Part shown: in pieces, positions 1-64,000 of the stretch
How the letters are laid out: each line of letters starts with the position of its first letter
How positions within the stretch are numbered: position 1 is the first letter of the stretch
Assembly: GCF_056746865.1 (NCBI RefSeq)
Contig: NZ_JBWKMP010000004.1
Strand: one strand, 5' to 3'
Source of the DNA: a plasmid
Length of the DNA: 64,000 bases
Program-made: the position numbers and the translations under genes
Notes under the pieces: generated by a model
Seen by the model: the letters and a program-made list of their open reading frames with translations, nothing else
The model's database searches: none
Told to the model about the DNA's origin: nothing

Positions 1-858
1 GTGACTGATCTTCAACAAACTTATTACCGCCAGGTAAAGAACCCGAATCCGGTGTTTACACCCCGTGAAGGTGCCGGAACGCTGAAGTTTTGCGAAAAAC
101 TGATGGAAAAGGCGGTAGGCTTCACCTCCCGTTTTGATTTCGCCATTCATGTGGCACATGCCCGTTCGCGTGGTCTGCGTCGGCGCATGCCACCGGTACT
201 GCGTCGTCGGGCTATTGATGCGCTGCTGCAGGGGCTCTGTTTTCACTATGATCCGCTGGCCAACCGTGTCCAGTGCTCCATCACCACGCTGGCCATTGAG
301 TGTGGACTGGCGACGGAGTCTGATGCCGGAGTACTCTCCATCACCCGTGCCACCCGTGCCCTGACGTCCCTGGCTGAGCTGGGTCTGATTACCTACCAGA
401 CGGAATATGACCCGCTTATTGGTTGCAACATTCCGACCGATATCACGTTCACACCGGCGCTGTTTGCCGCTCTCGATGTGTCTGAGGTGGCGGTGGCTTC
501 CGCACGCCGCAGCCGTGTGGAATGGGAAAACAGACAACGCAAAAAGCAGGGGCTGGATACCCTGGGCATGGATGAACTGATAGCGAAAGCCTGGCGTTTT
601 GTTCGTGAGCGTTTCCGCAGTTACCAGACAGAGCTTAAGTCCCGGGGAATAAAGCGTGCCCGTGCGCGTCGTGATGCGGACAGGGAACGTCAGGATATTA
701 TCACCCTGGTGAAACGGCAGCTGACGCGCGAAATCGCGGAAGGGCGCTTCACTGCCAGTCGTGAGGCGGTAAAACGTGAAGTGGAGCGTCGTGTGAAGGA
801 GCGCATGATTCTGTCACGTAACCGCAATTACAGCCGGCTGGCCACAGCTTCCCCCTGA
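1..858 (+). CDS. repA1: IncFII replication initiator RepA1
   Basis: 285-aa ORF with GTG start at window position 1; sequence ([20 protein letters not shown] ... [14 protein letters not shown]) matches RepFIIA RepA1 from memory. Confidence 0.85.
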
Positions 859-859
859 A

Positions 860-1250
860 AGTGACCTCTTCTGAATAATCCGGCCCGAACCGGAGGCATT
901 CGCACGCCTGAAGCCTGCCAGCGAACAAAAAATCAGCACCACATACAAAAAACAACCTCACTATCCACCTTCTGGAGCATCCGGTTCCCCCTGTTTTTAA
1001 TACAAAATGCGCCTCAGCGACGGGGAATTTTGCTTATCCACATTTAACTGCAAGGGACTTCCCCATAAGGTTACAACCGTTCATGTCATAAAGCGCCAGC
1101 CGCCAGTCTTACAGGGTGCAATGTATCTTTTAAACACCTGTTTATATCTCCTTTAAACTACTTAATTACATTCATTTAAAAAGAAAACCTATTCACTGCC
1201 TGTCCTGTGGACAGACAGATATGCACCTCCCACCGCAAGCGGCGGGCCCC
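860..1250. other. putative replication origin region (oriR) downstream of repA1
   Basis: positional inference from R100-type replicon organisation; AT-rich stretch near 1130-1190; not verified by motif search. Confidence 0.3.
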
Positions 1251-1796
1251 GACCGGAGCCACTTTAGTTACAACACACAAAAACAACCTCCAGAAAAACC
1301 CCGGTCCAGCGCAGAACCGAAACCACAAAGCCCCTCCCTCATAACTGAAAAGCGGCCCCGCCCCGGCCCAAAGGGCCGGAACAGAGTCGCTTTTAATTAT
1401 GAATGTTGTAACTACATCTTCATCGCTGTCAGTCTTCTCGCTGGAAGTTCTCAGTACACGCTCGTAAGCGGCCCTCACGGCCCGCTAACGCGGAGATACG
1501 CCCCGACTTCGGGTAAACCCTCGTCGGGACCACTCCGACCGCGCACAGAAGCTCTCTCATGGCTGAAAGCGGGTATGGTCTGGCAGGGCTGGGGATGGGT
1601 AAGGTGAAATCTATCAATCAGTACCGGCTTACGCCGGGCTTCGGCGGTTTTACTCCTGTATCATATGAAACAACAGAGTGCCGCCTTCCATGCCGCTGAT
1701 GCGGCATATCCTGGTAACGATATCTGAATTGTTATACATGTGTATATACGTGGTAATGACAAAAATAGGACAAGTTAAAAATTTACAGGCGATGCA

Positions 1797-2450
1797 ATGA
1801 TTCAAACACGTAATCAATATCTGCAGTTTATGCTGGTTATGCTGGCTGCATGGGGCATTAGTTGGGGAGCCAGATTTGTCATGGAGCAGGCCGTTCTGCT
1901 TTATGGATCAGGAAAAAACTATTTGTTCTTCAGTCATGGTACTGTTCTGATGTACCTGCTGTGTGTTTTCCTGGTATACCGCCGTTGGATAGCTCCGCTA
2001 CCGGTCGTTGGTCAGCTGCGCAACGTTGGCGTACCGTGGCTGGTCGGTGCGATGGCCGTGGTGTATGTCGGTGTATTTCTGCTCGGTAAGGCGCTGGCTC
2101 TGCCTGCTGAGCCATTTATGACGAAACTTTTTGCCGATAAGTCCATACCTGACGTGATCCTGACGTTGCTGACCATCTTTATCCTTGCCCCGTTGAATGA
2201 GGAAACGCTGTTCCGGGGGATTATGCTGAACGTCTTCCGTTCACGGTACTGCTGGACGATGTGGCTGGGGGCGCTGATAACGTCGTTGTTGTTCGTCGCC
2301 GCGCACAGCCAGTATCAGAACCTGCTGACACTGGCAGAACTGTTCCTGGTGGGGTTGATTACATCAGTGGCCAGGATCAGAAGTGGTGGCCTGCTGCTGC
2401 CGGTATTGCTGCATATGGAAGCAACCACGCTGGGTTTACTGTTTGGTTGA
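1797..2450 (+). CDS. CPBP-family intramembrane metalloprotease (CAAX protease-like)
   Basis: 217-aa hydrophobic ORF with EETLFRG motif typical of CPBP/Abi family; common neighbour of pemIK on IncF plasmids. Confidence 0.65.
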   Translation: MIQTRNQYLQFMLVMLAAWGISWGARFVMEQAVLLYGSGKNYLFFSHGTVLMYLLCVFLVYRRWIAPLPVVGQLRNVGVPWLVGAMAVVYVGVFLLGKALALPAEPFMTKLFADKSIPDVILTLLTIFILAPLNEETLFRGIMLNVFRSRYCWTMWLGALITSLLFVAAHSQYQNLLTLAELFLVGLITSVARIRSGGLLLPVLLHMEATTLGLLFG

Positions 2451-2542
2451 AAGTTATATTTTTATTAAACATTGTGCGTTAAAGCCTGGTGTGTTTTTTT
2501 AGTGGATGTTATATTTAAATATAACTTTTATGGAGGTGAAGA

Positions 2543-2800
2543 ATGCATACCACCCGACTGAAGAGGGTTGGCGGCTCAGTTATGCTGACCGTCCCACCGG
2601 CACTGCTGAATGCGCTGTCTCTGGGCACAGATAATGAAGTTGGCATGGTCATTGATAATGGCCGGCTGATTGTTGAGCCGTACAGACGCCCGCAATATTC
2701 ACTGGCTGAGCTACTGGCACAGTGTGATCCGAATGCTGAAATATCAGCTGAAGAACGAGAATGGCTGGATGCACCGGCGACTGGTCAGGAGGAAATCTGA
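2543..2800 (+). CDS. pemI: PemI antitoxin (MazE-like)
   Basis: 85-aa ORF MHTTRLKRVGGSVMLTVPPALL..., stop immediately before pemK start. Confidence 0.9.
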   Translation: MHTTRLKRVGGSVMLTVPPALLNALSLGTDNEVGMVIDNGRLIVEPYRRPQYSLAELLAQCDPNAEISAEEREWLDAPATGQEEI

Positions 2801-2801
2801 C

Positions 2802-3134
2802 ATGGAAAGAGGGGAAATCTGGCTTGTCTCGCTTGATCCTACCGCAGGTCATGAGCAGCAGGGAACGCGGCCGGTGCTGATTGTCACACCGGCGGCCTTT
2901 AATCGCGTGACCCGCCTGCCTGTTGTTGTGCCCGTAACCAGCGGAGGCAATTTTGCCCGCACTGCCGGCTTTGCGGTGTCGTTGGATGGTGTTGGCATAC
3001 GTACCACAGGTGTTGTACGTTGCGATCAACCCCGGACAATTGATATGAAAGCACGGGGCGGAAAACGACTCGAACGGGTTCCGGAGACTATCATGAACGA
3101 AGTTCTTGGCCGCCTGTCCACTATTCTGACTTGA
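2802..3134 (+). CDS. pemK: PemK toxin (MazF-like endoribonuclease)
   Basis: ATG at 2802 gives 110-aa MERGEIWLVSLDPTAGHEQQGTRPVLIV... ; track ORF 2670-3134 contains it in frame. Confidence 0.9.
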   Translation: MERGEIWLVSLDPTAGHEQQGTRPVLIVTPAAFNRVTRLPVVVPVTSGGNFARTAGFAVSLDGVGIRTTGVVRCDQPRTIDMKARGGKRLERVPETIMNEVLGRLSTILT

Positions 3135-3327
3135 ACATGGGGTTTGAGGGGCAACTGGATGAAAACGTACGATTTAGGGCACTAAAACCGCTGTTGTCCC
3201 ACCATTCTGGTGATTCCCAAACGTTATTTGGCTAAAAAGTAGTTTTGATGTGGTTTATTTTCCGAATTCCAAGCGCAGCCCTACTTTCTTGTGCGTATTT
3301 GCGTGTTTTGCGCAGTTTTGAAGTTCC

Positions 3328-3800
3328 GGTGATGCTGCCAACTTACTGATTTAGTGTATGATGGTGTTTTTGAGGTGCTCCAGTGGCTTCTGTTTCTATC
3401 AGCTGTCCCTCCTGTTCAGCTACTGACGGGGTGGTGCGTAACGGCAAAAGCACCGCCGGACATCAGCGCTATCTCTGCTCTCACTGCCGTAAAACATGGC
3501 AACTGCAGTTCACTTACACCGCTTCTCAACCCGGTACGCACCAGAAAATCATTGATATGGCCATGAATGGCGTTGGATGCCGGGCAACCGCCCGCATTAT
3601 GGGCGTTGGCCTCAACACGATTTTCCGCCATTTAAAAAACTCAGGCCGCAGTCGGTAACCTCGCGCATACAGCCGGGCAGTGACGTCATCGTCTGCGCGG
3701 AAATGGACGAACAGTGGGGATACGTCGGGGCTAAATCGCGCCAGCGCTGGCTGTTTTACGCGTATGACAGGCTCCGGAAGACGGTTGTTGCGCACGTATT
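3328..3800 (+). mobile_element. IS1, 5' portion (IRL + insA + start of insB), truncated
   Basis: begins GGTGATGCTGCCAACTTACTGAT (IS1 IRL); InsA ORF 3383-3658; ends where a Tn3-family IR begins at 3801. Confidence 0.85.
3383..3658 (+). CDS. insA: IS1 InsA
   Basis: 91-aa [43 protein letters not shown]... Confidence 0.85.
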
Positions 3801-4392
3801 GGGGTCTGACGCTCAGTGGAACGAAAACTCACGTTAAGCAACGTTTTCTGCCTCTGACGCCTCTTTTAATGGTCTCAGATGTCCTTTGGTCACCAGTTCT
3901 GCCAGCGTGAAGGAATAATGGCCGAGCATATTGATATGTCCGTGGCAAAGCGGGGAGAGGCGTGCGATATCTTCATCATTCAGTGTTTCACCCTGCGCCC
4001 GGAGATGATCCAGGGCTGCCTGCATATAAATAGTGTTCCATAACACGACGGCGTTAGTGACCAGCCCCAGTGCGCCCAGTTGATCTTCCTGACCGTCGGT
4101 ATATCGTTTTCTTATCTCACCTTTTTGACCGTGACAGATGGCTCTGGCAACGGCATGGCGACTTTCTCCCCGATTAAGCTGGGTCAGAATGCGCCGGCGG
4201 TAATCTTCATCATCAATATAATTAAGCAGATACAGCGTTTTGTTGATGCGCCCCACTTCAATGATTGCCTGAGTCAGTCCGGAAGGACGTTCACTTTTCA
4301 GCAATGAACGGACCAGCACTGAAGCCTGTACTTTGCCCAGCTTCAGGGAGCCAGCGGTCCGGATCATTTCGTCCCACTGAAGGACTATTTTT
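3801..4392 (-). mobile_element. Tn2/Tn3-type transposon end: 38-bp IR plus 3' end of tnpA, truncated by IS26
   Basis: GGGGTCTGACGCTCAGTGGAACGAAAACTCACGTTAAG at 3801-3838; minus-strand frame encodes TnpA C-terminus ...LAELVTKGHLRPLKEASEAENVA. Confidence 0.8.
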
Positions 4393-5212
4393 GGCACTGT
4401 TGCAAAGTTAGCGATGAGGCAGCCTTTTGTCTTATTCAAAGGCCTTACATTTCAAAAACTCTGCTTACCAGGCGCATTTCGCCCAGGGGATCACCATAAT
4501 AAAATGCTGAGGCCTGGCCTTTGCGTAGTGCACGCATCACCTCAATACCTTTGATGGTGGCGTAAGCCGTCTTCATGGATTTAAATCCCAGCGTGGCGCC
4601 GATTATCCGTTTCAGTTTGCCATGATCGCATTCAATCACGTTGTTCCGGTACTTAATCTGTCGGTGTTCAACGTCAGACGGGCACCGGCCTTCGCGTTTG
4701 AGCAGAGCAAGCGCGCGACCATAGGCGGGCGCTTTATCCGTGTTGATGAATCGCGGGATCTGCCACTTCTTCACGTTGTTGAGGATTTTACCCAGAAACC
4801 GGTATGCAGCTTTGCTGTTACGACGGGAGGAGAGATAAAAATCGACAGTGCGGCCCCGGCTGTCGACGGCCCGGTACAGATACGCCCAGCGGCCATTGAC
4901 CTTCACGTAGGTTTCATCCATGTGCCACGGGCAAAGATCGGAAGGGTTACGCCAGTACCAGCGCAGCCGTTTTTCCATTTCAGGCGCATAACGCTGAACC
5001 CAGCGGTAAATCGTGGAGTGATCGACATTCACTCCGCGTTCAGCCAGCATCTCCTGCAGCTCACGGTAACTGATGCCGTATTTGCAGTACCAGCGTACGG
5101 CCCACAGAATGATGTCACGCTGAAAATGCCGGCCTTTGAATGGGTTCATGTGCAGCTCCATCAGCAAAAGGGGATGATAAGTTTATCACCACCGACTATT
5201 TGCAACAGTGCC
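4393..5212 (-). mobile_element. IS26 (copy 1, 820 bp)
   Basis: 14-bp terminal IRs GGCACTGTTGCAAA at both ends; internal tnp26. Confidence 0.95.
4445..5149 (-). CDS. tnpA: IS26 transposase Tnp26
   Basis: 234-aa [31 protein letters not shown]... Confidence 0.95.
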   Translation of the reverse strand: MNPFKGRHFQRDIILWAVRWYCKYGISYRELQEMLAERGVNVDHSTIYRWVQRYAPEMEKRLRWYWRNPSDLCPWHMDETYVKVNGRWAYLYRAVDSRGRTVDFYLSSRRNSKAAYRFLGKILNNVKKWQIPRFINTDKAPAYGRALALLKREGRCPSDVEHRQIKYRNNVIECDHGKLKRIIGATLGFKSMKTAYATIKGIEVMRALRKGQASAFYYGDPLGEMRLVSRVFEM

Positions 5213-6297
5213 GCCGGCCCGAGATCATGGGGTGGGTGCTGGGCATCGTTTACCGCGTCATTGCCACGCACCTGGTCAAGAAAGCGGGCCATACCCACCA
5301 AGTGGCCAAGACGGGCGCGGTCACCCTGATCCAGCGTTTTGGATCGGCGCTCAATCTGAATGTTCACTTCCACATGCTGTTTCTCGACGGTGTGTATGTC
5401 GAGCAATCCCACGGCTCAGCGCGTTTCCGCTGGGTCAAGGCGCCGACCAGCCCAGAGCTCACCCAGCTGACGCACACCATCGCCCACCGGGTGGGTCGCT
5501 ATCTGGAACGGCAAGGCCTGCTGGAACGGGATGTCGAAAACAGCTATCTGGCCTCGGATGCGGTGGATGACGACCCGATGACACCCCTGCTGGGGCACTC
5601 GATCACTTACCGTATCGCTGTCGGTTCACAGGCGGGGCGAAAGGTGTTCACTTTGCAAACTCTGCCGACCAGTGGTGATCCGTTCGGTGACGGGATTGGC
5701 AAGGTAGCCGGGTCCAGCCTGCACGCCGGCGTGGCGGCCAGGGCCGATGAACGCAAGAAGCTCGAACGGCTGTGCCGGTACATCAGCCGCCCGGCGGTAT
5801 CCGAGAAGCGGCTGTCGTTAACACGAGGCGGCAACGTGCGCTACCAGCTCAAGACGCCGTACCGGGACGGCACCACGCACGTCATTTTCGAACCATTGGA
5901 TTTCATTGCAAGGCTGGCCGCCCTGGTACCGAAGCCCAGAGTCAACCTAACCCGCTTCCACGGGGTGTTCGCACCCAACAGTCGGCACCGGGCGTTGGTC
6001 ACGCCGGCAAAACGGGGCAGGGGCAACAAGGTCAGGGTGGCTGATGAACCGGCAACACCAGCACAACGGCGAGCGTCGATGACATGGGCGCAACGGCTCA
6101 AGCGTGTTTTCAATATCGACATCGAGACCTGCAGCGGCTGCGGCGGCGCCATGAAAGTCATCGCCTGCATTGAAGACCCTATAGTGATCAAGCAGATCCT
6201 TGATCACCTGAAGCACAAAGCCGAAACCAGCGGGACCAGGGCGTTACCCGAAAGCCGGGCGCCACCGGCTGAGCTGCTCCTGGGTCTGTTTGACTGA
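5213..6297 (+). pseudogene. ISCR2 (IS91-family rolling-circle) transposase, 5'-truncated by IS26
   Basis: frame continues from IS26 boundary; HMLFLDGVYV ... CSGCGGAMKVIACIEDPIVIKQILDHL matches ISCR2 transposase C-terminal portion from memory. Confidence 0.7.
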
Positions 6298-6327
6298 CGA
6301 GCCTGAAGGCCAACGATACCAATCAAA

Positions 6328-7212
6328 ATGCTGCGTTCACAGCGCCGCGGCAGGGATCCGCCGTGCTGGTTGTCGGAAAAGGAGCCGCTAGTGGGAAAGA
6401 GGAGGGTAAATTTTCAGCGTTGCTGGCTCCCCGTCAGCCGGATTGGGTTGCATCGCAGGGGTGTCGAAAGAGTCAACTGCGGTCCAAAGCTGTTGGACTT
6501 GGGTGAAAAGGGCGTTTATTCTTCCTATACGTGCCGCGTTCCAGGCGGCGACTATGAGGGCTATGTCGATGCCCATGTGCGCCGGCTGGAGGCGCTACGC
6601 CGGGCCGGTATCGTCGAGCGGATCGACGCCGACCAATGGCGCATCCCCAATGATCTGGTCAGCCGTGCCGCCGCCCATGACGCCGGCCGAGACAGTCAGG
6701 CCAGCGTTCGCGTCCTTTCCCCGGTCGATCTGAACAAACAGATCGGATCGGACGGCGCGACCTGGCTGGACCGGCGGCTGATCCACGGCGAGACGGCCGA
6801 CCTTGCGCCAACCGGCTTCGGGCAACAAGTCCGCGAAGCCATGGACCAGCGCCGCGAGCACCATATCGAACAGGGCGACGCCACCCGCAGCCGGGACAGC
6901 CGCGTCTTCTACCGGCGCAACCTTCTCGCCATCCTGCGGGAGCGCGAGGTAGCCGGCGTCGGATCGGATATGGCTTTGAGTAAGGGCCTGCCGTTCCGCG
7001 CCGCCACGGACGGCGAGAGCGTCAGCGGCAAGTTTACCGGAACCGTGCATCTATCGAGCGGCAAGTTCGCCGTGGTCGAGAAATCCCATGAGTTCACCCT
7101 TGTCCCGTGGCGGCCGATCATCGACCGCCAACTCGGCCGCGAGGTTATGGGCATCGTGCAGGGCGGGTCGGTGTCGTGGCAGTTAGGGCGGCAGAGGGGG
7201 CTGGAACGCTGA
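6328..7212 (+). CDS. conserved hypothetical protein of the floR module (often annotated as truncated virD2-like)
   Basis: ORF between ISCR2 end and floR, as in known ISCR2-floR contexts; start codon uncertain. Confidence 0.45.
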   Translation: MLRSQRRGRDPPCWLSEKEPLVGKRRVNFQRCWLPVSRIGLHRRGVERVNCGPKLLDLGEKGVYSSYTCRVPGGDYEGYVDAHVRRLEALRRAGIVERIDADQWRIPNDLVSRAAAHDAGRDSQASVRVLSPVDLNKQIGSDGATWLDRRLIHGETADLAPTGFGQQVREAMDQRREHHIEQGDATRSRDSRVFYRRNLLAILREREVAGVGSDMALSKGLPFRAATDGESVSGKFTGTVHLSSGKFAVVEKSHEFTLVPWRPIIDRQLGREVMGIVQGGSVSWQLGRQRGLER

Positions 7213-7428
7213 GTGCGCCCATGCCGCATTGCGAAGCAAAAGATAATCGGATAAAATGTAGCAATTCATATTCGTAAGCGTGGAGTAATCAGATGGGAAA
7301 TTCCAAGTCAGCAGACAAGTAAGCCGCAACAACCAGTATTGTTGTTGCGGCGCTCTGTAAGGCTAGTCTCATCTGATTGCTGACGAGCAGACGTCGCCCG
7401 GTATTCCTTAATCGAGGGTTGATTCGTC

Positions 7429-8643
7429 ATGACCACCACACGCCCCGCGTGGGCCTATACGCTGCCGGCAGCACTGCTGCTGATGGCTCCTTTCGACATC
7501 CTCGCTTCACTGGCGATGGATATTTATCTCCCTGTCGTTCCAGCGATGCCCGGCATCCTGAACACGACGCCCGCTATGATCCAACTCACGTTGAGCCTCT
7601 ATATGGTGATGCTCGGCGTGGGCCAGGTGATTTTTGGTCCGCTCTCAGACAGAATCGGGCGACGGCCAATTCTACTTGCGGGCGCAACGGCTTTCGTCAT
7701 TGCGTCTCTGGGAGCAGCTTGGTCTTCAACTGCACCGGCCTTTGTCGCTTTCCGTCTACTTCAAGCAGTGGGCGCGTCGGCCATGCTGGTGGCGACGTTC
7801 GCGACGGTTCGCGACGTTTATGCCAACCGTCCTGAGGGTGTCGTCATCTACGGCCTTTTCAGTTCGATGCTGGCGTTCGTGCCTGCGCTCGGCCCTATCG
7901 CCGGAACATTGATCGGCGAGTTCTTGGGATGGCAGGCGATATTCATTACTTTGGCTATACTGGCGATGCTCGCACTCCTAAATGCGGGTTTCAGGTGGCA
8001 CGAAACCCGCCCTCTGGATCAAGTCAAGACGCGCCGATCTGTCTTGCCGATCTTCGCGAGTCCGGCTTTTTGGGTTTACACTGTCGGCTTTAGCGCCGGT
8101 ATGGGCACCTACTTCGTCTTCTTCTCGACGGCTCCCCGTGTGCTCATAGGCCAAGCGGAATATTCCGAGATCGGATTCAGCTTTGCCTTCGCCACTGTCG
8201 CGCTTGTAATGATCGTGACAACCCGTTTCGCGAAGTCCTTTGTCGCCAGATGGGGCATCGCAGGATGCGTGGCGCGTGGGATGGCGTTGCTTGTTTGCGG
8301 AGCGGTCCTGTTGGGGATCGGCGAACTTTACGGCTCGCCGTCATTCCTCACCTTCATCCTACCGATGTGGGTTGTCGCGGTCGGTATTGTCTTCACGGTG
8401 TCCGTTACCGCGAACGGCGCTTTGGCAGAGTTCGACGACATCGCGGGATCAGCGGTCGCGTTCTACTTCTGCGTTCAAAGCCTGATAGTCAGCATTGTCG
8501 GGACATTGGCGGTGGCACTTTTAAACGGTGACACAGCGTGGCCCGTGATCTGTTACGCCACGGCGATGGCGGTACTGGTTTCGTTGGGGCTGGTGCTCCT
8601 TCGGCTCCGTGGGGCTGCCACCGAGAAGTCGCCAGTCGTCTAA
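7429..8643 (+). CDS. floR: florfenicol/chloramphenicol efflux MFS transporter FloR
   Basis: 404-aa ORF MTTTRPAWAYTLPAALLLMAPFDILASLAMDIYLPVVPAMPGILNTTPAMIQ... Confidence 0.92.
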   Translation: MTTTRPAWAYTLPAALLLMAPFDILASLAMDIYLPVVPAMPGILNTTPAMIQLTLSLYMVMLGVGQVIFGPLSDRIGRRPILLAGATAFVIASLGAAWSSTAPAFVAFRLLQAVGASAMLVATFATVRDVYANRPEGVVIYGLFSSMLAFVPALGPIAGTLIGEFLGWQAIFITLAILAMLALLNAGFRWHETRPLDQVKTRRSVLPIFASPAFWVYTVGFSAGMGTYFVFFSTAPRVLIGQAEYSEIGFSFAFATVALVMIVTTRFAKSFVARWGIAGCVARGMALLVCGAVLLGIGELYGSPSFLTFILPMWVVAVGIVFTVSVTANGALAEFDDIAGSAVAFYFCVQSLIVSIVGTLAVALLNGDTAWPVICYATAMAVLVSLGLVLLRLRGAATEKSPVV

Positions 8644-8670
8644 CCGACGACTGGTAGCAGGCCCGCTCCG

Positions 8671-8976
8671 ATGCGGCGCACTAACCATCGAAACCTCGTG
8701 AATGTCGGTATCCTGTCTGGCAGGATACCGCTCATTTCCCTTGTTCAGTTCATCGCCGTCGCCGAGCATCTGAATTTTCGGCATGCGGCCAAGGCACTTG
8801 GTATCAGCCAGTCGAGCGTCAGCGCGCGTGTGAAAGCGCTGGAGGATAACCTTGGTGTCCTGCTATTTGAGCGCCATGCGCGGGGCGTTCGGCTAACAGA
8901 CGCAGGCAGGCACTTCATGGAGCGTGTCACGGCGGGTGTCGATCAACTCGATCACGCAGTGAAGACCGCGGAGTGA
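8671..8976 (+). pseudogene. LysR-family regulator, truncated (downstream of floR)
   Basis: 101-aa N-terminal HTH fragment; classical floR-delta-lysR arrangement. Confidence 0.7.
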
Positions 8977-9087
8977 CGGGCACTGGCTGGCAATGTCTAG
9001 CAACGGCAGGCATTTCGGCTGAGGGTAAAAGAACTTTCCGCTAAGCGATAGACTGTATGTAAACACAGTATTGCAAGGACGCGGAAC

Positions 9088-9275
9088 ATGCCTCATGTGG
9101 CGGCCAGGACGGCCAGCCGGGATCGGGATACTGGTCGTTACCAGAGCCACCGACCCGAGCAAACCCTTCTCTATCAGATCGTTGACGAGTATTACCCGGC
9201 ATTCGCTGCGCTTATGGCAGAGCAGGGAAAGGAATTGCCGGGCTATGTGCAACGGGAATTTGAAGAATTTCTCCA
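9088..9275 (+). pseudogene. ISCR2 transposase 5' fragment
   Basis: MPHVAARTASRDRDTGRYQSHRPEQTLLYQIVDEYYPAFAALMAEQGKELPGYVQREFEEF then diverges where the tet(A) module joins. Confidence 0.65.
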
Positions 9276-10442
9276 AAGCCCGCGACGCAGCGCCGGCAGG
9301 CAGAGCAAGTAGAGGGCAGCGCCTGCAATCCATGCCCACCCGTTCCACGTTGTTATAGAAGCCGCATAGATCGCCGTGAAGAGGAGGGGTCCGACGATCG
9401 AGGTCAGGCTGGTGAGCGCCGCCAGTGAGCCTTGCAGCTGCCCCTGACGTTCCTCATCCACCTGCCTGGACAACATTGCTTGCAGCGCCGGCATTCCGAT
9501 GCCACCCGAAGCAAGCAGGACCATGATCGGGAACGCCATCCATCCCCGTGTCGCGAAGGCAAGCAGGATGTAGCCTGTGCCGTCGGCAATCATTCCGAGC
9601 ATGAGTGCCCGCCTTTCGCCGAGCCGGGCGGCTACAGGGCCGGTGATCATTGCCTGGGCGAGTGAATGCAGAATGCCAAATGCGGCAAGCGAAATGCCGA
9701 TCGTGGTCGCGTCCCAGTGAAAGCGATCCTCGCCGAAAATGACCCAAAGCGCGGCCGGCACCTGTCCGACAAGTTGCATGATGAAGAAGACCGCCATCAG
9801 GGCGGCGACGACGGTCATGCCCCGGGCCCACCGGAACGAAGCGAGCGGGTTGAGAGCCTCCCGGCGTAACGGCCGGCGTTCGCCTTTGTGCGACTCCGGC
9901 AAAAGGAAACAGCCCGTCAGGAAATTGAGGCCGTTCAAGGCTGCCGCGGCGAAGAACGGAGCGTGGGGGGAGAAACCGCCCATCAGCCCACCGAGCACAG
10001 GTCCCGCGACCATCCCGAACCCGAAACAGGCGCTCATGAAGCCGAAGTGCCGCGCGCGCTCATCGCCATCAGTGATATCGGCAATATAAGCGCCGGCTAC
10101 CGCCCCAGTCGCCCCGGTGATGCCGGCCACGATCCGCCCGATATAGAGAACCCAAAGGAAAGGCGTCGTCGCCATGATGGCGTAGTCGACAGCAGCGCCG
10201 GCCAGCGAGACGAGCAAGACCGGCCGCCGCCCGAAACGATCCGACAGCGCGCCCAGCACAGGTGCGCAGGCAAATTGCATCAACGCATACAGCGCCAGCA
10301 GAATGCCATAGTGGGCGGTGACGTCGTTCGAGTGAACCAGATCGCGCAGGAGGCCCGGCAGCACCGGCATAATCAGGCCGATGCCGACAGCGTCGAGCGC
10401 GACAGTGCTCAGAATTACGATCAGGGGTCTGTTGGGTTTCAC
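9243..10442 (-). CDS. tet(A): tetracycline efflux MFS transporter Tet(A), altered 3' end
   Basis: GTG-start 399-aa VKPNRPLIVILSTVALDAVGIGLIMPVLPGLLRDL...; C-terminus ends ...RRGLWRNSSNSRCT at the ISCR2 junction. Confidence 0.9.
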   Translation of the reverse strand: MKPNRPLIVILSTVALDAVGIGLIMPVLPGLLRDLVHSNDVTAHYGILLALYALMQFACAPVLGALSDRFGRRPVLLVSLAGAAVDYAIMATTPFLWVLYIGRIVAGITGATGAVAGAYIADITDGDERARHFGFMSACFGFGMVAGPVLGGLMGGFSPHAPFFAAAALNGLNFLTGCFLLPESHKGERRPLRREALNPLASFRWARGMTVVAALMAVFFIMQLVGQVPAALWVIFGEDRFHWDATTIGISLAAFGILHSLAQAMITGPVAARLGERRALMLGMIADGTGYILLAFATRGWMAFPIMVLLASGGIGMPALQAMLSRQVDEERQGQLQGSLAALTSLTSIVGPLLFTAIYAASITTWNGWAWIAGAALYLLCLPALRRGLWRNSSNSRCT

Positions 10443-10547
10443 GTCTGGCCTCCGGACCAGCCTCCGCTGGTCCGATTGAACGCGCGGATTCTTTATCACT
10501 GATAAGTTGGTGGACATATTATGTTTATCAGTGATAAAGTGTCAAGC

Positions 10548-19489: not shown

Positions 19490-22126
19490 CTACAACGGCA
19501 GGGAGAACGAGGCGGTTTCGAGCGATTCTCCCTCATTCAGCCTGTTCTGCATGTCGCTGACGAAGGCATCCATCTGACTGTTGGCAAAGAATTTAATCCC
19601 GACCAGCCTGACGTCCTCATTTTCATCAATCACAATGCGCTCCCTGTCATTCAGCGTTTCCAGCATCTGCTCTTTCCATGCGTCATCCAGCAGCCGGTCA
19701 TCCCCCTTTGGCTCAAGGAACACCTGCCAGTAAGTGTTGTCCGAATGGCGCGTCAGTATCATGATGAAATCCGGCATAAACCCGCGCACGCCGCCGAACT
19801 CCGTGAGTTTAAAGCGCGTTGACTGCTCGTCGTTACGCAGTACGTAAATGTCGTCGTAACGCGCTTTCAGCTTCGGCATGAATGCTTCCAGCGTTTTCAC
19901 AAGGCGATGCTCAAGCTGGTTCAGTATCGCGTTATCGTACACGTACCATTTTTTACCGATGGTCGGTGCGGTGGTGATTTTCTGGTTAATGACCACCGAC
20001 GGGTCAATGTGCAGGCTGTAGTCTTTAATCACCTCCTTCACCGGCTGGCTGATAAAGCGGTACGTGCCTTTCACCTTCTGGTCATTGCGGCGTATGTTCT
20101 CTGAGATGCGCAGCAGCACAGTTTCCAGCAGGTGCAGTTTCTCTTTTGCCGGTACAGAGGAGAAATCCAGTGACTGCGGTACGGTGACGGTGATTTTTAG
20201 CTTGCCAAGATAGGCGTCACTGCGAATAAACTCACGGATGCCGGTCAGTTTCGGGAAGAAGCGTTGCAGGTTATCCAGCGCGTAGAAGCTGATCCTCTGC
20301 ATCGCCTTGCGGTAAAAACGCTCGTCCAGTACCAGGGGTTCCGGTTTTGTTATGACTGCCGTTGCGCCCGTCAGGTTGTCCAGCGACTCCTCACCGGCGG
20401 TCTGATACGGTATCTCAAAGCGTGTTTCCAGCGAGTAGGTTTCCCAGCGCCGGCTGCTGCTCTCAATCTCTTCCACTTTGTTGAAATACAGCTTACCCGT
20501 CTGATAGACCGTGGATTTCTTGAAGTCTTCTTTCAGTCTGGCGTGTTCAATCGTGCCGCTGCCATCCTGATGCACGTCAATGTCCGCCTGCTCTAATGAT
20601 GCGTGCAGCGTTTTTATATAAGCTGGTTCATTGATGGTGTGATAGTGCAGTTGCTCCAGCACACTCAAATCTTTCGCGCTGTTATCAAACCGGCGGGTGA
20701 AGCTGCGCTTACCGTCATAAACGAACGGGTAGTAACGCGCACCACGCCCGATAAGCTGCGCCTCGCTGTCCGTGCCGGTTTTGCTGCTGCTCGCCTGCTC
20801 GCTGATGCGGACAATGTCGTAGAGGTTGAGCACGTCCCAGCCTTCGTTGACCTTCGCCACGGCAAAGACGGCTCTCACCGGATTATCGATGTTTTCCAGT
20901 GTGTTCAGCAGGACGGGGTTTTCTTCCAGCAGGTCTGACTTGTTGACGTTCAGCAGGTTGAAGTCGTTAAAGTCTTCCTGAATCTGTTGGATAACCGTCA
21001 CTAAATCGCTGTCAGCGTAACGCTGAATCACTTTGTGCCAGATACTGGTGTCAGAGCTGAGCTGTACTCTTTTGTTCGCCAGGTGGCGTCTGACGCTCTC
21101 AGGCGTCATTGCCGCAATCAGTTGCGAAAACTCCTCCTGCTTCGCCTTTGATATCGCAATCTTGTTCGACTTGAACAGAATGACCGGCTTGAAGCCGGTG
21201 ATGCCGTTATCTGCTGCTGTCAGTTTACGGTACTGGCTTAACAGTACCGCATCGAGCATCTTGTCACCGTCATTCTGGTTGGCTTCCAGCAGCATGACTT
21301 TCTTCGAATAGCCGTCTGACATGAACTGCTTCAGGTCATACTGATAAACCACTTTGTCACGGTATTTTTGCCCGATATCTTTATTTGCCAGGTCAATGGT
21401 GGCGGTGAACTCGAACAGCCGGTTATCCGGTCGCAGGTCGAGGATGTTCTCAATCGTGCGTTCCCAGGTCTGCTCCTCGTTCTCCGGTGAGGTTTTCGAC
21501 TTTCCTCTGGCTTTGGTGCCGGCGTTGAAGTGATGCGCCTCGTCACCAAGCAGCACAAGCGGAATTTCCTTCAAATCCTCGTAGGTGATGCTGTTCTCAC
21601 GATAGCTGTTCAGCTCATCGTGCATCTTATGGATGGTTGAGAGCTTAAGGTAAATCGTGTTGCGTTCCGGTACGGACGGGAACGTCTCCACCGGTGCGAT
21701 GGTGATTTTTTCCCCGTCGATTTCCAGCTCCTGACTGAACAGGTACTTCGGCGACTGCGGATTCAGCAGGTTCTCACGGGTTTTCTGGATAATCGCGTCG
21801 GTATGCACGAAGAAGATAAAATTCTGATACCCGTACTCTTTAAACAGATAGAGTATCGTCCCCGCCATCACCATCGTTTTCCCTGCACCGGTTGCCATGT
21901 GAAACAGCAGATGACGGTAATGCAGCAGCGCCTCTTCACGTTTACGCTGCGTGTAATGCAGGTAACGCAGTGCACCGTGCTGATACGGACGCAGGGCATC
22001 CTTCAGATTCGCCTGAATGTAGTCCGGCGTCTGGTAGTTATCGTGGAACAGCCCCGGTTCATCAAATTGCTTCAGCTTGTTAAACAGCAGCTTCTCGCTG
22101 CCGGCTGAGGTCGGTTTCTTCGCCAT
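19490..22126 (-). CDS. res: Type III restriction endonuclease subunit Res (SF2 helicase + nuclease)
   Basis: 878-aa ORF with Walker A (MATGAGKTMV), DEAH box (LLGDEAHH); 4 bp downstream of mod. Confidence 0.85.
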   Translation of the reverse strand: MAKKPTSAGSEKLLFNKLKQFDEPGLFHDNYQTPDYIQANLKDALRPYQHGALRYLHYTQRKREEALLHYRHLLFHMATGAGKTMVMAGTILYLFKEYGYQNFIFFVHTDAIIQKTRENLLNPQSPKYLFSQELEIDGEKITIAPVETFPSVPERNTIYLKLSTIHKMHDELNSYRENSITYEDLKEIPLVLLGDEAHHFNAGTKARGKSKTSPENEEQTWERTIENILDLRPDNRLFEFTATIDLANKDIGQKYRDKVVYQYDLKQFMSDGYSKKVMLLEANQNDGDKMLDAVLLSQYRKLTAADNGITGFKPVILFKSNKIAISKAKQEEFSQLIAAMTPESVRRHLANKRVQLSSDTSIWHKVIQRYADSDLVTVIQQIQEDFNDFNLLNVNKSDLLEENPVLLNTLENIDNPVRAVFAVAKVNEGWDVLNLYDIVRISEQASSSKTGTDSEAQLIGRGARYYPFVYDGKRSFTRRFDNSAKDLSVLEQLHYHTINEPAYIKTLHASLEQADIDVHQDGSGTIEHARLKEDFKKSTVYQTGKLYFNKVEEIESSSRRWETYSLETRFEIPYQTAGEESLDNLTGATAVITKPEPLVLDERFYRKAMQRISFYALDNLQRFFPKLTGIREFIRSDAYLGKLKITVTVPQSLDFSSVPAKEKLHLLETVLLRISENIRRNDQKVKGTYRFISQPVKEVIKDYSLHIDPSVVINQKITTAPTIGKKWYVYDNAILNQLEHRLVKTLEAFMPKLKARYDDIYVLRNDEQSTRFKLTEFGGVRGFMPDFIMILTRHSDNTYWQVFLEPKGDDRLLDDAWKEQMLETLNDRERIVIDENEDVRLVGIKFFANSQMDAFVSDMQNRLNEGESLETASFSLPL

Positions 22127-22130
22127 GCCG

Positions 22131-24179
22131 TCACTCCATTCCGTAGAAGCTGCGGGTAAAGGCTTTATCGCTCTCTGAAATGTTCAGGTCACTGTCATCC
22201 ATATCGGAAGCGTTCACATAGAGCTGATTTTTATCGAGGATTTCAATCAGCAGTTGCTTCTGCTCATGCAGTTCCAGTTCGCTGAAGGCGACTTTACGGA
22301 AAATACCATCCACTTCGTACTCAGCCGACAGCACGTTCTCCAGTGCCACCTGATAGTTGAGATGTGCCTCTGTTTTCATCACGGCAAAGAGCTTTTCGAG
22401 TTCTTCAGTGGACTGCGCTTTCTGTATTTCATGCACAAAGTAGGCGTTCAGCTCCATCAGTTCAGCGTAGACAAAGCTGCCGCCACCCTGCCAGTTGATG
22501 TCTTTTGAGATCCCCCCCTGTTCACCTCCGATGACTTTTTGCAGGCGTGGTACCGTTATGTCGTTGATGTAATCCATCTGTTCAATACCAATGTAGCGAC
22601 GCCCCATCTTATGGGCTACTGCTGCGGTTGTTCCGCTACCTAAATGAAAGTCTAAGATTAAATCGCCTGCCTTTGTAGATAGCTCTATGACCCTTTTAAT
22701 TAACAACTCTGGTTTCTTTCCGTTTTCGAAACTTACATATCCACCTTCTTTATTTAAATTGTTATATTGGATGTCATCCCATAAGGTATTTATTTTCTGC
22801 ATGTAGTTATAACTTTCACCATTTTTCTCCAGCATGTCGGATAGGAACATAAACATATCTTTATTGCTGGCGTTGTAGAATATTTCAACTGGCGTTCCTT
22901 TGTTTTTCCCTTTTAATGGTGTGTACTCTACGCTAACAATGCCATTATTTATTTCTTCTAGTTCTTTTAGAACTCGGCCTCTGACACTGGATTGTGCATT
23001 TGTTGTTCTATAAACAATCCCTGCATAGTCTTTATATACGTCGTTTTCACTTATGCCTTTTTCTTTTGAAAATCTAGATATGGAGGTGGTTTTGGCATAG
23101 GGGTAGTGATTGTAAGTAACTCCATCTTCACTTTTTATGGGCGTTTTTGCACCTAAATCTAAGAGTATTTGAGTGTATTTCCAGCTCTTACCGCTATCCT
23201 TGTATTCATTTACATACTGAATTACCTCTGTTTTTTTGAAAACAGGGTTAAGCATGGCAAGTTCTTTTCTTTTCGAATATAAAATTATAAATTCAGTTGC
23301 ATCTCTTAAGCTTTTTCCTTCCGAGCTTCCAGATACACCACCTATCTTTGTTTTTATTGTTATAATATTGATGAAGTTTTCTACACCAAATATGTTATCC
23401 ATTAACACCTTCAAATGGAATAACTCGTTATCATCACATTGTATAAAAATAAACCCATCATCTGATAATAATTTAAGTGATGTTTCAAGCCTATTTTTCA
23501 TGAATGTTAACCACGTGGAGTGGTTAAATCTATCATTATATTTAAAGCTATCGGAACCAGTGTTATATGGAGGGTCAATATATATTAACTTTACCTCGCC
23601 TTTATGGGGGGTTATTAATGAATTAAGGGCAATTAAGTTATTTCCTTTGATGATTAAATTATCACTTTGATCAAAGTAAGATATATTGTTTTGTGCACCA
23701 TTTTTTGTATGTCGTTTAACATTAGTGAATACCTTTGGAGAGAAAAGTCGATCAATCTCATCACGAGCAATGATTTCATTGTAATAAATCTCATCTTTCC
23801 CCTGATTTTCTTTGGTCATTCCGCCTTCAAGAACACAATCCTTAAAAGGAAAGTCCAGCACCACATCAGAGCTGTAATCAAGGTATTTCCCTTCACTGGT
23901 TAATCCCACCTTGTTCCGGTATTTAGTGAAGCTGTTCGCCCAGTATTCTTTGTATTTAAGAAATTTGCATAAATTATCAAAATCAAAAATAAAAATTCCG
24001 TCTATATCCGTACCGTAAACAGCGCGGATTTTTTCATTCGCCACCAATGCCTTGATAAGGTCTGGCTGCTTTTGACTGATAGCGTCACTCACCATTGAAC
24101 GTTGTAATTCCTCTCCGTTCCAGAACTGCGGGAATGCTTTTAAAACCTTGTTAAGTTCTTTTATTAATTCTGTCTGCAT
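22131..24179 (-). CDS. mod: Type III DNA methyltransferase subunit Mod
   Basis: 682-aa ORF with DPPYN motif (LIYIDPPYNTGSD) and C-terminal AdoMet motif (FHLGSGTTAAVA); strongly AT-rich central segment (likely target-recognition domain). Confidence 0.85.
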   Translation of the reverse strand: MQTELIKELNKVLKAFPQFWNGEELQRSMVSDAISQKQPDLIKALVANEKIRAVYGTDIDGIFIFDFDNLCKFLKYKEYWANSFTKYRNKVGLTSEGKYLDYSSDVVLDFPFKDCVLEGGMTKENQGKDEIYYNEIIARDEIDRLFSPKVFTNVKRHTKNGAQNNISYFDQSDNLIIKGNNLIALNSLITPHKGEVKLIYIDPPYNTGSDSFKYNDRFNHSTWLTFMKNRLETSLKLLSDDGFIFIQCDDNELFHLKVLMDNIFGVENFINIITIKTKIGGVSGSSEGKSLRDATEFIILYSKRKELAMLNPVFKKTEVIQYVNEYKDSGKSWKYTQILLDLGAKTPIKSEDGVTYNHYPYAKTTSISRFSKEKGISENDVYKDYAGIVYRTTNAQSSVRGRVLKELEEINNGIVSVEYTPLKGKNKGTPVEIFYNASNKDMFMFLSDMLEKNGESYNYMQKINTLWDDIQYNNLNKEGGYVSFENGKKPELLIKRVIELSTKAGDLILDFHLGSGTTAAVAHKMGRRYIGIEQMDYINDITVPRLQKVIGGEQGGISKDINWQGGGSFVYAELMELNAYFVHEIQKAQSTEELEKLFAVMKTEAHLNYQVALENVLSAEYEVDGIFRKVAFSELELHEQKQLLIEILDKNQLYVNASDMDDSDLNISESDKAFTRSFYGME

Positions 24180-24365
24180 GTCATGACCTTATGACTGTTT
24201 AATATCTGAATGATTGTAAGATATAGCGTCCGGCGCTGGAACCCGACAGCGATGAGTTGAATTCAGTTGCGGGAAAATGCACCAGAATAAGTGGTATTTA
24301 ACATAAACTCTCTTACGCGCACCACCCGAACACCACTCACCACGAAAACACGCCGGAACACGTAA

Positions 24366-24442
24366 AAGGGGTCCGTTTGGGAAACGGACAATATTGTACG
24401 GCAAGCCTGTTTTTTGAACAGGCCAAATCATCGCAGTAGGGT
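24366..24442. repeat. 77-bp hairpin-containing segment (copy X) upstream of mod
   Basis: AAGGGGTCCGTTTGGGAAACGGACAATATTGTACGGCAAGCCTGTTTTTTGAACAGG...; inverted copy at 26891-26966. Confidence 0.8.
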
Positions 24443-24631
24443 ACGCCCTTTGTAGGTGCCGTCTTCGATGTGAGAAAGAGCGTCCAGCGATACCAGGCCC
24501 GAGAACAGCGTGAACTGCCGCAATGAGCTTTTGTATGCGTGGGTAACTATACCGCGCACTTCACGCGCGGTGCTCGGTTTTGAGGCCGAAAATTGCAGGA
24601 TCTCAAAGACGTGGTGTAGGGCTAGTGCCAT
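24428..24631 (-). CDS. small hypothetical protein (67 aa)
   Basis: ORF with AAGGA 6 nt upstream of ATG; last gene downstream of the uncharacterised cluster; no recognisable motif. Confidence 0.3.
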   Translation of the reverse strand: MALALHHVFEILQFSASKPSTAREVRGIVTHAYKSSLRQFTLFSGLVSLDALSHIEDGTYKGRTLLR

Positions 24632-24673
24632 GGGGCGTCCTTAAAATAAAGCCCCATAGCATGAGCAGTGTCG

Positions 24674-25081
24674 TTAGTCGTTAAACTCGCCATCTCGCAG
24701 TTGGCGATTGCCTTCAACAATTTCCCACGCACGATTTAACCCTTCACGCATCAGATCGAAAGTACAGTCGCGGTCGTTAGAATAGGCGCCGACAAAAATG
24801 ATGTATTCCATTTCAGGTTCGCCGAACTCAGGCGAGCAGCCAAAGTTATGGAAAGCCGCCTGCCATTTGCCATTGTTCTCATTCGGCATGTGGAAAAGCT
24901 GCATTGGACGCTCATTAGGTGAGAATTCTACAAAGCTCGCTGAACTACCTGCGGATAAGCCTACTCTGGAATGCCCATCAAAAAAGTAATTATGGGCACA
25001 TCTGATACCTTCCACATAGATCACCCGCCCATCTGGCAGCTTTTTCAGGACCAGGTACACTTCACGACGCTGAATACTCAT
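24674..25081 (-). CDS. hypothetical cytoplasmic protein (135 aa)
   Basis: ORF with AGGAA RBS 5 nt upstream of ATG; no signal peptide; no family recognised. Confidence 0.5.
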   Translation of the reverse strand: MSIQRREVYLVLKKLPDGRVIYVEGIRCAHNYFFDGHSRVGLSAGSSASFVEFSPNERPMQLFHMPNENNGKWQAAFHNFGCSPEFGEPEMEYIIFVGAYSNDRDCTFDLMREGLNRAWEIVEGNRQLRDGEFND

Positions 25082-25152
25082 TTTTATTCCTGTAGTTATG
25101 GGTAGCAGTGGAGAGTAAGAATGACCCCAGCCGGTGCCAAGGCCAAAGAACT

Positions 25153-25695
25153 TTAGCCAGCCAGGGAAAGGGCTTCTGCGATGGCTCGGTTGAACTCGGG
25201 GATCGCCTCATCGTAAGACATTCCGCCGCAGGGATGCTTGACGCAAGCCCATGTTACCGGCAGTTCCGGTAAGTGATCCCACATCTGATAGCCCAACACC
25301 AAAATGACATCGGGCCTCAGCTCGGCCACCACTTCTTCAAGCACAGTAGCTGCATCACGCCACATAGCACGCGTGGGACGTATACGGCCAGCATCGCCCA
25401 CAAACTCCTGAACGTAGTTGTAGAAGGCTACATGCTGCCAGGCTTCACGCCGTTCCTCTGCGGTCGGCTCGTCAGTTGTGCCTCGTAGCAGATTGGTGGC
25501 TATCGTGAAAAAACGAAGCCCTGGCTGGAAAGCATGCTCGTTAATAACGTGCTGGGTAAAGTCAGGGGCGTAGTCTTCCGGTTCACCATAGTGGGACTCA
25601 CCCAACACCATAACGCGGACGCCGTAGCGGCTTGAGTGATAATGGTCACCCACCCAAGGCTGAAATTTCACGCTGGAATTAGTTGCTGTTTGCAT
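25153..25695 (-). CDS. hypothetical protein with uracil-DNA-glycosylase-superfamily-like motifs (180 aa)
   Basis: N-terminal VMVLGESHYGEP resembles the UDG water-activating loop (GQDPYH) and C-terminal VKHPCGGMS resembles the HPSPLS motif; start overlaps upstream gene by 17 bp. Confidence 0.45.
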   Translation of the reverse strand: MQTATNSSVKFQPWVGDHYHSSRYGVRVMVLGESHYGEPEDYAPDFTQHVINEHAFQPGLRFFTIATNLLRGTTDEPTAEERREAWQHVAFYNYVQEFVGDAGRIRPTRAMWRDAATVLEEVVAELRPDVILVLGYQMWDHLPELPVTWACVKHPCGGMSYDEAIPEFNRAIAEALSLAG

Positions 25696-26128
25696 ACGTT
25701 ACATTCTCACACTTTGCATCACTGATGGGCATGGACGCATTATAAATATCCTCAAGTGCCAACGTTACCTCGCTTTTGCGCAAGATGGCGTCCCGCAGCA
25801 TCGTCAATCGGAAGTTAGAGCCTTTCCAGTAATACTCTTTGTACTTGTCATCTGCGACGAAACCGCCTTCTCGATGGCGTTCATACACGATAGGTGGCAT
25901 GCCCCCTTTGTCGGACGGGTGAAGCTCCAGCCAACGCTCATATTTTCCGTTCTCGTAGATTGTCAGCCGCTGCGCTGGGTCGGTCAACTTACCCCCGTCC
26001 AGCACCCACCGGCACATCATTGACGCTATTTCTTTTGCTGCGGGATCTATGGTTGATGGGGTGCCAGCATTAGCCTGGTAGGCCATAAGAAACGCCGCGG
26101 ACATAATGAGTGTGTGGCGTAGTTTCAT
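25679..26128 (-). CDS. hypothetical exported protein (149 aa, Sec signal peptide)
   Basis: N-terminus MKLRHTLIMSAAFLMAYQANA; AAGGGA RBS; 10 bp after upstream lipoprotein gene. Confidence 0.55.
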   Translation of the reverse strand: MKLRHTLIMSAAFLMAYQANAGTPSTIDPAAKEIASMMCRWVLDGGKLTDPAQRLTIYENGKYERWLELHPSDKGGMPPIVYERHREGGFVADDKYKEYYWKGSNFRLTMLRDAILRKSEVTLALEDIYNASMPISDAKCENVTYANSN

Positions 26129-26138
26129 GAGAGATCCC

Positions 26139-26678
26139 TTAGTTCAGATTGCATCCAATGCGGAAGGCATTGCCGATTTCAGTGTATTCAGCACGGCTTG
26201 CGCCCGTGAGCTTAGTGGCTTCACTGCTGAAGTGCGTATTGTCGCGGGTGCATTTTTCTGGCGTGGATTGCGCGCCTTTGAGGCACATAGAGTACGCAAC
26301 AGACGGATTAGCGAACTGGGTACGCTGGGCGTAGCCTTCGCACACAGCAGTTGCACGGGCCTGCTTCTGGCGCGCGGTCATCGGTTTGATTGCCTTACTA
26401 TTGGCAGCCTTCAGCTTATAGCAGCTCAGATTACGCGAGCGGGCAGCTGCCTCTAGGGCTTTTGAGCGGCTAAGATTGTCGTTGTATTCAGGATGGCTGG
26501 ATGGGTTAACATTCAGGCTCGGCTGTATCGCGTCAGATGCCTGGCAAAGTTGCTGATCGCTGTATCTGGCAATCTCCGCTGCCTCTATCGCGGCTTTGTC
26601 TGGATGCGGGGCTTTGGGTGCGGGAGTAGCGCATCCTGCTAATGCCAGCGCCAATGAGGCGGCTAATAGTCGTTTCAT
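26139..26678 (-). CDS. hypothetical lipoprotein (179 aa, lipobox LAGC, multiple Cys)
   Basis: MKRLLAASLALALAGCATPA... signal with lipobox; several cysteines suggesting periplasmic disulfides. Confidence 0.55.
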   Translation of the reverse strand: MKRLLAASLALALAGCATPAPKAPHPDKAAIEAAEIARYSDQQLCQASDAIQPSLNVNPSSHPEYNDNLSRSKALEAAARSRNLSCYKLKAANSKAIKPMTARQKQARATAVCEGYAQRTQFANPSVAYSMCLKGAQSTPEKCTRDNTHFSSEATKLTGASRAEYTEIGNAFRIGCNLN

Positions 26679-26890
26679 GGGTTCGAGTGCCCTGTATGCA
26701 AGTTGTAGAAGGGATCAGTTTAGAGATCGGAAATTATTGTACGTTCAGCGCGGTATTTAACCACTAATACCCGTAACGGATTGATTTAGAGCCAGTGGCT
26801 ATCGCTTTTAAATTATCGCCTAATCAGTATCGCATTTAGGTTATCCGATTAGCCAAAAACCGCGGAAAACGTCGTATAGCGCGGGAGTTC

Positions 26891-26966
26891 ACCCTACTGC
26901 GATGATTTCGACTGTTCAAAAAACAGGCTTACCGTACAATATTGTCCGTTTCCCAAACGGCCCCTT
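26891..26966. repeat. inverted copy (X') of the 77-bp hairpin segment
   Basis: reverse complement of 24366-24442 with a few mismatches. Confidence 0.8.
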
Positions 26967-27040
26967 AAATCTTCTCCGCTCCAAAATTGCGGAAACGCTT
27001 TTAAAACCTTGTTCAGTTCTTTGATTAATTCGGTCTGCAT
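26966..27040 (-). pseudogene. partial duplicate of mod 5' end (first ~22 codons) with diverged copy of mod promoter region upstream (27041-27240)
   Basis: encodes MQTELIKELNKVLKAFPQFW identical to Mod N-terminus, then fuses to X'-derived sequence (48-codon frame 26894-27040); upstream 200 bp is ~80% identical to 24180-24365. Confidence 0.7.
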
Positions 27041-27325
27041 GTCATGGCCTTATGACTGTTAGAGATTGAAATGATTGTAAGGTATCGCGTCCAATGCTGG
27101 AACCTGACAGTAATGCTGCTGATACAATTGCGGAAAAATGCACCAAAACAGGTGGTATTTAACATAAGGGATCTTACGCGCACCACCGATCAGGTACTCA
27201 CGACGAAAACACGTCAAAACGCGCAAAACAGCCTGTTTTCTGCCCCCAAAATTGGCTGTTTTTGTGTTGCCGGTTTGTTATCAAAACGACGGATATGATT
27301 TCAGCCAGCAAACGGGCTGAAACCT

Positions 27326-27775
27326 CTATTTTTTCCAGAATTTCCATGATTTTTTCACCATCGGCTGCGTGACAGGTTCTGGTGTTGCCGGTAGCTTGGA
27401 CTCTATCAGTAACAGGGCTTGCTTGAGATCCTCGTTGCGCTTGTCTTTTTCAGCGAGTAGGAGTTCTTTTTCACGCAGCAATGCCTTTACGAGTTCTATT
27501 TCAGCTTTTAAAGCATAGTTTTCATGCAGCAAATTCTGGTCAGTTAACTGTACGGATTCTCCTGCCAAACTCTGCACAGTGCTGCCTGATTGTTCACTGC
27601 CAAGTTGCTGACCAGTAAATGATCCGAAAACACGCAGAAGCTCTGATGTATCTAGCTTTGAAGAACCACTGCTATCTGTGCACTTGGTCAGTTTTCCCTG
27701 CTTAATGTATGACTGCACTGTTGTGCGACTTTTTCCTGTCAGTCTTGCGGCTTCGCTGATTGATACCAGTGCCAT
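27326..27775 (-). CDS. hypothetical HTH DNA-binding protein with C-terminal coiled coil (149 aa)
   Basis: N-terminal SISEAARLTGKSRTTVQSYIKQGKL helix-turn-helix-like; function unknown. Confidence 0.45.
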   Translation of the reverse strand: MALVSISEAARLTGKSRTTVQSYIKQGKLTKCTDSSGSSKLDTSELLRVFGSFTGQQLGSEQSGSTVQSLAGESVQLTDQNLLHENYALKAEIELVKALLREKELLLAEKDKRNEDLKQALLLIESKLPATPEPVTQPMVKKSWKFWKK

Positions 27776-27782
27776 AGATACC

Positions 27783-28022
27783 TCAGAACCGTCCGTATTT
27801 AGCTAAAATTTTCTCTAGCGTGGCTCGTTGTTTTTGGGTCAGCCATGTAAATGAGTCGTTGAGATCGTGCTTGCTTTGCATATCGCTTAGAAATTTAGCC
27901 TCAAAGCTAGTGAGCTGGATTTTTGCGGTCAGTGCATCGTGTAGTGTCTTTTTAAGACCGTTATGCAATTGACTGTCTTGCGTGCTGTTTGTCACCGGAA
28001 TGGGCGTTCTTGTTGTTTTTTC
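27783..28022 (-). pseudogene. 3' end of an unidentified gene truncated by IS26
   Basis: frame runs into the IS26 IR at 28023 without a start codon; ends ...QKQRATLEKILAKYGRF. Confidence 0.35.
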
Positions 28023-28842
28023 GGCACTGTTGCAAATAGTCGGTGGTGATAAACTTATCATCCCCTTTTGCTGATGGAGCTGCACATGAACCCATTCAAA
28101 GGCCGGCATTTTCAGCGTGACATCATTCTGTGGGCCGTACGCTGGTACTGCAAATACGGCATCAGTTACCGTGAGCTGCAGGAGATGCTGGCTGAACGCG
28201 GAGTGAATGTCGATCACTCCACGATTTACCGCTGGGTTCAGCGTTATGCGCCTGAAATGGAAAAACGGCTGCGCTGGTACTGGCGTAACCCTTCCGATCT
28301 TTGCCCGTGGCACATGGATGAAACCTACGTGAAGGTCAATGGCCGCTGGGCGTATCTGTACCGGGCCGTCGACAGCCGGGGCCGCACTGTCGATTTTTAT
28401 CTCTCCTCCCGTCGTAACAGCAAAGCTGCATACCGGTTTCTGGGTAAAATCCTCAACAACGTGAAGAAGTGGCAGATCCCGCGATTCATCAACACGGATA
28501 AAGCGCCCGCCTATGGTCGCGCGCTTGCTCTGCTCAAACGCGAAGGCCGGTGCCCGTCTGACGTTGAACACCGACAGATTAAGTACCGGAACAACGTGAT
28601 TGAATGCGATCATGGCAAACTGAAACGGATAATCGGCGCCACGCTGGGATTTAAATCCATGAAGACGGCTTACGCCACCATCAAAGGTATTGAGGTGATG
28701 CGTGCACTACGCAAAGGCCAGGCCTCAGCATTTTATTATGGTGATCCCCTGGGCGAAATGCGCCTGGTAAGCAGAGTTTTTGAAATGTAAGGCCTTTGAA
28801 TAAGACAAAAGGCTGCCTCATCGCTAACTTTGCAACAGTGCC
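28023..28842 (+). mobile_element. IS26 (copy 2)
   Basis: 820 bp with GGCACTGTTGCAAA IRs. Confidence 0.95.
28086..28790 (+). CDS. tnpA: IS26 transposase Tnp26
   Basis: 234-aa [10 protein letters not shown]... Confidence 0.95.
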   Translation: MNPFKGRHFQRDIILWAVRWYCKYGISYRELQEMLAERGVNVDHSTIYRWVQRYAPEMEKRLRWYWRNPSDLCPWHMDETYVKVNGRWAYLYRAVDSRGRTVDFYLSSRRNSKAAYRFLGKILNNVKKWQIPRFINTDKAPAYGRALALLKREGRCPSDVEHRQIKYRNNVIECDHGKLKRIIGATLGFKSMKTAYATIKGIEVMRALRKGQASAFYYGDPLGEMRLVSRVFEM

Positions 28843-29270
28843 GTAAAGGCGGCCTTATCCACCATTTCCCGAACAAGCAGGCGCTAATATTCGCCCTGTT
28901 CGCGCGTCTGCTGGCAATCATGGAAGAAGCGATTACCGCGCTGATGCAACAGGATGGCGTGAGCTATGGCCGGTTTACCCGCGCCTATCTGAACTATCTG
29001 GCGGATCTCACGGACACCCATGAAAGCCGCCAGCTTATGGTTTTGTCGCTGGCAATGCCCGATGAACCGGTGCTGCGCAAATGCTGGCGCGACTGGATGC
29101 TGGAGAAACTGGCGCAGGGCGATGAGCTGGATAACAGCCCAACCGGCACGCTGGTGCGCTACGCCGCTGACGGCATCTGGCTTTCGGAGTTGACGGAAGG
29201 GATCACCATGAGCGCCGACCACCGTCGCGCGCTGGTTGACTCCCTGAATAAAATGACGCTTCCCGCGTGA
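28843..29270 (+). pseudogene. TetR-family regulator, 5'-truncated (delta-orf3 of the fosA3 module)
   Basis: C-terminal portion of a TetR-like frame beginning at the IS26 boundary. Confidence 0.5.
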
Positions 29271-29289
29271 AGCACAGACTGAGGCCGCG

Positions 29290-30078
29290 ATGCGCTACAA
29301 CATCAATGCCCGTTTTATCTACGACGCCACCGACGGAACCCTGACGCTGCCGCAAAGCGATGAACCGGACAGCCAGCTATCCCTCACCGCCAGCGCCCTG
29401 TTTAACTATTTTCTGCGCCATACCGAGATTGTCAGCCGGGAAGATGTTCTGAAAAAAGTCTGGGATGACAATGGATTAACCTCATCCAACAGCAATCTGA
29501 ATCAGTATCTCAGCATGCTGCGGAAGACCTTTCGCCATTACGGCGTCGATAACATCATCGTCACCGTCTCGCGCGGCTATTTGCAGCTTAATCCCGAGGT
29601 CATTATCGAAGCGCTGGACGACGCGCCGCCGGTTTCACCACAACAGACGCCTGCCGAACCGCCGCCCGTTACGACAACGCCAGACGCACCGCGCTCCGCA
29701 CATGCTCGCGGGATGTGCTGGTACATGGCCGGAGCCTGCTTGCTCACCATTGCCCTGCTTCTGGTTGCCTTCAGTCTGGTCGGCATCAGTGAATCCCAGC
29801 CTATCGCGCTGACCCGCCTCAGCCATAGCCAGTGCGAACTGCTGGCCAGCGATGAAATGCGACGTTCGGTCAGTGAAGAGTCCTACGGCAAAAACTTCGA
29901 TGAGGTACGCCAGCGGCTGAATATTGCCTGTAAACCCGGTGAACGTTTTCTTTTCTTCTACGGCGATCGGCTCGAAACCAACGGGCTGGGGCGCGTGTTC
30001 CTTGCCCACTGCGCCATGCATGAAGATAACCCGTTCAGCTATTGCGATAACTACTTTTACTACTCCTGGAAGCCGTAA
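29290..30078 (+). CDS. CadC/OmpR-type winged-helix transcriptional regulator (orf2 of fosA3 module)
   Basis: 262-aa ORF; N-terminal winged-helix-like region, C-terminal TM segment. Confidence 0.55.
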   Translation: MRYNINARFIYDATDGTLTLPQSDEPDSQLSLTASALFNYFLRHTEIVSREDVLKKVWDDNGLTSSNSNLNQYLSMLRKTFRHYGVDNIIVTVSRGYLQLNPEVIIEALDDAPPVSPQQTPAEPPPVTTTPDAPRSAHARGMCWYMAGACLLTIALLLVAFSLVGISESQPIALTRLSHSQCELLASDEMRRSVSEESYGKNFDEVRQRLNIACKPGERFLFFYGDRLETNGLGRVFLAHCAMHEDNPFSYCDNYFYYSWKP

Positions 30079-30596
30079 TGAGACTCGCGCCGCGTCCGTT
30101 CTTTGCCCTCTGCGTTCTGGTATTTATTGCCGCCGCCGCGTTTAGCGCCTGGCGGCTGCTGCCTGCCGACAACGCGGGTGTCATGAGCTGTTCCACTAAG
30201 GGCATCATGCGCTTTGAGAACATGGACAAAGAGAACGTTAACGGCAATATTCACTTCAATTTTGGCGCGCAGGGTAAAGGCTCGATGGTGGTCGAAGGTT
30301 ACACCGACTCCGCCGCCGGCTGGCTCTACCTGCAACGCTACGTGAAGTTTACCTACAGCAGCAAACGCATCTCGGCCACCGAGCGTCATTACCGCATCAA
30401 TCAGTGGGAATCGAGCGCCTCCTCGATTGATGAATCGCCGAACGTGATTTTCGACTACTTTATGCGCGAGATGTCCGACAGCCACGACGGGCTGTTTCTC
30501 AACGCTCAGAAGCTCAACGAAAAGGCTATCTTGCTCAGCTCTATCAATTCACCGCTGTGGATCTGCACGTTGAAATCCGGCAGTAAGCTGAACTAA
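30078..30596 (+). CDS. hypothetical membrane-anchored protein (orf1 of fosA3 module)
   Basis: 172-aa ORF with N-terminal TM helix. Confidence 0.5.
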   Translation: MRLAPRPFFALCVLVFIAAAAFSAWRLLPADNAGVMSCSTKGIMRFENMDKENVNGNIHFNFGAQGKGSMVVEGYTDSAAGWLYLQRYVKFTYSSKRISATERHYRINQWESSASSIDESPNVIFDYFMREMSDSHDGLFLNAQKLNEKAILLSSINSPLWICTLKSGSKLN

Positions 30597-30600
30597 CCCG

Positions 30601-31017
30601 TCAATCAAAAAAGACCATCCCCTTGTAGGGGCGTTCGCGACAGGCGGCCAGCCGCTGCGCCAGATTCCCCACATGCAGCTCCAGCTTATGGCCGTCAGGG
30701 TCGAGAAAATAGTAAGACGCCCCTTCACTGCGGTTATCTTTCCATACCTCAGCCCCCGCCTGCGCCAGCAGAGCCACCACCCCGGCAAACTCTTCTTCCG
30801 CCACGCTGAAGGCGTAGTGGGTATAGTCGCTTTCCTGAGGGGGCGTTTTACGCCGCTGCTCATCCAGCGACAAGCACAGCCACAGCGCCCCACAGGAGAG
30901 ATAGGCTCCGCTATCCCAGCTGGCGTGCAGGCGCATTCCAGGTAACTGCTGATAAAATGCCAGGCTTGACGCCAGATCGCTGACCGCCAGCGTCAGATGA
31001 TTCAATCCCTGCAGCAT
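30601..31017 (-). CDS. fosA3: fosfomycin thiol transferase FosA3
   Basis: 138-aa [49 protein letters not shown]... matches FosA3 from memory. Confidence 0.9.
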
Positions 31018-31339
31018 GACTTTTCCTCCCGTTATCAAACCCTGTTGTAAACTGTGATCGGCGACGCATCCCCTCCCGGCCTCACCTCATCACCGGCTAA
31101 AAAGCGCATTTTTTGCGTTTAGCCTGCCATCGGAAACCTGCGCCTCGCCACACTAATCCCCGCTCTATGTTACCCCTTTTTTGAAATCATTTAGCAATCC
31201 AATAACATTTCATCCCCCCGGAAAAAGCGGGCTAAAAATCGCCTTATTGAAGACCAAATCAGCACCGACATTACAGCATAAAGACATAAATAAACGCCCT
31301 AAAAAGACTAAATCACAGAGCTATATCCTAAATAATTAC

Positions 31340-32900
<1,561 letters not shown>

Positions 32901-33158
32901 CTGTCAGACCAAGTTTACTCATACTGAAATAATTGGGGGGTGATTACCACCGTAAATTTTTCCCAGACGGTAAAAAGAATTACAGACTTTTATCAACTAA
33001 AAAAGTGGCCTGAATATCAGCACTACCGTCAATACCATTTCAGTAAATCAGGATAGGGAAAAATTGGCAAACCCAGTTCTTCACTTGCTCTGCGGGTTCT
33101 GTCACCCTGACGTCATACGGTAATCCCCCCCAATTCATTAATCGACAAGGTCATCCTG

Positions 33159-33635
33159 ATGAAACAAATTACCATGAGCGATATGCAGCAACAGAGCGCA
33201 GCGGCTGTGCAATCGCCTCGGCTCCGCGCGCACCGTAATTTCCATCCAGAATTAAGCGATTCGGTCCAACGTCTGGCTATTGCCATGGAACCTGGGACCT
33301 ACGTGCGCCCGCACCGACACCCTCACACCTTCGAGCTACTGTTGCCATTAAGGGGTCGTTTCGTGGTGCTGAATTTTGACGATCGGGGTACCGTCACCCA
33401 TCGGGCGATATTGGGGGAAACCTGTACGGTGCTGGAGATGGCCGCAGGAACCTGGCATGCCGTGCTGTCGCTGGATACCGGTGGCATAATTTTTGAAGTA
33501 AAACACGGTGGCTATCAACCCGTGGCTGCCGATGACTATGCGCACTGGGCTCCAGCGGAAGGAGAACCAGGAACCACGGAGCTTATGGCCTGGTATGCGC
33601 AAGCGCAGGTGGGCGACAGCACTTTTGCCGTCTAA
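33159..33635 (+). CDS. orf477 / WbuC-family cupin protein
   Basis: 477-bp ORF immediately 3' of blaCTX-M as in ISEcp1-blaCTX-M-orf477 units. Confidence 0.8.
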   Translation: MKQITMSDMQQQSAAAVQSPRLRAHRNFHPELSDSVQRLAIAMEPGTYVRPHRHPHTFELLLPLRGRFVVLNFDDRGTVTHRAILGETCTVLEMAAGTWHAVLSLDTGGIIFEVKHGGYQPVAADDYAHWAPAEGEPGTTELMAWYAQAQVGDSTFAV

Positions 33636-33681
33636 GGCGATAAACAAAAACGGAATGAGTTTCCCCATTCCGTTTCCGCTA

Positions 33682-34611
<930 letters not shown>

Positions 34612-34684
34612 TTACCTGAAGCGAGCCACAACGCGTCCGATTTTATGCTTCCGAAAGGCAAATACGGACGTCGCCAGAATGAAA

Positions 34685-34926
34685 CCTAAATTCCACGTGT
34701 GTTTTTTATTAGCTTCAAAAATCACTATTTCACGAAGAATTTAGACTGCTTCTCACACATTGTAACATTATTTACAACCACCTTTCAATCATTTTTGATA
34801 AATCATTGATTTCATCTTTGCTGCAATGATACTTAATAAACTCTGCAAGTTATCCACAGAGCAACACTCAATTTTATTGATGATATTCTTATTATACCAG
34901 ACATTTTTCATACACTCCCTTGTACG
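34685..34926 (-). mobile_element. ISEcp1 right end (IRR and 3' interior), truncated by IS26; ~127-bp spacer to blaCTX-M
   Basis: CCTAAATTCCACGT (ISEcp1 IRR) at 34685-34698; element cut at the IS26 IR at 34927. Confidence 0.7.
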
Positions 34927-35746
34927 GGCACTGTTGCAAAGTTAGCGATGAGGCAGCCTTTTGTCTTATTCAAAGGCCTTACATTTCAAAAACTCTGCTT
35001 ACCAGGCGCATTTCGCCCAGGGGATCACCATAATAAAATGCTGAGGCCTGGCCTTTGCGTAGTGCACGCATCACCTCAATACCTTTGATGGTGGCGTAAG
35101 CCGTCTTCATGGATTTAAATCCCAGCGTGGCGCCGATTATCCGTTTCAGTTTGCCATGATCGCATTCAATCACGTTGTTCCGGTACTTAATCTGTCGGTG
35201 TTCAACGTCAGACGGGCACCGGCCTTCGCGTTTGAGCAGAGCAAGCGCGCGACCATAGGCGGGCGCTTTATCCGTGTTGATGAATCGCGGGATCTGCCAC
35301 TTCTTCACGTTGTTGAGGATTTTACCCAGAAACCGGTATGCAGCTTTGCTGTTACGACGGGAGGAGAGATAAAAATCGACAGTGCGGCCCCGGCTGTCGA
35401 CGGCCCGGTACAGATACGCCCAGCGGCCATTGACCTTCACGTAGGTTTCATCCATGTGCCACGGGCAAAGATCGGAAGGGTTACGCCAGTACCAGCGCAG
35501 CCGTTTTTCCATTTCAGGCGCATAACGCTGAACCCAGCGGTAAATCGTGGAGTGATCGACATTCACTCCGCGTTCAGCCAGCATCTCCTGCAGCTCACGG
35601 TAACTGATGCCGTATTTGCAGTACCAGCGTACGGCCCACAGAATGATGTCACGCTGAAAATGCCGGCCTTTGAATGGGTTCATGTGCAGCTCCATCAGCA
35701 AAAGGGGATGATAAGTTTATCACCACCGACTATTTGCAACAGTGCC
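34927..35746 (-). mobile_element. IS26 (copy 4)
   Basis: 820 bp with IS26 IRs. Confidence 0.95.
34979..35683 (-). CDS. tnpA: IS26 transposase Tnp26
   Basis: 234-aa [10 protein letters not shown]... Confidence 0.95.
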
Positions 35747-35829
35747 TCTCAAAATCGGTGGAGCTGCATGACAAAGTCATCGGGCATTATCTGAACATAA
35801 AACACTATCAATAAGTTGGAGTCATTACC
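35747..35829 (+). mobile_element. IS1, 3' terminal 83 bp (end of insB + IRR)
   Basis: TCTCAAAATCGGTGGAGCTGCATGACAAAGTCATCGGGCATTATCTGAACATAAAACACTATCAATAAGTTGGAGTCATTACC matches IS1 right end. Confidence 0.8.
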
Positions 35830-36330
35830 AAACAGGGATTATTTATTCTCTCAGGCGAGAATAAAATAGACGAAGAATGTTTCATTAATATAGTCCAAAC
35901 GGCTGTCGCCATAAATAACATCGGTAGAGAATCTAATGGTTATATTTTAGTTGGTGTTTCCGATACCAAAGCTACGGCAGACAGAGTTAAGACTTTATAT
36001 GGTGTTACCCCTATTGAGTGCAATGGCTATTATATCAATGGAATTGATCATGAAGCTGTAATTCAATCAAAAAACATAGATAATTACTTTCTGTTCATAA
36101 AACAAAAAATAGAATCATTTAATTTTAATGAGGCTTTGAAACAACAAATACTAAAAGATATTTCATTATGTTCATATGAAGGACTGCATGTTTTAAAAAT
36201 CGAAATAAAAAGTGTCGGAGAAGTCTGTCATTTTGAAAATAGGTATTATATAAGACAAGGAACAGCTACGCATTTAATCACTGACGGTGAAGCAATTAGT
36301 AGTTTACACAGATTATATTACTCATAATTA
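35813..36330 (+). pseudogene. fragment of a gene encoding an AlbA_2/Schlafen-like (divergent AAA) domain protein, N-terminally truncated at the IS1 end
   Basis: open frame with no ATG until late; motif NGYILVGVSDTKATADRV resembles the GGxLxxGVxDxG core of AlbA_2 domains; AT-rich. Confidence 0.3.
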
Positions 36331-37371
36331 CTTAAGCACTATGAAGGTATCATACACCTTCATAGTGTACTTTTTTACTGCGCTTTGGGGCTAAATTGTT
36401 TTTGTGAATAGCCAGAATATCGTGGCTACGGCGGCAATGGAAATATATGATCTCTGCTGCCAGAGACTGGAGATGTAATTGGGGGCAGTTTGGATATCGA
36501 AAATTATTGTACTATAAGGGGTCCGCTTGAGGGGGCCGCTTGGAAAACGGAAATTTTCCCACGCTAAGAGAATTGAGTTGAACGAGTGGTTACATCTAGG
36601 CCAGCTAACTCACTGAACGTAAAGGCTGTACGAAATGTTCCGACCGTCCGATAACCATTTGGCTTACTTCCGTACATTTCCTTGCGTAGATGTACAGAAT
36701 TGTACGATTTCGGACACCAAAACTGCTGTTGTCCCGGTGCATGAAGCTACTTTCCGGGTTGGTGGTACTGACTTTGGTGTTCTTAACGACGACGTTTTCA
36801 ACTCTGAAAATCGCCTCTCTGCACGGGGATTTTTACCCCCCCATAGAGCCGTCATATAAATTCAAATTATTAACTTTGATGGTAGAATTATCTTAGGTTT
36901 GATAAAATTTTGAGCCGTCGCCGTTTACTTCACAGGATTCAATATAATGGCTAAATATACAGTTTGTGATTACCAATAAACTATTAGAAATAATGGGAAT
37001 GGTTGTGCCAATCTCTATCTGGAGGTCTTATTGCAGGGAACATCCACCCCATCGTTACACCAATACAGAATTGCCCCCGATACAAGACATCCAGACATTA
37101 ACCTAATAAAAGCGCACCTTGACGAGGGCTTTCAGCAGGCAAAGTCTGAGGGATTAAAAGTAGAGATTTCAGATTATAAAGAACGTCTTTACCTGTACAT
37201 TAGAACACCTGGTAATAACCTAATGCAATATTCTGGTTGCAGAGAAAAATAATACAGTCGCGCTGGATACGCTGACATTGACGCAGTTATATGATTTTCT
37301 GGCGTTGGTCAGTAAACCAGCTGCAGCCAAAACGGTGTAGTCCCTGACACAGGCGCCGGTCATTCTGTTAA

Positions 37372-37497
37372 CTCATCCACGTATGGGATGAACAGTTGTT
37401 TCAGTTTGAAACCAGGGATGTCAGACGGATTTTTGCTGGCGAGTACGAAATCCGTTACGAACTTAATGGCCAGACTATTTATGTATTGCGCCTGTGA
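37372..37497 (+). pseudogene. RelE/ParE-like toxin C-terminal remnant
   Basis: LIHVWDEQLFQFETRDVRRIFAGEYEIRYELNGQTIYVLRL resembles the C-terminal beta-strands of RelE/ParE toxins; in-frame stop immediately upstream. Confidence 0.3.
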
Positions 37498-37624
37498 CAC
37501 ACACGAGAAAACAGGTAGATTGTGTGTGAGGGCAACTTTAACATAGCCTGCAGGTGTTAATTCAGGAGCATTGTTATCAGACCAAATATTTTTCATTCCA
37601 TTAAATAGTCTTGTAGGGGATAAA

Positions 37625-37906
37625 ATGAATTACGATGAAATAACGAAAATCACTGCAGAACGTATTAGCGACTACATGACTGAAGCGGTTAATACAGACT
37701 CTAAATCTGTTGCGGAAATGTTTCATAACGCTGCATGGGGAGTGCTATCATTGTGGTTTGAACTCGTCACAAAAATAGATCTGGATATACATAAAAAGAA
37801 CAGGTATGCAAGTTATGATTTTAGAAGAAAAATCGAAATGCAGCATGAAGAGTTTCAGAAAATGACAGAGCGTGAGCAAGTGCCTTTATTGAAATTGCCT
37901 GAATAA
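37625..37906 (+). CDS. hypothetical protein (93 aa)
   Basis: ATG at 37625 within track ORF 37571-37906 ([22 protein letters not shown]...). Confidence 0.35.
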
Positions 37907-38028
37907 CAGAGACAGTGCAAACGATTATTTCATAATAACGATTATGTAATGACTGGTAAGAAAATAACTTGATTGAGTTCCCTTTATCCAGCCTGATAGT
38001 GGATAAAGGGAACTCAATAATAATTGAA

Positions 38029-38382
38029 TTAATTTATTAGCTTCATCGCATTTTTTTTGGTCTCTTCATCACTTTTTTGCTCTTGTTGTGAAGAGGATTG
38101 AGTGACTATTGAAGAATTAAAATCGGCCATCTCTTTTGGAAATAGCGATCTCAATATATTCACGATATCTGAAAATGTGGTTTCTTTCGTCAGCAGCTCA
38201 CATAAAAGGAAAGGGGTCCGGGGATCTTGTCTGTATAAGGCCAGACCTGCCGTCAGTGCGGCCCGGTTAAGGCGGCTTCGTTCCCCTTGCGGGATACTGT
38301 CCAGTGTATCACAAACAATTTTATCTGTTTGATTTACATCTGGATTTAGTTTGAAGGCAATGGTTCTGCGCTTGTCCATCAT
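38029..38382 (-). CDS. parR: plasmid partition adaptor ParR (StbB)
   Basis: 117-aa [46 protein letters not shown]... ; directly after parM. Confidence 0.85.
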   Translation of the reverse strand: MMDKRRTIAFKLNPDVNQTDKIVCDTLDSIPQGERSRLNRAALTAGLALYRQDPRTPFLLCELLTKETTFSDIVNILRSLFPKEMADFNSSIVTQSSSQQEQKSDEETKKNAMKLIN

Positions 38383-39344
38383 TAATTACCTATGAGATAC
38401 ATACCGTTAACTAAATCATATTGAGAGTTATTGGTTTTGAAAAAACGTTCATCACGAATCTGTGTGTGTTTTTTTACTGCATCGCATATTAATTCTGCGC
38501 CACCGCCTATAACCATAACATGAGTATAACCAGAAAATTCATTGAGCGTATTTAATACACGTTGCTCAAGTTTACGAAGTGCTTCATTCATTGCTTCGGT
38601 GACTATTGATATTTTGTTCTCATCATTAATTCGTTGCTTCAGATAGTTATTATCTTTTCTGTGAATGATTATATCGTCAGCAAGATAGCTACTTCCTTTT
38701 GTTCTCGCAAGAGAAAGGGCATCTTTTACTGCAGATGTAACCAGAGAGACACCAAGAGATGAGTCTCCGTATATTTTACTGATCCCCGATAATTTCCCCA
38801 TTACCTGAGAAATATCTAATGTGGTGCCCCCGAGATCTATAATTAATAAAGAATCTAACTCATCCAGTTCTTGTAGAACTTCATAACCTGCCGGTATAGA
38901 TTCAGGCATGACTTTTACATCTTTTATTGTGAATGTATCCCCGCCATTTAATGTAATTTTTTTCCGGAAGTTTGCTTTCTTACGCTCAATATTTTCCGTA
39001 TTGGGTTGGTTATTTCTGTCGTAATACTCTGTCAGAGGAAGTGTGCAAACAATATCCACTTCGCTTACCGGCAGACCACTGGTCAGTAAGGCGTGATGCA
39101 CTGCAACGACATTAACGTCGCTGTATTGCCATGCGATATTGGTTGTGACTACAGCATCCGGGCTGATTGGATCAAATGAATACTGTTCGCCGTTCAGTGT
39201 GTAGTTAAAGACCTTTTTATCACCAAAAGAGACTGCCCACTCGCGTTTGAAGCTGTTCGGGCTAATGTGCTGTTTAATTGTTCCGTCGCTTTCCTGCCAC
39301 TGTAGTTTGATGTTTGTTGAACCGTCATCAATGAATACCAACAT
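38382..39344 (-). CDS. parM: actin-like segregation ATPase ParM (StbA)
   Basis: 320-aa [40 protein letters not shown]... matches R1/R100 ParM. Confidence 0.9.
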
Positions 39345-39535
39345 TTATAAAACTCCTTATGGTGTTTTTTTGGTGTGTGTTTGGGTATGTTTTGGGTTTT
39401 AAGTGGGTTTGTTTGTCAAGTTTACCCCATTTCAACCATCAATCAATGATTATTTGTCTTGTTTTGGTGTTTTATTGGGTTGGGTATGGGTTGTTTTTGG
39501 GTTTTGTTTGGCGGGTAACAAAAGATGTCGCCGGG
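39345..39535 (-). promoter_or_regulatory. parC: parC centromere/promoter region with short direct repeats
   Basis: GT-rich reiterated motifs (GTTTTGGGTTTT, GGGTTGGGTATGGGTTGTTTTTGGGTTTTG) immediately upstream of parM. Confidence 0.5.
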
Positions 39536-39860
39536 CTCCTCTTTTTACTGCGCCGGCTGACGCGGCGCGGCAGGAACGCTGCCTGTGGTCAGTGTCCCGC
39601 GTCCGGCCGGGCACGGGACGGGCGCTTTTACCGCTCCCGGCTGGCGTTGGTGACAGTGTACGCCAGCCCGTCGCCCTTTTCTGATGAACGCCCTTCAAGC
39701 CGCTTTCGCGGCATATCCTCGCCGTCAAAAAGACGACGGCTGCGGTATTCCACGGTCGGCCTGACCCGTTACCGGACGCGGTGAACAGCCCACAGGCAGC
39801 GGGGAACGGGCACCACAGGGGTGCCCTCCCGGTGCCCTCTGTAAGAGAAGGAGTGCTGTT

Positions 39861-40544
39861 ATGTCCCGTTTTATCCTGGGTGACTGCGTGCGTGTTATGG
39901 CCACGTTTCCGGGCAATGCTGTCGATTTCATCCTCACCGACCCGCCGTATCTCGTCGGTTTCCGTGACCGTTCCGGGCGCACCATCGCCGGCGATAAAAC
40001 CGATGAATGGCTGCAACCAGCCTGTAATGAAATGTACCGCGTACTCAAAAAAGACGCGTTAATGGTGAGCTTCTATGGCTGGAACCGCGTCGATCGCTTT
40101 ATGGCCGCCTGGAAAAATGCGGGATTCAGCGTTGTTGGTCACCTGGTCTTCACCAAAAACTACACATCGAAGGCCGCATATGTGGGCTATCGCCACGAAT
40201 GTGCCTACATCCTGGCAAAAGGCCGTCCACGTCTGCCACAAAACCCGCTGCCGGACGTGCTGGGCTGGAAATATTCGGGCAATCGCCATCACCCGACGGA
40301 AAAGCCCGTTACCAGCCTGCAACCGCTGATTGAGAGCTTCACACACCCGAACGCAATTGTGCTGGACCCGTTTGCAGGCAGCGGCTCAACCTGCGTCGCC
40401 GCCCTCCAGTCCGGACGCCGGTATATCGGTATCGAGCTGCTTGAGCAGTATCACCGTGCCGGGCAGCAACGCCTTGCCGCCGTGCAACGGGCCATGCAGC
40501 AGGGGGCCGCGAATGATGACTGGTTTATGCCGGAGGCTGCGTAA
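39861..40544 (+). CDS. orphan DNA N6-adenine/N4-cytosine methyltransferase (leading region)
   Basis: 227-aa ORF with DPPY motif (FILTDPPYLVGF) and AdoMet-binding motif (DPFAGSGSTCVAA). Confidence 0.8.
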   Translation: MSRFILGDCVRVMATFPGNAVDFILTDPPYLVGFRDRSGRTIAGDKTDEWLQPACNEMYRVLKKDALMVSFYGWNRVDRFMAAWKNAGFSVVGHLVFTKNYTSKAAYVGYRHECAYILAKGRPRLPQNPLPDVLGWKYSGNRHHPTEKPVTSLQPLIESFTHPNAIVLDPFAGSGSTCVAALQSGRRYIGIELLEQYHRAGQQRLAAVQRAMQQGAANDDWFMPEAA

Positions 40545-40766
40545 ATGAACTATGCAGGACACGAAAAACTGCGCGCCGAAGTGGCGGAGGTGGCCAATGC
40601 CATGTGCGACCTGCGTACAACCATGAATGAGATGGAGCAGCGGTACAGCTTTAATGCCGACACCCTGCCGGAACGTCTGGTGCGTCAGACGCTGTTTCGC
40701 GCAAACCGCCTCCTGATGGAGGCATATACCGAAATTCTGGAACTGGAAGCGTGCTTTAAAGATTGA
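40545..40766 (+). CDS. hypothetical protein (73 aa)
   Basis: ORF start overlaps stop of upstream methyltransferase gene. Confidence 0.45.
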   Translation: MNYAGHEKLRAEVAEVANAMCDLRTTMNEMEQRYSFNADTLPERLVRQTLFRANRLLMEAYTEILELEACFKD

Positions 40767-40779
40767 GAAGGAGACGAGA

Positions 40780-41214
40780 ATGTACGGAACATGCGAAACG
40801 CTATGCCGGGAGCTGGCAGTAAAGTATCCGGGAGACATGCCGCTGATGCTGGTTATCTGGTCCCCGGAAGAGATTCAGGCACTGGCTGACGGTATGGAAA
40901 TTTCTCTGACCGGTCATGAAATCAGGACCGTCCTGGCACGCCTGGAGGACATCCCGGAAGACCAGCGGATTGAGTCCGGTATTTCTTCCGCTGCGGTGAT
41001 GGAGATTATCCGCAACGAGAGCGAAAACCGCCTGGTGACCGTCCCTGCTGAACTGCTGGCGTCCCTGATTCAGACCGCTGAACAGGCATTGTGGAAACGT
41101 GAATGGGCCGCCCGGGATCATGGCCTCGCCGTCCCGGAATGCGTCACCCGCCGTCAGGAGGTGGTTAATCAGGCCCGCACCCTGCTGAAAAACAACACAC
41201 ACGAAAACGACTGA
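40780..41214 (+). CDS. hypothetical leading-region protein (144 aa)
   Basis: ORF with GAGAAGGAGA RBS-like sequence upstream. Confidence 0.5.
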
Positions 41215-41264
41215 TGTTATCGCCGCCTGCCCTGCGGGCGGCGATACAGGGAGAACGCTTAATC

Positions 41265-42041
41265 ATGAACGAAAACAGCACGCTGAACGCACTGATTTGT
41301 CGTCACGCCCGCAACCTGCTGCTGGCGCAGGGCTGGCCGGAAGAGACGGATGTTGACCAGCGTAACCCGAAGTATCCGGGCTGGATCAGCATTTATGTTC
41401 TGCTGGATGCGCCCCGGCTGGCGACGTTACTTATCAACCGTCACGGCGGCGTACTGCCGCCGCTCCTGGCCTCCGCCATTCAGAAACTGACCGGAACCGG
41501 GGCGGAACTGGTACTGTCCGGCAGTCAGTGGCAGTCGCTGCCGGTACTTCCGGCAGACGGAACGCAGGTGTCTTTCCCGTATGCCGGAGAATGGCTGACC
41601 GAAGACGAAATCAGGGCTGTACTTGCGGCGGTGCGCGATGCGGTACGCAGTGTCAGTTGCCGGGTGGCAGAAGATGCGCGGCGTATCCGGGCGGCGCTGA
41701 CCACCACCGGTCAGACGTTGCTGACTCGCCAGACGCGCCGCTTTCGTCTGGTTGTGAAGGAAAGCGATCACCCCTGCTGGCTCGATGAAGATGACGAAAA
41801 CCTGCCCGTGGTGCTCGATGCCATCGTGAACCGGGGAGCACGTTTTTCGTCGGTGGAAATGTACCTGGTCAGCGATTGTATTGAGCATATCCTGTCCAGT
41901 GGGCTGGCCTGCGATGTGCTGCGTATACCGGATGAACCGCCCCGCCGCTGGTTTGACCGTGGTGTTCTGCGGGAGGTGGTCCGGGAAGCCCGGGCCGAAA
42001 TCCGCAGCATGGCGGATGCCCTGGCAAAAATCCGGAAATGA
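41265..42041 (+). CDS. hypothetical leading-region protein (258 aa)
   Basis: ATG at 41265 preceded by GGGAGA; within track ORF 41214-42041. Confidence 0.5.
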
Positions 42042-42458
42042 TGACGTTGGCGGGGTAAATCCCCGCCTTTTTCCTGCCGGTCCCCGGACAGAGCACAAAG
42101 GAAGTCGCCGCCGGCTCCGCTTTACCCGGCCATGCGGGGCATGGCCTTGTGGGTTTTCAGTTATGTGGCCTCAGCGTCGTGTGCGGGCTGTGCCGTGCCT
42201 CCATCGTAGCCGGGCTGGCAGGGATGCAAGGGTACGCTTCGCCGCTGCGGTCACCCGGTCCCTCCTTCCCGTCTGCCGTGATTTTCCGGTCGTTCACCCG
42301 CTCAGATTTCGCGGTCTCACCCTCCAACTCCCGCCAGCCGTGTGCGTCAGGCTGCGGCTTCCCTTGCGCCCTGTGCATCCCCGCCTTATCGCCCGGCTTT
42401 TATGGAGGCACGGCACCGCCCGGTGTCGCGGAATATGTGAACAACGGAGGAAAACATC

Positions 42459-42884
42459 ATGCAATATGCGAAACCTGTCACTCTGAACGTTGAAGAGTGC
42501 GACCGTCTCTCCTTTCTACCGTATCTGTTTGGCAACGATTTTCTGTATGCCGAGGCGTATGTGTACGCGCTGGCGCAAAAAATGATGCCGGAATATCAGG
42601 GAGGCTTCTGGCACTTCATCCGCCTGCCGGACGGTGGCGGTTACATGATGCCGGATGGCGACCGTTTCCACATGGTGAACGGTGCAAACTGGTTTGACCG
42701 TACCGTGAGTGCTGATGCCGCAGGCATCATTCTGACTTCCCTTGTGATTAACCGCCAGTTGTGGCTGTACCACGACAGCGGGGATGCAGGACTGACCCAG
42801 CTTTACCGGATGCGCGATGCGCAGTTGTGGCGTCACATCGAATTTCACCCCGAATGCAACGCGATTTACGCGGCACTGGACTGA
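42459..42884 (+). CDS. ArdB/KlcA-family antirestriction protein
   Basis: 141-aa [40 protein letters not shown]... size and sequence consistent with KlcA/ArdB family. Confidence 0.7.
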
Positions 42885-42930
42885 TTAACGGACGGGGCGG
42901 CAATGCCGCCCCTGTAAAGGAGACGAGAAC

Positions 42931-43353
42931 ATGTACTGTACTGTTAAAGAAATTATCCGCGAAGTGCTGAACACAGACGTGCCGGACAGTGAATGCGTTT
43001 TTGCCGTGGTGCTGACCCGTGGGGATGTGCGTCACATAGCCCAGGACTGGAGTCTGACAGACGATGAGCTGGAAACCGTCATGCAGCGACTGGACGATGC
43101 CTTTGCGCATGGTGCGGATGTCAGCATTGTTCACGACGTTGTTCGTGAGCTGATGGAAGAAAAGCGCGCCAGCCGTCAGGTGACAGTTCCGGCGGTGATG
43201 CTGGAAAAAGTGATGGCGCTGGCAGGCAGTGAAATGAAGCGCCTGTATGCCGTCGGGAGCGAGAACGGGGGCGACGGTGACGCATTCGTCAGGGAAGAAC
43301 GCGAAGCAATGGACGTTGTGTTACAGGCGCTGGACGGGGAGCACATGTCATGA
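42931..43353 (+). CDS. hypothetical leading-region protein (140 aa)
   Basis: ORF with AAAGGAGA RBS upstream. Confidence 0.5.
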   Translation: MYCTVKEIIREVLNTDVPDSECVFAVVLTRGDVRHIAQDWSLTDDELETVMQRLDDAFAHGADVSIVHDVVRELMEEKRASRQVTVPAVMLEKVMALAGSEMKRLYAVGSENGGDGDAFVREEREAMDVVLQALDGEHMS

Positions 43354-43879
43354 ATATCAGCACAGAAACCCGCGAAATTCTGCGCAATTACAAAGCCGTG
43401 ATTAATGCGCGGCGTCGTGAAATGGGGCAGAAACCGCTCACCACTGCGCAGATTGTTGATGAAATCTGCGATTTTGTGGCGAATCAGCAGGCTGTATTCC
43501 TCGGCGGTCACTACATCCTTCAGGGCAGCATAAACAGGTGATACAGGGGCAGGCGGTGGAGGCCGCCTGTCAGCCCGCGCGAAAACCCCTGGCAGGCTGA
43601 CGCCTGCCGGAAGGGAAGCGGGCCACGCTGGCGCGTCGCCCGTTACCCTTCCCGTCTGTGATGTGTCTGACTCAGGAGTGTTTCTTTCTTATGTTATGGA
43701 ACTGTTCCTGATGTTGTTGTTCCTTTATCTACTGCTCTGATTCTGACTACTGCAGTGTTGTTCTGTCTGCCGGGCGCACCTTCGGCTCCCGGCTGCCTGG
43801 CGGCATCCGGTCGTCAGGCCCGACTCCGACAGGCAGCTGCTGGCGCACCTGCCAGTCTCCGCCGAACCCGCTGGCGCGG

Positions 43880-44345
43880 TTTCGGGCTGCCGCTACGGTC
43901 CGATGCGTGAAAACCCCTGGCTTGCAGCGACCGTTCCGGTCGCGCCGCCTCTGTCGCGCCGTGGCCTGCGCTCCCGGCATCCCGGCAAAAGGCCGCCGGG
44001 ATGTAAGGGGCAACGCCGTTTCGCGCACGCGCTCTCCGTCGTTGCGGCGGGCCCCTGCTCATTGCCTGCCGGGTGCCACACACCCGTATGAGTCCCTGTC
44101 GCCGGGGGCATAGACAGCCACAACCTGCCGCACTGACTGTCCAGGGTAAATGAACAGCCCACAAAATTTTTTACCCAAAAACCGGTAAAAAATTTTGCGT
44201 TCTGCCCAGGACAGGTGCGTCAGGCCGTGGCAGTGATGCCCCTTGCGGCGAAGGTTCTCAAACGGGTGAAGTTCATACCACAGGGAATACAGCAGCAGGT
44301 TCCCGCGAAACGTCAAAACCGCGGCTCCCGAAACTCAACGGGTGA
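43880..44345 (+). repeat. Frpo/ssi-like leading-region repeat, copy 1 (diverged)
   Basis: ~85-90% identical to copies at 47090-47650 and 52565-53140; GC-rich stem-forming segment followed by conserved promoter-like core. Confidence 0.6.
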
Positions 44346-44578
44346 TGTTCTTTAAAAATCAGGATTTATTTCAGGCTCCGGCAATACGCATTTATTTGTT
44401 CTGTCAGTCATCCGGCTGGCAGGTAATGAGAACGCAGGAACAGAAGGAGGAAAACACCGGAGAACGTCAGACGCAGATATGAAAAAAGCAGGCCGGGGAG
44501 GACCTGCTTAATCCACACCGCAAAAACTGTTCGAGCAGTTTCTGCGGTTCCATTCAACAGTCATAAGGAGTTTCATTT

Positions 44579-44809
44579 ATGACGGTAAGTATTGTTTCAC
44601 CTTCCGCAGCGGCTGTAAAGCCCCGCCGTCATCCCCGTTTCAGACGCGAAGACATCCCCGCGCCGGAAATTGACCCCGTGCTGAAAGCCTTCGGGCGACA
44701 CATTGCCCGGAGTTTTCACCGGGGACGTGGTGTACACATCCCCGCCATGAAAAATACGGCTTTCGGGCAGGTGCTCCGCACACTCGAACTGAAACGCGCT
44801 TTTAACTGA
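44579..44809 (+). CDS. hypothetical protein (76 aa)
   Basis: ORF downstream of repeat copy 1. Confidence 0.4.
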   Translation: MTVSIVSPSAAAVKPRRHPRFRREDIPAPEIDPVLKAFGRHIARSFHRGRGVHIPAMKNTAFGQVLRTLELKRAFN

Positions 44810-44860
44810 TGAGGTGAGCCGCCCCGCGAGGGGCGGCAACAGACGGAAGGAGAACATTTT

Positions 44861-46222
44861 ATGACATTAGCTGCAATCACCATGACCGCCCCGGAAGCCG
44901 CCAGCCCTGTGCAGATGTACCGCGCGACCTACTCACCGGATGACAACAAACTGCGCCTGTATGCCGCGTCACGTCTTGACCCGGAGACGTATAAAAAAGT
45001 GCATGATGCCGGTTTCCGCTGGGCACCCAGACAGGCGCTGTTTGTCGCGCCAGCCTGGACACCGGGCCGGGAAGACGTGCTCCTCTCACTTGCCGGAGAG
45101 ATTGAGGATGAAGACAGCACGCTCGCTGAACGTCAGGAAGCACGGGCGGAGCGGTTTACCGGATACAGCGGAAAGCGGGCCAGTGAATCCGCACAGGCAC
45201 TTGATGAAGTGGAAAGACTGGCCGCGATGATCCCGCCCGGTCAGCCCATTCTTGTGGGGCATCACAGCGAACGCCGCGCCCGTCGTGATGCGCAGCGTAT
45301 TGAAAACGGCATGAAACGTGCCGTGATGCTCTTTGAACGTGCGGAATACTGGGAAGAACGGGCGCGGTCGGCACTGCTTCACGCGAAGTATAAAGAACGC
45401 CCGGACGTTCGCTGGCGTCGTATCAAAAAAATCGAAGCTGATTTGCGCAAGGCTGAAAAGACCATCGCACAGTCGCAGAAATATCTGACGATGTGGCGGG
45501 CTGAATCGCTGGATCTGAATATGGCAAAACTCATCAGCAGTCATGACCATATCAGCGCCTGTTTCCCGCTGGATACGTATCCGCGCCCGGCAGAAAAAAG
45601 CCAGTATGAAGGGAGCCGGTCGTTATGGTCGGCCCTGGATGATGACATCATCACCACGGAGCAGGCCCGCGAAATTGCGATCCGCTGTCATGAACGGCAG
45701 ATTCAGCATCAGCAACGCTGGGTTAACCACTATCAGAACCGCCTGATCTATGAGCGTGCCATGCTGGACGAAAGCGGCGGCGTGGTTACCCGGACACAGG
45801 ATTTTGAGCCGGGCGGACAGGTTTTCAGCCGGGGCGAGTGGCTGACTATCATCCGCGTGAACAAAAGCAACGGGGCGGTGAGTTCAGTCACAACGCCAAA
45901 TTACAGTTTTCTCGGGTACAGCGGCACGATGAAAGTGACGCCCGATCGCATCACGGACTACAAAGCACCATCGGCAGAAGAGGCTGCCGTCGCCAGTCAG
46001 GCCGCGAAGCGTCCGCCGGTAGTCAACTATCCGGGGGAAGGTTTCCGGGAAATGACAAAGGCGCAGTGGGCCGCCCTGCCCCGGGACTGTAAGGCCGTGC
46101 GCAGTGTGGAAGAAGCAGAAGACCACGGGGCATACCGCTACCGCCGCACAATGGACAATAATTTCCGTCTGGTGAATGTGTATATCACCGACATGAAAAT
46201 CACGGAAATCCCACAGAAATAA
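44861..46222 (+). CDS. hypothetical leading-region protein (453 aa)
   Basis: long ORF with AGGAGA RBS; charged and coiled-coil-like central region. Confidence 0.6.
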   Translation: MTLAAITMTAPEAASPVQMYRATYSPDDNKLRLYAASRLDPETYKKVHDAGFRWAPRQALFVAPAWTPGREDVLLSLAGEIEDEDSTLAERQEARAERFTGYSGKRASESAQALDEVERLAAMIPPGQPILVGHHSERRARRDAQRIENGMKRAVMLFERAEYWEERARSALLHAKYKERPDVRWRRIKKIEADLRKAEKTIAQSQKYLTMWRAESLDLNMAKLISSHDHISACFPLDTYPRPAEKSQYEGSRSLWSALDDDIITTEQAREIAIRCHERQIQHQQRWVNHYQNRLIYERAMLDESGGVVTRTQDFEPGGQVFSRGEWLTIIRVNKSNGAVSSVTTPNYSFLGYSGTMKVTPDRITDYKAPSAEEAAVASQAAKRPPVVNYPGEGFREMTKAQWAALPRDCKAVRSVEEAEDHGAYRYRRTMDNNFRLVNVYITDMKITEIPQK

Positions 46223-46268
46223 GGTATATCCCCCCGGGAAATCCCCGGGGGATGACGGAGATAATGAT

Positions 46269-46832
46269 ATGCACAGTCAGTTAAGAGAACGTATCCGGCT
46301 GATGCGCGCAAGGCTGGATAACGCCGCGCCGGTTGCTGAAATCCGGGCTGAATCTCAGCTTTTTGTGAGTCCTGCCCCGATCTGTGATCGCCTGGTGACG
46401 CTGGCGGAAATCAGCAACCGTGATCACATTCTGGAACCCTCTGCCGGCACCGGGGCCATACTGCGGGCGATTCGGGATACCGCGCCGGAGGCCATGTGTG
46501 ATGCGGTGGAGATTAACAGCGGGCTGGTCCGGTATCTGCGGGAAAATTTTAACGGTGTCAGGGTACAGTGTGGCGACTTCATGGAATGGCAGCCGGTGCA
46601 GTATTACAGCCGGATCATTATGAATCCGCCGTTCAGTCACGGGCAGGATATCCGGCATATCCTGCGGGCTTTTTCCCTGTTGCGTCCGGGGGGCGTTCTG
46701 GTTGCCGTCTGTCTCAACGGGCCACGCCAGCAGGAGAAGCTGTTACCGTTTTCTGACGTCCGCGAGGAGCTGCCGCGCGGCACGTTTGCTTATACCGATG
46801 TCCCGACGATGATTATTCGTTTGCGTGCCTGA
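46269..46832 (+). CDS. class I SAM-dependent methyltransferase (putative DNA MTase)
   Basis: AdoMet motif ILEPSAGTGAI and NPPF motif (IIMNPPFSHG). Confidence 0.6.
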   Translation: MHSQLRERIRLMRARLDNAAPVAEIRAESQLFVSPAPICDRLVTLAEISNRDHILEPSAGTGAILRAIRDTAPEAMCDAVEINSGLVRYLRENFNGVRVQCGDFMEWQPVQYYSRIIMNPPFSHGQDIRHILRAFSLLRPGGVLVAVCLNGPRQQEKLLPFSDVREELPRGTFAYTDVPTMIIRLRA

Positions 46833-47011
46833 TGACACAGGGCTGGCGGGAGGATAAATGCCCGTCTGTCCGCGCCGGGAAAAAACCGCGCGCCGGTGGC
46901 GCTGAAAGGGGCCGCGCTCACGCGCCGCCCCTTTCATTACGCGGACGTTCTGATGGGGGCTTCTGTCTTTTCAGACCTGTCATTTGTCTGTTACTGATGA
47001 TGTTGTTGTTC

Positions 47012-47071
47012 CTGCTACTGCTACTGCTACTGCTACTGCTACTGCTACTGCTACTGCTACTGCTACTGCTA
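47012..47071. repeat. perfect tandem hexanucleotide repeat (CTGCTA)x10
   Basis: read directly; followed by one imperfect unit CTGTTC. Confidence 0.95.
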
Positions 47072-47089
47072 CTGTTCTTCTTTTTTCTA

Positions 47090-47650
47090 CTGCCCTGATT
47101 ATTGTCTGTTTTGTTGTTCTCCTGCTTATGCCTTTTCCGGGCGTCCCCCTGGCGGGGCGGGCTGTCGTGAACGGAGCCAGCGAAGCTGTCTCCGCCCTGG
47201 CGGGCTTCCATCCCTGACGCAAAAACCCGGGTTTGCAGCGACCGGAACGGTCGCGCCACCCTTGTCGCGCCGTGGCCTGCGCTCCCGGCATCCCGGCAAA
47301 AGACGCCGGGATGTAAGGAGCAACGCCGTTTCGCAAACCGCGCTTCACGTCGTTGCGGCGGGTCCCTGCCCGTTGTTCTGTCCGGTGCCATTCACCTGTT
47401 TAAGCCCCTGTCGCCGGGGGCATAGACAGCCACAACCTGCCGCACTGACTGTCCAGGGTAAATGAACAGCCCACAAAATTTTTTACCCAAAACCCGGTAA
47501 AAAATTTTGCGTTCTGCCCAGGACAGGTGCGTCAGGCCGTGGCAGTGATGCCCCTTGCGGCGAAGGTTCTCAAACAGGTGATGGTGAATACCGGAGGGAA
47601 CAAAAGGCAGGTCCCCGCAAAACGTCAAAACCGCGGCTCCCGAAACTCAA
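47090..47650 (+). repeat. Frpo/ssi-like leading-region repeat, copy 2 (upstream of ssb)
   Basis: near-identical to copy 3 over ~560 bp. Confidence 0.7.
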
Positions 47651-47692
47651 CAGATGATGGGGGCTGAAAACATCAACAGAAGGAGACACATC

Positions 47693-48220
47693 ATGGCAGT
47701 TCGTGGCATTAACAAGGTCATTCTTGTCGGTCGTCTGGGAAAAGATCCGGAAGTCCGTTACATCCCCAACGGGGGCGCAGTGGCAAACCTGCAGGTGGCC
47801 ACGTCAGAAACCTGGCGCGACAAACAGACGGGGGAAATGAAGGAGCAGACGGAATGGCACCGCGTGGTGCTGTTCGGCAAGCTCGCGGAAGTGGCAGGTG
47901 AATATCTGCGTAAGGGGGCGCAGGTCTACATTGAAGGCCAGCTTCGCACCCGTAGCTGGGAAGATAACGGTATTACCCGTTACGTCACCGAAATCCTTGT
48001 TAAAACCACGGGCACCATGCAGATGCTGGGGAGTGCACCACAGCAGAACGCTCAGGTGCAACCGCAGCCTCAGCAGAATGGTCAGTCACAGAGTGCTGAC
48101 GCGACGAAAAAAGGGAGCGCGAAAACGAAAGGCCGTGGACGTAAGGCTGCGCAGCCGGAGCCTCAGCCGCAACCACCGGAGGGGGAGGATTACGGGTTTT
48201 CAGACGATATCCCGTTCTGA
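47693..48220 (+). CDS. ssb: plasmid single-stranded DNA-binding protein
   Basis: [48 protein letters not shown]... ; C-terminal acidic tail DDIPF. Confidence 0.9.
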
Positions 48221-48238
48221 CTGGCCTGACTGTGATAA

Positions 48239-48511
<273 letters not shown>

Positions 48512-48571
48512 GAGAGGTGCCGGACGGGGATCACGTCCGGCAGACATTAACTACACAATAAGGGGATAGTC

Positions 48572-50595
48572 ATGTCAGTAACAAAGTCTGAACCAAAATC
48601 TACCCGTAAAGCAAGCCGTAAACCTGCAAAAACGCAGGAAACTGTCCTGTCTGCCCTGCTGGCGCAGACGGAGGAAGTGAGCGTGCCGCTGGCCTCGCTG
48701 ATTAAGTCACCACTGAATGTGCGCACGGTGCCGTATTCTGCGGAGTCCGTCAGCGAACTGGCTGATTCCATTAAGGGGGTCGGCCTGCTGCAGAATCTGG
48801 TTGTTCATGCCCTGCCAGGTGACCGCCACGGTGTCGCCGCAGGTGGTCGCCGACTGGCAGCACTCAACATGCTGGCAGAGCGTGGCATCATTCCGGCTGA
48901 CTGGCCTGTCCGCGTGAAAATTATTTCGCAGGAACTGGCGACGGCCGCATCGATGACCGAGAACGGTCATCGTCGGGATATGCACCCAGCCGAACAGATT
49001 GCCGGATTCTGTGCAATGGCGCAGGAAGGCAAAACACCTGCACAAATCGGTGATTTGCTGGGCTATTCACCCCGCCACGTTCAGCGAATGCTGAAACTGG
49101 CTGACCTTGCGCCTGTCATCCTCGATGCGCTGGCAGAAGACCTCATCACCACCGAGCACTGTCAGGCGCTGGCGCTGGAGAACGACACCGCGCGTCAGGT
49201 GCAGGTGTTTGAAGCCGCCTGTCAGTCGGGATGGGGCGGTAAACCGGAAGTACAGACCATTCGTCGTCTGGTGACCGAAAGTGAAGTGGCGGTGGCAGGG
49301 AACAGTAAATTCCGCTTCGTGGGGGCTGATGCCTTCTCGCCAGATGAACTGCGCACTGACCTGTTCAGCGACGACGAGGGTGGCTATGTGGACTGCGTGG
49401 CGCTCGATGCCGCCCTGCTGGAAAAACTCCAGGCTGTTGCTGAACACCTTCGGGAAGCCGAAGGCTGGGGATGGTGCGCCGGACGCATGGAGCCTGTCGG
49501 TGAGTGCCGTGAGGATGCCGGAACATACCGCTGTCTGCCGGAGCCGGAAGCGGTGCTGACGGAGGCGGAAGAAGAACGTCTGAACGAACTGATGACGCGT
49601 TACGACGCGCTGGAAAACCAGTGTGAGGAATCTGACCTGCTGGAAGCAGAAATGAAGCTGATGCGCTGCATGGCGAAGGTCAGGGCGTGGACGCCGGAGA
49701 TGCGTGCCGGAAGCGGTGTGGTGGTGTCCTGGCGTTATGGCAACGTGTGTGTCCAGCGTGGTGTGCAGTTGCGCAGCGAGGATGATGCGGCTGACGACGC
49801 TGACCGCACGGAACAGGTGCAGGAGAAAGCGCCCGTGGAGGAAATCAGTCTGCCACTGCTGACGAAAATGTCTTCCGAACGCACGCTGGCAGTCCAGGCA
49901 GCACTGATGCAGCAACCGGACAAATCTCTGGCACTGCTGGCATGGACGCTCTGCCCTGATGAATCCCCTAATGATTTTTACCAAAATCATTAGGGGATTC
50001 ATCAGCGCTCTGCCTGAATGTGTTTGGCAGCGGAGCGTACAGTAAACCAGCACAAATCAGCCTGGAATGTAAACATTATTCGCTGACCAGCGATGCGCCA
50101 TCGGGGAAGGACGGTGCCGCATTCCTGGCGCTGATGGCAGAAAAAGCCCGTCTTGCAGCCCTGTTACCGGAGGGATGGTCACGGGATATGACGACATTCC
50201 TGTCACTCAGCCAGGAGGTACTGTTATCCCTGCTCAGTTTCTGCACCGCGTGCAGCATCCACGGCGTTCAGACCCGCGAGCATGGTCACACGTCACGCAG
50301 TCCGCTGGACTCGCTGGAGAGCGCTATCGGATTCCACATGCGCGACTGGTGGCAGCCGACGAAAGCAAACTTCTTCGGACACCTGCAAAAGCCGCAGATT
50401 ATCGATGCCCTGAATGATGCCGGACTGTCCGGTGCTGCGCGGGACGCGGAGAAAATGAAGAAAGGCGATGCCGCTGAACATGCAGAGTTCCACATGAAAG
50501 ACAACCGCTGGGTGCCTGGCTGGATGTGTACACCACGTCCACAGGCAGAGACGGAAACCACGGAGTACCGTGACGACCAGGCAGAAGCCGCCTGA
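48572..50595 (+). pseudogene. ParB-like nuclease domain protein, interrupted at 49947-50014 by a 50-bp Tn10 remnant plus 9-bp duplication
   Basis: two adjacent track ORFs (48572-49993, 50020-50595) in different frames; removing 59 bp restores a ~655-aa frame. Confidence 0.75.
49956..50005. mobile_element. 50-bp IS10/Tn10 nearly-precise-excision remnant
   Basis: CTGATGAATCCCCTAATGATTTT-TACC-AAAATCATTAGGGGATTCATCAG (two IS10 outside-end 23-mers inverted); flanked by 9-bp direct repeat CGCTCTGCC. Confidence 0.8.
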
Positions 50596-50663
50596 CCGCC
50601 AGTCATAAACCATTTATCACGCCGCCCTGCCGGAGACGGGGCGGCAGCAAGGGAGATACCGTG

Positions 50664-51098
50664 ATGAAAACTGAACTGACCCTGAATGTATTACAGACCA
50701 TGAGCGCACAGGAATATGAAGATATCCGGGCTGCCGGAAGTGATGAACGTCGTGAACTCACACATGCCGTGATGCGGGAGCTGGATGCGCCGGATAACTG
50801 GACGATGAACGGCGAGTATGGCAGCGAGTTCGGCGGCTTTTTCCCCGTCCAGGTCCGTTTCACGCCTGCCCACGAACGTTTTCACCTGGCGTTATGTTCA
50901 CCGGGCGATGTCTCTCAGGTCTGGGTGCTGGTTCTGGTGAATGCCGGTGGTGAGCCGTTTGCGGTGGTTCAGGTACAGCGGCGGTTTGCACCGGAAGCCG
51001 TCAGCCATTCACTGGCACTGGCGGCGTCACTGGACGCGCAGGGGTACAGCGTCAGTGACATCATCCATATCCTGATGGCGGAAGGAGGTCAGGCATGA
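50664..51098 (+). CDS. psiB: plasmid SOS inhibition protein PsiB
   Basis: [41 protein letters not shown]... Confidence 0.9.
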
Positions 51099-51814
51099 GC
51101 GCACGTTCACAGGCACTGGTTCCCCTCAGCGCAGAGCAACAGGCCGCATGGCGGGCGGTGGCGGAGACAGAAAAACGCCGCCACCAGGGAAACACGCTGG
51201 CGGAATATCCGTATGCGGGGGCGTTTTTCCGCTGTCTGAACGGAAGCCGCAGGATATCGCTGTCTGACCTGCGATTTTTCATGCCGTCCCTGACCGCAGA
51301 AGAACTGCGCGGCAACCGTTCTCAGTGGCTGTATGCCGTCGATGTGCTGATTGAAACTCAGGGCGAGGTCTGCCTTCTTCCCCTTCCCGGCGATGCAGCA
51401 GAGCGGCTGTTCCCGTCGGTGCGGTTCCGTGTCAGGGAGCGCAGTCGCCACAAATCCGCACTGGTCATGCAAAAGTACAGCCGCCAGCAGGCGAGGGAGG
51501 CAGAGCAGAAAGCCCGTGCGTACCAGGCGCTGGTCGCTCAGGCTGAAATCGAACTGGCATTCCATTCGCCGGAAACAGTCGGAAGCTGGCATGCACGCTG
51601 GAGTGACCGGGTGGCAGAGCATGACCTGGAAACCCTGTTCTGGCAGTGGGGTGAGCGTTTTCCGTCACTGGCCGGAATGGAACGCTGGCAGTGGCAGGAT
51701 ATGCCGTTCTGGCAGGTTATTGCGGAAGCCAGTCTTGCAGCAAGAGAGGCCGGTCACGCTGTCCGTGAGATGGAGCGGTGGATGGTGCCGAACAAACTCC
51801 GGGAGGCGGCGTGA
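51095..51814 (+). CDS. psiA: PsiA
   Basis: 239-aa ORF overlapping psiB stop. Confidence 0.85.
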
Positions 51815-52035
51815 TGCGGCAACAATCACACAGATTACCCGTAAACAGCCTGAATGAGCGGGTTATTTTCAGGAAAAGTGAGTGTGGTCAGCGTGCAGGT
51901 ATATGGGCTATGATGTGCCCGGCGCTTGAGGCTTTCTGCCTCATGACGTGAAGGTGGTTTGTTACCGTGTTGTGTGGCAGAAAGAAGATAGCCCCGTAGT
52001 AAGTTAATTTTCATTAACCACCACGAGGCATCCCT

Positions 52036-52248
52036 ATGTCTAGTCCACATCAGGATAGCCTCTTACCGCGCTTTGCGCAAGGAGAAGAAGGCCATGAAAC
52101 TACCACGAAGTTCCCTTGTCTGGTGTGTGTTGATCGTGTGTCTCACACTGTTGATATTCACTTATCTGACACGAAAATCGCTGTGCGAGATTCGTTACAG
52201 AGACGGACACAGGGAGGTGGCGGCTTTCATGGCTTACGAATCCGGTAA
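52036..52248 (+). CDS. mok: Mok-like reading frame overlapping hok (translational coupling element)
   Basis: 70-aa frame overlapping the hok ORF in another frame, as in hok/sok-type loci. Confidence 0.45.
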
Positions 52249-52252
52249 GTAG
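52094..52252 (+). CDS. hok: Hok-family type I toxin (FlmA/SrnB-like)
   Basis: 52-aa [52 protein letters not shown]. Confidence 0.85.
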
Positions 52253-52564
52253 CAACCTGGAGGCGGGCGCAGGCCCGCCTTTTCAGGGCTGATGCTGGTC
52301 TGACTGCACTGAAGCGCCTTTATAAAGGGGCTGCTGGTTCGCCGGTGGCCCCTTTCTCCTTGCTGGCATTGTACGGGCATGAACAACCAGACTGCCAGGA
52401 AGGCCGTTTCCCTCCGGGAACGGGGATGAACGTGCGCCTGCGGCGCCCGTTCTTTTCCCCCGCCTTCTCTGTTTATGACTTACCAGAAATCACATCACCT
52501 TCCCTTTGATTATTCTCTTTTTCCTCCTGCTCTGACTCTGATTACTGCTCTGACTCTGATTACT

Positions 52565-53140
52565 GCTGCCCTGATTATTGTCTGTTTTGTTGTTCTCCTG
52601 CTTATGCCTTTTCCGGGCGTCCCCCTGGCGGGGCGGGCTGTCGTGAACGGAGCCAGCGAAGCTGTCTCCGCCCTGGCGGGCTTCCATCCCTGACGCAAAA
52701 ACCCGGGTTTGCAGCGACCGGAACGGTCGCGCCACCCTTGTCGCGCCGTGGCCTGCGCTCCCGGCATCCCGGCAAAAGACGCCGGGATGTAAGGAGCAAC
52801 GCCGTTTCGCAAACCGCGCTTCACGTCGTTGCGGCGGGTCCCTGCCCGTTGTTCTGTCCGGTGCCATTCACCTGTTTAAGCCCCTGTCGCCGGGGGCATA
52901 GACAGCCACAACCTGCCGCACTGACTGTCCAGGGTAAATGAACAGCCCACAAAATTTTTTACCCAAAACCCGGTAAAAAATTTTGCGTTCTGCCCAGGAC
53001 AGGTGCGTCAGGCCGTGGCAGTGATGCCCCTTGCGGCGAAGGTTCTCAAACAGGTGATGGTGAATACCGGAGGGAACAAAAGGCAGGTCCCCGCAAAACG
53101 TCAAAACCGCGGCTCCCGAAACTCAACAGATGATGGGGGC
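52565..53140 (+). repeat. Frpo/ssi-like leading-region repeat, copy 3
   Basis: near-identical to 47090-47650. Confidence 0.7.
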
Positions 53141-53166
53141 TGAAAACATCAGATACAGGAGGAATT

Positions 53167-53463
53167 ATGAGCGCATTTTCTTTTAACACCACTTATCAGC
53201 CAACAGGCGATCAGCAGAAAGACGCAATCGCACAAATCGGGATCATGCAGAATCGTGCTGTTCAGGCAAATCTTGCATATCAGAGCTGCCGGGATTCTGG
53301 TGCACTCTTTAAGGTGCTCCACCAGGTCAATAATGAGCTGCATGACTTACTGGATAGCCTGGAGAATCATACTCCTCTTGTCAGAAAAAACGCTGATGAG
53401 TTGATCGCGCTGTTACTGCTTTTCACTCGGCAGGTTGGTCAGTCCCGAACTGACCTGATTTGA
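53167..53463 (+). CDS. hypothetical protein (98 aa)
   Basis: ORF with AGGAGGA RBS 7 nt upstream. Confidence 0.55.
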   Translation: MSAFSFNTTYQPTGDQQKDAIAQIGIMQNRAVQANLAYQSCRDSGALFKVLHQVNNELHDLLDSLENHTPLVRKNADELIALLLLFTRQVGQSRTDLI

Positions 53464-53573
53464 TGGTCCTTCCCCTCGGAATTGTTGTCTTTTTGTTAAC
53501 GATAACCGAGGGGGGATGATATTAAGCGAAAAAACTTTTATTAATTTTATGCCTTCATAAAGGAGTTACTGTT

Positions 53574-54395
53574 ATGCGATTAGCTTCCCGTTTTGGTCGA
53601 TATAATTCTATTCGCCGTGAGCGCCCGTTAACGGATGACGAATTAATGCAGTTTGTTCCATCTGTCTTTTCTGGTGATAAACATGAATCCCGGAGTGAGC
53701 GTTATACATATATCCCAACCATCAATATCATCAATAAGTTACGTGATGAAGGTTTCCAGCCATTCTTTGCCTGTCAGAGTCGGGTTCGTGATTTGGGACG
53801 CCGCGAATACAGTAAACATATGTTACGTCTTCGCAGGGAAGGGCATATTAACGGGAAAGAAGTTCCTGAAATTATCCTGCTTAATTCACATGATGGTTCA
53901 TCCAGTTATCAGATGATCCCAGGAATTTTTCGTTTTGTCTGCACAAATGGCCTGGTGTGTGGGAATAATTTTGGCGAAATCCGCGTTCCACATAAAGGTG
54001 ATATTGTCGGGCAGGTTATTGAGGGAGCGTATGAAGTGCTCGGTGTCTTTGATAAAGTCACTGAAAATATGGAGACAATGAAAGAGATACATCTTAACAG
54101 TGACGAACAACATTTATTTGGCAGAGCTGCATTGATGGCCAGGTACGAAGATGAAAATAAAACGCCAGTGACGCCAGAACAAATAATTACTCCCCGCCGT
54201 TGGGAGGATAAACAGAACGATCTCTGGACAACCTGGCAGCGGGTTCAGGAGAATATGATAAAAGGTGGATTATCGGGGCGAAGTGCCTCCGGTAAAAATA
54301 CCAGAACAAGAGCCATTACAGGCATTGACGGTGATATCCGAATCAACAAAGCATTATGGATGATTGCCGAACAGTTCAGGGAGTGGAAGTCATGA
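53574..54395 (+). CDS. hypothetical leading-region protein (273 aa)
   Basis: ORF with AGGAG RBS; conserved neighbour of oriT in F-like plasmids from memory. Confidence 0.6.
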   Translation: MRLASRFGRYNSIRRERPLTDDELMQFVPSVFSGDKHESRSERYTYIPTINIINKLRDEGFQPFFACQSRVRDLGRREYSKHMLRLRREGHINGKEVPEIILLNSHDGSSSYQMIPGIFRFVCTNGLVCGNNFGEIRVPHKGDIVGQVIEGAYEVLGVFDKVTENMETMKEIHLNSDEQHLFGRAALMARYEDENKTPVTPEQIITPRRWEDKQNDLWTTWQRVQENMIKGGLSGRSASGKNTRTRAITGIDGDIRINKALWMIAEQFREWKS

Positions 54396-54691
54396 TAATA
54401 TAAGTAAAGCCCCGAAAAATTTTTCGGGGCTTTACTTATATTATCATCCTGCGGCATTGCTGTGTCGTCTGATATGCCTCAATTTCATCAACTGGCTTTT
54501 CGGTAGTCTGTAAATATTGTGCCCGCGAAAAATGGTCTGGCAGGAGGCTGCGCAGTTACCGGATATATATAAGATGGGATCCCGCTTTGCGGGGCTTCGG
54601 CCAGTCAGCATTATCACTCATATGATATTTTTGTGTGTGGCCTTCCATGCCGCTGTCGCGGCATAACCGGTATTTGACAATGTATACAATA

Positions 54692-55201
54692 TTAATTTTT
54701 CTGCACACTGTTAATTTGGGAAAGTGATTTCTTCGTGGTCGGAACCCGGATGCCTTTACTGCTCTTTATCCAGGTATAAATCCGGTAAACCTCTGATGCG
54801 TAGGCAAGACGTCTCTGGTTCTGGCGTTCGGTCTTCCTGAATCCGGCATTGTATGCACCAACGGCCTCCCAGGAGACGCCCCATTTTTTAAAGGCTATTG
54901 CCAGATAATAAGCACCGGTATAAATGTTCATACAGGGATCTGTTGTCAGATGTTCCGGCTTAATTCCATAGCGGGCCAGTTCGTTAAAATGCTGGGAATC
55001 TACCTGCATCAGTCCGCTGCCATATCCCGTTACCGGATTAATACCGATGGCATTAACCCGGTAACGGGATTCTTTCCATGATATCGCTCTCAGTAAATCC
55101 GGGTCTATTTTGTAATCCCGACCTGCAAGATCAAAGCAATCGGCGGCTTCGCAGATCCCATTTATAAACATCAGGCAGATTGCTAACATCCATTTTTTCA
55201 T
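54692..55201 (-). CDS. lytic transglycosylase (F orf169-like)
   Basis: 169-aa with signal peptide [19 protein letters not shown]; track ORF extends spuriously upstream across oriT. Confidence 0.8.
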
Positions 55202-55239
55202 TTTTCCACCTCTGGTGACTTTATCCGTAAATAATTTAA

Positions 55240-55560
55240 CCCACTCCACAAAAAGGCTCAACAGGTTGGTGGTTCTCACCACCAAAAGCACCACACCCCA
55301 CGCAAAAACAAGTTTTTGCTGATTTGCTTTTTGAATCATTAGCTTATGTTTTAAATAATGTATTTTAATTTATTTTACATTATTAAATAGGGGCGTTGAC
55401 GACCCTATGGCGACCCTATGGCGACCCTTGTTAGGGTCAGTACTGACAAATTTTATGAAAAACATTTGGATATATTAGGGCCGCCCCTAGCAGCGCCGTG
55501 CGTTTTTTTATAGTATGCCCCTAGGGGCGCTGCTAGGGGTGCTCTTCTTTTTTCAGACCA
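55240..55560. promoter_or_regulatory. oriT: oriT region (nic region and TraM/TraY binding repeats)
   Basis: GGTGTGGTGCTTTTGGTGGTGAGAACCACCAACC-like nic region on reverse complement near 55255-55300; direct repeats GACCCTATGGC x2 and palindrome CCCCTAGCAGCGC...GCGCTGCTAGGGG at 55400-55540; upstream of traM. Confidence 0.65.
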
Positions 55561-55615
55561 AACTATGAGTAAATGAAATAAAACACTTGTTTCAGAATAT
55601 AAAAGGTACTGTCTT

Positions 55616-55999
55616 ATGGCCAGAGTAAATCTGTATATCAGTAATGAGGTTCATGAAAAAATTAACATGATTGTTGAAAAGCGTCGTCAGGAGGGAGCAA
55701 GAGATAAAGATATAAGCCTTTCAGGAACTGCTTCAATGCTTCTTGAATTGGGGCTTCGCGTATATGATGCACAGATGGAGCGTAAAGAGTCTGCGTTTAA
55801 CCAGACAGAGTTTAATAAACTTCTTCTTGAATGTGTTGTAAAAACACAGTCAACGGTGGCAAAGATTTTAGGTATTGAGTCTCTCAGTCCTCATGTCTCC
55901 GGAAACCCGAAGTTTGAATATGCCAGTATGGTTGACGATATCAGAGAGAAAGTGTCTGTTGAGATGGACCGGTTTTTTCCAAAAAATGATGATGAATAA
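55616..55999 (+). CDS. traM: relaxosome protein TraM
   Basis: 127-aa MARVNLYISNEVHEKINMIVEKRRQEGARDKDISLSG... Confidence 0.9.
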   Translation: MARVNLYISNEVHEKINMIVEKRRQEGARDKDISLSGTASMLLELGLRVYDAQMERKESAFNQTEFNKLLLECVVKTQSTVAKILGIESLSPHVSGNPKFEYASMVDDIREKVSVEMDRFFPKNDDE

Positions 56000-56189
56000 A
56001 TGAAAATGAAGTTTGAGTTGGTTCAAATATAAGAATTTTTATGATTCAAAAAGATGACAATACGTCAGATAATTAGTATATTAATTACGTGGTTAATGCC
56101 ACGTTAAAAATTGAAACTGAAAATCGCCGATGCAGGGAGGTCTGAACTCCCTGCATCGACTGTCCATAGAATCCTTAACGGAGGTTCCT

Positions 56190-56876
56190 ATGTGTGCGCT
56201 GGATCGTAGAGAAAGGCCACTTAACAGTCAATCTGTAAATAAGTACATCCTTAACGTTCAGAATATCTACAGAAATTCTCCCGTTCCGGTTTGTGTCCGT
56301 AACAAAAACCGGAAAATCCTTTATGCCAATGGGGCTTTTATTGAACTCTTTTCCAGAGAAGATAAACCCTTATCCGGAGAGAGTTATATACGTCTGCAGG
56401 TTGAAATTTTTCTTTCATCACTTGAACTGGAATGCCAGGCTCTTGGACATGGCTCTGCATTTTGTCGTCGTTTTAATTTTCATGGCGAAATCTATCAGAT
56501 AAGGATGGAGAATGTTTCTTTTTATAATGACGAATCTGTTGTTTTATGGCAAATTAATCCGTTTCCTGATTATCCATTTTTTGCGTTAAGTCAGAGTGGA
56601 AGTAATACAAATACTTCTGATAAATTAACGATATGGAATGATCTTTCCCCCGGGACATTGCTTGTTTTCTCTTTTTATATGCTGGGTGTTGGTCATGCAA
56701 CAATTGCCAGAGAATTGGGTATTACAGACAGAGCATCTGAGGATCGAATTAAACCAGTTAAACGGAAAATAAAAGAATTTTTTGAACACTTTGATTTATT
56801 CAGAGTGTCATGTATCTATAAAGGGAAAATAGATTTGCTATTAAATATAATTCGTGAATTTTATAGCGTTAAGTAA
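56190..56876 (+). CDS. traJ: transfer activator TraJ
   Basis: track ORF 56130-56876; probable start at MCALDRR (56190); position between traM and traY. Confidence 0.75.
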
Positions 56877-56969
56877 ATGTTAAATAAGGCACGCCAATTT
56901 TGGCGTGTTTTTTTTCGTCGGTTTCTGTGCAATCATAATTTTATTAGTCGGGAAACAGAGGTGAATTGA

Positions 56970-57197
56970 GTGAGGAGGCGTAACGCGAGAGGCGGTATAA
57001 GCAGAACAGTCTCGGTGTATCTCGATGAAGATACAAATAACCGACTTATTAAGGCCAAAGATCGTAGTGGAAGAAGTAAAACGATAGAAGTCCAGATCCG
57101 TCTCAGAGATCATCTGAAACGATTTCCTGATTTCTATAACGAAGAAATATTCAGGGAGGTGACCGAAGAGAGCGAGTCAACATTTAAAGAACTTTAG
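56970..57197 (+). CDS. traY: relaxosome accessory protein TraY
   Basis: GTG-start 75-aa ORF with ribbon-helix-helix-like basic N-terminus. Confidence 0.8.
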   Translation: MRRRNARGGISRTVSVYLDEDTNNRLIKAKDRSGRSKTIEVQIRLRDHLKRFPDFYNEEIFREVTEESESTFKEL

Positions 57198-57230
57198 TTT
57201 TTATCTATCAATATTAAACAGAGGAATCAT

Positions 57231-57596
57231 ATGGACGCCGTTTTAAGTGTTCAGGGTGCTTCTGCGCCCGTCAAAAAGAAGTCGTTTTTTTCCAAATTCA
57301 CTCGTCTGAATATGCTTCGCCTGGCTCGCGCTGTGATCCCGGCTGCTGTTCTGATGATGTTCTTCCCGCAACTGGCGATGGCCGCTAGCAGCAGTGGTCA
57401 GGACCTGATGGCAAGTGGTAACAACACGGTTAAGGCGACCTTCGGTAAGGACTCCAGTATTGTTAAATGGGTTGTTCTGGCTGAAGTTCTGGTCGGTGCG
57501 GTCATGTACATGATGACCAAAAACGTCAAGTTCCTGGCCGGTTTCGCCATCATCTCTGTATTTATTGCTGTGGGTATGGCCGTCGTTGGCCTCTGA
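57231..57596 (+). CDS. traA: propilin TraA
   Basis: 121-aa [35 protein letters not shown]... F-pilin precursor. Confidence 0.9.
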
Positions 57597-57610
57597 CAGG
57601 AAATAAAACG

Positions 57611-57922
57611 ATGTCGGGAGACGAGAATAAACTTAAGAAATATCGTTTCCCGGAAACACTGACCAACCAGAGCCGCTGGTTTGGCCTGCCACTGGATGAA
57701 CTGATCCCCGCAGCAATCTGTATTGGCTGGGGTATCACAACATCGAAATATCTGTTCGGTATTGGTGCAGCGGTTCTGGTTTATTTCGGGATTAAAAAAC
57801 TGAAAAAAGGGCGGGGCAGTTCCTGGTTACGTGACCTGATTTACTGGTATATGCCAACAGCCCTGCTGCGCGGTATTTTTCATAATGTTCCCGATTCGTG
57901 TTTCCGGCAGTGGATTAAATAG
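57611..57922 (+). CDS. traL: TraL
   Basis: [41 protein letters not shown]... Confidence 0.85.
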
Positions 57923-57943
57923 AACTGATACCAGGATTGTTAT

Positions 57944-58510
57944 ATGGAACACGGTGCCCGTTTAAGTACCAGTCGTGTAATGGCCATCGCCTTTATATTT
58001 ATGTCAGTGCTTATTGTTCTCAGCCTCTCTGTTAACGTCATTCAGGGGGTGAATAACTACCGTCTTCAGAATGAGCAACGCACTGCCGTGACGCCAATGG
58101 CATTTAATGCCCCCTTTGCCGTGTCACAGAACAGTGCCGACGCCTCTTATTTACAGCAGATGGCGCTGTCATTTATTGCCCTCCGTCTGAATGTTTCATC
58201 AGAAACCGTCGACGCCTCACATCAGGCGCTTCTGCAATATATCCGCCCGGGCGCACAGAACCAGATGAAAGTTATTCTGGCTGAAGAAGCGAAGCGTATT
58301 AAAACCGATAACGTGAACTCAGCCTTTTTCCAGACCAGTGTTCGTGTCTGGCCTCAGTATGGCCGTGTGGAAATTCGTGGTGTGCTTAAAACCTGGATTG
58401 GTGATTCAAAACCTTTCACTGATATCAAACATTACATCCTTATTCTGAAGCGGGAAAACGGGGTGACCTGGCTGGATAATTTCGGGGAAACAGACGATGA
58501 GAAAAAATAA
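57944..58510 (+). CDS. traE: TraE
   Basis: 188-aa ORF in conserved tra order. Confidence 0.88.
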
Positions 58511-59225
58511 TACGGCAATAATATTCGGCAGCCTGTTTTTTTCCTGCAGCGTGATGGCCGCAAACGGTACGCTGGCCCCCACCGTGGTGCCAATGGTGAA
58601 CGGTGGTCAGGCCAGTATTGCCATCAGCAATACCAGCCCGAATCTGTTTACCGTTCCCGGTGACCGGATTATCGCCGTGAACAGTCTGGATGGTGCCCTG
58701 ACCAATAATGAGCAGACCGCCTCCGGCGGTGTGGTGGTGGCCACCGTCAACAAAAAGCCCTTTACGTTCATTCTGGAAACAGAACGTGGTCTGAATCTTT
58801 CCATTCAGGCCGTTCCCCGTGAAGGCGCGGGGCGTACCATTCAGCTGGTCAGTGACCTGCGCGGAACCGGAGAAGAAGCCGGTGCGTGGGAAACGTCCAC
58901 GCCTTACGAATCCCTGCTTGTGACCATCAGCCAGGCCGTCCGTGGCGGAAAATTACCCGCAGGCTGGTATCAGGTCCCGGTGACAAAGGAAACCCTGCAG
59001 GCCCCGGCGGGGCTGTCTTCAGTGGCAGATGCCGTATGGACGGGGAATCACCTGAAGATGGTCCGCTTTGCCGTGGAAAATAAAACGCTGTCTGCCCTGA
59101 ATATCCGGGAAAGTGATTTCTGGCAGCCGGGAACCCGTGCCGTGATGTTCAGCCAGCCTGCCAGCCAGTTACTGGCAGGTGCGCGCATGGATGTGTATGT
59201 CATCCGTGACGGGGAGGGCAACTGA
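58497..59225 (+). CDS. traK: TraK (secretin-like)
   Basis: 242-aa ORF with signal peptide. Confidence 0.88.
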
Positions 59226-60652
59226 TGGCCAGTATCAATACCATTGTGAAACGCAAGCAGTACCTGTGGCTGGGGATTGTGGTTGTCGGTGCAGCCTCCG
59301 CGATTGGTGGTGCACTGTATCTGTCTGATGTGGACATGTCCGGTAACGGTGAGGCCGTGGCTGAACAGGAACCCGTGCCGGATATGACCGGTGTGGTGGA
59401 TACGACCTTTGATGACAAGGTGCGTCAGCATGCCACCACAGAGATGCAGGTGACGGCAGCGCAGATGCAGAAGCAGTATGAGGAAATCCGTCGCGAGCTG
59501 GATGTCCTGAACAAACAGCGCGGTGATGACCAGCGTCGTATTGAAAAGCTGGGACAGGATAATGCCGCCCTGGCAGAGCAGGTGAAAGCCCTGGGTGCTA
59601 ATCCCGTCACGGCGACCGGTGAGCCTGTACCGCAGATGCCTGCCTCACCGCCCGGCCCGGAAGGCGAACCACAGCCAGGAAACACCCCCGTATCCTTCCC
59701 GCCGCAGGGCAGCGTTGCTGTTCCACCGCCGACGGCGTTTTATCCCGGGAATGGTGTCACGCCACCACCACAGGTGACGTACCAGTCTGTGCCGGTGCCT
59801 AACCGGATACAGCGTAAGGTGTTTACCCGTAATGAGGGAAAACAGGGACCATCACTGCCGTACATTCCGTCAGGAAGTTTTGCGAAAGCCATGCTGATTG
59901 AAGGGGCGGATGCCAATGCGTCAGTCACCGGTAATGAATCCACGGTGCCGATGCAGCTGCGTATCACCGGTCTGGTGGAAATGCCGAACAGCAAAACGTA
60001 TGACGCAACGGGATGTTTTGTGGGGCTGGAAGCCTGGGGGGATGTGTCCAGTGAACGTGCCATTGTACGCACCCGCAATATCAGCTGCCTGAAGGACGGC
60101 AAAACCATTGATATGCCGATTAAGGGGCATGTCAGCTTCCGGGGTAAAAACGGTATCAAGGGCGAAGTGGTGATGCGTAACGGCAAAATCCTCGGCTGGG
60201 CATGGGGCGCGGGATTTGTTGACGGTATCGGTCAGGGAATGGAGCGCGCCTCCCAGCCGGCTGTCGGGCTGGGTGCCACAGCCGCTTACGGGGCTGGTGA
60301 TGTCCTGAAAATGGGTATCGGTGGCGGCGCATCGAAAGCCGCACAGACGCTCAGTGACTACTACATCAAACGTGCCGAACAGTATCACCCGGTGATACCG
60401 ATTGGTGCGGGCAACGAAGTGACCGTGGTGTTCCAGGACGGCTTCCAGCTGAAAACCGTGGAAGAGATGGCGCTGGAACGCACGCAGAGCAGAGCGGAAG
60501 AAGAGAATCAGGAAAGTCCGGTTCCTGTTCCGCCATCGGCTGAAAGTCATCTTAACGGCTTTAATACTGACCAGATGCTGAAGCAGCTGGGCAACCTGAA
60601 TCCGCAGCAGTTTATGTCCGGCAGCCAGGGAGGGGGCAACGATGGCAAATAA
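59225..60652 (+). CDS. traB: TraB (VirB10-like)
   Basis: 475-aa ORF with proline-rich region. Confidence 0.9.
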   Translation: MASINTIVKRKQYLWLGIVVVGAASAIGGALYLSDVDMSGNGEAVAEQEPVPDMTGVVDTTFDDKVRQHATTEMQVTAAQMQKQYEEIRRELDVLNKQRGDDQRRIEKLGQDNAALAEQVKALGANPVTATGEPVPQMPASPPGPEGEPQPGNTPVSFPPQGSVAVPPPTAFYPGNGVTPPPQVTYQSVPVPNRIQRKVFTRNEGKQGPSLPYIPSGSFAKAMLIEGADANASVTGNESTVPMQLRITGLVEMPNSKTYDATGCFVGLEAWGDVSSERAIVRTRNISCLKDGKTIDMPIKGHVSFRGKNGIKGEVVMRNGKILGWAWGAGFVDGIGQGMERASQPAVGLGATAAYGAGDVLKMGIGGGASKAAQTLSDYYIKRAEQYHPVIPIGAGNEVTVVFQDGFQLKTVEEMALERTQSRAEEENQESPVPVPPSAESHLNGFNTDQMLKQLGNLNPQQFMSGSQGGGNDGK

Positions 60653-61232
60653 TATGTCGTCCCGTCAGGCGTGCCATGCCGCCCGGTATGTTGTCGCCCG
60701 GGTTCTGCGAGGACTGTTCTGGTGTCTGAAGTACATCGTCATTCTGCCACTGGCCACAATGGCCCTGATGGCTCTGTTTGTTTTATGGAAGGACAACACC
60801 ACGCCGGGGAAATTACTGGTTAAGGAGATTAACTTCGTAAGACAAACAGCACCTGCCGGACAGTTCCCGGTCAGTGAATGCTGGTTTTCTTCCTCTGATT
60901 CTTCAGGCAGATCAGAAATACAGGATATCTGCCATTACCGCGCGGCTGATGCTGCAGATTATGTCAGGGAGACTGACCGGTCACTGATGCAACTGGTCAC
61001 CGCATTATGGGCAACACTGGCACTGATGTATGTCTCGCTGGCAGCGATCACCGGGAAATATCCGGTGCTGCCCGGAAAAATGAAATGTATCCGGGTGGTA
61101 ACCGCAGATGAATATCTGAAGGACGTTTATACGGAAGACGCTTCCCTGCCGGGAAAAATCAGGAAATGCCCTGTTTATCTTCCTGATGACAGAACAAACA
61201 GAAACAACGGAGATAAAAATGAACATGCGTAA
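60642..61232 (+). CDS. traP: TraP
   Basis: 196-aa membrane protein in conserved position. Confidence 0.8.
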   Translation: MANNMSSRQACHAARYVVARVLRGLFWCLKYIVILPLATMALMALFVLWKDNTTPGKLLVKEINFVRQTAPAGQFPVSECWFSSSDSSGRSEIQDICHYRAADAADYVRETDRSLMQLVTALWATLALMYVSLAAITGKYPVLPGKMKCIRVVTADEYLKDVYTEDASLPGKIRKCPVYLPDDRTNRNNGDKNEHA

Positions 61233-61416
61233 TATTAATGTTATTACAGCCCTCTCTGTGCCGGGTAAAACCGTGTCAGATGATTTTATGCATGCTGTTC
61301 TCAGTAACTGCGCCACAAGAATCGTACTTCCTGCACCGGAGAAATTCGGTTCTGAGTCATTGCCGGACAATTTTAATATGACTGCTGTCGGTGTGATGAA
61401 GAATTCAGAAATATAA
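61222..61416 (+). CDS. trbD: TrbD
   Basis: 64-aa MNMRNINVITALSVPGKTVSDDFMHAVLSNC...; start chosen within track ORF 61186-61416. Confidence 0.55.
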   Translation, partial: NMRNINVITALSVPGKTVSDDFMHAVLSNCATRIVLPAPEKFGSESLPDNFNMTAVGVMKNSEI

Positions 61417-61427
61417 GGAACCCTTCG

Positions 61428-61679
61428 ATGAATAAGCTGGTTTCTGATGGCAGCGTCAAAAAAATAAATTATCCGGTGCTGTATGAGTCCGGAATAACAC
61501 CTCCGTTATGTGAAGTCAGTGCACCAGAGCCTGATGCGGGTGGGAAACGCATTGTGGCATATGTTTATAAATCATCACGGAATACGGTTTTTGAAAATCC
61601 TGACATTGTAAAAACCTGTACGGTCAGGGATTTGAAGAATGATTTTGTGAACTGCGATGAGAAAGGTGAGGGACAGTGA
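61428..61679 (+). CDS. trbG: TrbG
   Basis: 83-aa ORF in conserved position. Confidence 0.65.
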   Translation: MNKLVSDGSVKKINYPVLYESGITPPLCEVSAPEPDAGGKRIVAYVYKSSRNTVFENPDIVKTCTVRDLKNDFVNCDEKGEGQ

Positions 61680-62191
61680 AACAGATTTCTTTATTTATTC
61701 CTCTGCTGGGGACCTTATTACTTTCCGGCTGTGCCGGAACCAGTACGGAATTTGAGTGTAACGCCACCACATCCGATACCTGTATGACGATGGAGCAGGC
61801 CAATGAGAAGGCCAAAAAACTGGAGCAGTCCTCAGAAGCAAAGCCGGTTGCGGCATCACTGCCGCGCCTGGCTGAAGGGAACTTCCGGACAATGCCGGTG
61901 CAGACCGTCACCGCGACCACTCCGTCCGGCAGCAGACCTGCGGTGACAGCACATCCGGAGCAGAAACTGCTGGCACCACGCCCGCTGTTTACCGCTGCCC
62001 GGGAAGTGAAAACGATTGTTCCGGTCAGTTCAGTTGCGCCGGTAACACCTCCCCGTCCGCTAAGAACGGGTGAGCAGACGGCTGCATTATGGATAGCGCC
62101 TTATATTGATAATCAGGATGTTTATCATCAGCCATCCAGCGTGTTTTTTGTTATTAAACCGTCTGCGTGGGGAAAACCACGTATTAATTAA
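61676..62191 (+). CDS. traV: lipoprotein TraV
   Basis: 171-aa with lipobox LLSGCAG. Confidence 0.85.
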   Translation: MKQISLFIPLLGTLLLSGCAGTSTEFECNATTSDTCMTMEQANEKAKKLEQSSEAKPVAASLPRLAEGNFRTMPVQTVTATTPSGSRPAVTAHPEQKLLAPRPLFTAAREVKTIVPVSSVAPVTPPRPLRTGEQTAALWIAPYIDNQDVYHQPSSVFFVIKPSAWGKPRIN

Positions 62192-62325
62192 CTGGCCCTG
62201 AAGTTGTATATCAGCCGGCAATGCCGGCGGGCTTTCTGTATTCAAAATCTGCCTGTAAAACGAGTGCCCTGTGCGTGAAAAGGGATGGGCGGTAGCGTGT
62301 CAGAACATGTCGGGAGGAATATTCC

Positions 62326-62547
62326 GTGAGTGATGAAGCCGATGAAGCATATTCAGTGACAGAACAACTGACCATGACAGGAATAAACCGGATACGCCAG
62401 AAAATAAATGCTCATGGTATTCCTGTTTATCTCTGTGAAGCATGCGGAAATCCTGTTCCGGAAGCCCGGCGGAAAATATTTCCCGGTGTGACGTTGTGCG
62501 TTGAATGTCAGGCGTATCAGGAAAGACAGAGAAAACATTATGCATAA
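62326..62547 (+). CDS. traR: TraR (DksA/TraR C4 zinc-finger family)
   Basis: 73-aa with CEACG...CVEC zinc finger. Confidence 0.85.
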   Translation: MSDEADEAYSVTEQLTMTGINRIRQKINAHGIPVYLCEACGNPVPEARRKIFPGVTLCVECQAYQERQRKHYA

Positions 62548-62706
62548 GTCAGTCGCAGAACATAGTGATTTAACTCCGGATGAACATGAGTGGATATTCA
62601 GAAAACAGAAATCTTTGTATATGCGCCGGGAAATGGCGCGTTAATTACAGGTATTCCCTTCATGGCTACCGCATTTCTCGCTTTATTTTTCAACTAAGGA
62701 ATTCAT

Positions 62707-64000: not shown

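Follow-up and report, generated by a model that had tools for sequence, protein, structure and literature searches.

The sequence that the region near 36.5 kb shares with both edges of the cargo segment at 24368-26964, in the window (the whole 64,000-nt stretch of plasmid DNA analysed here), very probably consists of 38-bp terminal inverted repeats (IRs) of the Tn3 transposon family and of their miniature derivatives, i.e., TIMEs of the MITESen1 type, all of them present as relics. Judged by sequence, the ends can be assigned to the MITESen1 clade and to a related clade of Tn3-family transposase recognition ends. They are a known kind of element, and what is found here is ordinary transposon debris, not a new recombination site or operator. 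Their value is one of annotation, and the understanding of how such elements work is left unchanged: pipelines that look for genes miss 38-bp ends and miniature elements of this kind, which nevertheless account for the breakpoints in this mosaic F33:A-:B-/IncX1 resistance plasmid. Modestly new are a divergent MITESen1 variant in a non-resistance TIME-COMP-like unit, an apparently unnamed TIME of 286 bp, and fossil IRs in the R100 backbone.

Full-length 38-bp units underlie the similarity

The sequence-only reading had noticed that a region at 36487-36560 resembles both edges of the cargo, and this similarity is real. In Smith-Waterman alignments of 36470-36570 with 24350-24450, 26700-26760 and the reverse complement of 26900-26980, the scores were 31, 39 and 32, against means of 14-15 and maxima of 21-27 for dinucleotide shuffles; none of the 500 shuffles reached the observed values (z = 7.1, 12.8 and 6.7), which refutes a chance match. 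The strings quoted in that reading are all present, although CAGTTTGG... starts at 36486, one base away from the start given for it. In a repeat search, 24358-24399, 26701-26742 and 36471-36512 formed one 42-nt family with 71-100% identity, and 36469-36518 paired with 26928-26977 as an inverted repeat. The 11-mer AATTATTGTAC taken alone is weakly significant (3 matches at no more than one mismatch versus 0.74 expected), and the signal is that of the full 38-bp units rather than of this 11-mer. The units are referred to here as IRa (24368-24405, plus strand), IRb (26928-26964, minus strand, with a 1-nt deletion), IRc (26711-26748, plus strand), IRd (36481-36518, plus strand) and IRe (36531-36568, plus strand).

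The same picture emerges when the whole window is scanned with ten Tn3-type IRs: 11 of its 38-mers agree with at least one of them at 24 or more of 38 positions, compared with 0-4 in shuffled windows. The scan recovers the known ends (Tn3 with 38/38 at 3801, a Tn5393-like IR at 11672 and a Tn21-type IR split by IS5075 at 14704/16031) and, beyond them, the motif copies and one pair at 3139-3281. An Rfam scan of the whole window found no family at the site, and a literature search for the IR strings returned irrelevant primer matches only.

In the Tn3 family, TnpA binds the inner part of the IR and nicks the DNA at the GGGG tip on its outside; the replicative transposition that follows duplicates, as a rule, 5 bp of the target. 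The copies in the window have the features of such ends, i.e., a length of about 38 bp, a GGGG tip and an inner ...ACGnTAAG terminus (IRc being degenerate), as well as homology to the IRs of elements that encode a DDE_Tnp_Tn3 protein (37/38 and 35/38 for IRd, 35/38 for IRe). A target-site duplication of 5 bp (rarely 6 bp), on the other hand, was found at none of the non-autonomous copies examined. This absence weakens the evidence for recent transposition and leaves the sequence identity unaffected, since MITESen1 structures lacking direct repeats have been published and explained by recombination that took place between copies afterwards (PMC13367494, Fig. S4).

Stacked solo ends in the R100 backbone

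The window is colinear with the F33:A-:B- IncFII plasmid pECB11 (NZ_KY865321.1), with repA at position 1, as judged by the identical coordinates of matched segments and by the annotated genes. In this IncFII backbone, IS26 (34979-35683) is followed by an IS1 remnant (35747-35830), the 3' part of a DUF262 gene, a terminator, the IR cluster at 36481-36568, a degenerate yacAB-like region, parR (38029-38379) and parM. The cluster occupies intergenic DNA just downstream of the intrinsic terminator (36336-36368, plus strand; a 13-pair stem and then a T-run) of the DUF262 gene, which is truncated by IS1 here and intact in plasmid p1_035123. It comprises three items, namely IRd, a 13-nt IR stub and IRe, all in the same orientation with the GGGG tip at the left.

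IRd (GGGGGCAGTTTGGATATCGAAAATTATTGTACTATAAG) is a solo IR running GGGGG...TATAAG, and the position of its outer tip leads one to expect the interior of the element to the right. It agrees at 37 of 38 positions with the left IR of the transposon that pPS00262_4A.2 (locus L013) carries in complete form, at 35 with the tnpA-end IR of an IncHI2 Salmonella plasmid (locus L011) and at 33 with the IRL of MITESen1; in this last case the Smith-Waterman alignment covers the 38 nt of the IR exactly, neither more nor less (z = 15.8, 0/500 shuffles). Its alignments with IRc (30/38) and IRa (27/38) likewise extend over the full 38 nt. The last 6-8 nt of the IRd region (36513-36520, TATAAGGG) recur as the left terminus of an IS110-family element in L013 and in a further plasmid locus (L018), which suggests that IRd may once have hosted that element, eight identical nucleotides being no proof of it. 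This would resemble the habit of the IS4321/IS5075-type IS110-family elements, which target Tn21-family IRs: IS5075 splits the Tn21-type IR at 14704/16031 in this same window, and a related IS sits in the IR of the transposon in L013 and L018. Unlike in those cases, only 8 nt of an IS end remain at 36513-36520, so that an IS origin is suggestive.

The stub at 36518-36530 (plus strand, GGGGTCCGCTTGA) is the outer fragment of a second IR type, matching both the tnpA-end IR of pUUH239.2 (locus L009) and the IR of the 286-bp element described below (TIME286) at 12/13, and its first G(s) are common to the end of IRd. IRe (GGGGGCCGCTTGGAAAACGGAAATTTTCCCACGCTAAG), which forms the left end of a truncated copy of that miniature element, has the canonical GGGG...ACGCTAAG ends and reads GGGGG...CACGCTAAG. 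It matches 35/38 positions of the IR that adjoins a truncated tnpA of the Tn3 family in pUUH239.2, the same number of the left IR of the 286-bp element in locus L007, and 27/38 of IRa. What had been taken for two halves of a single site, separated to opposite ends of the cargo, are therefore two complete and adjacent 38-bp IRs, each of which is homologous along its whole length.

Rightward of 36569 and up to 42000, IRd and IRe have chance-level matches only and no inverted partner, so the stretch 36481-36568 holds solo ends and falls outside the definition of a TIME, which includes an inverted IR pair. A complete cognate tnpA is absent from the window, where Tn3-family tnpA occurs only as fragments at 16079-17842 and 3858-4391. 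With neither a partner IR nor a complete cognate transposase, these ends are best taken as inert relics that could be moved only in trans. Probably, two or three Tn3-family elements inserted here one after another, in head-to-tail arrangement, and only their left ends have survived; nested insertion at 36.5 kb would then have been followed by truncation and by the loss of the right ends.

Classical R100 (NC_002134.1, 22543-22923) contains 36380-36760 at 100% identity, and 936 PLSDB records cover at least 80% of it; the classical R100 backbone carries fossil ends of at least two Tn3-family lineages, and IRd-like sequences are frequent in plasmids. Could such solo IRs be retained because they are useful, either by protecting the plasmid in cis from cognate Tn3-family transposons (target immunity) or by offering a landing pad to further Tn3-family elements and to IS110 elements that target IRs? 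That a single IR confers immunity is established for Tn3 and Tn4430. Full conservation from R100 to modern F33 plasmids over these 936 records is what such a role would predict, as is the density of at least three Tn3-type ends within 50 bp, to which a fourth (Tn1721-type) is added in p1_035123. However, clonal descent of the backbone explains the conservation equally well, immunity requires the cognate TnpA, and the immunity and hot-spot versions of the idea are mutually opposed, all of which makes a retained function improbable next to the reading as relics.

Autonomous relatives of the ends

The transposon in pPS00262_4A.2 (L013, 4006-12271) is complete, with 8.3 kb, inverted IRs, tnpA, tnpR, frmRAB and a perfect 5-bp duplication (TATTA/TATTA), the only target duplication seen among the copies examined. 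Its left IR is interrupted by the IS110-family element at GTAC^GTTAAG, the point at which a related IS is found in L018. In the IncHI2 Salmonella plasmid (L011), the 3' end of a full-length Tn3-family tnpA runs into the IR GGGGTCAGTTTGGATATCGAAAATTATTGTACGTTAAG; the product of this gene contains PF01526 (DDE_Tnp_Tn3, E = 5e-148) and DUF4158, and the product of the neighbouring gene has a Resolvase domain. This IR, from a truncated copy of the frm-type transposon, matches each of the two MITESen1 IRs at 35/38. The frm-type transposon is, on these sequence comparisons, the most likely autonomous source of TnpA for the ends in the window: it shares its 38-bp IRs with them (to IRd, 37/38 in L013 and 35/38 in L011) and differs in having a transposase, a resolvase and the TATTA duplication, whereas the copies in the window lack genes and duplications alike.

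The cargo unit and its MITESen1-like ends

Transposon ends delimit the segment of five genes that precedes the type III methylase gene. It lies in an IncX1-derived fragment (18863-28061) with MobX, a type III res/mod pair, hypothetical genes and an HTH gene, a block that is also present in an IncX1 plasmid. The unit itself (24368-26964) has 2,597 bp and is TIME-COMP-like, being composed of a MITESen1 end fragment, five ORFs and an inverted, complete MITESen1-like copy, with its outermost IRs inverted. The five ORFs are all on the minus strand and matched no Pfam family.

The complete copy (26711-26964, minus strand) has 254 bp, with IRb corresponding to the IRL and IRc to the IRR of MITESen1 (34/38 for IRc). 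A global alignment with the 256-bp MITESen1 of ISfinder, whose sequence was taken from Table S2 of PMC13367494, runs end to end with 205/257 identical positions (80%). The copy contains no ORF of note between its inverted IRc and IRb, in agreement with the definition of a TIME (<500 bp, non-coding, no transposase). Matches to this 254-bp element occur in 3564 plasmid records of PLSDB, of which 1607 cover 80% or more of the element, mostly at 70-82% identity, in replicons ranging from Col plasmids of 2.5 kb to megaplasmids of 378 kb. At the left boundary of the cargo, IRa and the following 36 nt make up a 74-nt left-end fragment of a MITESen1-type TIME (24368-24441, plus strand), 95% complementary to 26891-26964; IRa matches the MITESen1 IRL at 28/38 and the pUUH239.2 IR at 30/38. 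The ends of IRa and IRb read GGGG...ACGG(C/T)AAG, with IRa finishing in CAAG and not in TAAG, and those of IRc read GGGA...GTTCAG, the GGGA tip being degenerate.

MITESen1 is reported to have been first described by Pong and Hall in 2021, on an IncX1 plasmid. It is a published TIME, first found on such a plasmid, that forms TIME-COMPs flanked by 5-bp direct repeats (PMC13367494). The likeness to the window is considerable: one copy matches over its full length with both IRs placed, 28-34 of 38 positions agree between its IRL or IRR and each of IRd, IRa, IRb and IRc, the surrounding segment is IncX1-derived as for the type element, and the structure resembles a TIME-COMP with a second (partial) copy, its lack of direct repeats being shared with several published structures. 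There are differences too, since the window copy is 80% identical, as opposed to the threshold of at least 95% used by Gomi and Yano 2026 (PMC13367494), the left copy is reduced to 74 nt, and the cargo consists of five ORFs with no Pfam match and no resistance gene. Furthermore, the IRL variant of the window has an 8-bp hairpin (GTCCGTTT/AAACGGAC), unlike the type element. The hairpin had been noted at 24368, and in DNA folding only the IRa/IRb variant forms it (z = -4.4), while IRc, IRd and IRe do not, which means that the structure is not the conserved feature.

On sequence grounds, the 2.6-kb unit has the architecture of a TIME-COMP, i.e., two TIMEs around passenger DNA, with one of the copies cut to 74 nt. 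It recurs at 97.9% in a different context in the IncN plasmid pUWI-F31.1, between a 5' fragment of a resolvase gene and a 3' fragment of a Tn3-family tnpA, and the match ends at the IR tips. More than 1000 plasmids have the MITESen1 part on its own, but full-length copies of the five cargo genes were found only inside the intact unit. The nucleotides around the 2.6-kb unit do not match as direct repeats (TAAAA/TTAAA in the window, TATCA/TAAAT in pUWI-F31.1), and no 5-bp duplication surrounds the 254-bp TIME (TAGAA/TTAAA) or the MITESen1-like copy in pMB3435_3.

The unit is flanked by two 263-bp direct repeats, A (24105-24367) and B (26966-27228), which are 82% identical and contain the start of the mod gene (its first 25 codons) with the upstream, promoter-proximal region. 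A and B cease to be homologous precisely at the GGGG tips of IRa and IRb, and each flank can thus serve as an uninterrupted comparator for the junction of the other. NZ_CP103297.1, which has no 2.6-kb unit, was considered as the empty site of a transposition event and discarded, being an exact single-crossover recombinant between A and B, as expected of homologous deletion or integration. The composition of the repeats brings to mind the CUP repeats of IncN plasmids, which are repeated promoter modules that contain ArdK sites and extend into the first codons of the genes downstream (PMC5371602). Nevertheless, the four motif regions compared by blastn (word size 7) with the CUP regulon of R46 (R46 20000-33000) gave chance matches of 10-15 nt (best E = 0.16), and A and B are a duplicated gene start and not the motif studied here, which leaves this origin with practically no weight.

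A regulatory role had also been raised, in the form of a shared operator. Under such a reading, the motif containing AATTATTGTAC would be an operator or promoter bound by a plasmid regulator (e.g., the HTH protein encoded at 27326-27775) and controlling both the lipoprotein operon and genes of the R100 backbone. The location of IRc, 23 nt upstream of the ATG at 26678, and the minus-strand TACAAT, which resembles a -10 box, speak in favour of this. However, a consensus promoter scan found no site in 26600-27300 and, in 36300-37000, two sites that are both outside the motifs (none inside 36481-36568), the terminator scan of both regions placed none inside the motifs, and no regulator was found associated with them. 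Moreover, each copy of the motif belongs to a 38-bp GGGG...TAAG unit that sits at the tip of a transposon, as is the case across thousands of unrelated plasmids, and distance and orientation to genes vary inconsistently from copy to copy. An operator is thus very unlikely, and the motif copies are better regarded as transposon ends.

If a cognate TnpA were supplied in trans, the 2.6-kb unit delimited by IRa and IRb might still be mobilisable. A more ambitious combination, in which the unit would be a mobilisable TIME-COMP moving a five-gene module of lipoproteins and secreted proteins between IncX1 and IncN plasmids and, at the same time, 36481-36568 would be a recurrent landing pad or immunity determinant, is rather unlikely to hold in both its parts, although it would be compatible with the sequences.

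The 286-bp element and a 143-bp hybrid

IRe begins the left 206 nt (36531-36736) of a 286-bp TIME-like element, whose interior (positions 39-206) corresponds to 36569-36736 on the plus strand with about 97% identity to 4001-4206 of L007; the homology ends at 36736, beyond which the sequences are unrelated, and the right IR is missing. The further AGAATTGTACGA that the sequence-only reading had placed at 36696-36707 is indeed there, and lies inside this miniature element. IRe and the interior recur as a 286-bp element bounded by IRs in four further unrelated plasmid contexts, and in blastn comparisons only the IRs are common to this element and IMU, TIME244 and MITESen1. It appears, from these comparisons, to be a separate and apparently unnamed TIME carried by many plasmids of Enterobacterales. 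Duplications of 5 bp were absent at the four 286-bp elements examined, in four different contexts.

The pair revealed by the window scan beside pemK is a hybrid miniature element of 143 bp (3139-3281), with an IS101/Tn1000-like IR at 3139-3176 (plus strand; 29/38 to Tn1000) and a right IR of the TIME286 type at 3244-3281 (minus strand; 34/38 to the TIME286 IRR). Its nucleotides 29-143 are 88% identical to positions 172-286 of TIME286. The integration of a DUF262 circle at a 286-bp element split in this way (TIME286 1-206 at 36531-36736 and 172-286 at 3167-3281) is unsupported: the empty-site query, a chimera of 3060-3201 and 36737-36900, was negative, with 0 plasmid records at 80% coverage or more and none spanning the junction. 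Short non-coding cores between 38-bp Tn3-type IRs are also the structure of IS101, IMU, TIME244 and TIME1-4 (PMC4133298; PMC13367494), for which mosaic or hybrid copies comparable to the 143-bp element occur.

Breakpoints between related plasmids

Among related plasmids, the homology to the window stops at several points around the IR cluster. In p1_035123 it ends at 36509, inside IRd, where GGGGAGCCCGCAGAATTCGGAAAAAATCGTACGCTAAG starts, and this start is a Tn1721-type 38-bp IR adjoining tet(A). In pSB4816, the end of an IS26 abuts 36467. The sequence of pRHB10-C04_2 from 36531 on is the left part of the 286-bp element with inverted 38-bp GGGG...TAAG/CAAG repeats, so that homology breaks at 36531 where the element's own IR has its tip, and an IS66-family element is found upstream. 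The inter-plasmid breakpoints examined are ends of mobile elements or IRs, and it is IR ends that account for the stops at 36509 and 36531.

These stops bear on the idea that 36487-36550 is an attB-like site whose halves, as attL and attR, mark the cargo edges and are used by an integrase or by XerCD. Similar short sequences at both edges of the cargo and breaks of plasmid homology near the site (36467, 36509 and 36531) would fit it, but each of the breaks has the origin just described and each supposed half is a whole 38-bp unit that aligns over its full length. In addition, no integrase or recombinase gene is adjacent, and the closest homologues are ends of DDE transposons, located beside a tnpA with PF01526. 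As for the arms of the XerC-XerD sites dif, cer and psi, a by-eye comparison with their consensus sequences found only GTACAA and AAAC ends in common, and the Tn7 TnsB-site reading was discarded together with the XerCD one on the basis of equally trivial end matches. Site-specific recombination at an att site is, with this, extremely unlikely. The part of that proposal that survives is that sequences used in recombination mark the edges of mobile segments; its att logic gives way to DDE transposition of the Tn3-family type.

It can also be observed that the abutment of a Tn1721-type IR inside IRd and the insertion of an IS110-family element into this type of IR are behaviours typical of Tn3-family IRs.

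Tn3-family ends near 36.5 kb and the TIME286 element

In p1_035123 (L006 4679-4717), a Tn1721-type 38-bp inverted repeat (IR) meets the backbone within IRd, the solo Tn3-family IR of the window (36481-36518), at window position 36509/36510. Counting this Tn1721-type IR, the adjoining stub (36518-36530) and IRe (36531-36568), no fewer than three or four ends of Tn3-family type lie within ~50 bp, which makes this stretch a possible hot spot for insertion.

IRe is the left end of TIME286, an IR-bounded miniature element of 286 bp whose left 206 nt are found at 36531-36736. IR-bounded copies are present in four plasmid loci (L007, L015, L016 and L017), in IncI-gamma/K1, ColV-type IncF, Shigella IncF and IS66-adjacent settings, with a 5-bp duplication around none of the four. 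TIME286 has only its IRs in common with IMU, TIME244 and MITESen1 and does not seem to be any of the named TIMEs. Directly after pemK, at 3139-3281, there is a 143-bp miniature element combining an IS101/Tn1000-like left IR with a TIME286-type right IR; the right 115 nt of the 143-bp element match TIME286 positions 172-286. The DUF262 gene region is flanked in the ancestral backbone by both TIME286 parts (the 143-bp element and 36531-36736).

IS elements inserted in Tn3-family IRs

The IR of the frm-transposon (tnpA-tnpR-frmRAB) is interrupted by an IS110-family element (transposase WP_001572362.1) at GTAC^GTTAAG, at the identical position in two plasmids (L013 4044-5398; L018 5040-6407), resembling IS4321/IS5075 in Tn21-type IRs. 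The first 8 nt of this element, TATAAGGG, are identical to the bases following IRd position 32 (window 36513-36520). The window itself holds a classic IR-targeting insertion of this kind, namely IS5075 (14981-15985) inside a Tn21-type 38-bp IR that is left in two pieces (14704-14725 and 16047-16068); the tnpA fragment adjoining this split IR (16079-17842, minus strand) shows 63% identity to the frm-transposon TnpA.

The 2.6-kb unit and its flanking repeats

The IR-bounded 2.6-kb unit of the window (24368-26964) has a second occurrence in the IncN plasmid pUWI-F31.1 (CP066261.1, 6001-8598), with a resolvase-gene 5' fragment on one side and a Tn3-family tnpA 3' fragment on the other. Its right IR is a canonical MITESen1 IRL there, whereas it is a hairpin variant in the window. 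The five cargo ORFs (24428-26678, minus strand, 67-180 aa) have no Pfam match, and the N-termini of two are lipoprotein- or signal-peptide-like.

The unit is flanked by two copies of a segment made up of the start of the mod gene and the DNA upstream of it (263-bp repeats A and B, 24105-24367 and 26966-27228, 82% identity), the second copy giving a 48-codon ORF (26894-27040) fused into IRb, the right IR. The sister plasmid NZ_CP103297.1 (L019 2990-3400), without the unit, is an exact A x B single-crossover recombinant, the crossover falling inside a 16-nt stretch common to both repeats. The event can be read in either direction, as a deletion or as the integration of a circle.

Other IncF backbone features

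The DNA separating parM from the following gene contains GT-rich short direct repeats (family D3, 39351-39515), which probably represent the iterons of the parC centromere. Gathering-level Rfam matches to the AS-pc01 antisense RNA (44483-44584), the sok antitoxin RNA (51920-52096) and the FinP/traJ 5' UTR (56087-56196) are usual IncF features.

Follow-up and report, generated by a model that had tools for sequence, protein, structure and literature searches.

The region from approximately 39.5 to 55.3 kb of the window, i.e., the 64,000-nucleotide stretch of plasmid DNA that was analysed, is very probably the canonical leading region of an IncFII-type F-like conjugative plasmid, and the block at 39861-48220 its oriT-distal half; this degree of confidence applies jointly to the whole explanation given here. 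The block is the standard early-entry gene set of F-like resistance plasmids, comprising DNA methylases, a restriction inhibitor, and a single-stranded DNA-binding protein (SSB), and has already been described. It appears to comprise four transcription units, and in front of each lies a long imperfect hairpin of the transferred strand that is a putative single-stranded DNA (ssDNA) promoter. What is new is that a DUF3560 protein of the third unit, judging from alignments of its homologues, looks like a detached N-terminal part or a partner of the adjacent NPPF methylase.

Leading-region placement and transferred strand

The F nic sequence GTGGGGTGTGGTGCTTT has an exact minus-strand match at 55285-55301, with the nick on that strand at approximately 55292, and all genes of the block are co-oriented on the plus strand; thus, the transferred minus strand is the template for every named gene. 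The placement in a leading region that a sequence-only reading had proposed is thereby borne out. Gene order agrees with that of F and of the IncI1 plasmid pESBL, and many IncF plasmids carry the block with 100% identity, the matching plasmid records numbering at least 5000. The proposal that these genes enter the recipient first holds only loosely: they are still within the leading region, but the block sits 7-15.4 kb from the nick, and psiA, psiB, hok/sok, and DUF932 enter ahead of it. The block is an ordinary one, because it is common in complete Escherichia coli genomes (present in over half of them) and already described. Leading-region anti-defence is a published concept, such genes being statistically enriched in leading regions, where their position matters experimentally (PMC11541004), and position, orientation, and gene identities support the fit of the block to this role.

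Transcription units and putative ssDNA promoters

Unit 1 would be driven by the class 3 hairpin at 39540-39860 on the minus strand (arms 39577-39606 and 39772-39801; inverted repeat I3), which has a minus-strand DNA fold of -95 kcal/mol (z -6.25) and is 97-98% identical to the regions upstream of pESBL M.EcoGIX and the F methylase. The first gene downstream (39861-40544, plus strand) encodes an M.EcoGIX orthologue, a β-class N6-adenine DNA methyltransferase (PF01555 N6_N4_Mtase, E 1.6e-40; NF010253, E 2e-150), which is 92% identical to pESBL M.EcoGIX over 227 aa, carries the DPPY motif at aa 27-30 (39939-39950), and has CcrM, DpnA, and RsrI as relatives in the PDB. It is followed on the same strand by a 73-aa ORF (40545-40766), a YcgB-like DUF1380 protein of 144 aa (40780-41214; PF07128, E 2.1e-49), and a 258-aa YchA-like hypothetical protein (41265-42041; 275 aa from an alternative start at 41214), and the operon is closed by a terminator-like stem-loop with a T run (42049-42067, plus strand). 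The 73-aa ORF, which occupies the same position in F and pESBL, matches phrog_4830 (E 1e-33), itself without assigned function, and gave no match in Pfam or NCBIfam; a PDB sequence search gave no relative of the DUF1380 protein. The YchA-like ORF belongs to a narrow family (413 proteins, the top matches all >85% identical) and matches phrog_8919 (E 2e-141), also without assigned function, with no match in Pfam, NCBIfam, or PDB.

Unit 2 would start from the class 2 hairpin at 42120-42458 on the minus strand (arms 42184-42215 and 42391-42422; inverted repeat I1; minus-strand fold -87.8 kcal/mol, z -4.87), which shares 98% identity with the sequences upstream of klcA in pESBL and F. Its klcA gene (42459-42884, plus strand) encodes a KlcA/ArdB-family anti-restriction protein that scores 92.8 bits against PF03230 Antirestrict (cutoff 25) and matches the structures of KlcA (2KMG, E 1.8e-18) and ArdB (2WJ9, E 3e-7). 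For KlcA homologues, activity is reported in vivo only. Two further plus-strand genes follow: a divergent DUF1380 paralogue of 140 aa (42931-43353), which shares 29% identity with 40780-41214 (E 2e-7) and reaches 19.5 bits against PF07128, under the gathering score, and a 63-aa ORF (43350-43541) annotated in pT156A, F, and pESBL, with no family match in Pfam, NCBIfam, or PHROG.

Units 3 and 4 lie behind Frpo-like (class 1) ssDNA-promoter hairpins on the minus strand. Copy a (43910-44347; minus-strand fold -130.6 kcal/mol, z -10.1) is an approximately 89% direct repeat of copy b (47221-47659; -144.4 kcal/mol, z -12.6), which is nearly identical to the ssb-upstream element of the F plasmid; a third Frpo copy, 100% identical to copy b, is found at 52686-53146. 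Copy a would serve a 76-aa basic ORF (44579-44809, plus strand), the DUF3560 gene, and the NPPF methylase gene. The 76-aa ORF is annotated as hypothetical, its one Pfam match being HU-like and sub-threshold (E 7e-4), and its ribosome-binding site and start codon are covered by the antisense small RNA AS-pc01 (44483-44584, minus strand; Rfam RF02875, 89.7 bits against a gathering score of 79), consistent with a minus-strand σ70-like promoter at 44619-44591 and a terminator at 44509-44486. A (CTGCTA)x10.5 hexanucleotide tandem repeat (47012-47074; TRF score 126, 100% matches) lies within the spacer before copy b, which would serve ssb (47693-48220, plus strand; PF00436, E 1.1e-37), DUF905, an interrupted ParB-like pseudogene, psiB (50661-51098, plus strand), and psiA (51095-51814, plus strand). 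Although the ssb ORF opens at 47654, its annotated start, which has a Shine-Dalgarno sequence, is at 47693.

For all five hairpins, the transferred strand folds better than its complement, by 2.7-11.2 kcal/mol, and a scan of 9 kb of the plus strand yielded no σ70 consensus promoter. The sequence-only reading did not include this regulatory layout of four operons, each preceded by its own long transferred-strand hairpin. The identities assigned there to the DPPY and NPPF methyltransferases, the ArdB/KlcA-family protein, and ssb are upheld by the family matches and motifs. Its three ranges of interleaved ORFs contain real genes but lump them together: 40545-42041 covers three (the 73-aa, DUF1380, and YchA-like ORFs), 42931-43541 two (the DUF1380 paralogue and the 63-aa ORF), and 44579-46222 two (the 76-aa and DUF3560 ORFs). 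psiB and psiA are likewise real, although they lie 2.4-3.6 kb past 48220, outside the block to which they had been assigned.

In the recipient, the hairpins would act as ssDNA promoters, giving a burst of expression until complementary-strand synthesis removes them. During this period, the M.EcoGIX-like enzyme would methylate the single strand as it enters, with low sequence specificity, and so blunt restriction, KlcA/ArdB would block Type I restriction, SSB would coat the strand, and PsiB would restrain RecA and the SOS response. The promoter action is suggested by experiments on near-identical F and pESBL elements: ssDNA activity of the homologous hairpins has been published, the start site of the pESBL element upstream of M.EcoGIX was mapped by 5′RACE, and homologous systems restrict expression to the ssDNA entry window (PMC12672017); hairpin activity from ssDNA is also credited to Masai & Arai 1997 and Couturier 2023, as cited in PMC12672017. 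M.EcoGIX itself is reported to methylate ssDNA and to aid entry into a restricting recipient (PMC7736820).

A rather unlikely alternative is that the interleaved ORFs and methylases serve mainly establishment or housekeeping (e.g., complementary-strand priming, replication timing, partition, or gene regulation) and that the term anti-defence island over-reads a set of co-located early genes. SSB, the ParB-like gene, and DUF905 have no demonstrated anti-defence role in this plasmid, the DUF1380, YchA-like, and small ORFs have no family or structural match pointing to a function, the ParB-like gene is dispensable, being a pseudogene in this plasmid lineage, and F and pESBL manage without the DUF3560/methylase module. 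Against this stand the enrichment of anti-defence genes in leading regions and the experimental effect of position there, the confinement of homologous expression to the entry window, and the published anti-restriction phenotypes of M.EcoGIX (PMC7736820) and of KlcA/ArdB relatives (2KMG and 2WJ9 families).

The DUF3560 protein and the NPPF methylase

Among the interleaved ORFs, which the sequence-only reading had put forward as candidate anti-defence proteins, only DUF3560 gained a concrete link, as the probable partner of the NPPF methylase. The YdbA-like DUF3560 protein (44861-46222, plus strand; 453 aa; PF12083, E 5e-37) has an AF2 model with pLDDT 93.4, for which structure searches found no solved structural relative. 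The methylase (46269-46832, plus strand) is a 187-aa class I SAM amino-methyltransferase catalytic domain (PF05175, 30.5 bits) with its NPPF motif at aa 119-122 (46623-46634). By homologue alignment, the two ORFs correspond to the halves of a single protein of approximately 670 aa: a C-terminal homologue of 46269-46832 is present in 94 of the 100 distant DUF3560 homologues of at least 560 aa, and the family consensus contains the motifs QLFPTP, EPSAGTG, and NPPF. An independent split occurs in a phage-like contig, in which the stop and start codons overlap and a Lar-like gene adjoins. The two proteins would work together as a single enzyme, the split counterpart of a fused protein that is widespread, and the nucleic-acid-binding or scaffold part missing from the catalytic core would come from DUF3560. 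The 3.3-kb module of Frpo copy a, the 76-aa ORF, DUF3560, and the methylase is flanked by Frpo repeats.

It is distinctly unlikely that the two proteins are independent and their fusion elsewhere incidental domain shuffling of the kind typical of polyvalent proteins. Such proteins of mobile elements do join unrelated effector domains, one DUF3560 homologue carries LPD29, and some DUF3560 genes have no methylase neighbour (L012); furthermore, the model of the artificially concatenated halves reached a pTM of only 0.64, so that no fixed docking is evident. However, wherever the fusion occurs among the long cluster representatives (94 of 100, at about 45-50% identity), DUF3560 comes first and the methylase second, the linker between them is of conserved length, adjacency is retained after splitting in both the window and L011, and the methylase has no DNA-binding part of its own. 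A methylase that modifies RNA or protein (rRNA, tRNA, or a host factor) together with DUF3560, and hence has no anti-restriction function, is somewhat less improbable but still unlikely. Its top NCBIfam matches are the rRNA/protein methylases Erm, KsgA, and PrmC, all far under their cutoffs; its Foldseek neighbours include ErmE, Dim1, MnmM, and other small-molecule/RNA methylases at E-values like those of DNA methylases; and it has neither a recognisable target-recognition domain nor an N6_Mtase Pfam match above the gathering score. NPPF-type motifs are also present in non-DNA amino-methylases. By contrast, its best PDB sequence match is the catalytic domain of M.TaqI (E 9e-6), its top Foldseek matches are Type I HsdM, PacII M, and M.TaqI, and QLFPTP precedes EPSAGTG and NPPF as in γ-class DNA adenine methylases; its PHROG relatives are annotated DNA methyltransferases inside giant polyvalent proteins, and the phage-borne split homologue adjoins a Lar restriction-alleviation gene.

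Comparison with known systems

Fused DUF3560-methyltransferase proteins (approximately 650-700 aa) align through their N-terminal ~440 residues with the whole DUF3560 ORF and through their C-terminal ~160 residues with the methylase, and, as with methylase-bearing polyvalent proteins, they occur in early or accessory regions of mobile elements (phages, ICEs, and plasmids); no characterised member was found in the literature searched. The window differs in having separate genes in different frames, 46 nt apart with stops in all frames between, the second with its own Shine-Dalgarno ribosome-binding site. DpnA of the DpnII system is a β-class N6-adenine methylase to which the DPPY enzyme is related (PDB 5HEK/5HFJ, E ~4e-12). 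It is active on ssDNA and methylates the incoming single strand before this becomes a restriction target. M.EcoGIX embodies the same concept, methylation of incoming ssDNA ahead of restriction (PMC7736820), although DpnA is GATC-specific and part of a restriction-modification cassette, whereas the plasmid enzyme stands alone as an orphan and reportedly has almost no specificity.

IncI1 pESBL (NC_018659) has its M.EcoGIX and klcA operons organized as in the window, with upstream hairpins 97-98% identical and start sites mapped experimentally (PMC12672017), and its KlcA has the same protein accession as that of pT156A, a 100% match to the window; it differs in its conjugation system (IncI1, NikB relaxase), in carrying ardA, and in the absence of the DUF3560/NPPF methylase module. 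The F leading region (NC_002483, approximately 54-66.5 kb) has the same order, i.e., methylase, 73-aa ORF, DUF1380, 258-aa ORF, klcA-like gene, DUF1380, 63-aa ORF, Frpo, ssb, DUF905, ParB-like gene, psiB, (psiA), hok/sok, DUF932, SLT gene, and oriT, with an identical nic, a nearly identical ssb-upstream Frpo, and class 2 and class 3 hairpins 97-98% identical. F differs in that it is without the 3.3-kb module, its ParB-like gene is intact (652 aa) whereas the window copy is interrupted, and it is flanked by sopAB/RepFIA, whereas the window is flanked by parMR.

Position and boundaries of the block

The exact F nic sequence, GTGGGGTGTGGTGCTTT, occurs in the window on the minus strand (55285–55301), which identifies that strand as the one transferred (T-strand); traM and other tra-like ORFs lie downstream of nic, and the leading region occupies the lower coordinates. 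All annotated genes between 39861 and 54395 are co-oriented on the plus strand, with the T-strand as their template. The T-strand enters the recipient 5′-first, from ~55.29 kb toward lower coordinates, and the block of four operons at 39861–48220 lies 7–15.4 kb from the nick and makes up the nick-distal half of the leading region. The sequence-only reading had described these genes as entering first; the nic site and the strand do place them in the leading region, but DUF932, hok/sok, psiA, and psiB precede them into the recipient. The order ssb, psiB, psiA, hok/sok is conserved and identical to that of the F plasmid in accordance with Pfam and Rfam searches, in which ssb, ending at 48220 (PF00436, 128.7 bits), psiB at 50661–51098 (PF06290, 212 bits), and psiA at 51095–51814 (PF06952, 132.7 bits) all score above the gathering score and sok is matched at 51920–52096. 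The three genes assigned to the block under these names are thus real, but psiB and psiA are located outside its range. The calls for both methylases, the klcA-like gene, and ssb were borne out by a six-frame ORF listing and family searches.

GC content steps at ~39.5 kb from ~0.37–0.44 to ~0.55–0.65, at a boundary with parMR and parC-like iterons. T/G-rich direct repeats of ~11 bp, arranged in two clusters (39357–39511), are located between parM and the first hairpin of the block and look like the parC centromere iterons of a parMRC system. Many IncF plasmids carry the 8.9-kb block with 100% identity, and at least 5000 plasmid records match it; it is one of the commonest DNA segments in E. 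coli, and the content of the sequence-only reading is already published knowledge. Furthermore, a ParB-like leading-region gene (48572–50595), intact in F (652 aa), is split in the window by a ~50-bp perfect hairpin insert at ~49956–50005, CTGATGAATCCCCTAATGATTTT-TACC-AAAATCATTAGGGGATTCATCAG, with a 9-bp direct repeat, CGCTCTGCC, on either side. The arms CTGATGAATCCCCTAATGATTTT and AAAATCATTAGGGGATTCATCAG are outside ends of IS10/Tn10, and the insert looks like a remnant of Tn10 "nearly precise excision"; the gene is a pseudogene in this lineage.

Probable single-stranded promoters and transcription units

Each of the four intergenic gaps of the block contains a long imperfect inverted repeat, a regulatory layout of hairpins and operons that was absent from the sequence-only reading. 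Folding of the T-strand as ssDNA against shuffled controls yielded, in block order, z values of -6.25, -4.87, -10.1 (Frpo copy a), and -12.6 (Frpo copy b), and for each of the five elements of this kind in the window the T-strand is more stable than its complement, by 2.7–11.2 kcal/mol, the difference being 7.6–11.2 kcal/mol at the class 1 (Frpo/ssi) elements. The hairpin upstream of the DPPY methylase gene shares 97–98% identity with the class 3 ssDNA promoter of the IncI1 plasmid pESBL, and that upstream of klcA shares 98% identity with the class 2 element of pESBL and F. Frpo copy a (43910–44347) is 89% identical to copy b (47221–47659), which lies upstream of ssb in a stretch (47100–47700) that aligns almost identically with the Frpo region upstream of ssb in the F plasmid. 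A third copy, c (52686–53146, within a similar stretch at 52543–53163), is 98–100% identical to copy b and precedes a 98-aa ORF (53167–53463) and DUF932 (53574–54395). By 5′RACE and transconjugant RNA-seq, the pESBL elements were shown to act as transcription start sites, with induction of up to ~500-fold on ssDNA, and the promoter activity of Frpo/ssi is known only for the F and pESBL homologues (PMC12672017). A sigma-70 consensus scan returned no plus-strand promoter in 9 kb and no -35/-10 elements in the hairpin arms, and inspection by eye did not locate them either; a terminator is present 3′ of the first operon.

The T-strand is read 3′→5′, and each hairpin therefore enters the recipient after the genes that it drives. 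By analogy with the characterized homologues, the hairpins would recruit RNA polymerase in the recipient and give a transient burst of expression, which would end once complementary-strand synthesis removes them.

Several further features accompany these elements. The Frpo upstream of ssb in F looks like a mosaic of window copies a and b, and this resemblance suggests recombination or gene conversion among Frpo copies. A perfect hexanucleotide array, (CTGCTA)x10.5, lies at 47012–47074, just upstream of copy b, and related CTG/CTA-rich tracts are found just upstream of the other copies (43702–43743 and ~52540–52580). Between the window and near-identical plasmids the block differs by 6 bp, possibly because of a difference in repeat number. 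In the identical plasmid pT156A, two "hypothetical protein" CDSs, corresponding to 39491–39784 (plus strand) and 43814–44062 (minus strand), fall wholly within ssDNA-promoter hairpins; no family match supports them, and they were probably called as genes in error. Published chromosomal CRISPR spacers of K. pneumoniae (PMC6965323) match the Frpo copies at 44029–44060, 47340–47371, and 52816–52847 with 3–5 mismatches, and hok/sok at 51954–51985 with 2 mismatches. In the same study, DUF3560 and the SAM-methyltransferase gene are also reported as spacer targets, and host immunity thus targets the leading region represented in the window (PMC6965323).

Probable and candidate anti-defense genes

The first operon begins with an N6/N4 DNA methylase gene (39861–40544, plus strand; PF01555, E 1.6e-40, spanning the full length; NCBIfam NF010253, E 2e-150), the product of which is 92% identical to M.EcoGIX over 227/227 aa and has the beta-class motif order, with DPPY at aa 27–30 followed by the SAM-binding DPFAGSGST at aa 169–177. 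Family searches matched no nuclease family among its neighbors (the 73-aa ORF, DUF1380, the YchA-like ORF, and parM), and the methylase is an orphan, with no cognate restriction endonuclease nearby. M.EcoGIX methylates ssDNA with little sequence specificity and plays a part in entry when the recipient restricts (PMC7736820); by likeness, the DPPY enzyme would methylate the incoming single strand in the same relaxed manner. This operon occurs in 3780 of 5426 complete E. coli genomes. The KlcA/ArdB anti-restriction protein (42459–42884, plus strand) scores 92.8 bits for PF03230 Antirestrict against a gathering score of 25, and matches the solved structures of KlcA (2KMG, E 1.8e-18, aa 5–141) and ArdB (2WJ9, E 3e-7). 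As in characterized relatives, it would alleviate Type I restriction in the recipient, SSB would coat the incoming strand, and SOS induction would be kept in check by PsiB. The reading of the region as an F-like anti-defense leading region is supported and restates a picture already generalized by Samuel et al. (2024; PMC11541004).

Approximately half of the coding capacity of the block consists of two DUF1380 genes, the YchA-like ORF, DUF3560, and three small ORFs. The ranges 40545–42041, 42931–43541, and 44579–46222, previously taken as single ORFs, are indeed coding, but each comprises two or three separate genes. The sequence-only reading had proposed domain searches; a homologue search linked DUF3560 to the NPPF methylase, and family, PHROG, and PDB searches gave no sequence or structural lead for the 63-, 73-, and 76-aa ORFs, the two DUF1380 paralogues (29% mutual identity), or the YchA-like protein; for the YchA-like ORF and DUF1380, no PDB sequence match had an E below 0.6. 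The family of the 258-aa YchA-like protein is narrow and enterobacterial, and with the matches listed all >85% identical it lacks the depth that structure prediction needs. DUF905, DUF1380, and DUF3560 are among the prevalent leading-region families in the supplementary table of Samuel et al. (PMC11541004). By association it is reasonable to regard the unassigned ORFs as candidate anti-defense proteins.

DUF3560 and the NPPF methylase

The proposed split DUF3560–methylase enzyme is what is new in this analysis and the sole lead worth following. An exhaustive search with DUF3560 (44861–46222, 453 aa) retrieved 3891 cluster representatives, and most homologues at ~45–50% identity are 650–700 aa proteins in which the whole query is aligned and then followed by an extension. 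This extension is a homologue of the NPPF methylase of the window (E down to 1e-40) in 94 of the 100 representatives that are 560 aa or longer, and the fused-family consensus carries QLFPTP, EPSAGTG, and NPPF in the gamma-class amino-methylase order. The two parts are also split, independently, in a phage-like contig, where their stop and start codons overlap and a Lar-like restriction-alleviation gene lies alongside. Since the two parts are fused in 94 of 100 representatives and independently split elsewhere, the products of 44861–46222 and 46269–46832 very probably act as one enzyme. The two window genes are in different frames and separated by a 46-nt gap with stops in all frames, and the methylase gene has its own GGAG Shine-Dalgarno sequence. 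Programmed frameshifting or readthrough, which would join DUF3560 to the methylase in a single polypeptide, is ruled out by these stops in all three frames and the separate ribosome-binding site. A predicted model of an artificial concatenation of both halves reached pTM 0.64, obtained without an inter-domain error map.

One other DUF3560 locus retains just a methylase stump, and one lacks the methylase. On an IncP-like plasmid contig with ParA, ParB, and KorA nearby (L012), the gene following a stand-alone DUF3560 (L012:6386-7237) is not a methylase; its product has a PP-loop-like SYGAGVDS motif, resembles the PAPS-reductase family by eye, and may be an alternative DUF3560 partner. The fused family is found mainly in plasmid, ICE, or uncultured contexts, and among cultured phages a tblastn search with DUF3560 returned a single weak match.

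The small class I SAM methyltransferase (46269–46832, plus strand; NPPF at aa 119–122) shows QLFVSP, EPSAGTG, and NPPF in the gamma-class order X, I, IV, and its 187 aa comprise a Rossmann core only, without a target-recognition domain. Only the generic MTS family PF05175 passes, at 30.5 bits, with no PF02384 match, and the closest sequence is the catalytic domain of M.TaqI (phmmer, E 9e-6). Foldseek ranks Type I HsdM, PacII M, and M.TaqI at the top for the predicted model, and Erm-/Dim1-type RNA methylases score similarly; a DNA substrate is likely. The DUF3560 partner might serve as the target-recognition part. Its high-confidence model (pLDDT 93.4, pTM 0.80) starts with a small alpha/beta domain at the N-terminus, continues into long helical hairpins that carry invariant arginines, and ends in beta domains; structure and sequence searches revealed no resemblance to known recognition domains and no solved relative. 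The label "HD superfamily hydrolase", given to DUF3560 in the source annotations of Samuel et al. Supplementary Table 1, is unsupported by Pfam and fold searches.

The two genes, Frpo copy a, and the 76-aa ORF constitute a module between two direct Frpo repeats that are ~90% identical and spaced 3311 bp from each other. The first gene of the module, the 76-aa ORF, has its ribosome-binding site and ATG overlapped by an antisense RNA, AS-pc01 ("Antisense to pHK01_035"; 44483–44584, minus strand; Rfam 89.7 bits, gathering score 79), and this overlap suggests possible silencing of the module after establishment. The sole sigma-70-like promoter in 9 kb (44619–44591, minus strand) and a minus-strand terminator (44509–44486) both fit AS-pc01. 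The 76-aa ORF has no similarity to the small ORF ahead of a fused homologue.

The full proposal is a two-subunit enzyme, the split form of a widespread, uncharacterized fused methylase (~670 aa) that mobile elements carry; an ssDNA promoter would drive its expression as the plasmid enters, and DUF3560 would be a new kind of nucleic-acid-binding module directing an adenine methylase without a recognition domain to the incoming strand. It is advanced tentatively, as a possible but rather doubtful account. If true, IncF plasmids would gain a second, mechanistically distinct methylation shield. The pair is now testable as a single enzyme.

ESBL genes in E. coli are carried mainly by IncF plasmids, and the block is part of the survival of IncF resistance plasmids on entry into new hosts; pT156A, a near-identical relative of the window, carries blaCTX-M-55. 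The concept and most parts are published, and the finding alone adds little. Gene order in the block is the same as in the F plasmid, and for three of the four operons as in the IncI1 plasmid pESBL, whereas the module is absent from both F and pESBL. Of 5426 complete E. coli genomes, about half (2891) have the module.

Follow-up and report, generated by a model that had tools for sequence, protein, structure and literature searches.

Hairpins of the Frpo/ssiD type are well-known promoters that act solely in the single strand passed to a recipient by conjugation, where they turn on early plasmid genes. Frpo1 of the F plasmid is the same element as ssiD, and was reportedly characterised biochemically by Masai and Arai in 1997. 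Transcription of single-stranded DNA (ssDNA) stimulated by SSB, with zygotic induction, has been demonstrated only in the F and IncI1 homologs (PMC9849209; PMC12672017; bioRxiv 10.64898/2026.01.09.698686). For the class 1 ssDNA promoters of pESBL, start sites were mapped by 5′ RACE (PMC12672017), and priming has been demonstrated in vivo (bioRxiv 10.64898/2026.01.09.698686). When Frpo2 was deleted from F, plating assays showed no drop in conjugation efficiency (PMC9849209), so that not every copy can be taken to matter greatly for fitness. BLAST catalogues of Frpo homologs already exist, both for conjugative elements and for PLSDB (PMC11541004; PMC12826799). The elements described here are of this known kind, ordinary for F-like plasmids, and add no new kind to it.

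We analysed a 64-kb window, by which we mean the whole stretch of DNA under study, from an IncFII/FIA F-like plasmid; it is identical to p2019XSD11-92 except for a 6-bp length difference. An earlier note on this DNA, made from the sequence alone, had claimed three repeats in the leading region. A repeat search and blastn self-comparison found exactly three direct repeats there, at essentially the positions given in that note, and no further copy in the 64 kb (Table 1). Copies 2 and 3 had been called nearly identical, which understates the case, as they agree at 100% over 586 bp; copy 1 is indeed diverged (89.1% identity to the other two over 441 aligned positions), with weaker similarity reaching leftward to about 43800. 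The core quoted as conserved, CGTCAAAACCGCGGCTCCCGAAACTCAAC, was found in all three copies. We conclude that the repeats are very probably class 1 (Frpo/ssiD-type) ssDNA promoters of the F-like leading region. That assignment is drawn from what this analysis shows of the repeats, namely their homology, their strand, their fold with its covariation and where they lie with respect to genes, while recognition by RNA polymerase, early expression and priming are carried over by analogy from what has been published for F, ColIb-P9 and pESBL.

Table 1. Coordinates of the repeats, their parts and neighboring features in the 64-kb window.
Feature	Coordinates	Strand	Remarks
Copy 1, unit common to all three copies	43910-44347	(-)	89% identity to copies 2/3
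Copy 2, unit common to all three copies	47221-47659	(-)	
Copy 3, unit common to all three copies	52697-53135	(-)	
Copy 2, stretch 100% identical to copy 3	47090-47675	(-)	self-alignment
Copy 3, stretch identical to copy 2	52566-53151	(-)	self-alignment
Copy 1, ssiD/Frpo-homologous long imperfect hairpin	44004-44336	(-)	tip loop 44176-44183
Copy 2, ssiD/Frpo-homologous hairpin, ~330 nt	47314-47663	(-)	tip loop 47488-47495; folds, covariation
Copy 3, ssiD/Frpo-homologous hairpin	52790-53139	(-)	tip loop 52964-52971
Conserved unpaired 8-nt bulge TTCATTTA (copies 1; 2; 3)	44147-44154; 47459-47466; 52935-52942	(-)	3′ arm
Candidate sigma70-like boxes, copy 2	47545-47573	(-)	5′ arm; TTGAGA (47573-47568), 17-nt spacer, CATCAC (47550-47545)
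Equivalent candidate box sites (copies 1; 3)	44233-44261; 53021-53049	(-)	candidate
GC-rich flank (copies 1; 2; 3)	43910-44003; 47221-47313; 52697-52789	(-)	small hairpins and 23-nt motif
23-nt motif GGGAGCGCAGGCCACGGCGCGAC (copies 1; 2; 3)	43953-43975; 47264-47286; 52740-52762	(-)	in flank
Block behind copy 1	44579-46832	(+)	76-aa ORF, DUF3560 protein, class I SAM methyltransferase
Block behind copy 2	47693-51814	(+)	ssb, DUF905 protein, frameshifted ParB-like gene, psiB, psiA
Block behind copy 3	53167-54395	(+)	98-aa ORF (position of F ygeA), DUF932 protein
oriT nic region	55285-55303	(-)	exact match to F sequence
ssiE homolog	54509-54697		91.6%; adjoins oriT
Class 2 and class 3 ssDNA promoters, by F homology	42125-42424; 39550-39849		96-97% identity

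The reference F ssiD/Frpo sequence was D90178, from the supplement of PMC11541004. Over about 350 nt it matches the hairpin part of copies 2 and 3 at 88% and that of copy 1 at 79%, and copy 2 shares 97.6% identity with the Frpo2-acrIIA4 construct, which is active in vivo. All three copies align with both F elements. The proposed likeness to F Frpo/ssi elements thus stands for Frpo/ssiD and fails for ssiE. F ssiE (D90180) gave no match to the repeats, and its sole homolog in the window lies next to oriT. It resembles the repeats in being a single-strand initiation sequence of the same leading region, but its sequence is unrelated, and ssiE was rejected as a relative.

Position ties each F element to one copy. 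Frpo2 (ssp1b) has the place of copy 2, directly upstream of ssb, and matches it in the central hairpin, tip and bulge, but it is a mosaic in which part of the 3′ arm is of copy-1 type and the 5′ arm of copy-2 type. Because of this, its outer stem pairs less well (-16.1 kcal/mol, vs -26.5 with a copy-2-type partner); the free energy of the whole element is -87.7, vs -109.8. We say mosaic because informative sites switch several times, which rules out a clean two-parent crossover. Frpo1 has the place of copy 3, upstream of ygeA, and is homologous across the whole hairpin, but its central hairpin is a distinct variant with compensatory changes. Unlike this plasmid, F is without copy 1, and the block behind copy 1 is also absent from F. 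In the 439-bp unit that they share, copy 3 agrees with F Frpo1 at only 86% but with copy 2 of its own plasmid at 100%. The copies have clearly been exchanged through recombination, and are homogenised within plasmids.

The class 2 (ssp2, “Frpo3”) and class 3 ssDNA promoters, for which elements are also present in the window, likewise form a long transferred-strand hairpin before an early operon, but have no sequence similarity to the three repeats (self-blastn; PMC12672017). Among IncI1 plasmids, the class 1 elements ssi1-3 of ColIb-P9 and pESBL are like ours in number and arrangement, with three dispersed copies per leading region, each before an early operon. They share the hairpin core (77-80% over ~90 nt) and the 23-nt flank motif, whereas their outer stems have diverged past BLAST recognition and they do not have the TTGAGA-17-CATCAC pair discussed below. 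Plasmid records with the class 1 element number at least 5000 and have it at about 2.7 places each on average, R100 at three; three copies per plasmid are the norm.

The F nic sequence GCGTGGGGTGTGGTGCTTT, within which studies of F TraI place the nick, occurs on the minus strand. The minus strand is therefore the transferred strand, and the template of all leading genes, every one of which is on the plus strand. From the nic region, the repeats are 2-11.5 kb to the left. Together with the alignments to Frpo1 and Frpo2, this strand assignment supports the suggestion of the earlier note that the repeats would act as F-like ssDNA promoter elements.

That note had also predicted extensive stem formation in a GC-rich segment and had called for folding of the transferred strand, where each copy gave a hairpin of ~330 nt, alike in all copies. 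For copy 2 the minus strand folds at -170.8 kcal/mol, against -108.7 ± 5.1 for shuffles (z = -12.3), and the minimum free energy of the copy 1 hairpin is -98.5 to -102.6 kcal/mol. When a 300-nt fold was slid along 36-56 kb, its three lowest minima fell on the three hairpins (-98 to -100 kcal/mol, with a mean of -47). Covariation was examined in ten homologs (F, ColIb-P9, Serratia and insect metagenome), and backs the fold: 16 of the 53 pairs have compensatory changes, and 94.1% of cells are paired, vs 38-46% with slid partners. The covariation score was 0.317, against at most 0.068, and none of 500 shuffles reached it. The bulge TTCATTTA sits just above a conserved stem, CCCTGGACAG/CTGTCCTGGG.

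A pattern scan of the fold suggests candidate -35 and -10 boxes, TTGAGA and CATCAC, with the candidate -10 placed in an internal loop. This is the best sigma70-like match in the fold at only 8/12, and the only pair that is positionally conserved, in 7/10 homologs; the ColIb-P9 elements that do not have it are validated promoters. An alternative placement of the promoter, at the A-tract and TTGTGG on the 3′ arm, is possible. The 8-nt bulge was tried as a -10 with TTGTGG as the -35-like hexamer, and was rejected since the spacing is only ~5-7 nt and the tip is too short in the insect-metagenome variants. A consensus pattern scan of 43400-47800, upstream of the copy-1 and copy-2 blocks, found no plus-strand sigma70-like duplex promoter.

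Each copy precedes a gene block, as had been claimed, and all three blocks are co-oriented. Copies 2 and 3 end ~20-40 nt before the start codons at 47693 (ssb) and 53167, with a ribosome-binding site within ~40 nt; measured from the end of the 586-bp identical stretch, the distance is ~18 nt for copy 2 and ~16 nt for copy 3. Copy 1 is ~232 nt from its first gene, and this spacer carries an antisense sRNA gene; given the spacing, the sRNA gene and the lower identity to ssiD, the output of copy 1 may be regulated differently.

On the model of the described systems, the minus strand would be nicked at oriT near 55290 and enter the recipient 5′ end first, so that the region from 55 kb to 43 kb would arrive early and single-stranded. 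Each repeat on the entering strand would fold into its imperfect hairpin, whose stem would mimic duplex promoter DNA. Host sigma70 RNA polymerase would bind the stem and transcribe the transferred strand toward its 5′ end, which is rightward in the window. The mRNA from copy 3 would cover the ygeA-like and DUF932 genes, that from copy 2 the genes from ssb to psiB/psiA, and that from copy 1 the 76-aa ORF, DUF3560 protein and methyltransferase genes. [quoted passage not shown] Completion of that strand would abolish the hairpin, leaving a transient burst of expression (zygotic induction).

The last steps can also be read the other way round, with the repeats serving chiefly, as ssi, to prime the complementary strand in the recipient, through a short RNA made by RNA polymerase and extended by DNA polymerase III, and with gene expression secondary. 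We regard this as quite possible, though short of probable. It was as a single-strand initiation sequence that F ssiD was originally isolated, and Frpo RNA remains in an RNA-DNA hybrid from which DNA synthesis is primed (both reviewed in PMC7690428). Early rifampicin-sensitive conversion downstream of ssp1/Frpo promoters has been reported in vivo (bioRxiv 10.64898/2026.01.09.698686), and with three copies spread along it, the first-entering strand would have three priming points. However, priming is compatible with promoter function, and published work takes both to be outputs of a single element. Priming alone would also leave unexplained why every copy is directly before a co-oriented block, with a ribosome-binding site so close behind copies 2 and 3.

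Much less probable is that the structure acts as RNA rather than as folded DNA, either within the downstream mRNA as its structured 5′ UTR or by terminating or insulating the upstream operon. The plus strand folds well too (-152.4 kcal/mol, z = -8.2), and a transcript that started on the 3′ arm and ran round the tip would include the inner hairpin. Yet the transferred strand has 6-8 G-T pairs where the plus strand has 1-3, and the conserved G-T pairs become A-C mismatches in plus-sense RNA; the same pairs are 13-15 kcal/mol less stable on the plus strand. A scan of the repeats for intrinsic terminators found no T-run after the large stems and no such signature on the plus strand; the only terminator-like match inside a repeat was a weak 5-bp stem at 47357-47370 with the tail CGTTGTTCTG. 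At E up to 1, Rfam covariance models matched nothing within the copies. We therefore rejected a terminator or a known RNA family as the identity of the repeats. Rfam matches near the repeats were FinP/traJ, sok and AS-pc01.

It is hardly credible that the repeats are functionless leftovers of duplication or recombination, or parts of protein-coding genes: the copies have evidently been swapped by recombination and several long minus-strand ORFs cross the GC-rich parts (hypothetical ORFs, e.g., 43814-44062, one of them annotated in the public record), but copy 1 differs from copies 2/3 by single-base indels that would disrupt any common reading frame, and base pairs covary, which together rule out these ORFs as coding, while the element recurs in the thousands of plasmid records counted above and near-identical F elements have been shown to be functional.

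Within the preferred reading of the repeats as class 1 ssDNA promoters, the GC-rich flank deserves separate mention. It matches the 3′ end of a ColIb-P9 ssi sequence at 93%, and its motif GGGAGCGCAGGCCACGGCGCGAC is found also in IncI1 and metagenomic elements. We put forward, tentatively and as a rather unlikely proposal, that each repeat consists of two modules, the Frpo hairpin and a separate GC-rich module on its 3′ side in the transferred strand, with the second having a function of its own and the units forming a recombination scaffold for leading-region modules. If so, the flank might insulate consecutive ssDNA-transcribed operons, or might pause complementary-strand synthesis as reported for ssp2, and the repeats would serve as a scaffold for gain and loss of leading-region gene modules. 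On this view, exchange between one repeat of copy-1 type and another of copy-2 type would have cost F its DUF3560/methyltransferase module.

For annotation, the finding accounts for three large “non-coding” GC-rich repeats, fixes the transferred strand and marks the gene blocks that would be expressed early. For the biology of F-like plasmids, these elements would set when an incoming resistance plasmid first expresses its genes, namely those for SOS inhibition, SSB and anti-restriction, and this timing would make them relevant to blocking plasmid establishment.

We found three direct repeats in the leading region, and these are of an already known kind, the Frpo/ssiD single-stranded-DNA (ssDNA) promoter hairpin of the F plasmid. 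A repeat search of 42-56 kb returned three-copy direct-repeat families, and a blastn search with the repeats over all 64 kb of the window yielded exactly three copies, confirming an earlier sequence-only note that had placed them near 43880-44345, 47090-47650 and 52565-53140. The note had also called copies 2 and 3 near-identical and copy 1 diverged; indeed copies 2 and 3 (47090-47675 and 52566-53151) are 100% identical over 586 bp, while copy 1 is 89.1% identical to them over the unit shared by all three. In the multiple alignment that the note had called for, a GC-rich part lies at left, followed by a near-invariant central core, with the motif it had quoted at the right end.

The 13 kb at 43500-56500 match the conjugative IncFII/FIA plasmid p2019XSD11-92 at 100% identity except for a 6-bp length difference, and also match thousands of further F-like plasmids. 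In F transfer the nicked strand goes into the recipient 5′ to 3′; since the F nic-region sequence is found on the minus strand, minus is the transferred strand and the left side of oriT enters first. All the leading genes lie on the plus strand and thus have the transferred strand as template.

Features of the leading region and comparison loci
Feature	Position	Strand	Basis
Unit common to the three copies	43910-44347, 47221-47659, 52697-53135		blastn
Motif GGGAGCGCAGGCCACGGCGCGAC with adjoining parts	43937-43975, 47248-47286, 52724-52762	minus	
Candidate boxes, TTGAGA, 17-19 nt, CATCAC or TAAACC	5′ arm		scan
Copy 2 candidate boxes	TTGAGA 47573-47568; CATCAC 47550-47545	minus	scan
Antisense sRNA gene, RF02875 AS-pc01	44483-44619	minus	Rfam, 89.7 bits
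Strong fold	42125-42424	minus	-84.8 kcal/mol per 300 nt
Strong fold	39550-39849	minus	-94.7 kcal/mol per 300 nt
sok	51.9 kb		Rfam
F nic-region sequence GCGTGGGGTGTGGTGCTTT	55285-55303	minus	exact match, single occurrence
traJ 5′ UTR/FinP	56.1 kb		Rfam
Group II intron (ltrA), comparison loci	L004 9373-11796; L005 about 274-2700		

Alignment with F (NC_002483) showed each copy to be a homolog of both F elements, Frpo2 in front of ssb and Frpo1 in front of ygeA. As references for ssiD, Frpo2-acrIIA4, ssi1-3 and ssiE we used the sequences given in the supplement to Samuel et al. 2024 (PMC11541004). F ssiD (= Frpo) matches copies 2 and 3 at 88% (47314-47663 and 52790-53139) and copy 1 at 79% (44004-44336), and the Frpo2-acrIIA4 construct, which rescued conjugation from Cas9 (PMC11541004), is 97.6% identical to copy 2. 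ColIb-P9 ssi1-3 match the repeats at 77-80% in the core and 93% in a short flank motif. The F-like Frpo/ssi identity proposed in the note is therefore right for every copy, except in its comparison with ssiE, a different element; F ssiE matches only 54509-54697 (91.6%). This single ssiE homolog lies between the DUF932 and SLT transglycosylase genes, near oriT. Just past the end of the DUF932 gene, Rfam gave weak matches on both strands at 54340-54463 (His_leader, several miRNA models), none of which reached its gathering score; they indicate a strong inverted repeat, probably a bidirectional terminator.

According to the summary in PMC7690428, it was Masai and Arai (1997) who defined Frpo in vitro. 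Wen et al. distinguished three ssDNA promoter classes, class 1 taking in Frpo and ssi1-3, and located start sites by 5′ RACE (PMC12672017), and priming by ssp1/Frpo transcripts has in vivo support (bioRxiv 10.64898/2026.01.09.698686). Frpo homologs number 13,089 in 6,006 conjugative elements (PMC11541004), Frpo is present in 74% of PsiB plasmids in PLSDB (PMC12826799), and a 2013 paper described IncI plasmids in which three Frpo repeats flank modules of the leading region (PMC3817090). Our hairpin query hit 13,413 places in at least 5000 plasmid records (~2.7 per record), including three in R100, whose best match is 100% identical to copy 2; the copy 1 gene block likewise occurs in 5000 records or more. 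Having two copies, F is the exception to this arrangement.

The extensive stem formation that the note had suggested was borne out when the transferred strand was folded, as it had advised: each copy is predicted to form one imperfect hairpin of ~330 nt, whose 16-bp tip is rich in A and T. A bulge of 8 nt (TTCATTTA) on the 3′ arm and the stem CCCTGGACAG/CTGTCCTGGG are conserved. Copy 2 gave -170.8 kcal/mol (z = -12.3) on the minus strand and -152.4 kcal/mol (z = -8.2) on the plus strand. In a 300-nt sliding fold of 36-56 kb, the three hairpins are the three deepest minima (-98 to -100 vs. a mean of -47 kcal/mol). Ten homologs were aligned on the transferred strand (window copy 1, the copy 2/3 sequence, two from F, three from ColIb-P9, one from Serratia and two from insect metagenomes); their consensus fold has 53 pairs, 16 of them with compensatory double changes. 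Cells were paired in 94.1% of cases, compared to 38-46% when partners were slid by 1-3 columns as a control, and the covariation score of 0.317 (at most 0.068 in controls) was reached by none of 500 shuffles. G-T pairs number 6-8 on the transferred strand vs. 1-3 on the plus strand, where the same pairs are 13-15 kcal/mol worse, which favors selection for the structure in the DNA strand that is transferred. Two more strong transferred-strand folds, upstream of an antirestriction (klcA/ardB-like) gene and a DNA methylase gene, are by position the published class 2 (ssp2, 'Frpo3') and class 3 ssDNA promoters; the corresponding F regions are 96-97% identical.

The case for promoter function comes from close homology to validated elements rather than from assignment of candidate boxes. 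Scanning the ten homologs, we found one sigma70-like pair positionally conserved in the seven F-like, Serratia and insect homologs, and not found in the ColIb-P9 elements. Its -10 candidate sits in an internal loop; TTGAGA never changes, but the sequence it pairs with does. An A-tract with TTGTGG on the 3′ arm is an alternative. Were the TTGAGA pair the promoter, RNA synthesis would begin at ~47425 on the 3′ arm, pass round the tip and proceed towards ssb.

The 23-nt motif GGGAGCGCAGGCCACGGCGCGAC of the GC-rich flank is identical in the three copies, and it is conserved in the IncI1 (ColIb-P9 ssi1-3) and insect-metagenome elements. After it, the F-like copies carry a second GGCGCGAC and a hairpin, GCGACCG-NNNN-CGGTCGC, with a loop that reads GGAA in copy 1 and, inverted, TTCC in copies 2 and 3. 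A group II intron, lying antisense to the leading genes, is found in near-identical plasmids of Klebsiella and, in two copies, in pTW10590_155. The pTW10590_155 junctions put it on the transferred-strand-sense strand, exactly between GAAGGTGCGC and CCGGCAGACAG, and the ltrA position in Klebsiella plasmid p69-2 is consistent with the same site, which is empty in the window (43763-43783, minus) at the outer edge of the copy 1 GC-rich flank.

The AS-pc01 gene occupies a 232-nt spacer of copy 1 that copies 2 and 3 lack; it has a sigma70-like promoter of its own (TTTACA-17-AACAAT, 44619-44591) and a terminator (44509-44486), and overlaps the ribosome-binding site and start (44579) of the 76-aa ORF, which leads the gene block behind copy 1. 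Immediately to the left of copy 2 is a perfect (CTGCTA) array of 10.5 units (47012-47074), crossed by an ORF (46832-47098) whose product would end in a poly-leucine tail; to the left of copy 3 there is an 18-nt repeat (52527-52577). Compared with the closest public record, the window has 6 extra bp, which the offset in gene coordinates places between 46832 and 48214; one additional CTGCTA unit is the likely cause. The ParB-like gene at 48572-50595 is frameshifted (residues 1-461 in one frame, 460-652 in another), and the public record lists no CDS there; the region is ~65 nt longer than its F homolog, the ParB/RepB/Spo0J-family gene of the ssb-psiB operon.

Over the shared 439-bp unit, copies 2 and 3 within the plasmid are 100% identical, yet copy 3 has only 86% identity to F Frpo1, which holds the same position; the three copies of pTW10590_155 are 98-99.8% alike. 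Judged from these sequences, the copies evolve in concert within a plasmid. Two versions of the outer stem exist, one of the copy-1 type and one of the copy-2/3 type, each complementary to itself. F Frpo2 is a mosaic of them: its 5′ arm is of the copy-2 type and a stretch of its 3′ arm is of the copy-1 type, so that the arms pair more weakly (outer arms -16.1 vs. -26.5 kcal/mol, whole element -87.7 vs. -109.8 kcal/mol). The mosaic is consistent with F having lost the DUF3560/methyltransferase block by recombination between repeats. There is no hok/sok-like locus between copies 1 and 2; a hok/sok locus does lie between copies 2 and 3, and Couturier et al. argued that in F the flm locus, a hok/sok homolog, guards the same interval against such deletion (PMC9849209).

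Follow-up and report, generated by a model that had tools for sequence, protein, structure and literature searches.

A hypervariable hexanucleotide repeat upstream of ssb in an R100/IncFII-type plasmid, at the position of the Salmonella typing locus STTR10pl

We examined a perfect array of ten CTGCTA units in the leading region of a plasmid, within a stretch of 64 kb that was analysed at its full length and is referred to here as the window. With a probability of roughly 0.8, we regard the array as a non-coding, hypervariable hexanucleotide VNTR that arises by slipped-strand mispairing in a low-complexity spacer and is near-neutral; it probably has no function of its own. Judged by position and alignment, it is the counterpart in the R100/IncFII lineage of STTR10pl on plasmid pSLT, and a distinct locus with another repeat unit. 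The position of the array is thus already known as a variable repeat site.

The region around the array is near-identical to R100 and to many IncFII-type plasmids of E. coli, Klebsiella, Salmonella and Shigella, and by this resemblance the window belongs to an R100/IncFII-type resistance plasmid. The sequence GTGTGGTGCTTTTG, the F-type oriT nick-region core of F and R100, has a single exact match, on the minus strand at 55283-55296, and a scan of 42-57 kb against Rfam placed the traJ 5′UTR/FinP at 56087-56196. The transferred strand is therefore the minus strand and the leading region spans 42-55 kb, with its genes on the plus strand. The features on which the following account depends are listed here, each with its basis.

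43702-43775, plus strand: pyrimidine-rich tract 5′ of Frpo-like copy 1, without an expanded array (repeat family D3, alignment)
46269-46832, plus strand: class I SAM-dependent methyltransferase gene, ydcA-like, upstream of the array (annotation of relatives, domain match)
46905-46938, plus strand: G+C-rich hairpin followed by TTTCATT, just past the methyltransferase stop codon (sequence, predicted fold, alignment)
46960-47125, plus strand: T-rich, pyrimidine-rich low-complexity spacer that contains the array (72% pyrimidine, 46% T)
47012-47074, plus strand: perfect hexanucleotide array, (CTGCTA)x10 plus CTG (raw sequence, Tandem Repeats Finder, regex scan)
47048-47660, plus strand: Frpo-type (class 1 single-stranded DNA promoter) repeat, copy 2 (repeat families D1, D2 and D4-D7, alignment, minus-strand fold)
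47693-48220, plus strand: plasmid ssb, the first gene downstream of the array (ORF list, annotation of relatives)
52475-52605, plus strand: pyrimidine-rich spacer 5′ of Frpo-like copy 3 (Tandem Repeats Finder, alignment, composition)
55283-55296, minus strand: F-type oriT nick-region core GTGTGGTGCTTTTG, exact (pattern match)

Read along the plus strand, the methyltransferase stop codon is followed by the G+C-rich hairpin, then by the pyrimidine-rich stretch with the array, and then by an Frpo-type element of ~610 nt. We infer that the hairpin at 46905-46938 is the terminator of the upstream operon; it was not among the calls of a scan for consensus terminators, and equivalent hairpins stand ahead of the pyrimidine-rich tracts of copies 1 and 3 too. 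The Frpo-type element recurs at 52524-53135 and, from 47221 onward, also at 43910-44347. On the minus strand it is predicted to form very stable stem-loops (-215 kcal/mol, z = -11.6). Copy 2 ends ~30 nt ahead of the start codon of ssb, and a ParB-like gene lies downstream within the same operon. The class 1 single-stranded DNA promoters, or Frpo/ssi promoters, were reportedly treated by Masai and Arai in 1997, and they include Frpo1 and Frpo2 of F and ssi1-3 of ColIb-P9. On sequence and location, the copy 2 element corresponds to Frpo2, the name given to the ssb-proximal single-strand promoter of F (PMC9849209).

Several further features were recorded in the same scans. A perfect (CGACCCTATGG)x2.6 repeat at 55400-55428, inside the oriT region and ~100 nt from the nick-region match, is possibly a relaxosome protein binding site. 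Two degenerate 11-nt T-rich arrays (GTTTTTTTGG / TTGTTTTTGGG; 3.5 and 4.9 copies, 67% matches) occur at 39364-39400 and 39459-39511. The Rfam family AS-pc01 (‘Antisense to pHK01_035’) matches the minus strand at 44483-44584 with 89.7 bits, against a gathering cut-off of 79, and this match overlaps the start of a small ORF (44579-44809) downstream of Frpo-like copy 1. Over 42-57 kb, Rfam returned nothing at the array itself; its matches, to the traJ 5′UTR, FinP, sok and AS-pc01, all lie elsewhere.

The preliminary description of this DNA had reported ten perfect CTGCTA units followed by an imperfect eleventh. This is what the raw sequence contains, with the units at 47012-47071 followed by CTG and TTC, and Tandem Repeats Finder agrees (47012-47074, period 6, 10.5 copies, 100% matches, score 126, unit CTGCTA). 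On the transferred strand the array reads (TAGCAG)n. A regex scan of the whole 64 kb found no second perfect hexamer array of at least 3 units, and we reason that a 63-nt perfect run of period 6 is effectively impossible by chance. The end of the array is separated by 618 nt from the ssb ATG at 47693, in an intergenic gap between the methyltransferase gene and ssb that is unannotated in R100 and relatives too. The array adjoins the 5′ side of the repeated Frpo-like module, with the homology between copies 2 and 3 beginning at 47048. Its reported placement just 5′ of an Frpo-type element ahead of ssb is borne out by the repeat families, a three-way alignment of the copies and the minus-strand fold, and the three-way alignment and repeat family D3 likewise agree with the different, shorter pyrimidine-rich tracts that had been described at ~43700-43760 and ~52525-52580.

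Repeat number is not identical among related plasmids. Direct counts in complete plasmids gave 9 units in R100, 10 in pMyJU734, 9 in pGZM7d, 17 in pZ1323PEC0011-2 and 8 in pKp_Goe_795-3, and additional counts gave 4 in pCO_Eco4457-3, 5 in an ETEC plasmid and ~6 in pTA134. A 301-nt query around the array matched 4,579 of 72,556 plasmid records, and the BLAST match spans ranged from 246 to 343 nt, mostly in 6-nt steps; a more distant BLAST search, among the at least 5,000 matches listed, returned IncF plasmids and nothing further on the array. Metagenome contigs were scanned by exact match to the left flank plus one unit, which yielded 117 stretches, a sample in which at least one unit is demanded by the query and long arrays may be under-represented by short-read assembly. 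The metagenome stretches and the fetched plasmids that share the left flank and have a readable right flank make up 120 instances, with n = 1-17, 14 alleles, a mode of 4-5 and a Simpson diversity of ~0.89-0.90 (hand calculation). The 10 units of the window fall in the upper tail of this distribution, alleles of 1-2 units account for 24 of the 120, and nearly all arrays are uninterrupted and share a common CTG(T/C)TC end boundary.

The sharpest comparisons are those in which the flanks do not differ. Among seven sequences that are identical for 300 nt to either side of the array, the unit numbers are 7, 8, 9, 9, 10, 10 and 17, and in a second identical-flank group they are 4, 5, 6 and 8. Between pBSI047-KPC2 (10 units) and pBSI014-KPC2 (9 units), 41,091 flanking bases align without a mismatch. 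The array therefore alters much faster than point substitutions build up. The proposal that this is a length-variable locus, made at first by comparison of the copies within one molecule, is thus upheld between molecules, with 1-17 units in related plasmids and 41 kb of identical flank beside a changed unit number. A short unit repeated head to tail, with whole-unit copy differences on identical flanks, places the array among VNTRs, or microsatellites.

Rearrangements were also observed around the array. Many plasmids diverge exactly at its right end, where BLAST matches stop at query positions 135, 141, 147, ... 171, and the right flank of pGZM7d (2613-2730) resembles copy 1 of the window (43730-43790); the sequences suggest recombination or gene conversion between Frpo paralogues, with the breakpoint at the array or close to it. 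In one metagenome contig the left flank and array occur twice (at 786 and 10196, ~9.4 kb apart); the two arrays have 4 and 2 units and their right flanks differ, so some plasmids have two (CTGCTA)n loci. In both KPC-2 plasmids, the leading region also contains ltrA, a group II intron reverse transcriptase/maturase gene, at 14913-16580, between a small hypothetical gene following the DUF1380 gene and the first Frpo-like copy.

STTR10pl, which belongs to the five-locus MLVA scheme for Salmonella Typhimurium and went unrecognised in the preliminary description, has been placed between PSLT064 and ssbB on pSLT (PMC6459517). In a 2-kb scan of pSLT upstream of and into ssbB, the only tandem repeat was (CCTGTT)x10.2, which ends 630 nt upstream of the ssbB ATG and just 5′ of an Frpo-like sequence. 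The STTR10pl primer sequences map exactly either side of this (CCTGTT)n. Searched against the window with up to 3 mismatches, they gave no match, so the standard MLVA assay would miss the window locus. Plasmid F carries an imperfect (TTCCTCTTC)x5 at the equivalent spacer, in a tract that is 18 nt shorter in pDEC5E-3. In a five-way alignment, the R100-type (CTGCTA)n, the pSLT (CCTGTT)n and the F (TTCCTCTTC)x5 share columns, and all three arrays lie directly 5′ of a conserved block (...CCGGGCG, ...GAGCCAGC, ...TTCCATCCC, ...CGACCG). At the equivalent place, IncI1 R64 has a short T-rich stretch only.

Like the window array, STTR10pl is a perfect, pyrimidine-rich, intergenic hexanucleotide repeat of ~10 units that is hypervariable by whole units, and it ends ~620-630 nt upstream of a plasmid ssb, directly 5′ of an Frpo-like module and in the same alignment columns. 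The two loci differ in their unit (CCTGTT versus CTGCTA), in the gene to their left (PSLT064 versus the ydcA-like methyltransferase) and in their primer sites. The (TTCCTCTTC)n or (TTCTTC)n tract of F also shares with the window array its place in the spacer upstream of Frpo2/ssb, its strand bias and its variable length, whereas its unit is of 9 nt (or 6 nt), imperfect at 80-86% matches and without any purines. The 9-bp variable repeat in traD of pSLT is likewise a length-variable repeat of an F-like plasmid that serves lineage tracking (PMC6459517), but it is coding, in contrast to the intergenic window array. STTR10 is one of three rapidly evolving MLVA loci, with a median of 11 repeats and 24 alleles among 1,420 isolates, and it shifts by 1-7 repeats during in vitro passage (PMC5183578, PMC3877154). 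These passage experiments show that repeat number also shifts without deliberate mating. Our literature searches found no paper naming both STTR10 and Frpo; a search for hexanucleotide repeats or VNTRs in IncF leading regions found nothing on R100-type plasmids and pointed to STTR10pl instead, and one on the repeat sequence itself gave unrelated matches only (eukaryotic, primer sequences).

The spacer in which the array sits has a pronounced strand bias. The 100-nt interval 47039-47138 is the joint most pyrimidine-rich of the whole 64 kb (76%; mean 50%, sd 6%), the spacers of copies 2 and 3 being the two most pyrimidine-rich such intervals and that of copy 1 ranking seventh. On the transferred strand, the spacer at 46960-47125 is correspondingly purine-rich, and it is predicted to be mostly unpaired. 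The layout of hairpin, pyrimidine-rich tract and Frpo module is common to 3/3 copies, while the expanded perfect array is found only in copy 2. Strand-specific pyrimidine richness is kept at all Frpo copies in the window and in F, where the tract is 87% pyrimidine and is the most extreme 100-nt interval in the 15-kb leading-region stretch examined. This conservation may mean that the spacer as a whole is functional.

The spacer of copy 3 contains an 18-nt unit, (CTGCTCTGACTCTGATTA)x2.3, at 52527-52567, which is present once or twice in related sequences. Among fetched relatives, the anchor-to-anchor stretch at this spacer measures 32 nt in 14 cases and 50 nt in 10, so a second length polymorphism, with two alleles, exists at the corresponding place of another Frpo copy. 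Other plus-strand intervals rich in pyrimidine (71%) were seen at 42233-42332 in the window, at 4530-4629 in F and at 4253-4352 and 11202-11301 in R64. Intervals of this kind sit just upstream of antirestriction genes, a klcA/ardB-like gene (42459-42884) in the window and ardA in R64. Antirestriction operons are said to have class 2 single-strand promoters (PMC12672017), and strand-biased spacers may be general ahead of leading-region operons.

The most substantial alternative to a near-neutral repeat is that the array is a tunable cis-element, in which spacer length adjusts early (zygotic) expression of ssb-psiB or complementary-strand priming and alleles are selected. Its position directly 5′ of the Frpo module would suit such a role, as would the retention of a pyrimidine-rich spacer ahead of every Frpo copy in the window and in F. 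In surveillance data, moreover, STTR10 alleles are biased to the mid-range, which could reflect selection, and the authors speculated on transcription-factor binding (PMC5183578). The predicted structure of the transferred strand speaks against this alternative. In the minus-strand fold, the array and its surroundings are essentially unpaired and lie between the Frpo hairpins and the terminator-like hairpin, with a mean predicted pairing probability of ~0.3 for the array versus 0.71 for the promoter-side region. When the sequence was refolded with n = 0 to 25, 229/229 promoter-side base pairs were unchanged and ~0.4 kcal/mol was added per unit. The array adjoins a class 1 promoter, and its spacer accompanies all three copies of the window, yet it lies outside the stem-loop in which the -35 and -10 boxes are re-formed; we rejected it as a part of that stem-loop on its low pairing and on the constancy of the fold. 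The boxes and a transcription start were sought by eye in the Frpo hairpin and none was convincingly placed, and because of this our distances are measured to the ssb ATG only. No sigma-70-like promoter was predicted in 46200-47800. In addition, the array is ~600 nt from the ssb start, natural alleles of 1-17 units occur within otherwise identical flanking sequence, different lineages have entirely different units, and deletion of the whole of Frpo2 left the conjugation frequency of F unchanged (PMC9849209). We consider a tuning role unlikely, and on the folding predictions the suggestion in the preliminary description that repeat number could alter expression is not favoured. A wider version, in which the strand-biased unstructured spacer is a functional part of Frpo-type promoters and the arrays of R100-type plasmids, pSLT and F are selected length-tuning devices, appears to us about as doubtful. 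Under it, the spacer could serve as an insulator against mispairing between the promoter hairpin and the upstream terminator, in transcript release on a single-stranded template, or as a loading zone.

A comparable slippage in perfect short tandem repeats underlies the phase-variable contingency loci of Haemophilus, Neisseria and Campylobacter, whose repeats shift the reading frame or alter -35/-10 spacing. Unlike these, the window array has a unit that is a multiple of 3 (6 nt), has no supported ORF and is hundreds of bases away from every promoter element, mapped or predicted, with no promoter-like site at 46200-47800 and the array outside the promoter stem-loop, and we rejected this class for it. 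DnaG primase CTG sites were also rejected, by reasoning alone, since CTG is on the non-transferred strand and the transferred strand reads TAGCAG. A Rho-binding (rut) site would be speculation; the F tract looks like one, and CUGCUA adds no YC dimers.

Coding of a small hydrophobic peptide was weighed by tracking six frames in 74 related sequences. The array is open in three plus-strand and two minus-strand frames, one of which is a (Leu-Leu)n frame (46832-47098) and another an (Ala-Thr)n frame followed by a membrane-like stretch (46984-47217), and a hexamer would preserve the frame. The Leu frame generally opens with an ATG that overlaps the stop codon of the methyltransferase gene, and it ends 24 nt past the array; hydrophobic frames are, in our reading, present in F and pSLT too; and in pGZM7d PGAP calls two overlapping hypothetical proteins over the array (WP_249960395.1 and WP_254539453.1; 2433-2693 and 2585-2863). 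These calls are inconsistent between records, being listed in pGZM7d and absent from R100 and most others, which leave the region unannotated. Neither a Shine-Dalgarno sequence nor a promoter was found for these frames, start positions vary across relatives, and the terminator-like hairpin falls inside the Leu-frame ORF. The paralogous copies break the frame by in-frame TGA codons and by 20-nt and 7-nt indels, and plasmids with a right flank of the copy 1 type have an entirely different C-terminus. Variation by 32 residues within a hydrophobic stretch is also hard to square with a folded function, and against Pfam and NCBIfam the ORFs gave sub-threshold low-complexity matches only, none at cut-off. 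We rejected coding on these grounds and consider the ORFs across the array spurious, a peptide gene being very improbable. Remoter still is the idea that the repeated hexamers are bound by a plasmid or host protein and make up a putative centromere-like or iteron array. Short direct-repeat arrays are protein-binding sites in some plasmid partition systems and a ParB-like gene follows in the ssb operon, but alleles of 1-2 units are common (24/120), the unit is wholly different at the equivalent position of pSLT and F, and the CTGCTA array lacks inverted symmetry. That the length variation is an artefact of sequencing or assembly can be dismissed almost entirely. Repeats do invite assembly errors, and many metagenome contigs break near the array region; nevertheless, finished plasmids sequenced in many laboratories with many technologies, the classical R100 sequence among them, differ by exact multiples of 6, the arrays of 6-102 nt are below typical read length, and PCR sizing of the equivalent locus on pSLT is part of routine surveillance (PMC3877154, PMC5183578).

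We therefore return to slipped-strand mispairing in a near-neutral spacer as the preferred reading. The low-complexity, pyrimidine-rich spacer would seed a perfect microsatellite, and slippage would both build the array and keep it variable, with gains and losses of entire 6-nt units outpacing point substitutions by far. Alleles with n = 1 retain CTGCTACTG, which would be enough to seed a duplication. Different proto-repeats would have expanded independently in each lineage within one spacer, giving (CTGCTA)n in R100-type plasmids, (CCTGTT)n in pSLT and (TTCCTCTTC)n in F. The rate could be raised by the exposure of the spacer as single-stranded DNA at every transfer, and possibly also by the copying of the spacer immediately before the polymerase meets very stable hairpins; a preprint describes another stem-loop of the F leading region that stalls complementary-strand synthesis (10.64898/2026.01.09.698686). 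Counting against neutrality, the array units at the spacer are all multiples of three (6, 6, 9 and 18 nt) with T at every third base, a triplet pattern of the kind that coding constraint would give, and one frame is always rich in Leu/Phe. We tentatively attribute the multiples of three to descent from a triplet-periodic low-complexity sequence.

For epidemic IncFII plasmids, the array could serve as a fine-scale marker. Many resistance genes of clinical importance are found on R100/IncFII-type backbones, and the closest matches to the window include KPC-2 plasmids of Klebsiella pneumoniae. Use of the array as a typing marker, as had been proposed, is plausible, given its variability across relatives and the direct precedent of STTR10pl at the same position (PMC6459517, PMC5183578). 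A repeat that differs while 41 kb of flank is identical could split very recent plasmid transmissions beyond the resolution of point differences, as STTR10pl does for Salmonella, with the caveat of heavy homoplasy, the same allele occurring on different flank types. The locus is also a warning for annotation, since gene callers place spurious hypothetical proteins over the array in some records.

These observations connect a locus long used in typing with the architecture of single-strand promoters. As a small conceptual point, Frpo-type promoters carry a conserved strand-biased spacer that repeatedly spawns microsatellites. Should that spacer prove to be a functional part of these promoters, STTR10pl, a locus typed routinely in Salmonella, would report on a regulatory element of plasmid establishment.

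Follow-up and report, generated by a model that had tools for sequence, protein, structure and literature searches.

Positions 49947 to 50014 of the window (the whole 64,000-nucleotide stretch of plasmid DNA that was analysed) hold a 68-bp scar which, judged from its sequence, is almost certainly the classical product of nearly precise excision of Tn10 at this site. Read in order, the scar consists of CGCTCTGCC, CTGATGAATCCCCTAATGATTTT, TACC, AAAATCATTAGGGGATTCATCAG and once more CGCTCTGCC, and these parts were assigned as follows.

49947-49955, no strand assigned: left target-site duplication CGCTCTGCC, 9 bp; the same 9-mer flanks Tn10 of R100 at 36123 and 45279.
49956-50005, no strand assigned: 50-bp element, very probably the remnant of Tn10 nearly precise excision; it matches the simulated crossover product of R100 Tn10.
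49956-49978, plus strand: left arm, the IS10 outside-end 23-mer CTGATGAATCCCCTAATGATTTT, by comparison with R100 Tn10.
49979-49982, plus strand: centre TACC, the loop sequence of the right-hand IS10 of R100, by comparison with R100.
49983-50005, minus strand: right arm, the inverted IS10 outside-end 23-mer AAAATCATTAGGGGATTCATCAG, by comparison with R100 Tn10.
50006-50014, no strand assigned: right target-site duplication CGCTCTGCC, from the repeat search and R100.

The same layout was returned by a repeat finder, which reported a spacing of 59 bp for the CGCTCTGCC direct repeats and of 4 nt for the inverted arms. The 64-kb window contained just two copies of the 23-mer, one on either strand, where 0.00 were expected in dinucleotide-preserving shuffles, even with three mismatches allowed. 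The original prediction had described a 50-bp perfect palindrome lying between 9-bp direct repeats. The repeats were indeed present at 49947-49955 and 50006-50014, while the palindrome had to be qualified slightly, being perfect at 46 of the 50 positions; the arms are fully complementary, but the 4-nt centre TACC is not palindromic. As single-stranded DNA or RNA, the element is predicted to form a hairpin of 22 to 23 bp, and folding of an 88-nt context gave -27.4 kcal/mol for ssDNA and -44.2 kcal/mol for RNA (z = -7.8 and -7.9, respectively, compared to shuffled sequences). The hairpin was not called as an intrinsic terminator in a consensus scan, and no T-run follows it. The remnant left by nearly precise excision is classically observed to relieve the polarity of Tn10, and a hairpin without a T-run is consistent with that.

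The reference sequence for Tn10 and IS10 was taken from the public R100 record NC_002134.1, where Tn10 (IS10, tetR/tetB/tetC with neighbouring genes, and a second IS10) sits between the DUF905 gene and psiB. Its outside ends lie at 36132 (start) and 45278 (end), giving a length of 9,147 bp, CGCTCTGCC abuts both of them, and the flanking 40 nt to either side agree with the window at every position. When the two 23-mers, predicted to be IS10 outside ends, were aligned with the IS10 termini, they equalled the outside ends of R100 Tn10 exactly. The remnant is thus made up of nt 1-23 of the Tn10 left end, TACC, and the final 23 nt of the Tn10 right end; read on the minus strand, it corresponds to nt 1-37 of the IS10-Right outside end followed by the complement of nt 1-13. 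The inside end of IS10, CTGAGAGATCCCC, differs from both arms. Since both arms are outside ends, the parent would have been a composite Tn10 and not a single IS10, the other end of which would read CTGAGAGATCCCC.

The junction itself could also be reproduced from R100. The first and last 60 nt of R100 Tn10 have the 12-bp direct repeat TAATGATTTTTA in common, and joining the two ends in silico at TAATGATTTTTA resulted in a 50-mer identical to 49956-50005. The full subterminal repeat is 24 bp long with one mismatch (TAATGATTTTTA T CAAAATCATTA at the left and ...TA C CAAAA... at the right), and the TACC centre places the crossover 5' of this sole T/C mismatch. Subterminal repeats of 24 bp were reportedly described for nearly precise excision by Ross, Swan and Kleckner in Cell in 1979 and by Foster, Lundblad, Hanley-Way, Halling and Kleckner in Cell in 1981.

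The backbone around the scar is likewise of R100 type. In the interrupted gene, 0/1384 mismatches to R100 were found upstream of the scar and 1/593 downstream, and the window matched the R100 backbone at 99.36% over 35747-49992 and at 99.98% over 49969-54727. The window also corresponds to IncFII multiresistance plasmids of pECB11 type, found in E. coli from chicken, from which 12 kb of it differ by 6 gap positions and no mismatch. R100 and NR1 (NC_002134 and NC_009133) hold Tn10 in the same gene and allele, where target (9 bp), duplication, and flanks all agree with those of the window; R100 retains 9,147 bp including tet(B), whereas the window retains 50 bp and has tet(A) elsewhere. The left junction of R100 (flank, duplication, and Tn10 end) was found at full length in only 15 plasmids, 11 of R100 type at 100% identity (R100, NR1, and nine others) and four at ~97%; R100 was the one plasmid in which both junctions and the length of 9,147 bp were read, the others being matched at the left junction. 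The parB gene of R100 has already been published as the location of Tn10 (PMC2797631).

With the substrate in R100, the product in the window, and an exact repeat-to-repeat junction, nearly precise excision was borne out as the predicted origin of the scar, and so was the predicted ancestor carrying Tn10 at this site, given the R100 insertion at the same target in an essentially identical allele. The parental insertion need not be the exact one kept in R100, as the site appears to be a hotspot (see below), although the identical allele argues for it. No sequence evidence contradicting the excision was found.

The following course of events would account for these observations. An IncFII ancestor would have carried the composite Tn10 in a leading-region ParB-family gene, inserted at CGCTCTGCC. 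Tn10 would then have been lost through a deletion between the imperfect 24-bp direct repeats just inside its outside ends, TAATGATTTTTA(T/C)CAAAATCATTA, with a crossover within the first 12 bp of the repeat removing 9,097 of the 9,147 bp and leaving 50 bp together with both 9-bp duplications. We infer from the literature that this deletion occurred by transposase-independent copy-choice slippage, a process that would be aided by the pairing of the inverted 1.3-kb IS10 copies with each other once the DNA is single-stranded. In the part of PMC12524634 that refers to d'Alencon et al., nearly precise excision is ascribed to copy choice and said to be stimulated when replication is single-stranded or of the rolling-circle type. 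The leading region turns single-stranded at each conjugative transfer, and we suggest that transfer may have promoted the excision. Thereafter, the scar would merely have been inherited, marking an R100-derived segment of the leading region.

A scar could in principle also be left if the transposase excised Tn10 and the break in the donor were then repaired imprecisely, an origin to which we assign hardly any probability. Double-strand cuts are said to release Tn10 in cut-and-paste transposition (Benjamin and Kleckner, in 1992), which is not specific support for such an origin here. The transposase cuts flush at the termini, and repair would not keep the 23 to 37 nt found per end; moreover, a junction exactly within the 24-bp direct repeats is the signature of a repeat-mediated deletion, and the classical genetics of Foster et al. 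in 1981 reportedly found nearly precise excision to be independent of transposase.

The excision scar interrupts a gene of the ParB family, leaving two fragments.

48572-49993, plus strand: 5' fragment of the leading-region ParB-family gene, with 461 native residues and 12 scar-encoded residues (PDESPNDFYQNH); it ends at a TAG inside the right arm.
50015-50595, plus strand: 3' part of this gene, covering native residues 462-654.

The net gain of 59 bp shifts the reading frame and brings in the in-frame TAG, and the gene is thereby split. As had been predicted for an open reading frame of about 655 codons, the pieces 48572-49993 and 50020-50595 lie in different frames; the second of these listed frames begins at a GTG that is native codon 464, and no Shine-Dalgarno-like sequence was found before this GTG. 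Deletion of 49956-50014 (59 bp) in silico restored a single open reading frame of 654 codons, whose 1,965 nt agree at 100% with those of a naturally intact gene, the annotated CDS WP_001537566.1 of NZ_CP103757.1. In an identical plasmid locus, the gene is labelled by PGAP as a pseudogene, "frameshifted; internal stop", and the scar accounts for this flag of the annotation pipeline.

The restored protein contains the Pfam domains ParB_N (residues 41-131, E = 5e-6) and HTH_ParB (residues 136-222, E = 7e-7), and it scored under the curated cutoffs of all named NCBIfam ParB models (e.g., 56.2 bits vs a cutoff of 58.45 for TIGR00180, and 60.9 vs 278.6 for PRTRC_parB). From these matches, the product appears to be a distant member of the ParB family, one that cannot be counted among the established partition proteins; for its own partitioning, the plasmid has a ParM-type system. 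In older Pfam releases, ParB_N went by the name "ParB-like nuclease domain". The original prediction had spoken of a ParB-like nuclease, and while the ParB-like part agrees with the two domains, "nuclease" was an overstatement, its basis being a domain match. The truncated product of 473 residues keeps both recognisable domains and lacks the C-terminal 193 residues, and the loss of function that had been predicted as likely is plausible.

The scarred gene lies in the leading region of the plasmid, for which the following features were noted.

47048-47581, plus strand: Frpo-like repeat, one of the three that the leading region contains, located upstream of ssb.
50661 or 50664 to 51098, plus strand: psiB, directly downstream of the scarred gene.
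51095-51814, plus strand: psiA, next after psiB.
55285-55299, minus strand: oriT nic motif GGGGTGTGGTGCTTT, which we take to be of F/R100 type; consistent with this, it is located between the SLT transglycosylase gene and traM.

As the nic motif is on the minus strand, the minus strand would be the one transferred, and the scar would be located in the leading region, which enters the recipient first. The scarred gene sits between ssb/DUF905 and psiB/psiA, and the PsiB and PsiA proteins are identical to those of R100. It has previously been shown that ssb-parB2-psiB-psiA form a conserved leading-region cluster (PMC8406263), and that yfjB of F is part of an Frpo2-driven operon transiently transcribed from the incoming single strand (PMC9849209). 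Frpo-like repeats were found at 44066, 47048-47581, and 52524-53057, and by analogy with Frpo2 of F, the repeat at 47048-47581 is presumed to be the single-strand promoter region for the block of ssb, DUF905, the ParB-like gene, psiB, and psiA. The interrupted gene is homologous to yfjB of F and parB2 of pED208 (ParB2/YfjB), with which it shares both the location between ssb/DUF905 and psiB and the ParB_N and HTH_ParB domains; unlike these, it is interrupted at codon 461/462.

The scar is an inherited marker common to about 900 sequenced plasmids and is not private to this one. Using a 108-bp probe (the scar with 20 nt of flank on each side) at a coverage of at least 80%, we found it in 919 of 72,556 PLSDB plasmids (~1.3%), including Escherichia, Klebsiella, and E. 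fergusonii records and the 92,353-bp NC_005327.1, presumably pC15-1a. With the same probe, 238 of 5,426 complete E. coli genomes (4.4%) were positive, in 245 records altogether, and the hosts of the carriers include Escherichia, Klebsiella, and Salmonella, among others. In 14 PLSDB plasmids, the site was uninterrupted and the local allele, over 602 bp, identical; these could be either never-inserted ancestors or precise-excision revertants, the two being indistinguishable by sequence alone. Taking the same or related alleles, the site was scarred in 919 plasmids, uninterrupted in 14, and occupied by IS10 or Tn10 in 15. When species-representative genomes were scanned for remnants with any 4-nt centre, there was one match, in an enterobacterial contaminant contig of a Streptomyces assembly.

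These numbers also bear on whether the scar might be a chance palindrome or an artefact of sequencing or assembly, an explanation to which we give no credence. Its arms match the IS10 ends exactly, with 0 such matches expected by chance, and the identical sequence was found in 919 independently sequenced plasmids. Nothing speaks for an artefact, though some database copies do show homopolymer-length errors in the scar. Those variants, 2 to 3 bp shorter (L016 and L017), differ in homopolymer lengths only and were set aside as long-read assembly errors.

Other states of the same site were also found. The centre of the scar reads TATC instead of TACC in nine plasmids, with sources in pig E. coli from Norway, pig Salmonella from Korea, and cat E. 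coli from Thailand. TATC is the product expected from a crossover in the second half of the 24-bp repeat of R100 Tn10, and the two scars, TACC and TATC, are most economically explained by at least two independent excisions; formally, the one base could also have changed by a C-to-T point mutation. The TATC plasmids are mosaic, with 45 differences at gene positions 4-899, while the gene is of R100 type in the final 485 bp upstream of the scar and throughout the 593 bp downstream, indicating that the scarred segment has recombined into another IncF backbone.

Further derivatives, here given as at least the examples named, have lost most of the remnant. In pHB42-F3, a +4 state (CGCTCTGCC-CTGA-TGAATG) was found on the allele of the window and R100, and by its sequence it appears to be a further 55-bp deletion between TGAAT microhomologies. 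In pVE-V10-F_2, a +1 state (CGCTCTGCC-C-TGAATG) was found on the mosaic allele of the TATC scar. The exact position of the junction and the TATC mosaic allele favour, but do not prove, its derivation from the scar; it could instead be a random frameshift, i.e., a simple slip in a C-run. Both derivatives are still frameshifted.

The site has also received insertions of other kinds. A solo IS10 of 1,329 bp with the same 9-bp duplication is present in pAPEC-O2-211A-ColV, on an allele 91-93% identical. An insertion in such a divergent allele must be an independent one, and this indicates that the site is a genuine insertion hotspot. The Tn10 hotspot consensus is NGCTNAGCN; CGCTCTGCC agrees with it at 5 of the 6 specified positions, and no 6/6 match was found within the interrupted gene. 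The ECOR31 plasmid has an IS10 outside end at the site, with the left-end loop GGTA and not TATC, and the stretch examined contained no tet genes and no second end. A Salmonella Heidelberg IncC plasmid has a tet(B)-carrying Tn10 segment at the site, again with the left-end loop GGTA and not TATC; its right-hand IS10 is not annotated. As some copies at the site have the GGTA loop, a TACC product does not by itself tell which Tn10 variant was the parent.

The 50-bp element is also found at other loci. An identical 50-mer with its own 9-bp duplication, AGTTTGGCA, adjoins mcr-1 in an IncP plasmid. Two E. coli genomes have the 50-mer in a chromosomal fimbrial pseudogene beside strA-strB, where the flanking 9-mers do not match. 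These copies, too, are at least the examples named, and with an independent remnant at another locus, the excision event recurs in nature.

Together with the two intact 23-nt outside ends and the independent solo IS10 with the same duplication at this hotspot, the mcr-1 copy could be taken to mean that the 50-bp element is a MITE-like, IS10-derived mobile element moved in trans by IS10 transposase, and that the lineage never had Tn10 here. Like MITEs, the scar is a short element with terminal inverted repeats and a target-site duplication; it differs from them in that it would be derived in situ from a full transposon and is far shorter than is typical. We consider such a mobile element very improbable. 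The surrounding allele is identical to that of R100, with a full Tn10 at the same position, and TACC and TATC are the two products predicted from the one mismatch in R100, whereas a mobile mini-element would keep one centre. The copy at another site is equally well explained by a separate Tn10 insertion followed by excision. In addition, a length of 50 bp would fall well short of what the bending and pairing of two ends in the Tn10 transpososome requires, and no sign of mobility of the scar element was found.

Compared to the classical remnant of nearly precise excision, the scar has the same 50 bp, a junction in the 24-bp repeats, and the 9-bp duplication on both sides, and apart from the occurrence of both crossover alleles, TACC and TATC, at one site, there is no structural difference. 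Unlike laboratory revertants, it arose in nature, has become fixed, and is passed on widely among resistance plasmids of clinical and veterinary origin. Precise excision of Tn10 is similarly a repeat-mediated deletion promoted by inverted repeats, and it could act secondarily on the 50-bp remnant; precise excision would restore the wild-type gene, whereas the window keeps 59 extra bp. The mechanism has been known since 1979-81, and the scar, while real and widespread, is mechanistically ordinary and no new kind of element. No open-access literature describing the scar itself was found; the likely sources, Boyd et al. 2004 on pC15-1a and Dutreix et al. 1988 on psiB of R6-5, lay outside the coverage. 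Boyd et al. reportedly mention "the absence of Tn10" in pC15-1a relative to R100. What is new here is the quantification and the series of character states at one hotspot.

The 68-bp signature provides an unambiguous marker of a leading region inherited from an R100-type ancestor that once held Tn10, and the centre alleles and the +4 and +1 derivatives can serve as character states for tracing recombination among IncF backbones. It is conceivable, although we doubt it, that the scar is not neutral and that one of three effects helped the success of the scarred lineage. If so, the loss of 9.1 kb would have restored read-through of the early, single-strand-promoter-driven operon of ssb, DUF905, the ParB-like gene, psiB, and psiA in new recipients. 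In addition, the residual perfect 23-bp hairpin in the transferred strand and in the early transcript might modulate complementary-strand synthesis upstream of psiB, or, as an RNA hairpin, affect mRNA processing there, e.g., through RNase III cleavage. As a third effect, the loss of full-length ParB2/YfjB could itself have aided the scarred lineage. Deletion of parB2 in pED208 caused no detectable change in pilus production, transfer, or SOS induction (PMC8406263), which fits the epidemiological success of the scarred plasmids. The scar can be seen as a natural knockout, showing that IncFII resistance plasmids do not need full-length ParB2/YfjB for their epidemic spread.

The 50-bp Tn10 remnant was also found at other sites. 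The IncP mcr-1 plasmid pHKSHmcr1_P2_p1 (L009, NZ_MF136778.1) carries at 1501-1550 a remnant identical to that of the window, including the centre TACC, which lies ~600 bp from mcr-1 and is bordered by its own 9-bp duplication, AGTTTGGCA. On this sequence evidence, it represents a separate scar of nearly precise excision, formed at a different site by an independent event. A 50-mer identical to the scar was likewise present in the chromosome of Escherichia coli AR_0089 (L008, NZ_CP032265.1; 1501-1550) and in H190 (NZ_CP190027.1). It has aph(3'')-Ib/aph(6)-Id on one side and a truncated fimbrial gene on the other, and the bordering 9-mers differ (AGCCGAGTG vs GGTCAAGCA), suggesting a deletion or rearrangement adjoining the 50-mer after excision.

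With regard to the origin of the 24-bp repeats, the subterminal loop in the left IS10 of Tn10 in R100 (L003, 36132-36170) reads TATC. In the Salmonella enterica serovar Heidelberg IncC plasmid pRM101_1 (L014) and in the ECOR31 plasmid (L015), 12070-12108, the IS10 outside end that occupies the scar's site has the loop GGTA, as in IS10-Right. The R100 loop resembles that of IS10-Right in inverted form (complement TACC), plus a single extra change, and such an inversion would account for the near-perfect 24-bp direct repeat used in excision. In pRM101_1 (10395-19384), the left end of Tn10 is joined to IncF DNA that comprises the DUF905 gene and a 5' portion of the ParB-like gene; the annotation of this segment holds no right-hand IS10. 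It appears that a piece of the IncF leading region moved together with Tn10 into the unrelated IncC backbone.

The scar also appears to have decayed further in some plasmids. At the scar site, 4 bp (CTGA) remain in pHB42-F3 (L002, 12020-12040), apparently through deletion between TGAAT microhomologies, and 1 bp (C) remains in pVE-V10-F_2 (L011, 3021-3040). Secondary decay of the scar explains the 4-bp state and probably also the 1-bp state. Each lies on a gene allele shared with one or other type of scar, and the gene is still frameshifted in both. Scar copies 2-3 bp shorter in CP082328.1 (L016) and NZ_CP104119.1 (L017) were rejected as biological variants, since homopolymer lengths account for all their differences (CCCC to CCC, TTTTT to TTTT), which look like long-read assembly errors. 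A 4,944-bp contig assigned to "Streptomyces morookaense" (contig164, L004, NZ_JABBXF010000164.1), with the scar at 2308-2375, shows 100% identity to the IncFII leading-region locus of enterobacteria, also across the scar, and by its sequence is almost certainly contamination in that assembly.

Three copies of a repeat family (~200-530 bp, copies 94-95% identical) lie in the leading region of the window:

44066-44269, leading-region repeat, copy 1
47048-47581, middle copy, directly upstream of ssb
52524-53057, copy 3

Their likely counterparts in F are the single-strand promoter regions of Frpo type. In the window, an intact psiA (51095-51814) encodes a protein identical to that of R100; several relatives with the scar or Tn10 (pCREC-591_2, L001, 4446-5208; locus L010; and pVE-V10-F_2) have a psiA that is annotated as frameshifted.

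Finally, pAPEC-O2-211A-ColV (L013, NZ_CP030791.1) holds a solo IS10 of 1,329 bp (12070-13398) at the scar's 9-bp target. The duplication is again the same, but the gene allele is a divergent one (91-93% identity). This 9-bp target is a hotspot for IS10/Tn10 and has been hit repeatedly.

Follow-up and report, generated by a model that had tools for sequence, protein, structure and literature searches.

Both type I toxin-antitoxin systems and post-segregational killing have hok/sok as their founding example, and the system helps explain the stable inheritance of IncF resistance plasmids. On plasmid R1, the locus (parB, X05813) encodes a 52-aa Hok and a 70-aa Mok. Plasmid F carries flmA/flmB/flmC (flm, stm; NC_002483, ~62.7-63.3 kb) after psiB-psiA and between Frpo-type repeats, and PMC9849209 describes flmAB as a functional homologue that occupies the same place in the leading region. 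Loci of the hok family follow a common logic, each combining an antisense RNA with a toxin mRNA whose 5' and 3' ends pair with each other (PMC9841398). Other members, namely srnB (F), pndA (R483/R16) and the chromosomal hokA-E/gef genes, belong to the same Pfam family but are much more divergent in sequence.

Here we describe the copy found in the window, by which we mean the whole 64-kb stretch of plasmid DNA that was analysed. The region at 51885-52361 almost certainly holds an undamaged hok/mok/sok locus, a type I toxin-antitoxin system for post-segregational killing that belongs with R1 parB and F flm; it lies on a conjugative IncF plasmid, within the leading region. An earlier note had placed a hok/mok-type locus after psiA, at 52036-52252, with a 52-aa Hok-family peptide and an overlapping mok-like frame, and had expected an antisense Sok-like RNA on the minus strand. 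The locus and both frames were borne out, with all sequence-level elements present and intact. The interval of 217 bp begins with the first base of the mok ATG and ends with the last base of the hok stop codon; the functional locus of ~480 bp (~51885-52361) is about double that. It is the only hok locus in the 64-kb window, where tblastn found no second hok or srnB-like locus.

Plasmid R100 (NC_002134, 47173-47653) is 100% identical over 481 bp and has the same psiB-psiA genes upstream and the same hypothetical, DUF932, SLT and traM genes downstream. The two differ further away, R100 having the IS10 end of Tn10 ~0.8 kb upstream of psiB, whereas the window has an uninterrupted leading region from ssb to psiB. 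This hok/sok copy is thus already known and ubiquitous: as a discovery it carries little weight, being a base-for-base copy of that of R100 and common to more than 1,000 sequenced IncF plasmids. Its practical value lies in annotation, namely the ~480-bp extent of the locus, the 52-aa Hok, the presence of mok and Sok, and the strand of the Rfam model RF01794.

Hok and Mok reading frames

The list of open reading frames contained an overlapping frame at 52073..52252 (+), whose internal ATG at 52094 opens a 52-aa peptide, a predicted membrane toxin, preceded by a Shine-Dalgarno sequence (SD) AGGAG at 52080-52084 and closed by the stop codon TAG at 52250-52252. This peptide matched Pfam HOK_GEF (E=1.2e-21, 76.5 bits, cut-off 22) and, over residues 1-52, the NCBIfam Hok subfamily (126.4 bits, cut-off 73), both well over the cut-offs. 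On the same strand, and overlapping hok in another frame, mok runs from ATG 52036 to the stop codon TAA at 52246-52248, with its SD GAGG at 52025-52028. Its 70-aa product matched Pfam DUF5431, the Mok family, from end to end (E=2.6e-41, 140 bits, cut-off 27) and the NCBIfam equivalog 'modulator of post-segregation killing protein' (151.6 bits, cut-off 110). Short overlapping ORFs commonly arise by chance, but the overlap of Hok and Mok is beyond chance.

An exact-sequence look-up returned the source name 'Protein Hok ... RepID=HOK_ECOLX' for the Hok sequence, and 'Protein FlmC homolog' and 'modulator of post-segregation killing' for the Mok sequence, each of the two being present on at least 1,000 contigs. 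The Hok of F differs from that of the window by a single residue (H39Y). In contrast, the window Hok scored 44.6 bits against the HokA equivalog, under its cut-off of 89, and an approximate SrnB-like query peptide was 39% identical to the C-terminal part of Hok. The window Hok belongs to the R1/F plasmid subfamily and not to the srnB/pndA/chromosomal group.

We compared the locus with related sequences in an alignment comprising the window, F flm and 11 plasmid homologues (80-99% identity), referred to below as the 13 homologues. The mok frame is open in 12 of the 13, with a length of 70-71 aa in ten and 50 aa in two. The remaining case is a K. pneumoniae plasmid (L006; OW967847, 69836-70051), in which a 1-nt deletion after the mok ATG brings it in frame with hok. 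The product predicted there, annotated 'Toxin HokB', is a Hok of 71 aa with an N-terminal extension, and a separate mok frame is absent.

Promoter and regulatory elements of the hok mRNA

A promoter scan placed the hok/mok promoter at 51885..51914 (+), with a -35 box TGGTCA (51885-51890), an 18-nt spacer and a -10 box TATGAT (51909-51914) that is kept in the 13 homologues. The numbering of the hok mRNA was set by placing +1 at 51921. With this register, the window base agrees at each of the 15 positions that the FASTBAC-Seq study of R1 (PMC9841398) names, i.e. T-12, A-11 and T-7 of the -10 box, which is the same in R1, and G4, C5, T6, G64, A70, G71, C72, C74, G105, A106, G345 and C358 of the transcript. 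The tac, fbi, ucb and dcb elements, the 3' hairpin and the Sok promoter of R1 also have the same architecture as in the window (PMC9841398). The likeness to R1 is thus drawn from the names of the proteins and from 15 nucleotides in register, rather than from a direct alignment.

The body of the full-length hok mRNA spans 51921..52318 (+, nt 1-398), its exact 3' end being putative. At the 5' end lies the translational activator element, tac (GGCGCTTGAGG, 51921..51931, +), and at the 3' end the fold-back inhibitory element, fbi (CTGAAGCGCC, 52309..52318, +), with which it pairs; both are invariant in the 13 homologues. The ucb, or anti-SD box (GATAGCCCCGT, 51987..51997, +, nt 67-77), pairs with the mok SD region (nt 103-112). 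Its segment AGCCCCGT is invariant in the homologues, and it contains A70, G71, C72 and C74 of the nucleotides in register with R1 (PMC9841398), while G105 and A106, on the SD side of the stem, are in register with R1 mutants. The same SD region can instead pair with the downstream complementary box, dcb (GGATAGCCTC, 52053..52062, +), which gives the hairpin that Sok targets in the truncated mRNA. This pairing comprises nine base pairs (52025-52033 with 52053-52062) around a GAGGC/GCCTC core that is invariant in the 13 homologues, and the dcb overlaps the Sok -10 box on the opposite strand.

Downstream of the hok stop codon, a GC-rich stem-loop (52256..52281, +) corresponds to the 3' end (~+361) of the truncated, active hok mRNA, and by analogy would shield this RNA from 3' exonucleases. 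It contains G345 and C358, the positions of R1 mutants that destabilise Tr-hok (PMC9841398). Beyond fbi, a 14-bp hairpin (52324-52355) followed by CTTTCTCC (the whole at 52324..52361, +) probably serves to terminate the primary hok transcript. A simple terminator scan missed it because its T-tract is weak. The sites that were listed by the scan inside or downstream of hok (52151-52178, 52136-52148 and 52434-52446) were regarded as chance. A full-text literature search for the tac and fbi sequence strings gave unrelated primer matches only.

One variant in the comparison is pLD91-1 (L004), which we take to match R1. It is 99.0% identical to the window, from which it departs at five positions, all of them outside the named regulatory boxes. 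A single base is changed in the 5' hairpin and another in the terminator stem, and the stretch from the 3' hairpin to fbi has one base change and a 2-nt indel. F flm is identical to the window in tac, fbi, ucb, the SD/dcb core and the Sok promoter, and differs in the 5' tail of Sok and the mok start region (GGACTAGACATAGGG against TGTCTAAGCATGCAG).

Public annotation gives a more modest picture of the locus. In RefSeq/PGAP, Hok has 41 aa and begins at an internal GTG at 52127 (52127-52252), as it does in NC_002134 (47400-47525) and NZ_MN101857 (52121-52246), and neither mok nor Sok is annotated in the RefSeq records examined. In a separate record, GenBank CP023934, an upstream minus-strand ORF is labelled 'protein sok'. 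Taken at face value, a truncated Hok on its own would be what is expected of a decayed, non-functional relic such as several of the chromosomal hok loci of E. coli K-12. We consider such decay extremely improbable, since the promoters, SDs, start and stop codons, tac, fbi, ucb, dcb and 3' hairpin are all intact, Hok and Mok exactly match sequences named after Swiss-Prot entries, identical DNA is kept in more than 1,200 plasmids, and the 41-aa annotation reflects the choice of a start codon, not a lesion. The short Hok and the missing mok and Sok of RefSeq are a weakness of annotation, not biology, and the locus is best read as intact.

Folding of the hok mRNA

Folding predicts a full-length hok mRNA that is highly structured and translationally closed, with a minimum free energy (MFE) of -175.3 kcal/mol (z = -8.07, nt 1-398). 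The tac and fbi elements, whose detectability had been proposed as a check on the locus, are paired with each other in both the MFE and the centroid structure when no constraint is applied; nt 1-7 and 9-10 are joined to 392-398 and 389-390 (GGCGCUU.AG to CU.AAGCGCC). The same folds contain the closing stem between ucb and the mok SD (nt 67-77 with 103-112), and both pairings were found on folding either nt 1-398 or nt 1-441. At earlier stages of transcription other pairings prevail. The 40-nt nascent transcript has tac in a local hairpin, which fits the metastable structure as described for R1. In the 80-nt RNA, as well as in constrained folds, tac nt 1, 2 and 4-6 pair with ucb nt 75, 74 and 72-70 (5 bp), and this stem includes G4-C72, C5-G71 and U6-A70, the pairs inferred from R1 mutants (PMC9841398).

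We then compared the cost of the open form with and without fbi. Forcing the tac/ucb pairing cost 13.4 kcal/mol in the 398-nt RNA against 1.6 kcal/mol in the 361-nt RNA, and forcing both tac/ucb and SD-mok/dcb in the 361-nt RNA cost 1.9 kcal/mol. Loss of fbi therefore all but abolishes the energetic advantage of the closed form. The MFE structure of the 361-nt RNA still has the closed ucb/SD stem, with the open form lying 1.6-1.9 kcal/mol above it, and the published open conformation was not obtained by unconstrained folding of this RNA. Reproducing the switch would therefore take more than thermodynamic folding, which we regard as a limitation and not a contradiction.

The mechanism of R1 hok/Sok has been described (PMC9841398), and sequence identity suggests that the window copy would follow the same course. 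A weak hok promoter would give rise to a very stable mRNA. In the full-length RNA, the pairing of tac with fbi would lock the fold and ucb would hide the mok Shine-Dalgarno sequence, so that neither translation nor binding of Sok would take place. Slow 3' exonucleolytic trimming would halt at the GC-rich hairpin at ~+361, with loss of fbi, after which tac would pair with ucb and the mok SD with dcb, exposing the mok start in a hairpin loop. In a plasmid-carrying cell, the unstable Sok, expressed constitutively from a stronger promoter, would pair there and RNase III would cut the duplex. In a plasmid-free cell, Sok would decay, mok would be translated and hok along with it by coupling, and the 52-aa Hok would damage the inner membrane and kill the cell. 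Because of the near-identity to R1 and R100, we infer that killing, RNase III cleavage and differential RNA stability extend to the window copy, for which the ends and processing of the transcript and the expression and toxicity of Hok are predicted in the same manner.

The instability of Sok has a further mechanistic consequence, in that the shut-off of transcription by an infecting phage would deplete Sok and release Hok, making the locus mainly an abortive-infection (phage exclusion) system. R1 hok/sok is reported to exclude T4 in part. This reported effect is modest, however, and the neighbours of the locus are genes of a conjugation leading region with no phage-defence context, and we regard phage exclusion as a very unlikely main role compared with post-segregational killing.

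The 13 homologues offered a means of assessing these structures. While the coding region diverges by up to ~20%, little or no variation was seen in tac, fbi, ucb, the GAGGC/GCCUC core or the Sok -35 TTGC and -10 boxes. When the full-length MFE structure of the window was placed on the alignment, 90.7% of the cells were paired. Pairs changed on both sides numbered 15, against 8.2 +/- 1.7 in shuffles (none of the 500 reached 15) and 1-6 in slid controls. Covariation was clearest in helix 13 of the coding region and in helix 14, the 3' hairpin, where five pairs were changed on both sides. The terminator, helix 15, was 100% paired across the 13 homologues; changes affected both sides of one pair and a single side of five. 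Helix 1, formed by tac and fbi, was likewise 100% paired. For tac, fbi, ucb and the SD/dcb core, the support comes from conservation and not from covariation, because their columns never vary among the 13 homologues.

The predicted Sok antisense RNA

On the minus strand, a candidate Sok promoter extends from 52080 to 52052, with a -35 box TTGCGC (52080 to 52075), a 17-nt spacer and a -10 box TATCCT (52057 to 52052). Its TTGC and TATCCT/CATACT boxes are kept, with fixed spacing, in 13 of 13 homologues. The promoter has 8 of 12 matches to the consensus and was missed by the simple promoter scan because the threshold of the latter is 9. Five bases downstream of the -10 box, a G at 52046 is the presumed start of Sok. 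The RNA would run from ~52046 to 51981 (-), with a length of ~64-66 nt; its start and ends, which we place by the geometry of the promoter and by what we take to be the R1 Sok RNA, should hold to within a few nucleotides. The earlier note had expected Sok on the minus strand at 52010-52090, an interval that covers the promoter and the 5' half of the RNA but misses the 3' hairpin, which reaches to ~51981.

At its 5' end, this RNA has a single-stranded tail that is complementary to the start region of mok; a long hairpin comes next, and the 3' tail is U-rich. The 66-nt fold has an energy of -26.5 kcal/mol (z = -6.07), and none of 200 shuffles was equally stable. The core of the hairpin is kept in the 13 homologues, while the 5' tail varies between subfamilies. 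The difference of the tail between the R1/R100 type and the F type fits an antisense specificity that is set in the tail. In addition, the F Sok hairpin is 5 nt shorter than that of the window; given these differences in the tail, the mok start and the hairpin, the antisense specificity of F is probably different from that of the window.

An Rfam scan, which had been suggested as a way of detecting Sok, returned RF01794 'sok' above threshold (88.9 bits, gathering score 59), the match spanning model positions 1-157 of 157. It lies at 51920-52096 on the plus strand, from the hok +1 to the hok AUG, and the model therefore represents the hok mRNA leader, which is the target of Sok and includes its complement, rather than the Sok RNA. 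The match supports the locus well, but lends Sok no independent support. As RF01794 is built on the hok sense strand, strand calls that are taken from it mislabel Sok. No minus-strand Rfam family was found in a scan of 51800-52500 with a permissive E-value threshold, whose sole minus-strand line, IRES_FGF1, is a chance match (E = 0.54).

Setting in the leading region

The locus follows psiB (50661..51098) and psiA (51095..51814), the latter directly upstream, both with profile matches (PsiB and PsiA) far over the curated cut-offs. The gene order is ssb, a DUF905 gene, a ParB-like ORF, psiB, psiA and hok/sok, followed downstream by a hypothetical gene, a DUF932 gene, an SLT transglycosylase gene, traM and traJ. 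The hok/sok locus thus sits in the leading region beside oriT, in the same place as flmA/B/C of F. IncFII plasmids such as p2019XSD11-92 share an identical stretch of 22 kb with the window (42000-64000). For the 481-bp segment that holds the locus, at least 5,000 plasmid records match, of which more than 1,200 do so at 99% identity or above, and conjugative MOBF/MPF_F plasmids from Escherichia, Klebsiella, Salmonella and Shigella make up most of the matching records.

A non-coding direct repeat of ~600 bp occurs three times (43702-44347, 46988-47659 and 52524-53135), with 89-95% identity between copies. These repeats look like Frpo/ssi single-stranded-DNA promoters, of which two (Frpo1 and Frpo2) have been described on F, compared with three Frpo-like copies here. 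The second and third copies, 94-95% identical and 5476 bp apart, bracket hok/sok, the third starting ~160 bp past the hok/sok terminator. As single-stranded DNA, the minus (transferred) strand of this third copy folds into an imperfect hairpin of ~330 nt (z = -11.7), in keeping with what Frpo/ssi promoters would show.

Such an arrangement bears on the role for which the locus was selected. For F, the position of flmAB between Frpo2 and Frpo1 has been proposed to be a safeguard against recombinational loss of the intervening genes (PMC9849209), and toxin-antitoxin genes are enriched in leading regions, where they are encoded in the T-strand orientation (PMC11541004). With the bracketing repeats and the folding of the third copy, these observations are in line with a role in protecting the leading region rather than in retaining the whole plasmid, the same molecular machine killing cells in which recombination between the repeats has deleted ssb-psiB-psiA. 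Early action during establishment, against competing elements or host defences, might be added to this role. The hok/sok module stabilises heterologous replicons whatever its position, however, as the R1 parB literature cited in PMC9841398 reports, and protection of the leading region is compatible with classical post-segregational killing without excluding it. We therefore judge it unlikely, though worth keeping in view, that leading-region protection is the selected role in place of plasmid retention by post-segregational killing.

The orientation of the locus also raises a more speculative idea, to which we give a low probability. In a new recipient, read-through from the Frpo2-like repeat (~47.0-47.7 kb), as a single-stranded-DNA promoter, via psiB-psiA could give hok RNA before Sok, with slow 3' processing acting as a timer. 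Read-through would be possible because the template of hok/mok is the T-strand and the interval from the psiA stop to the hok promoter (51815-51884) showed no terminator-like site, and Sok would come later than hok because its template is the complementary strand, which has yet to be made at that stage. If this were true, the hok timer would addict or kill recipients that fail in second-strand synthesis and establishment. To our knowledge, no T-strand timing mechanism for hok/sok has been tested before.

Several minor features were seen in the same region. Tandem repeats occur at the left edge of the Frpo-like repeats, as (CTGCTA)n in a 12-nt register at 46988-47095 and as two copies of CTGACTCTGATTACTG at ~52526-52560, and they fall within small hydrophobic ORFs, e.g. 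52475..52693. Directly downstream of the first Frpo-like copy, Rfam matched AS-pc01 (antisense RNA to pHK01_035) at 44483-44584 (-) with 89.7 bits; no equivalent above threshold follows the other two copies. The ParB/Spo0J-like gene is split into two ORFs in different frames (48572-49993 and 50020-50595), whereas F has a single ORF of 652 aa, and it is absent from the gene table of the identical RefSeq plasmid; it could be a frameshifted pseudogene, or its absence a gap in the table. Finally, strong Rfam matches at 56087-56196 correspond to the traJ 5' UTR (+) and the FinP antisense RNA (-), the fertility-inhibition control of the tra operon that is expected in an F-like plasmid.
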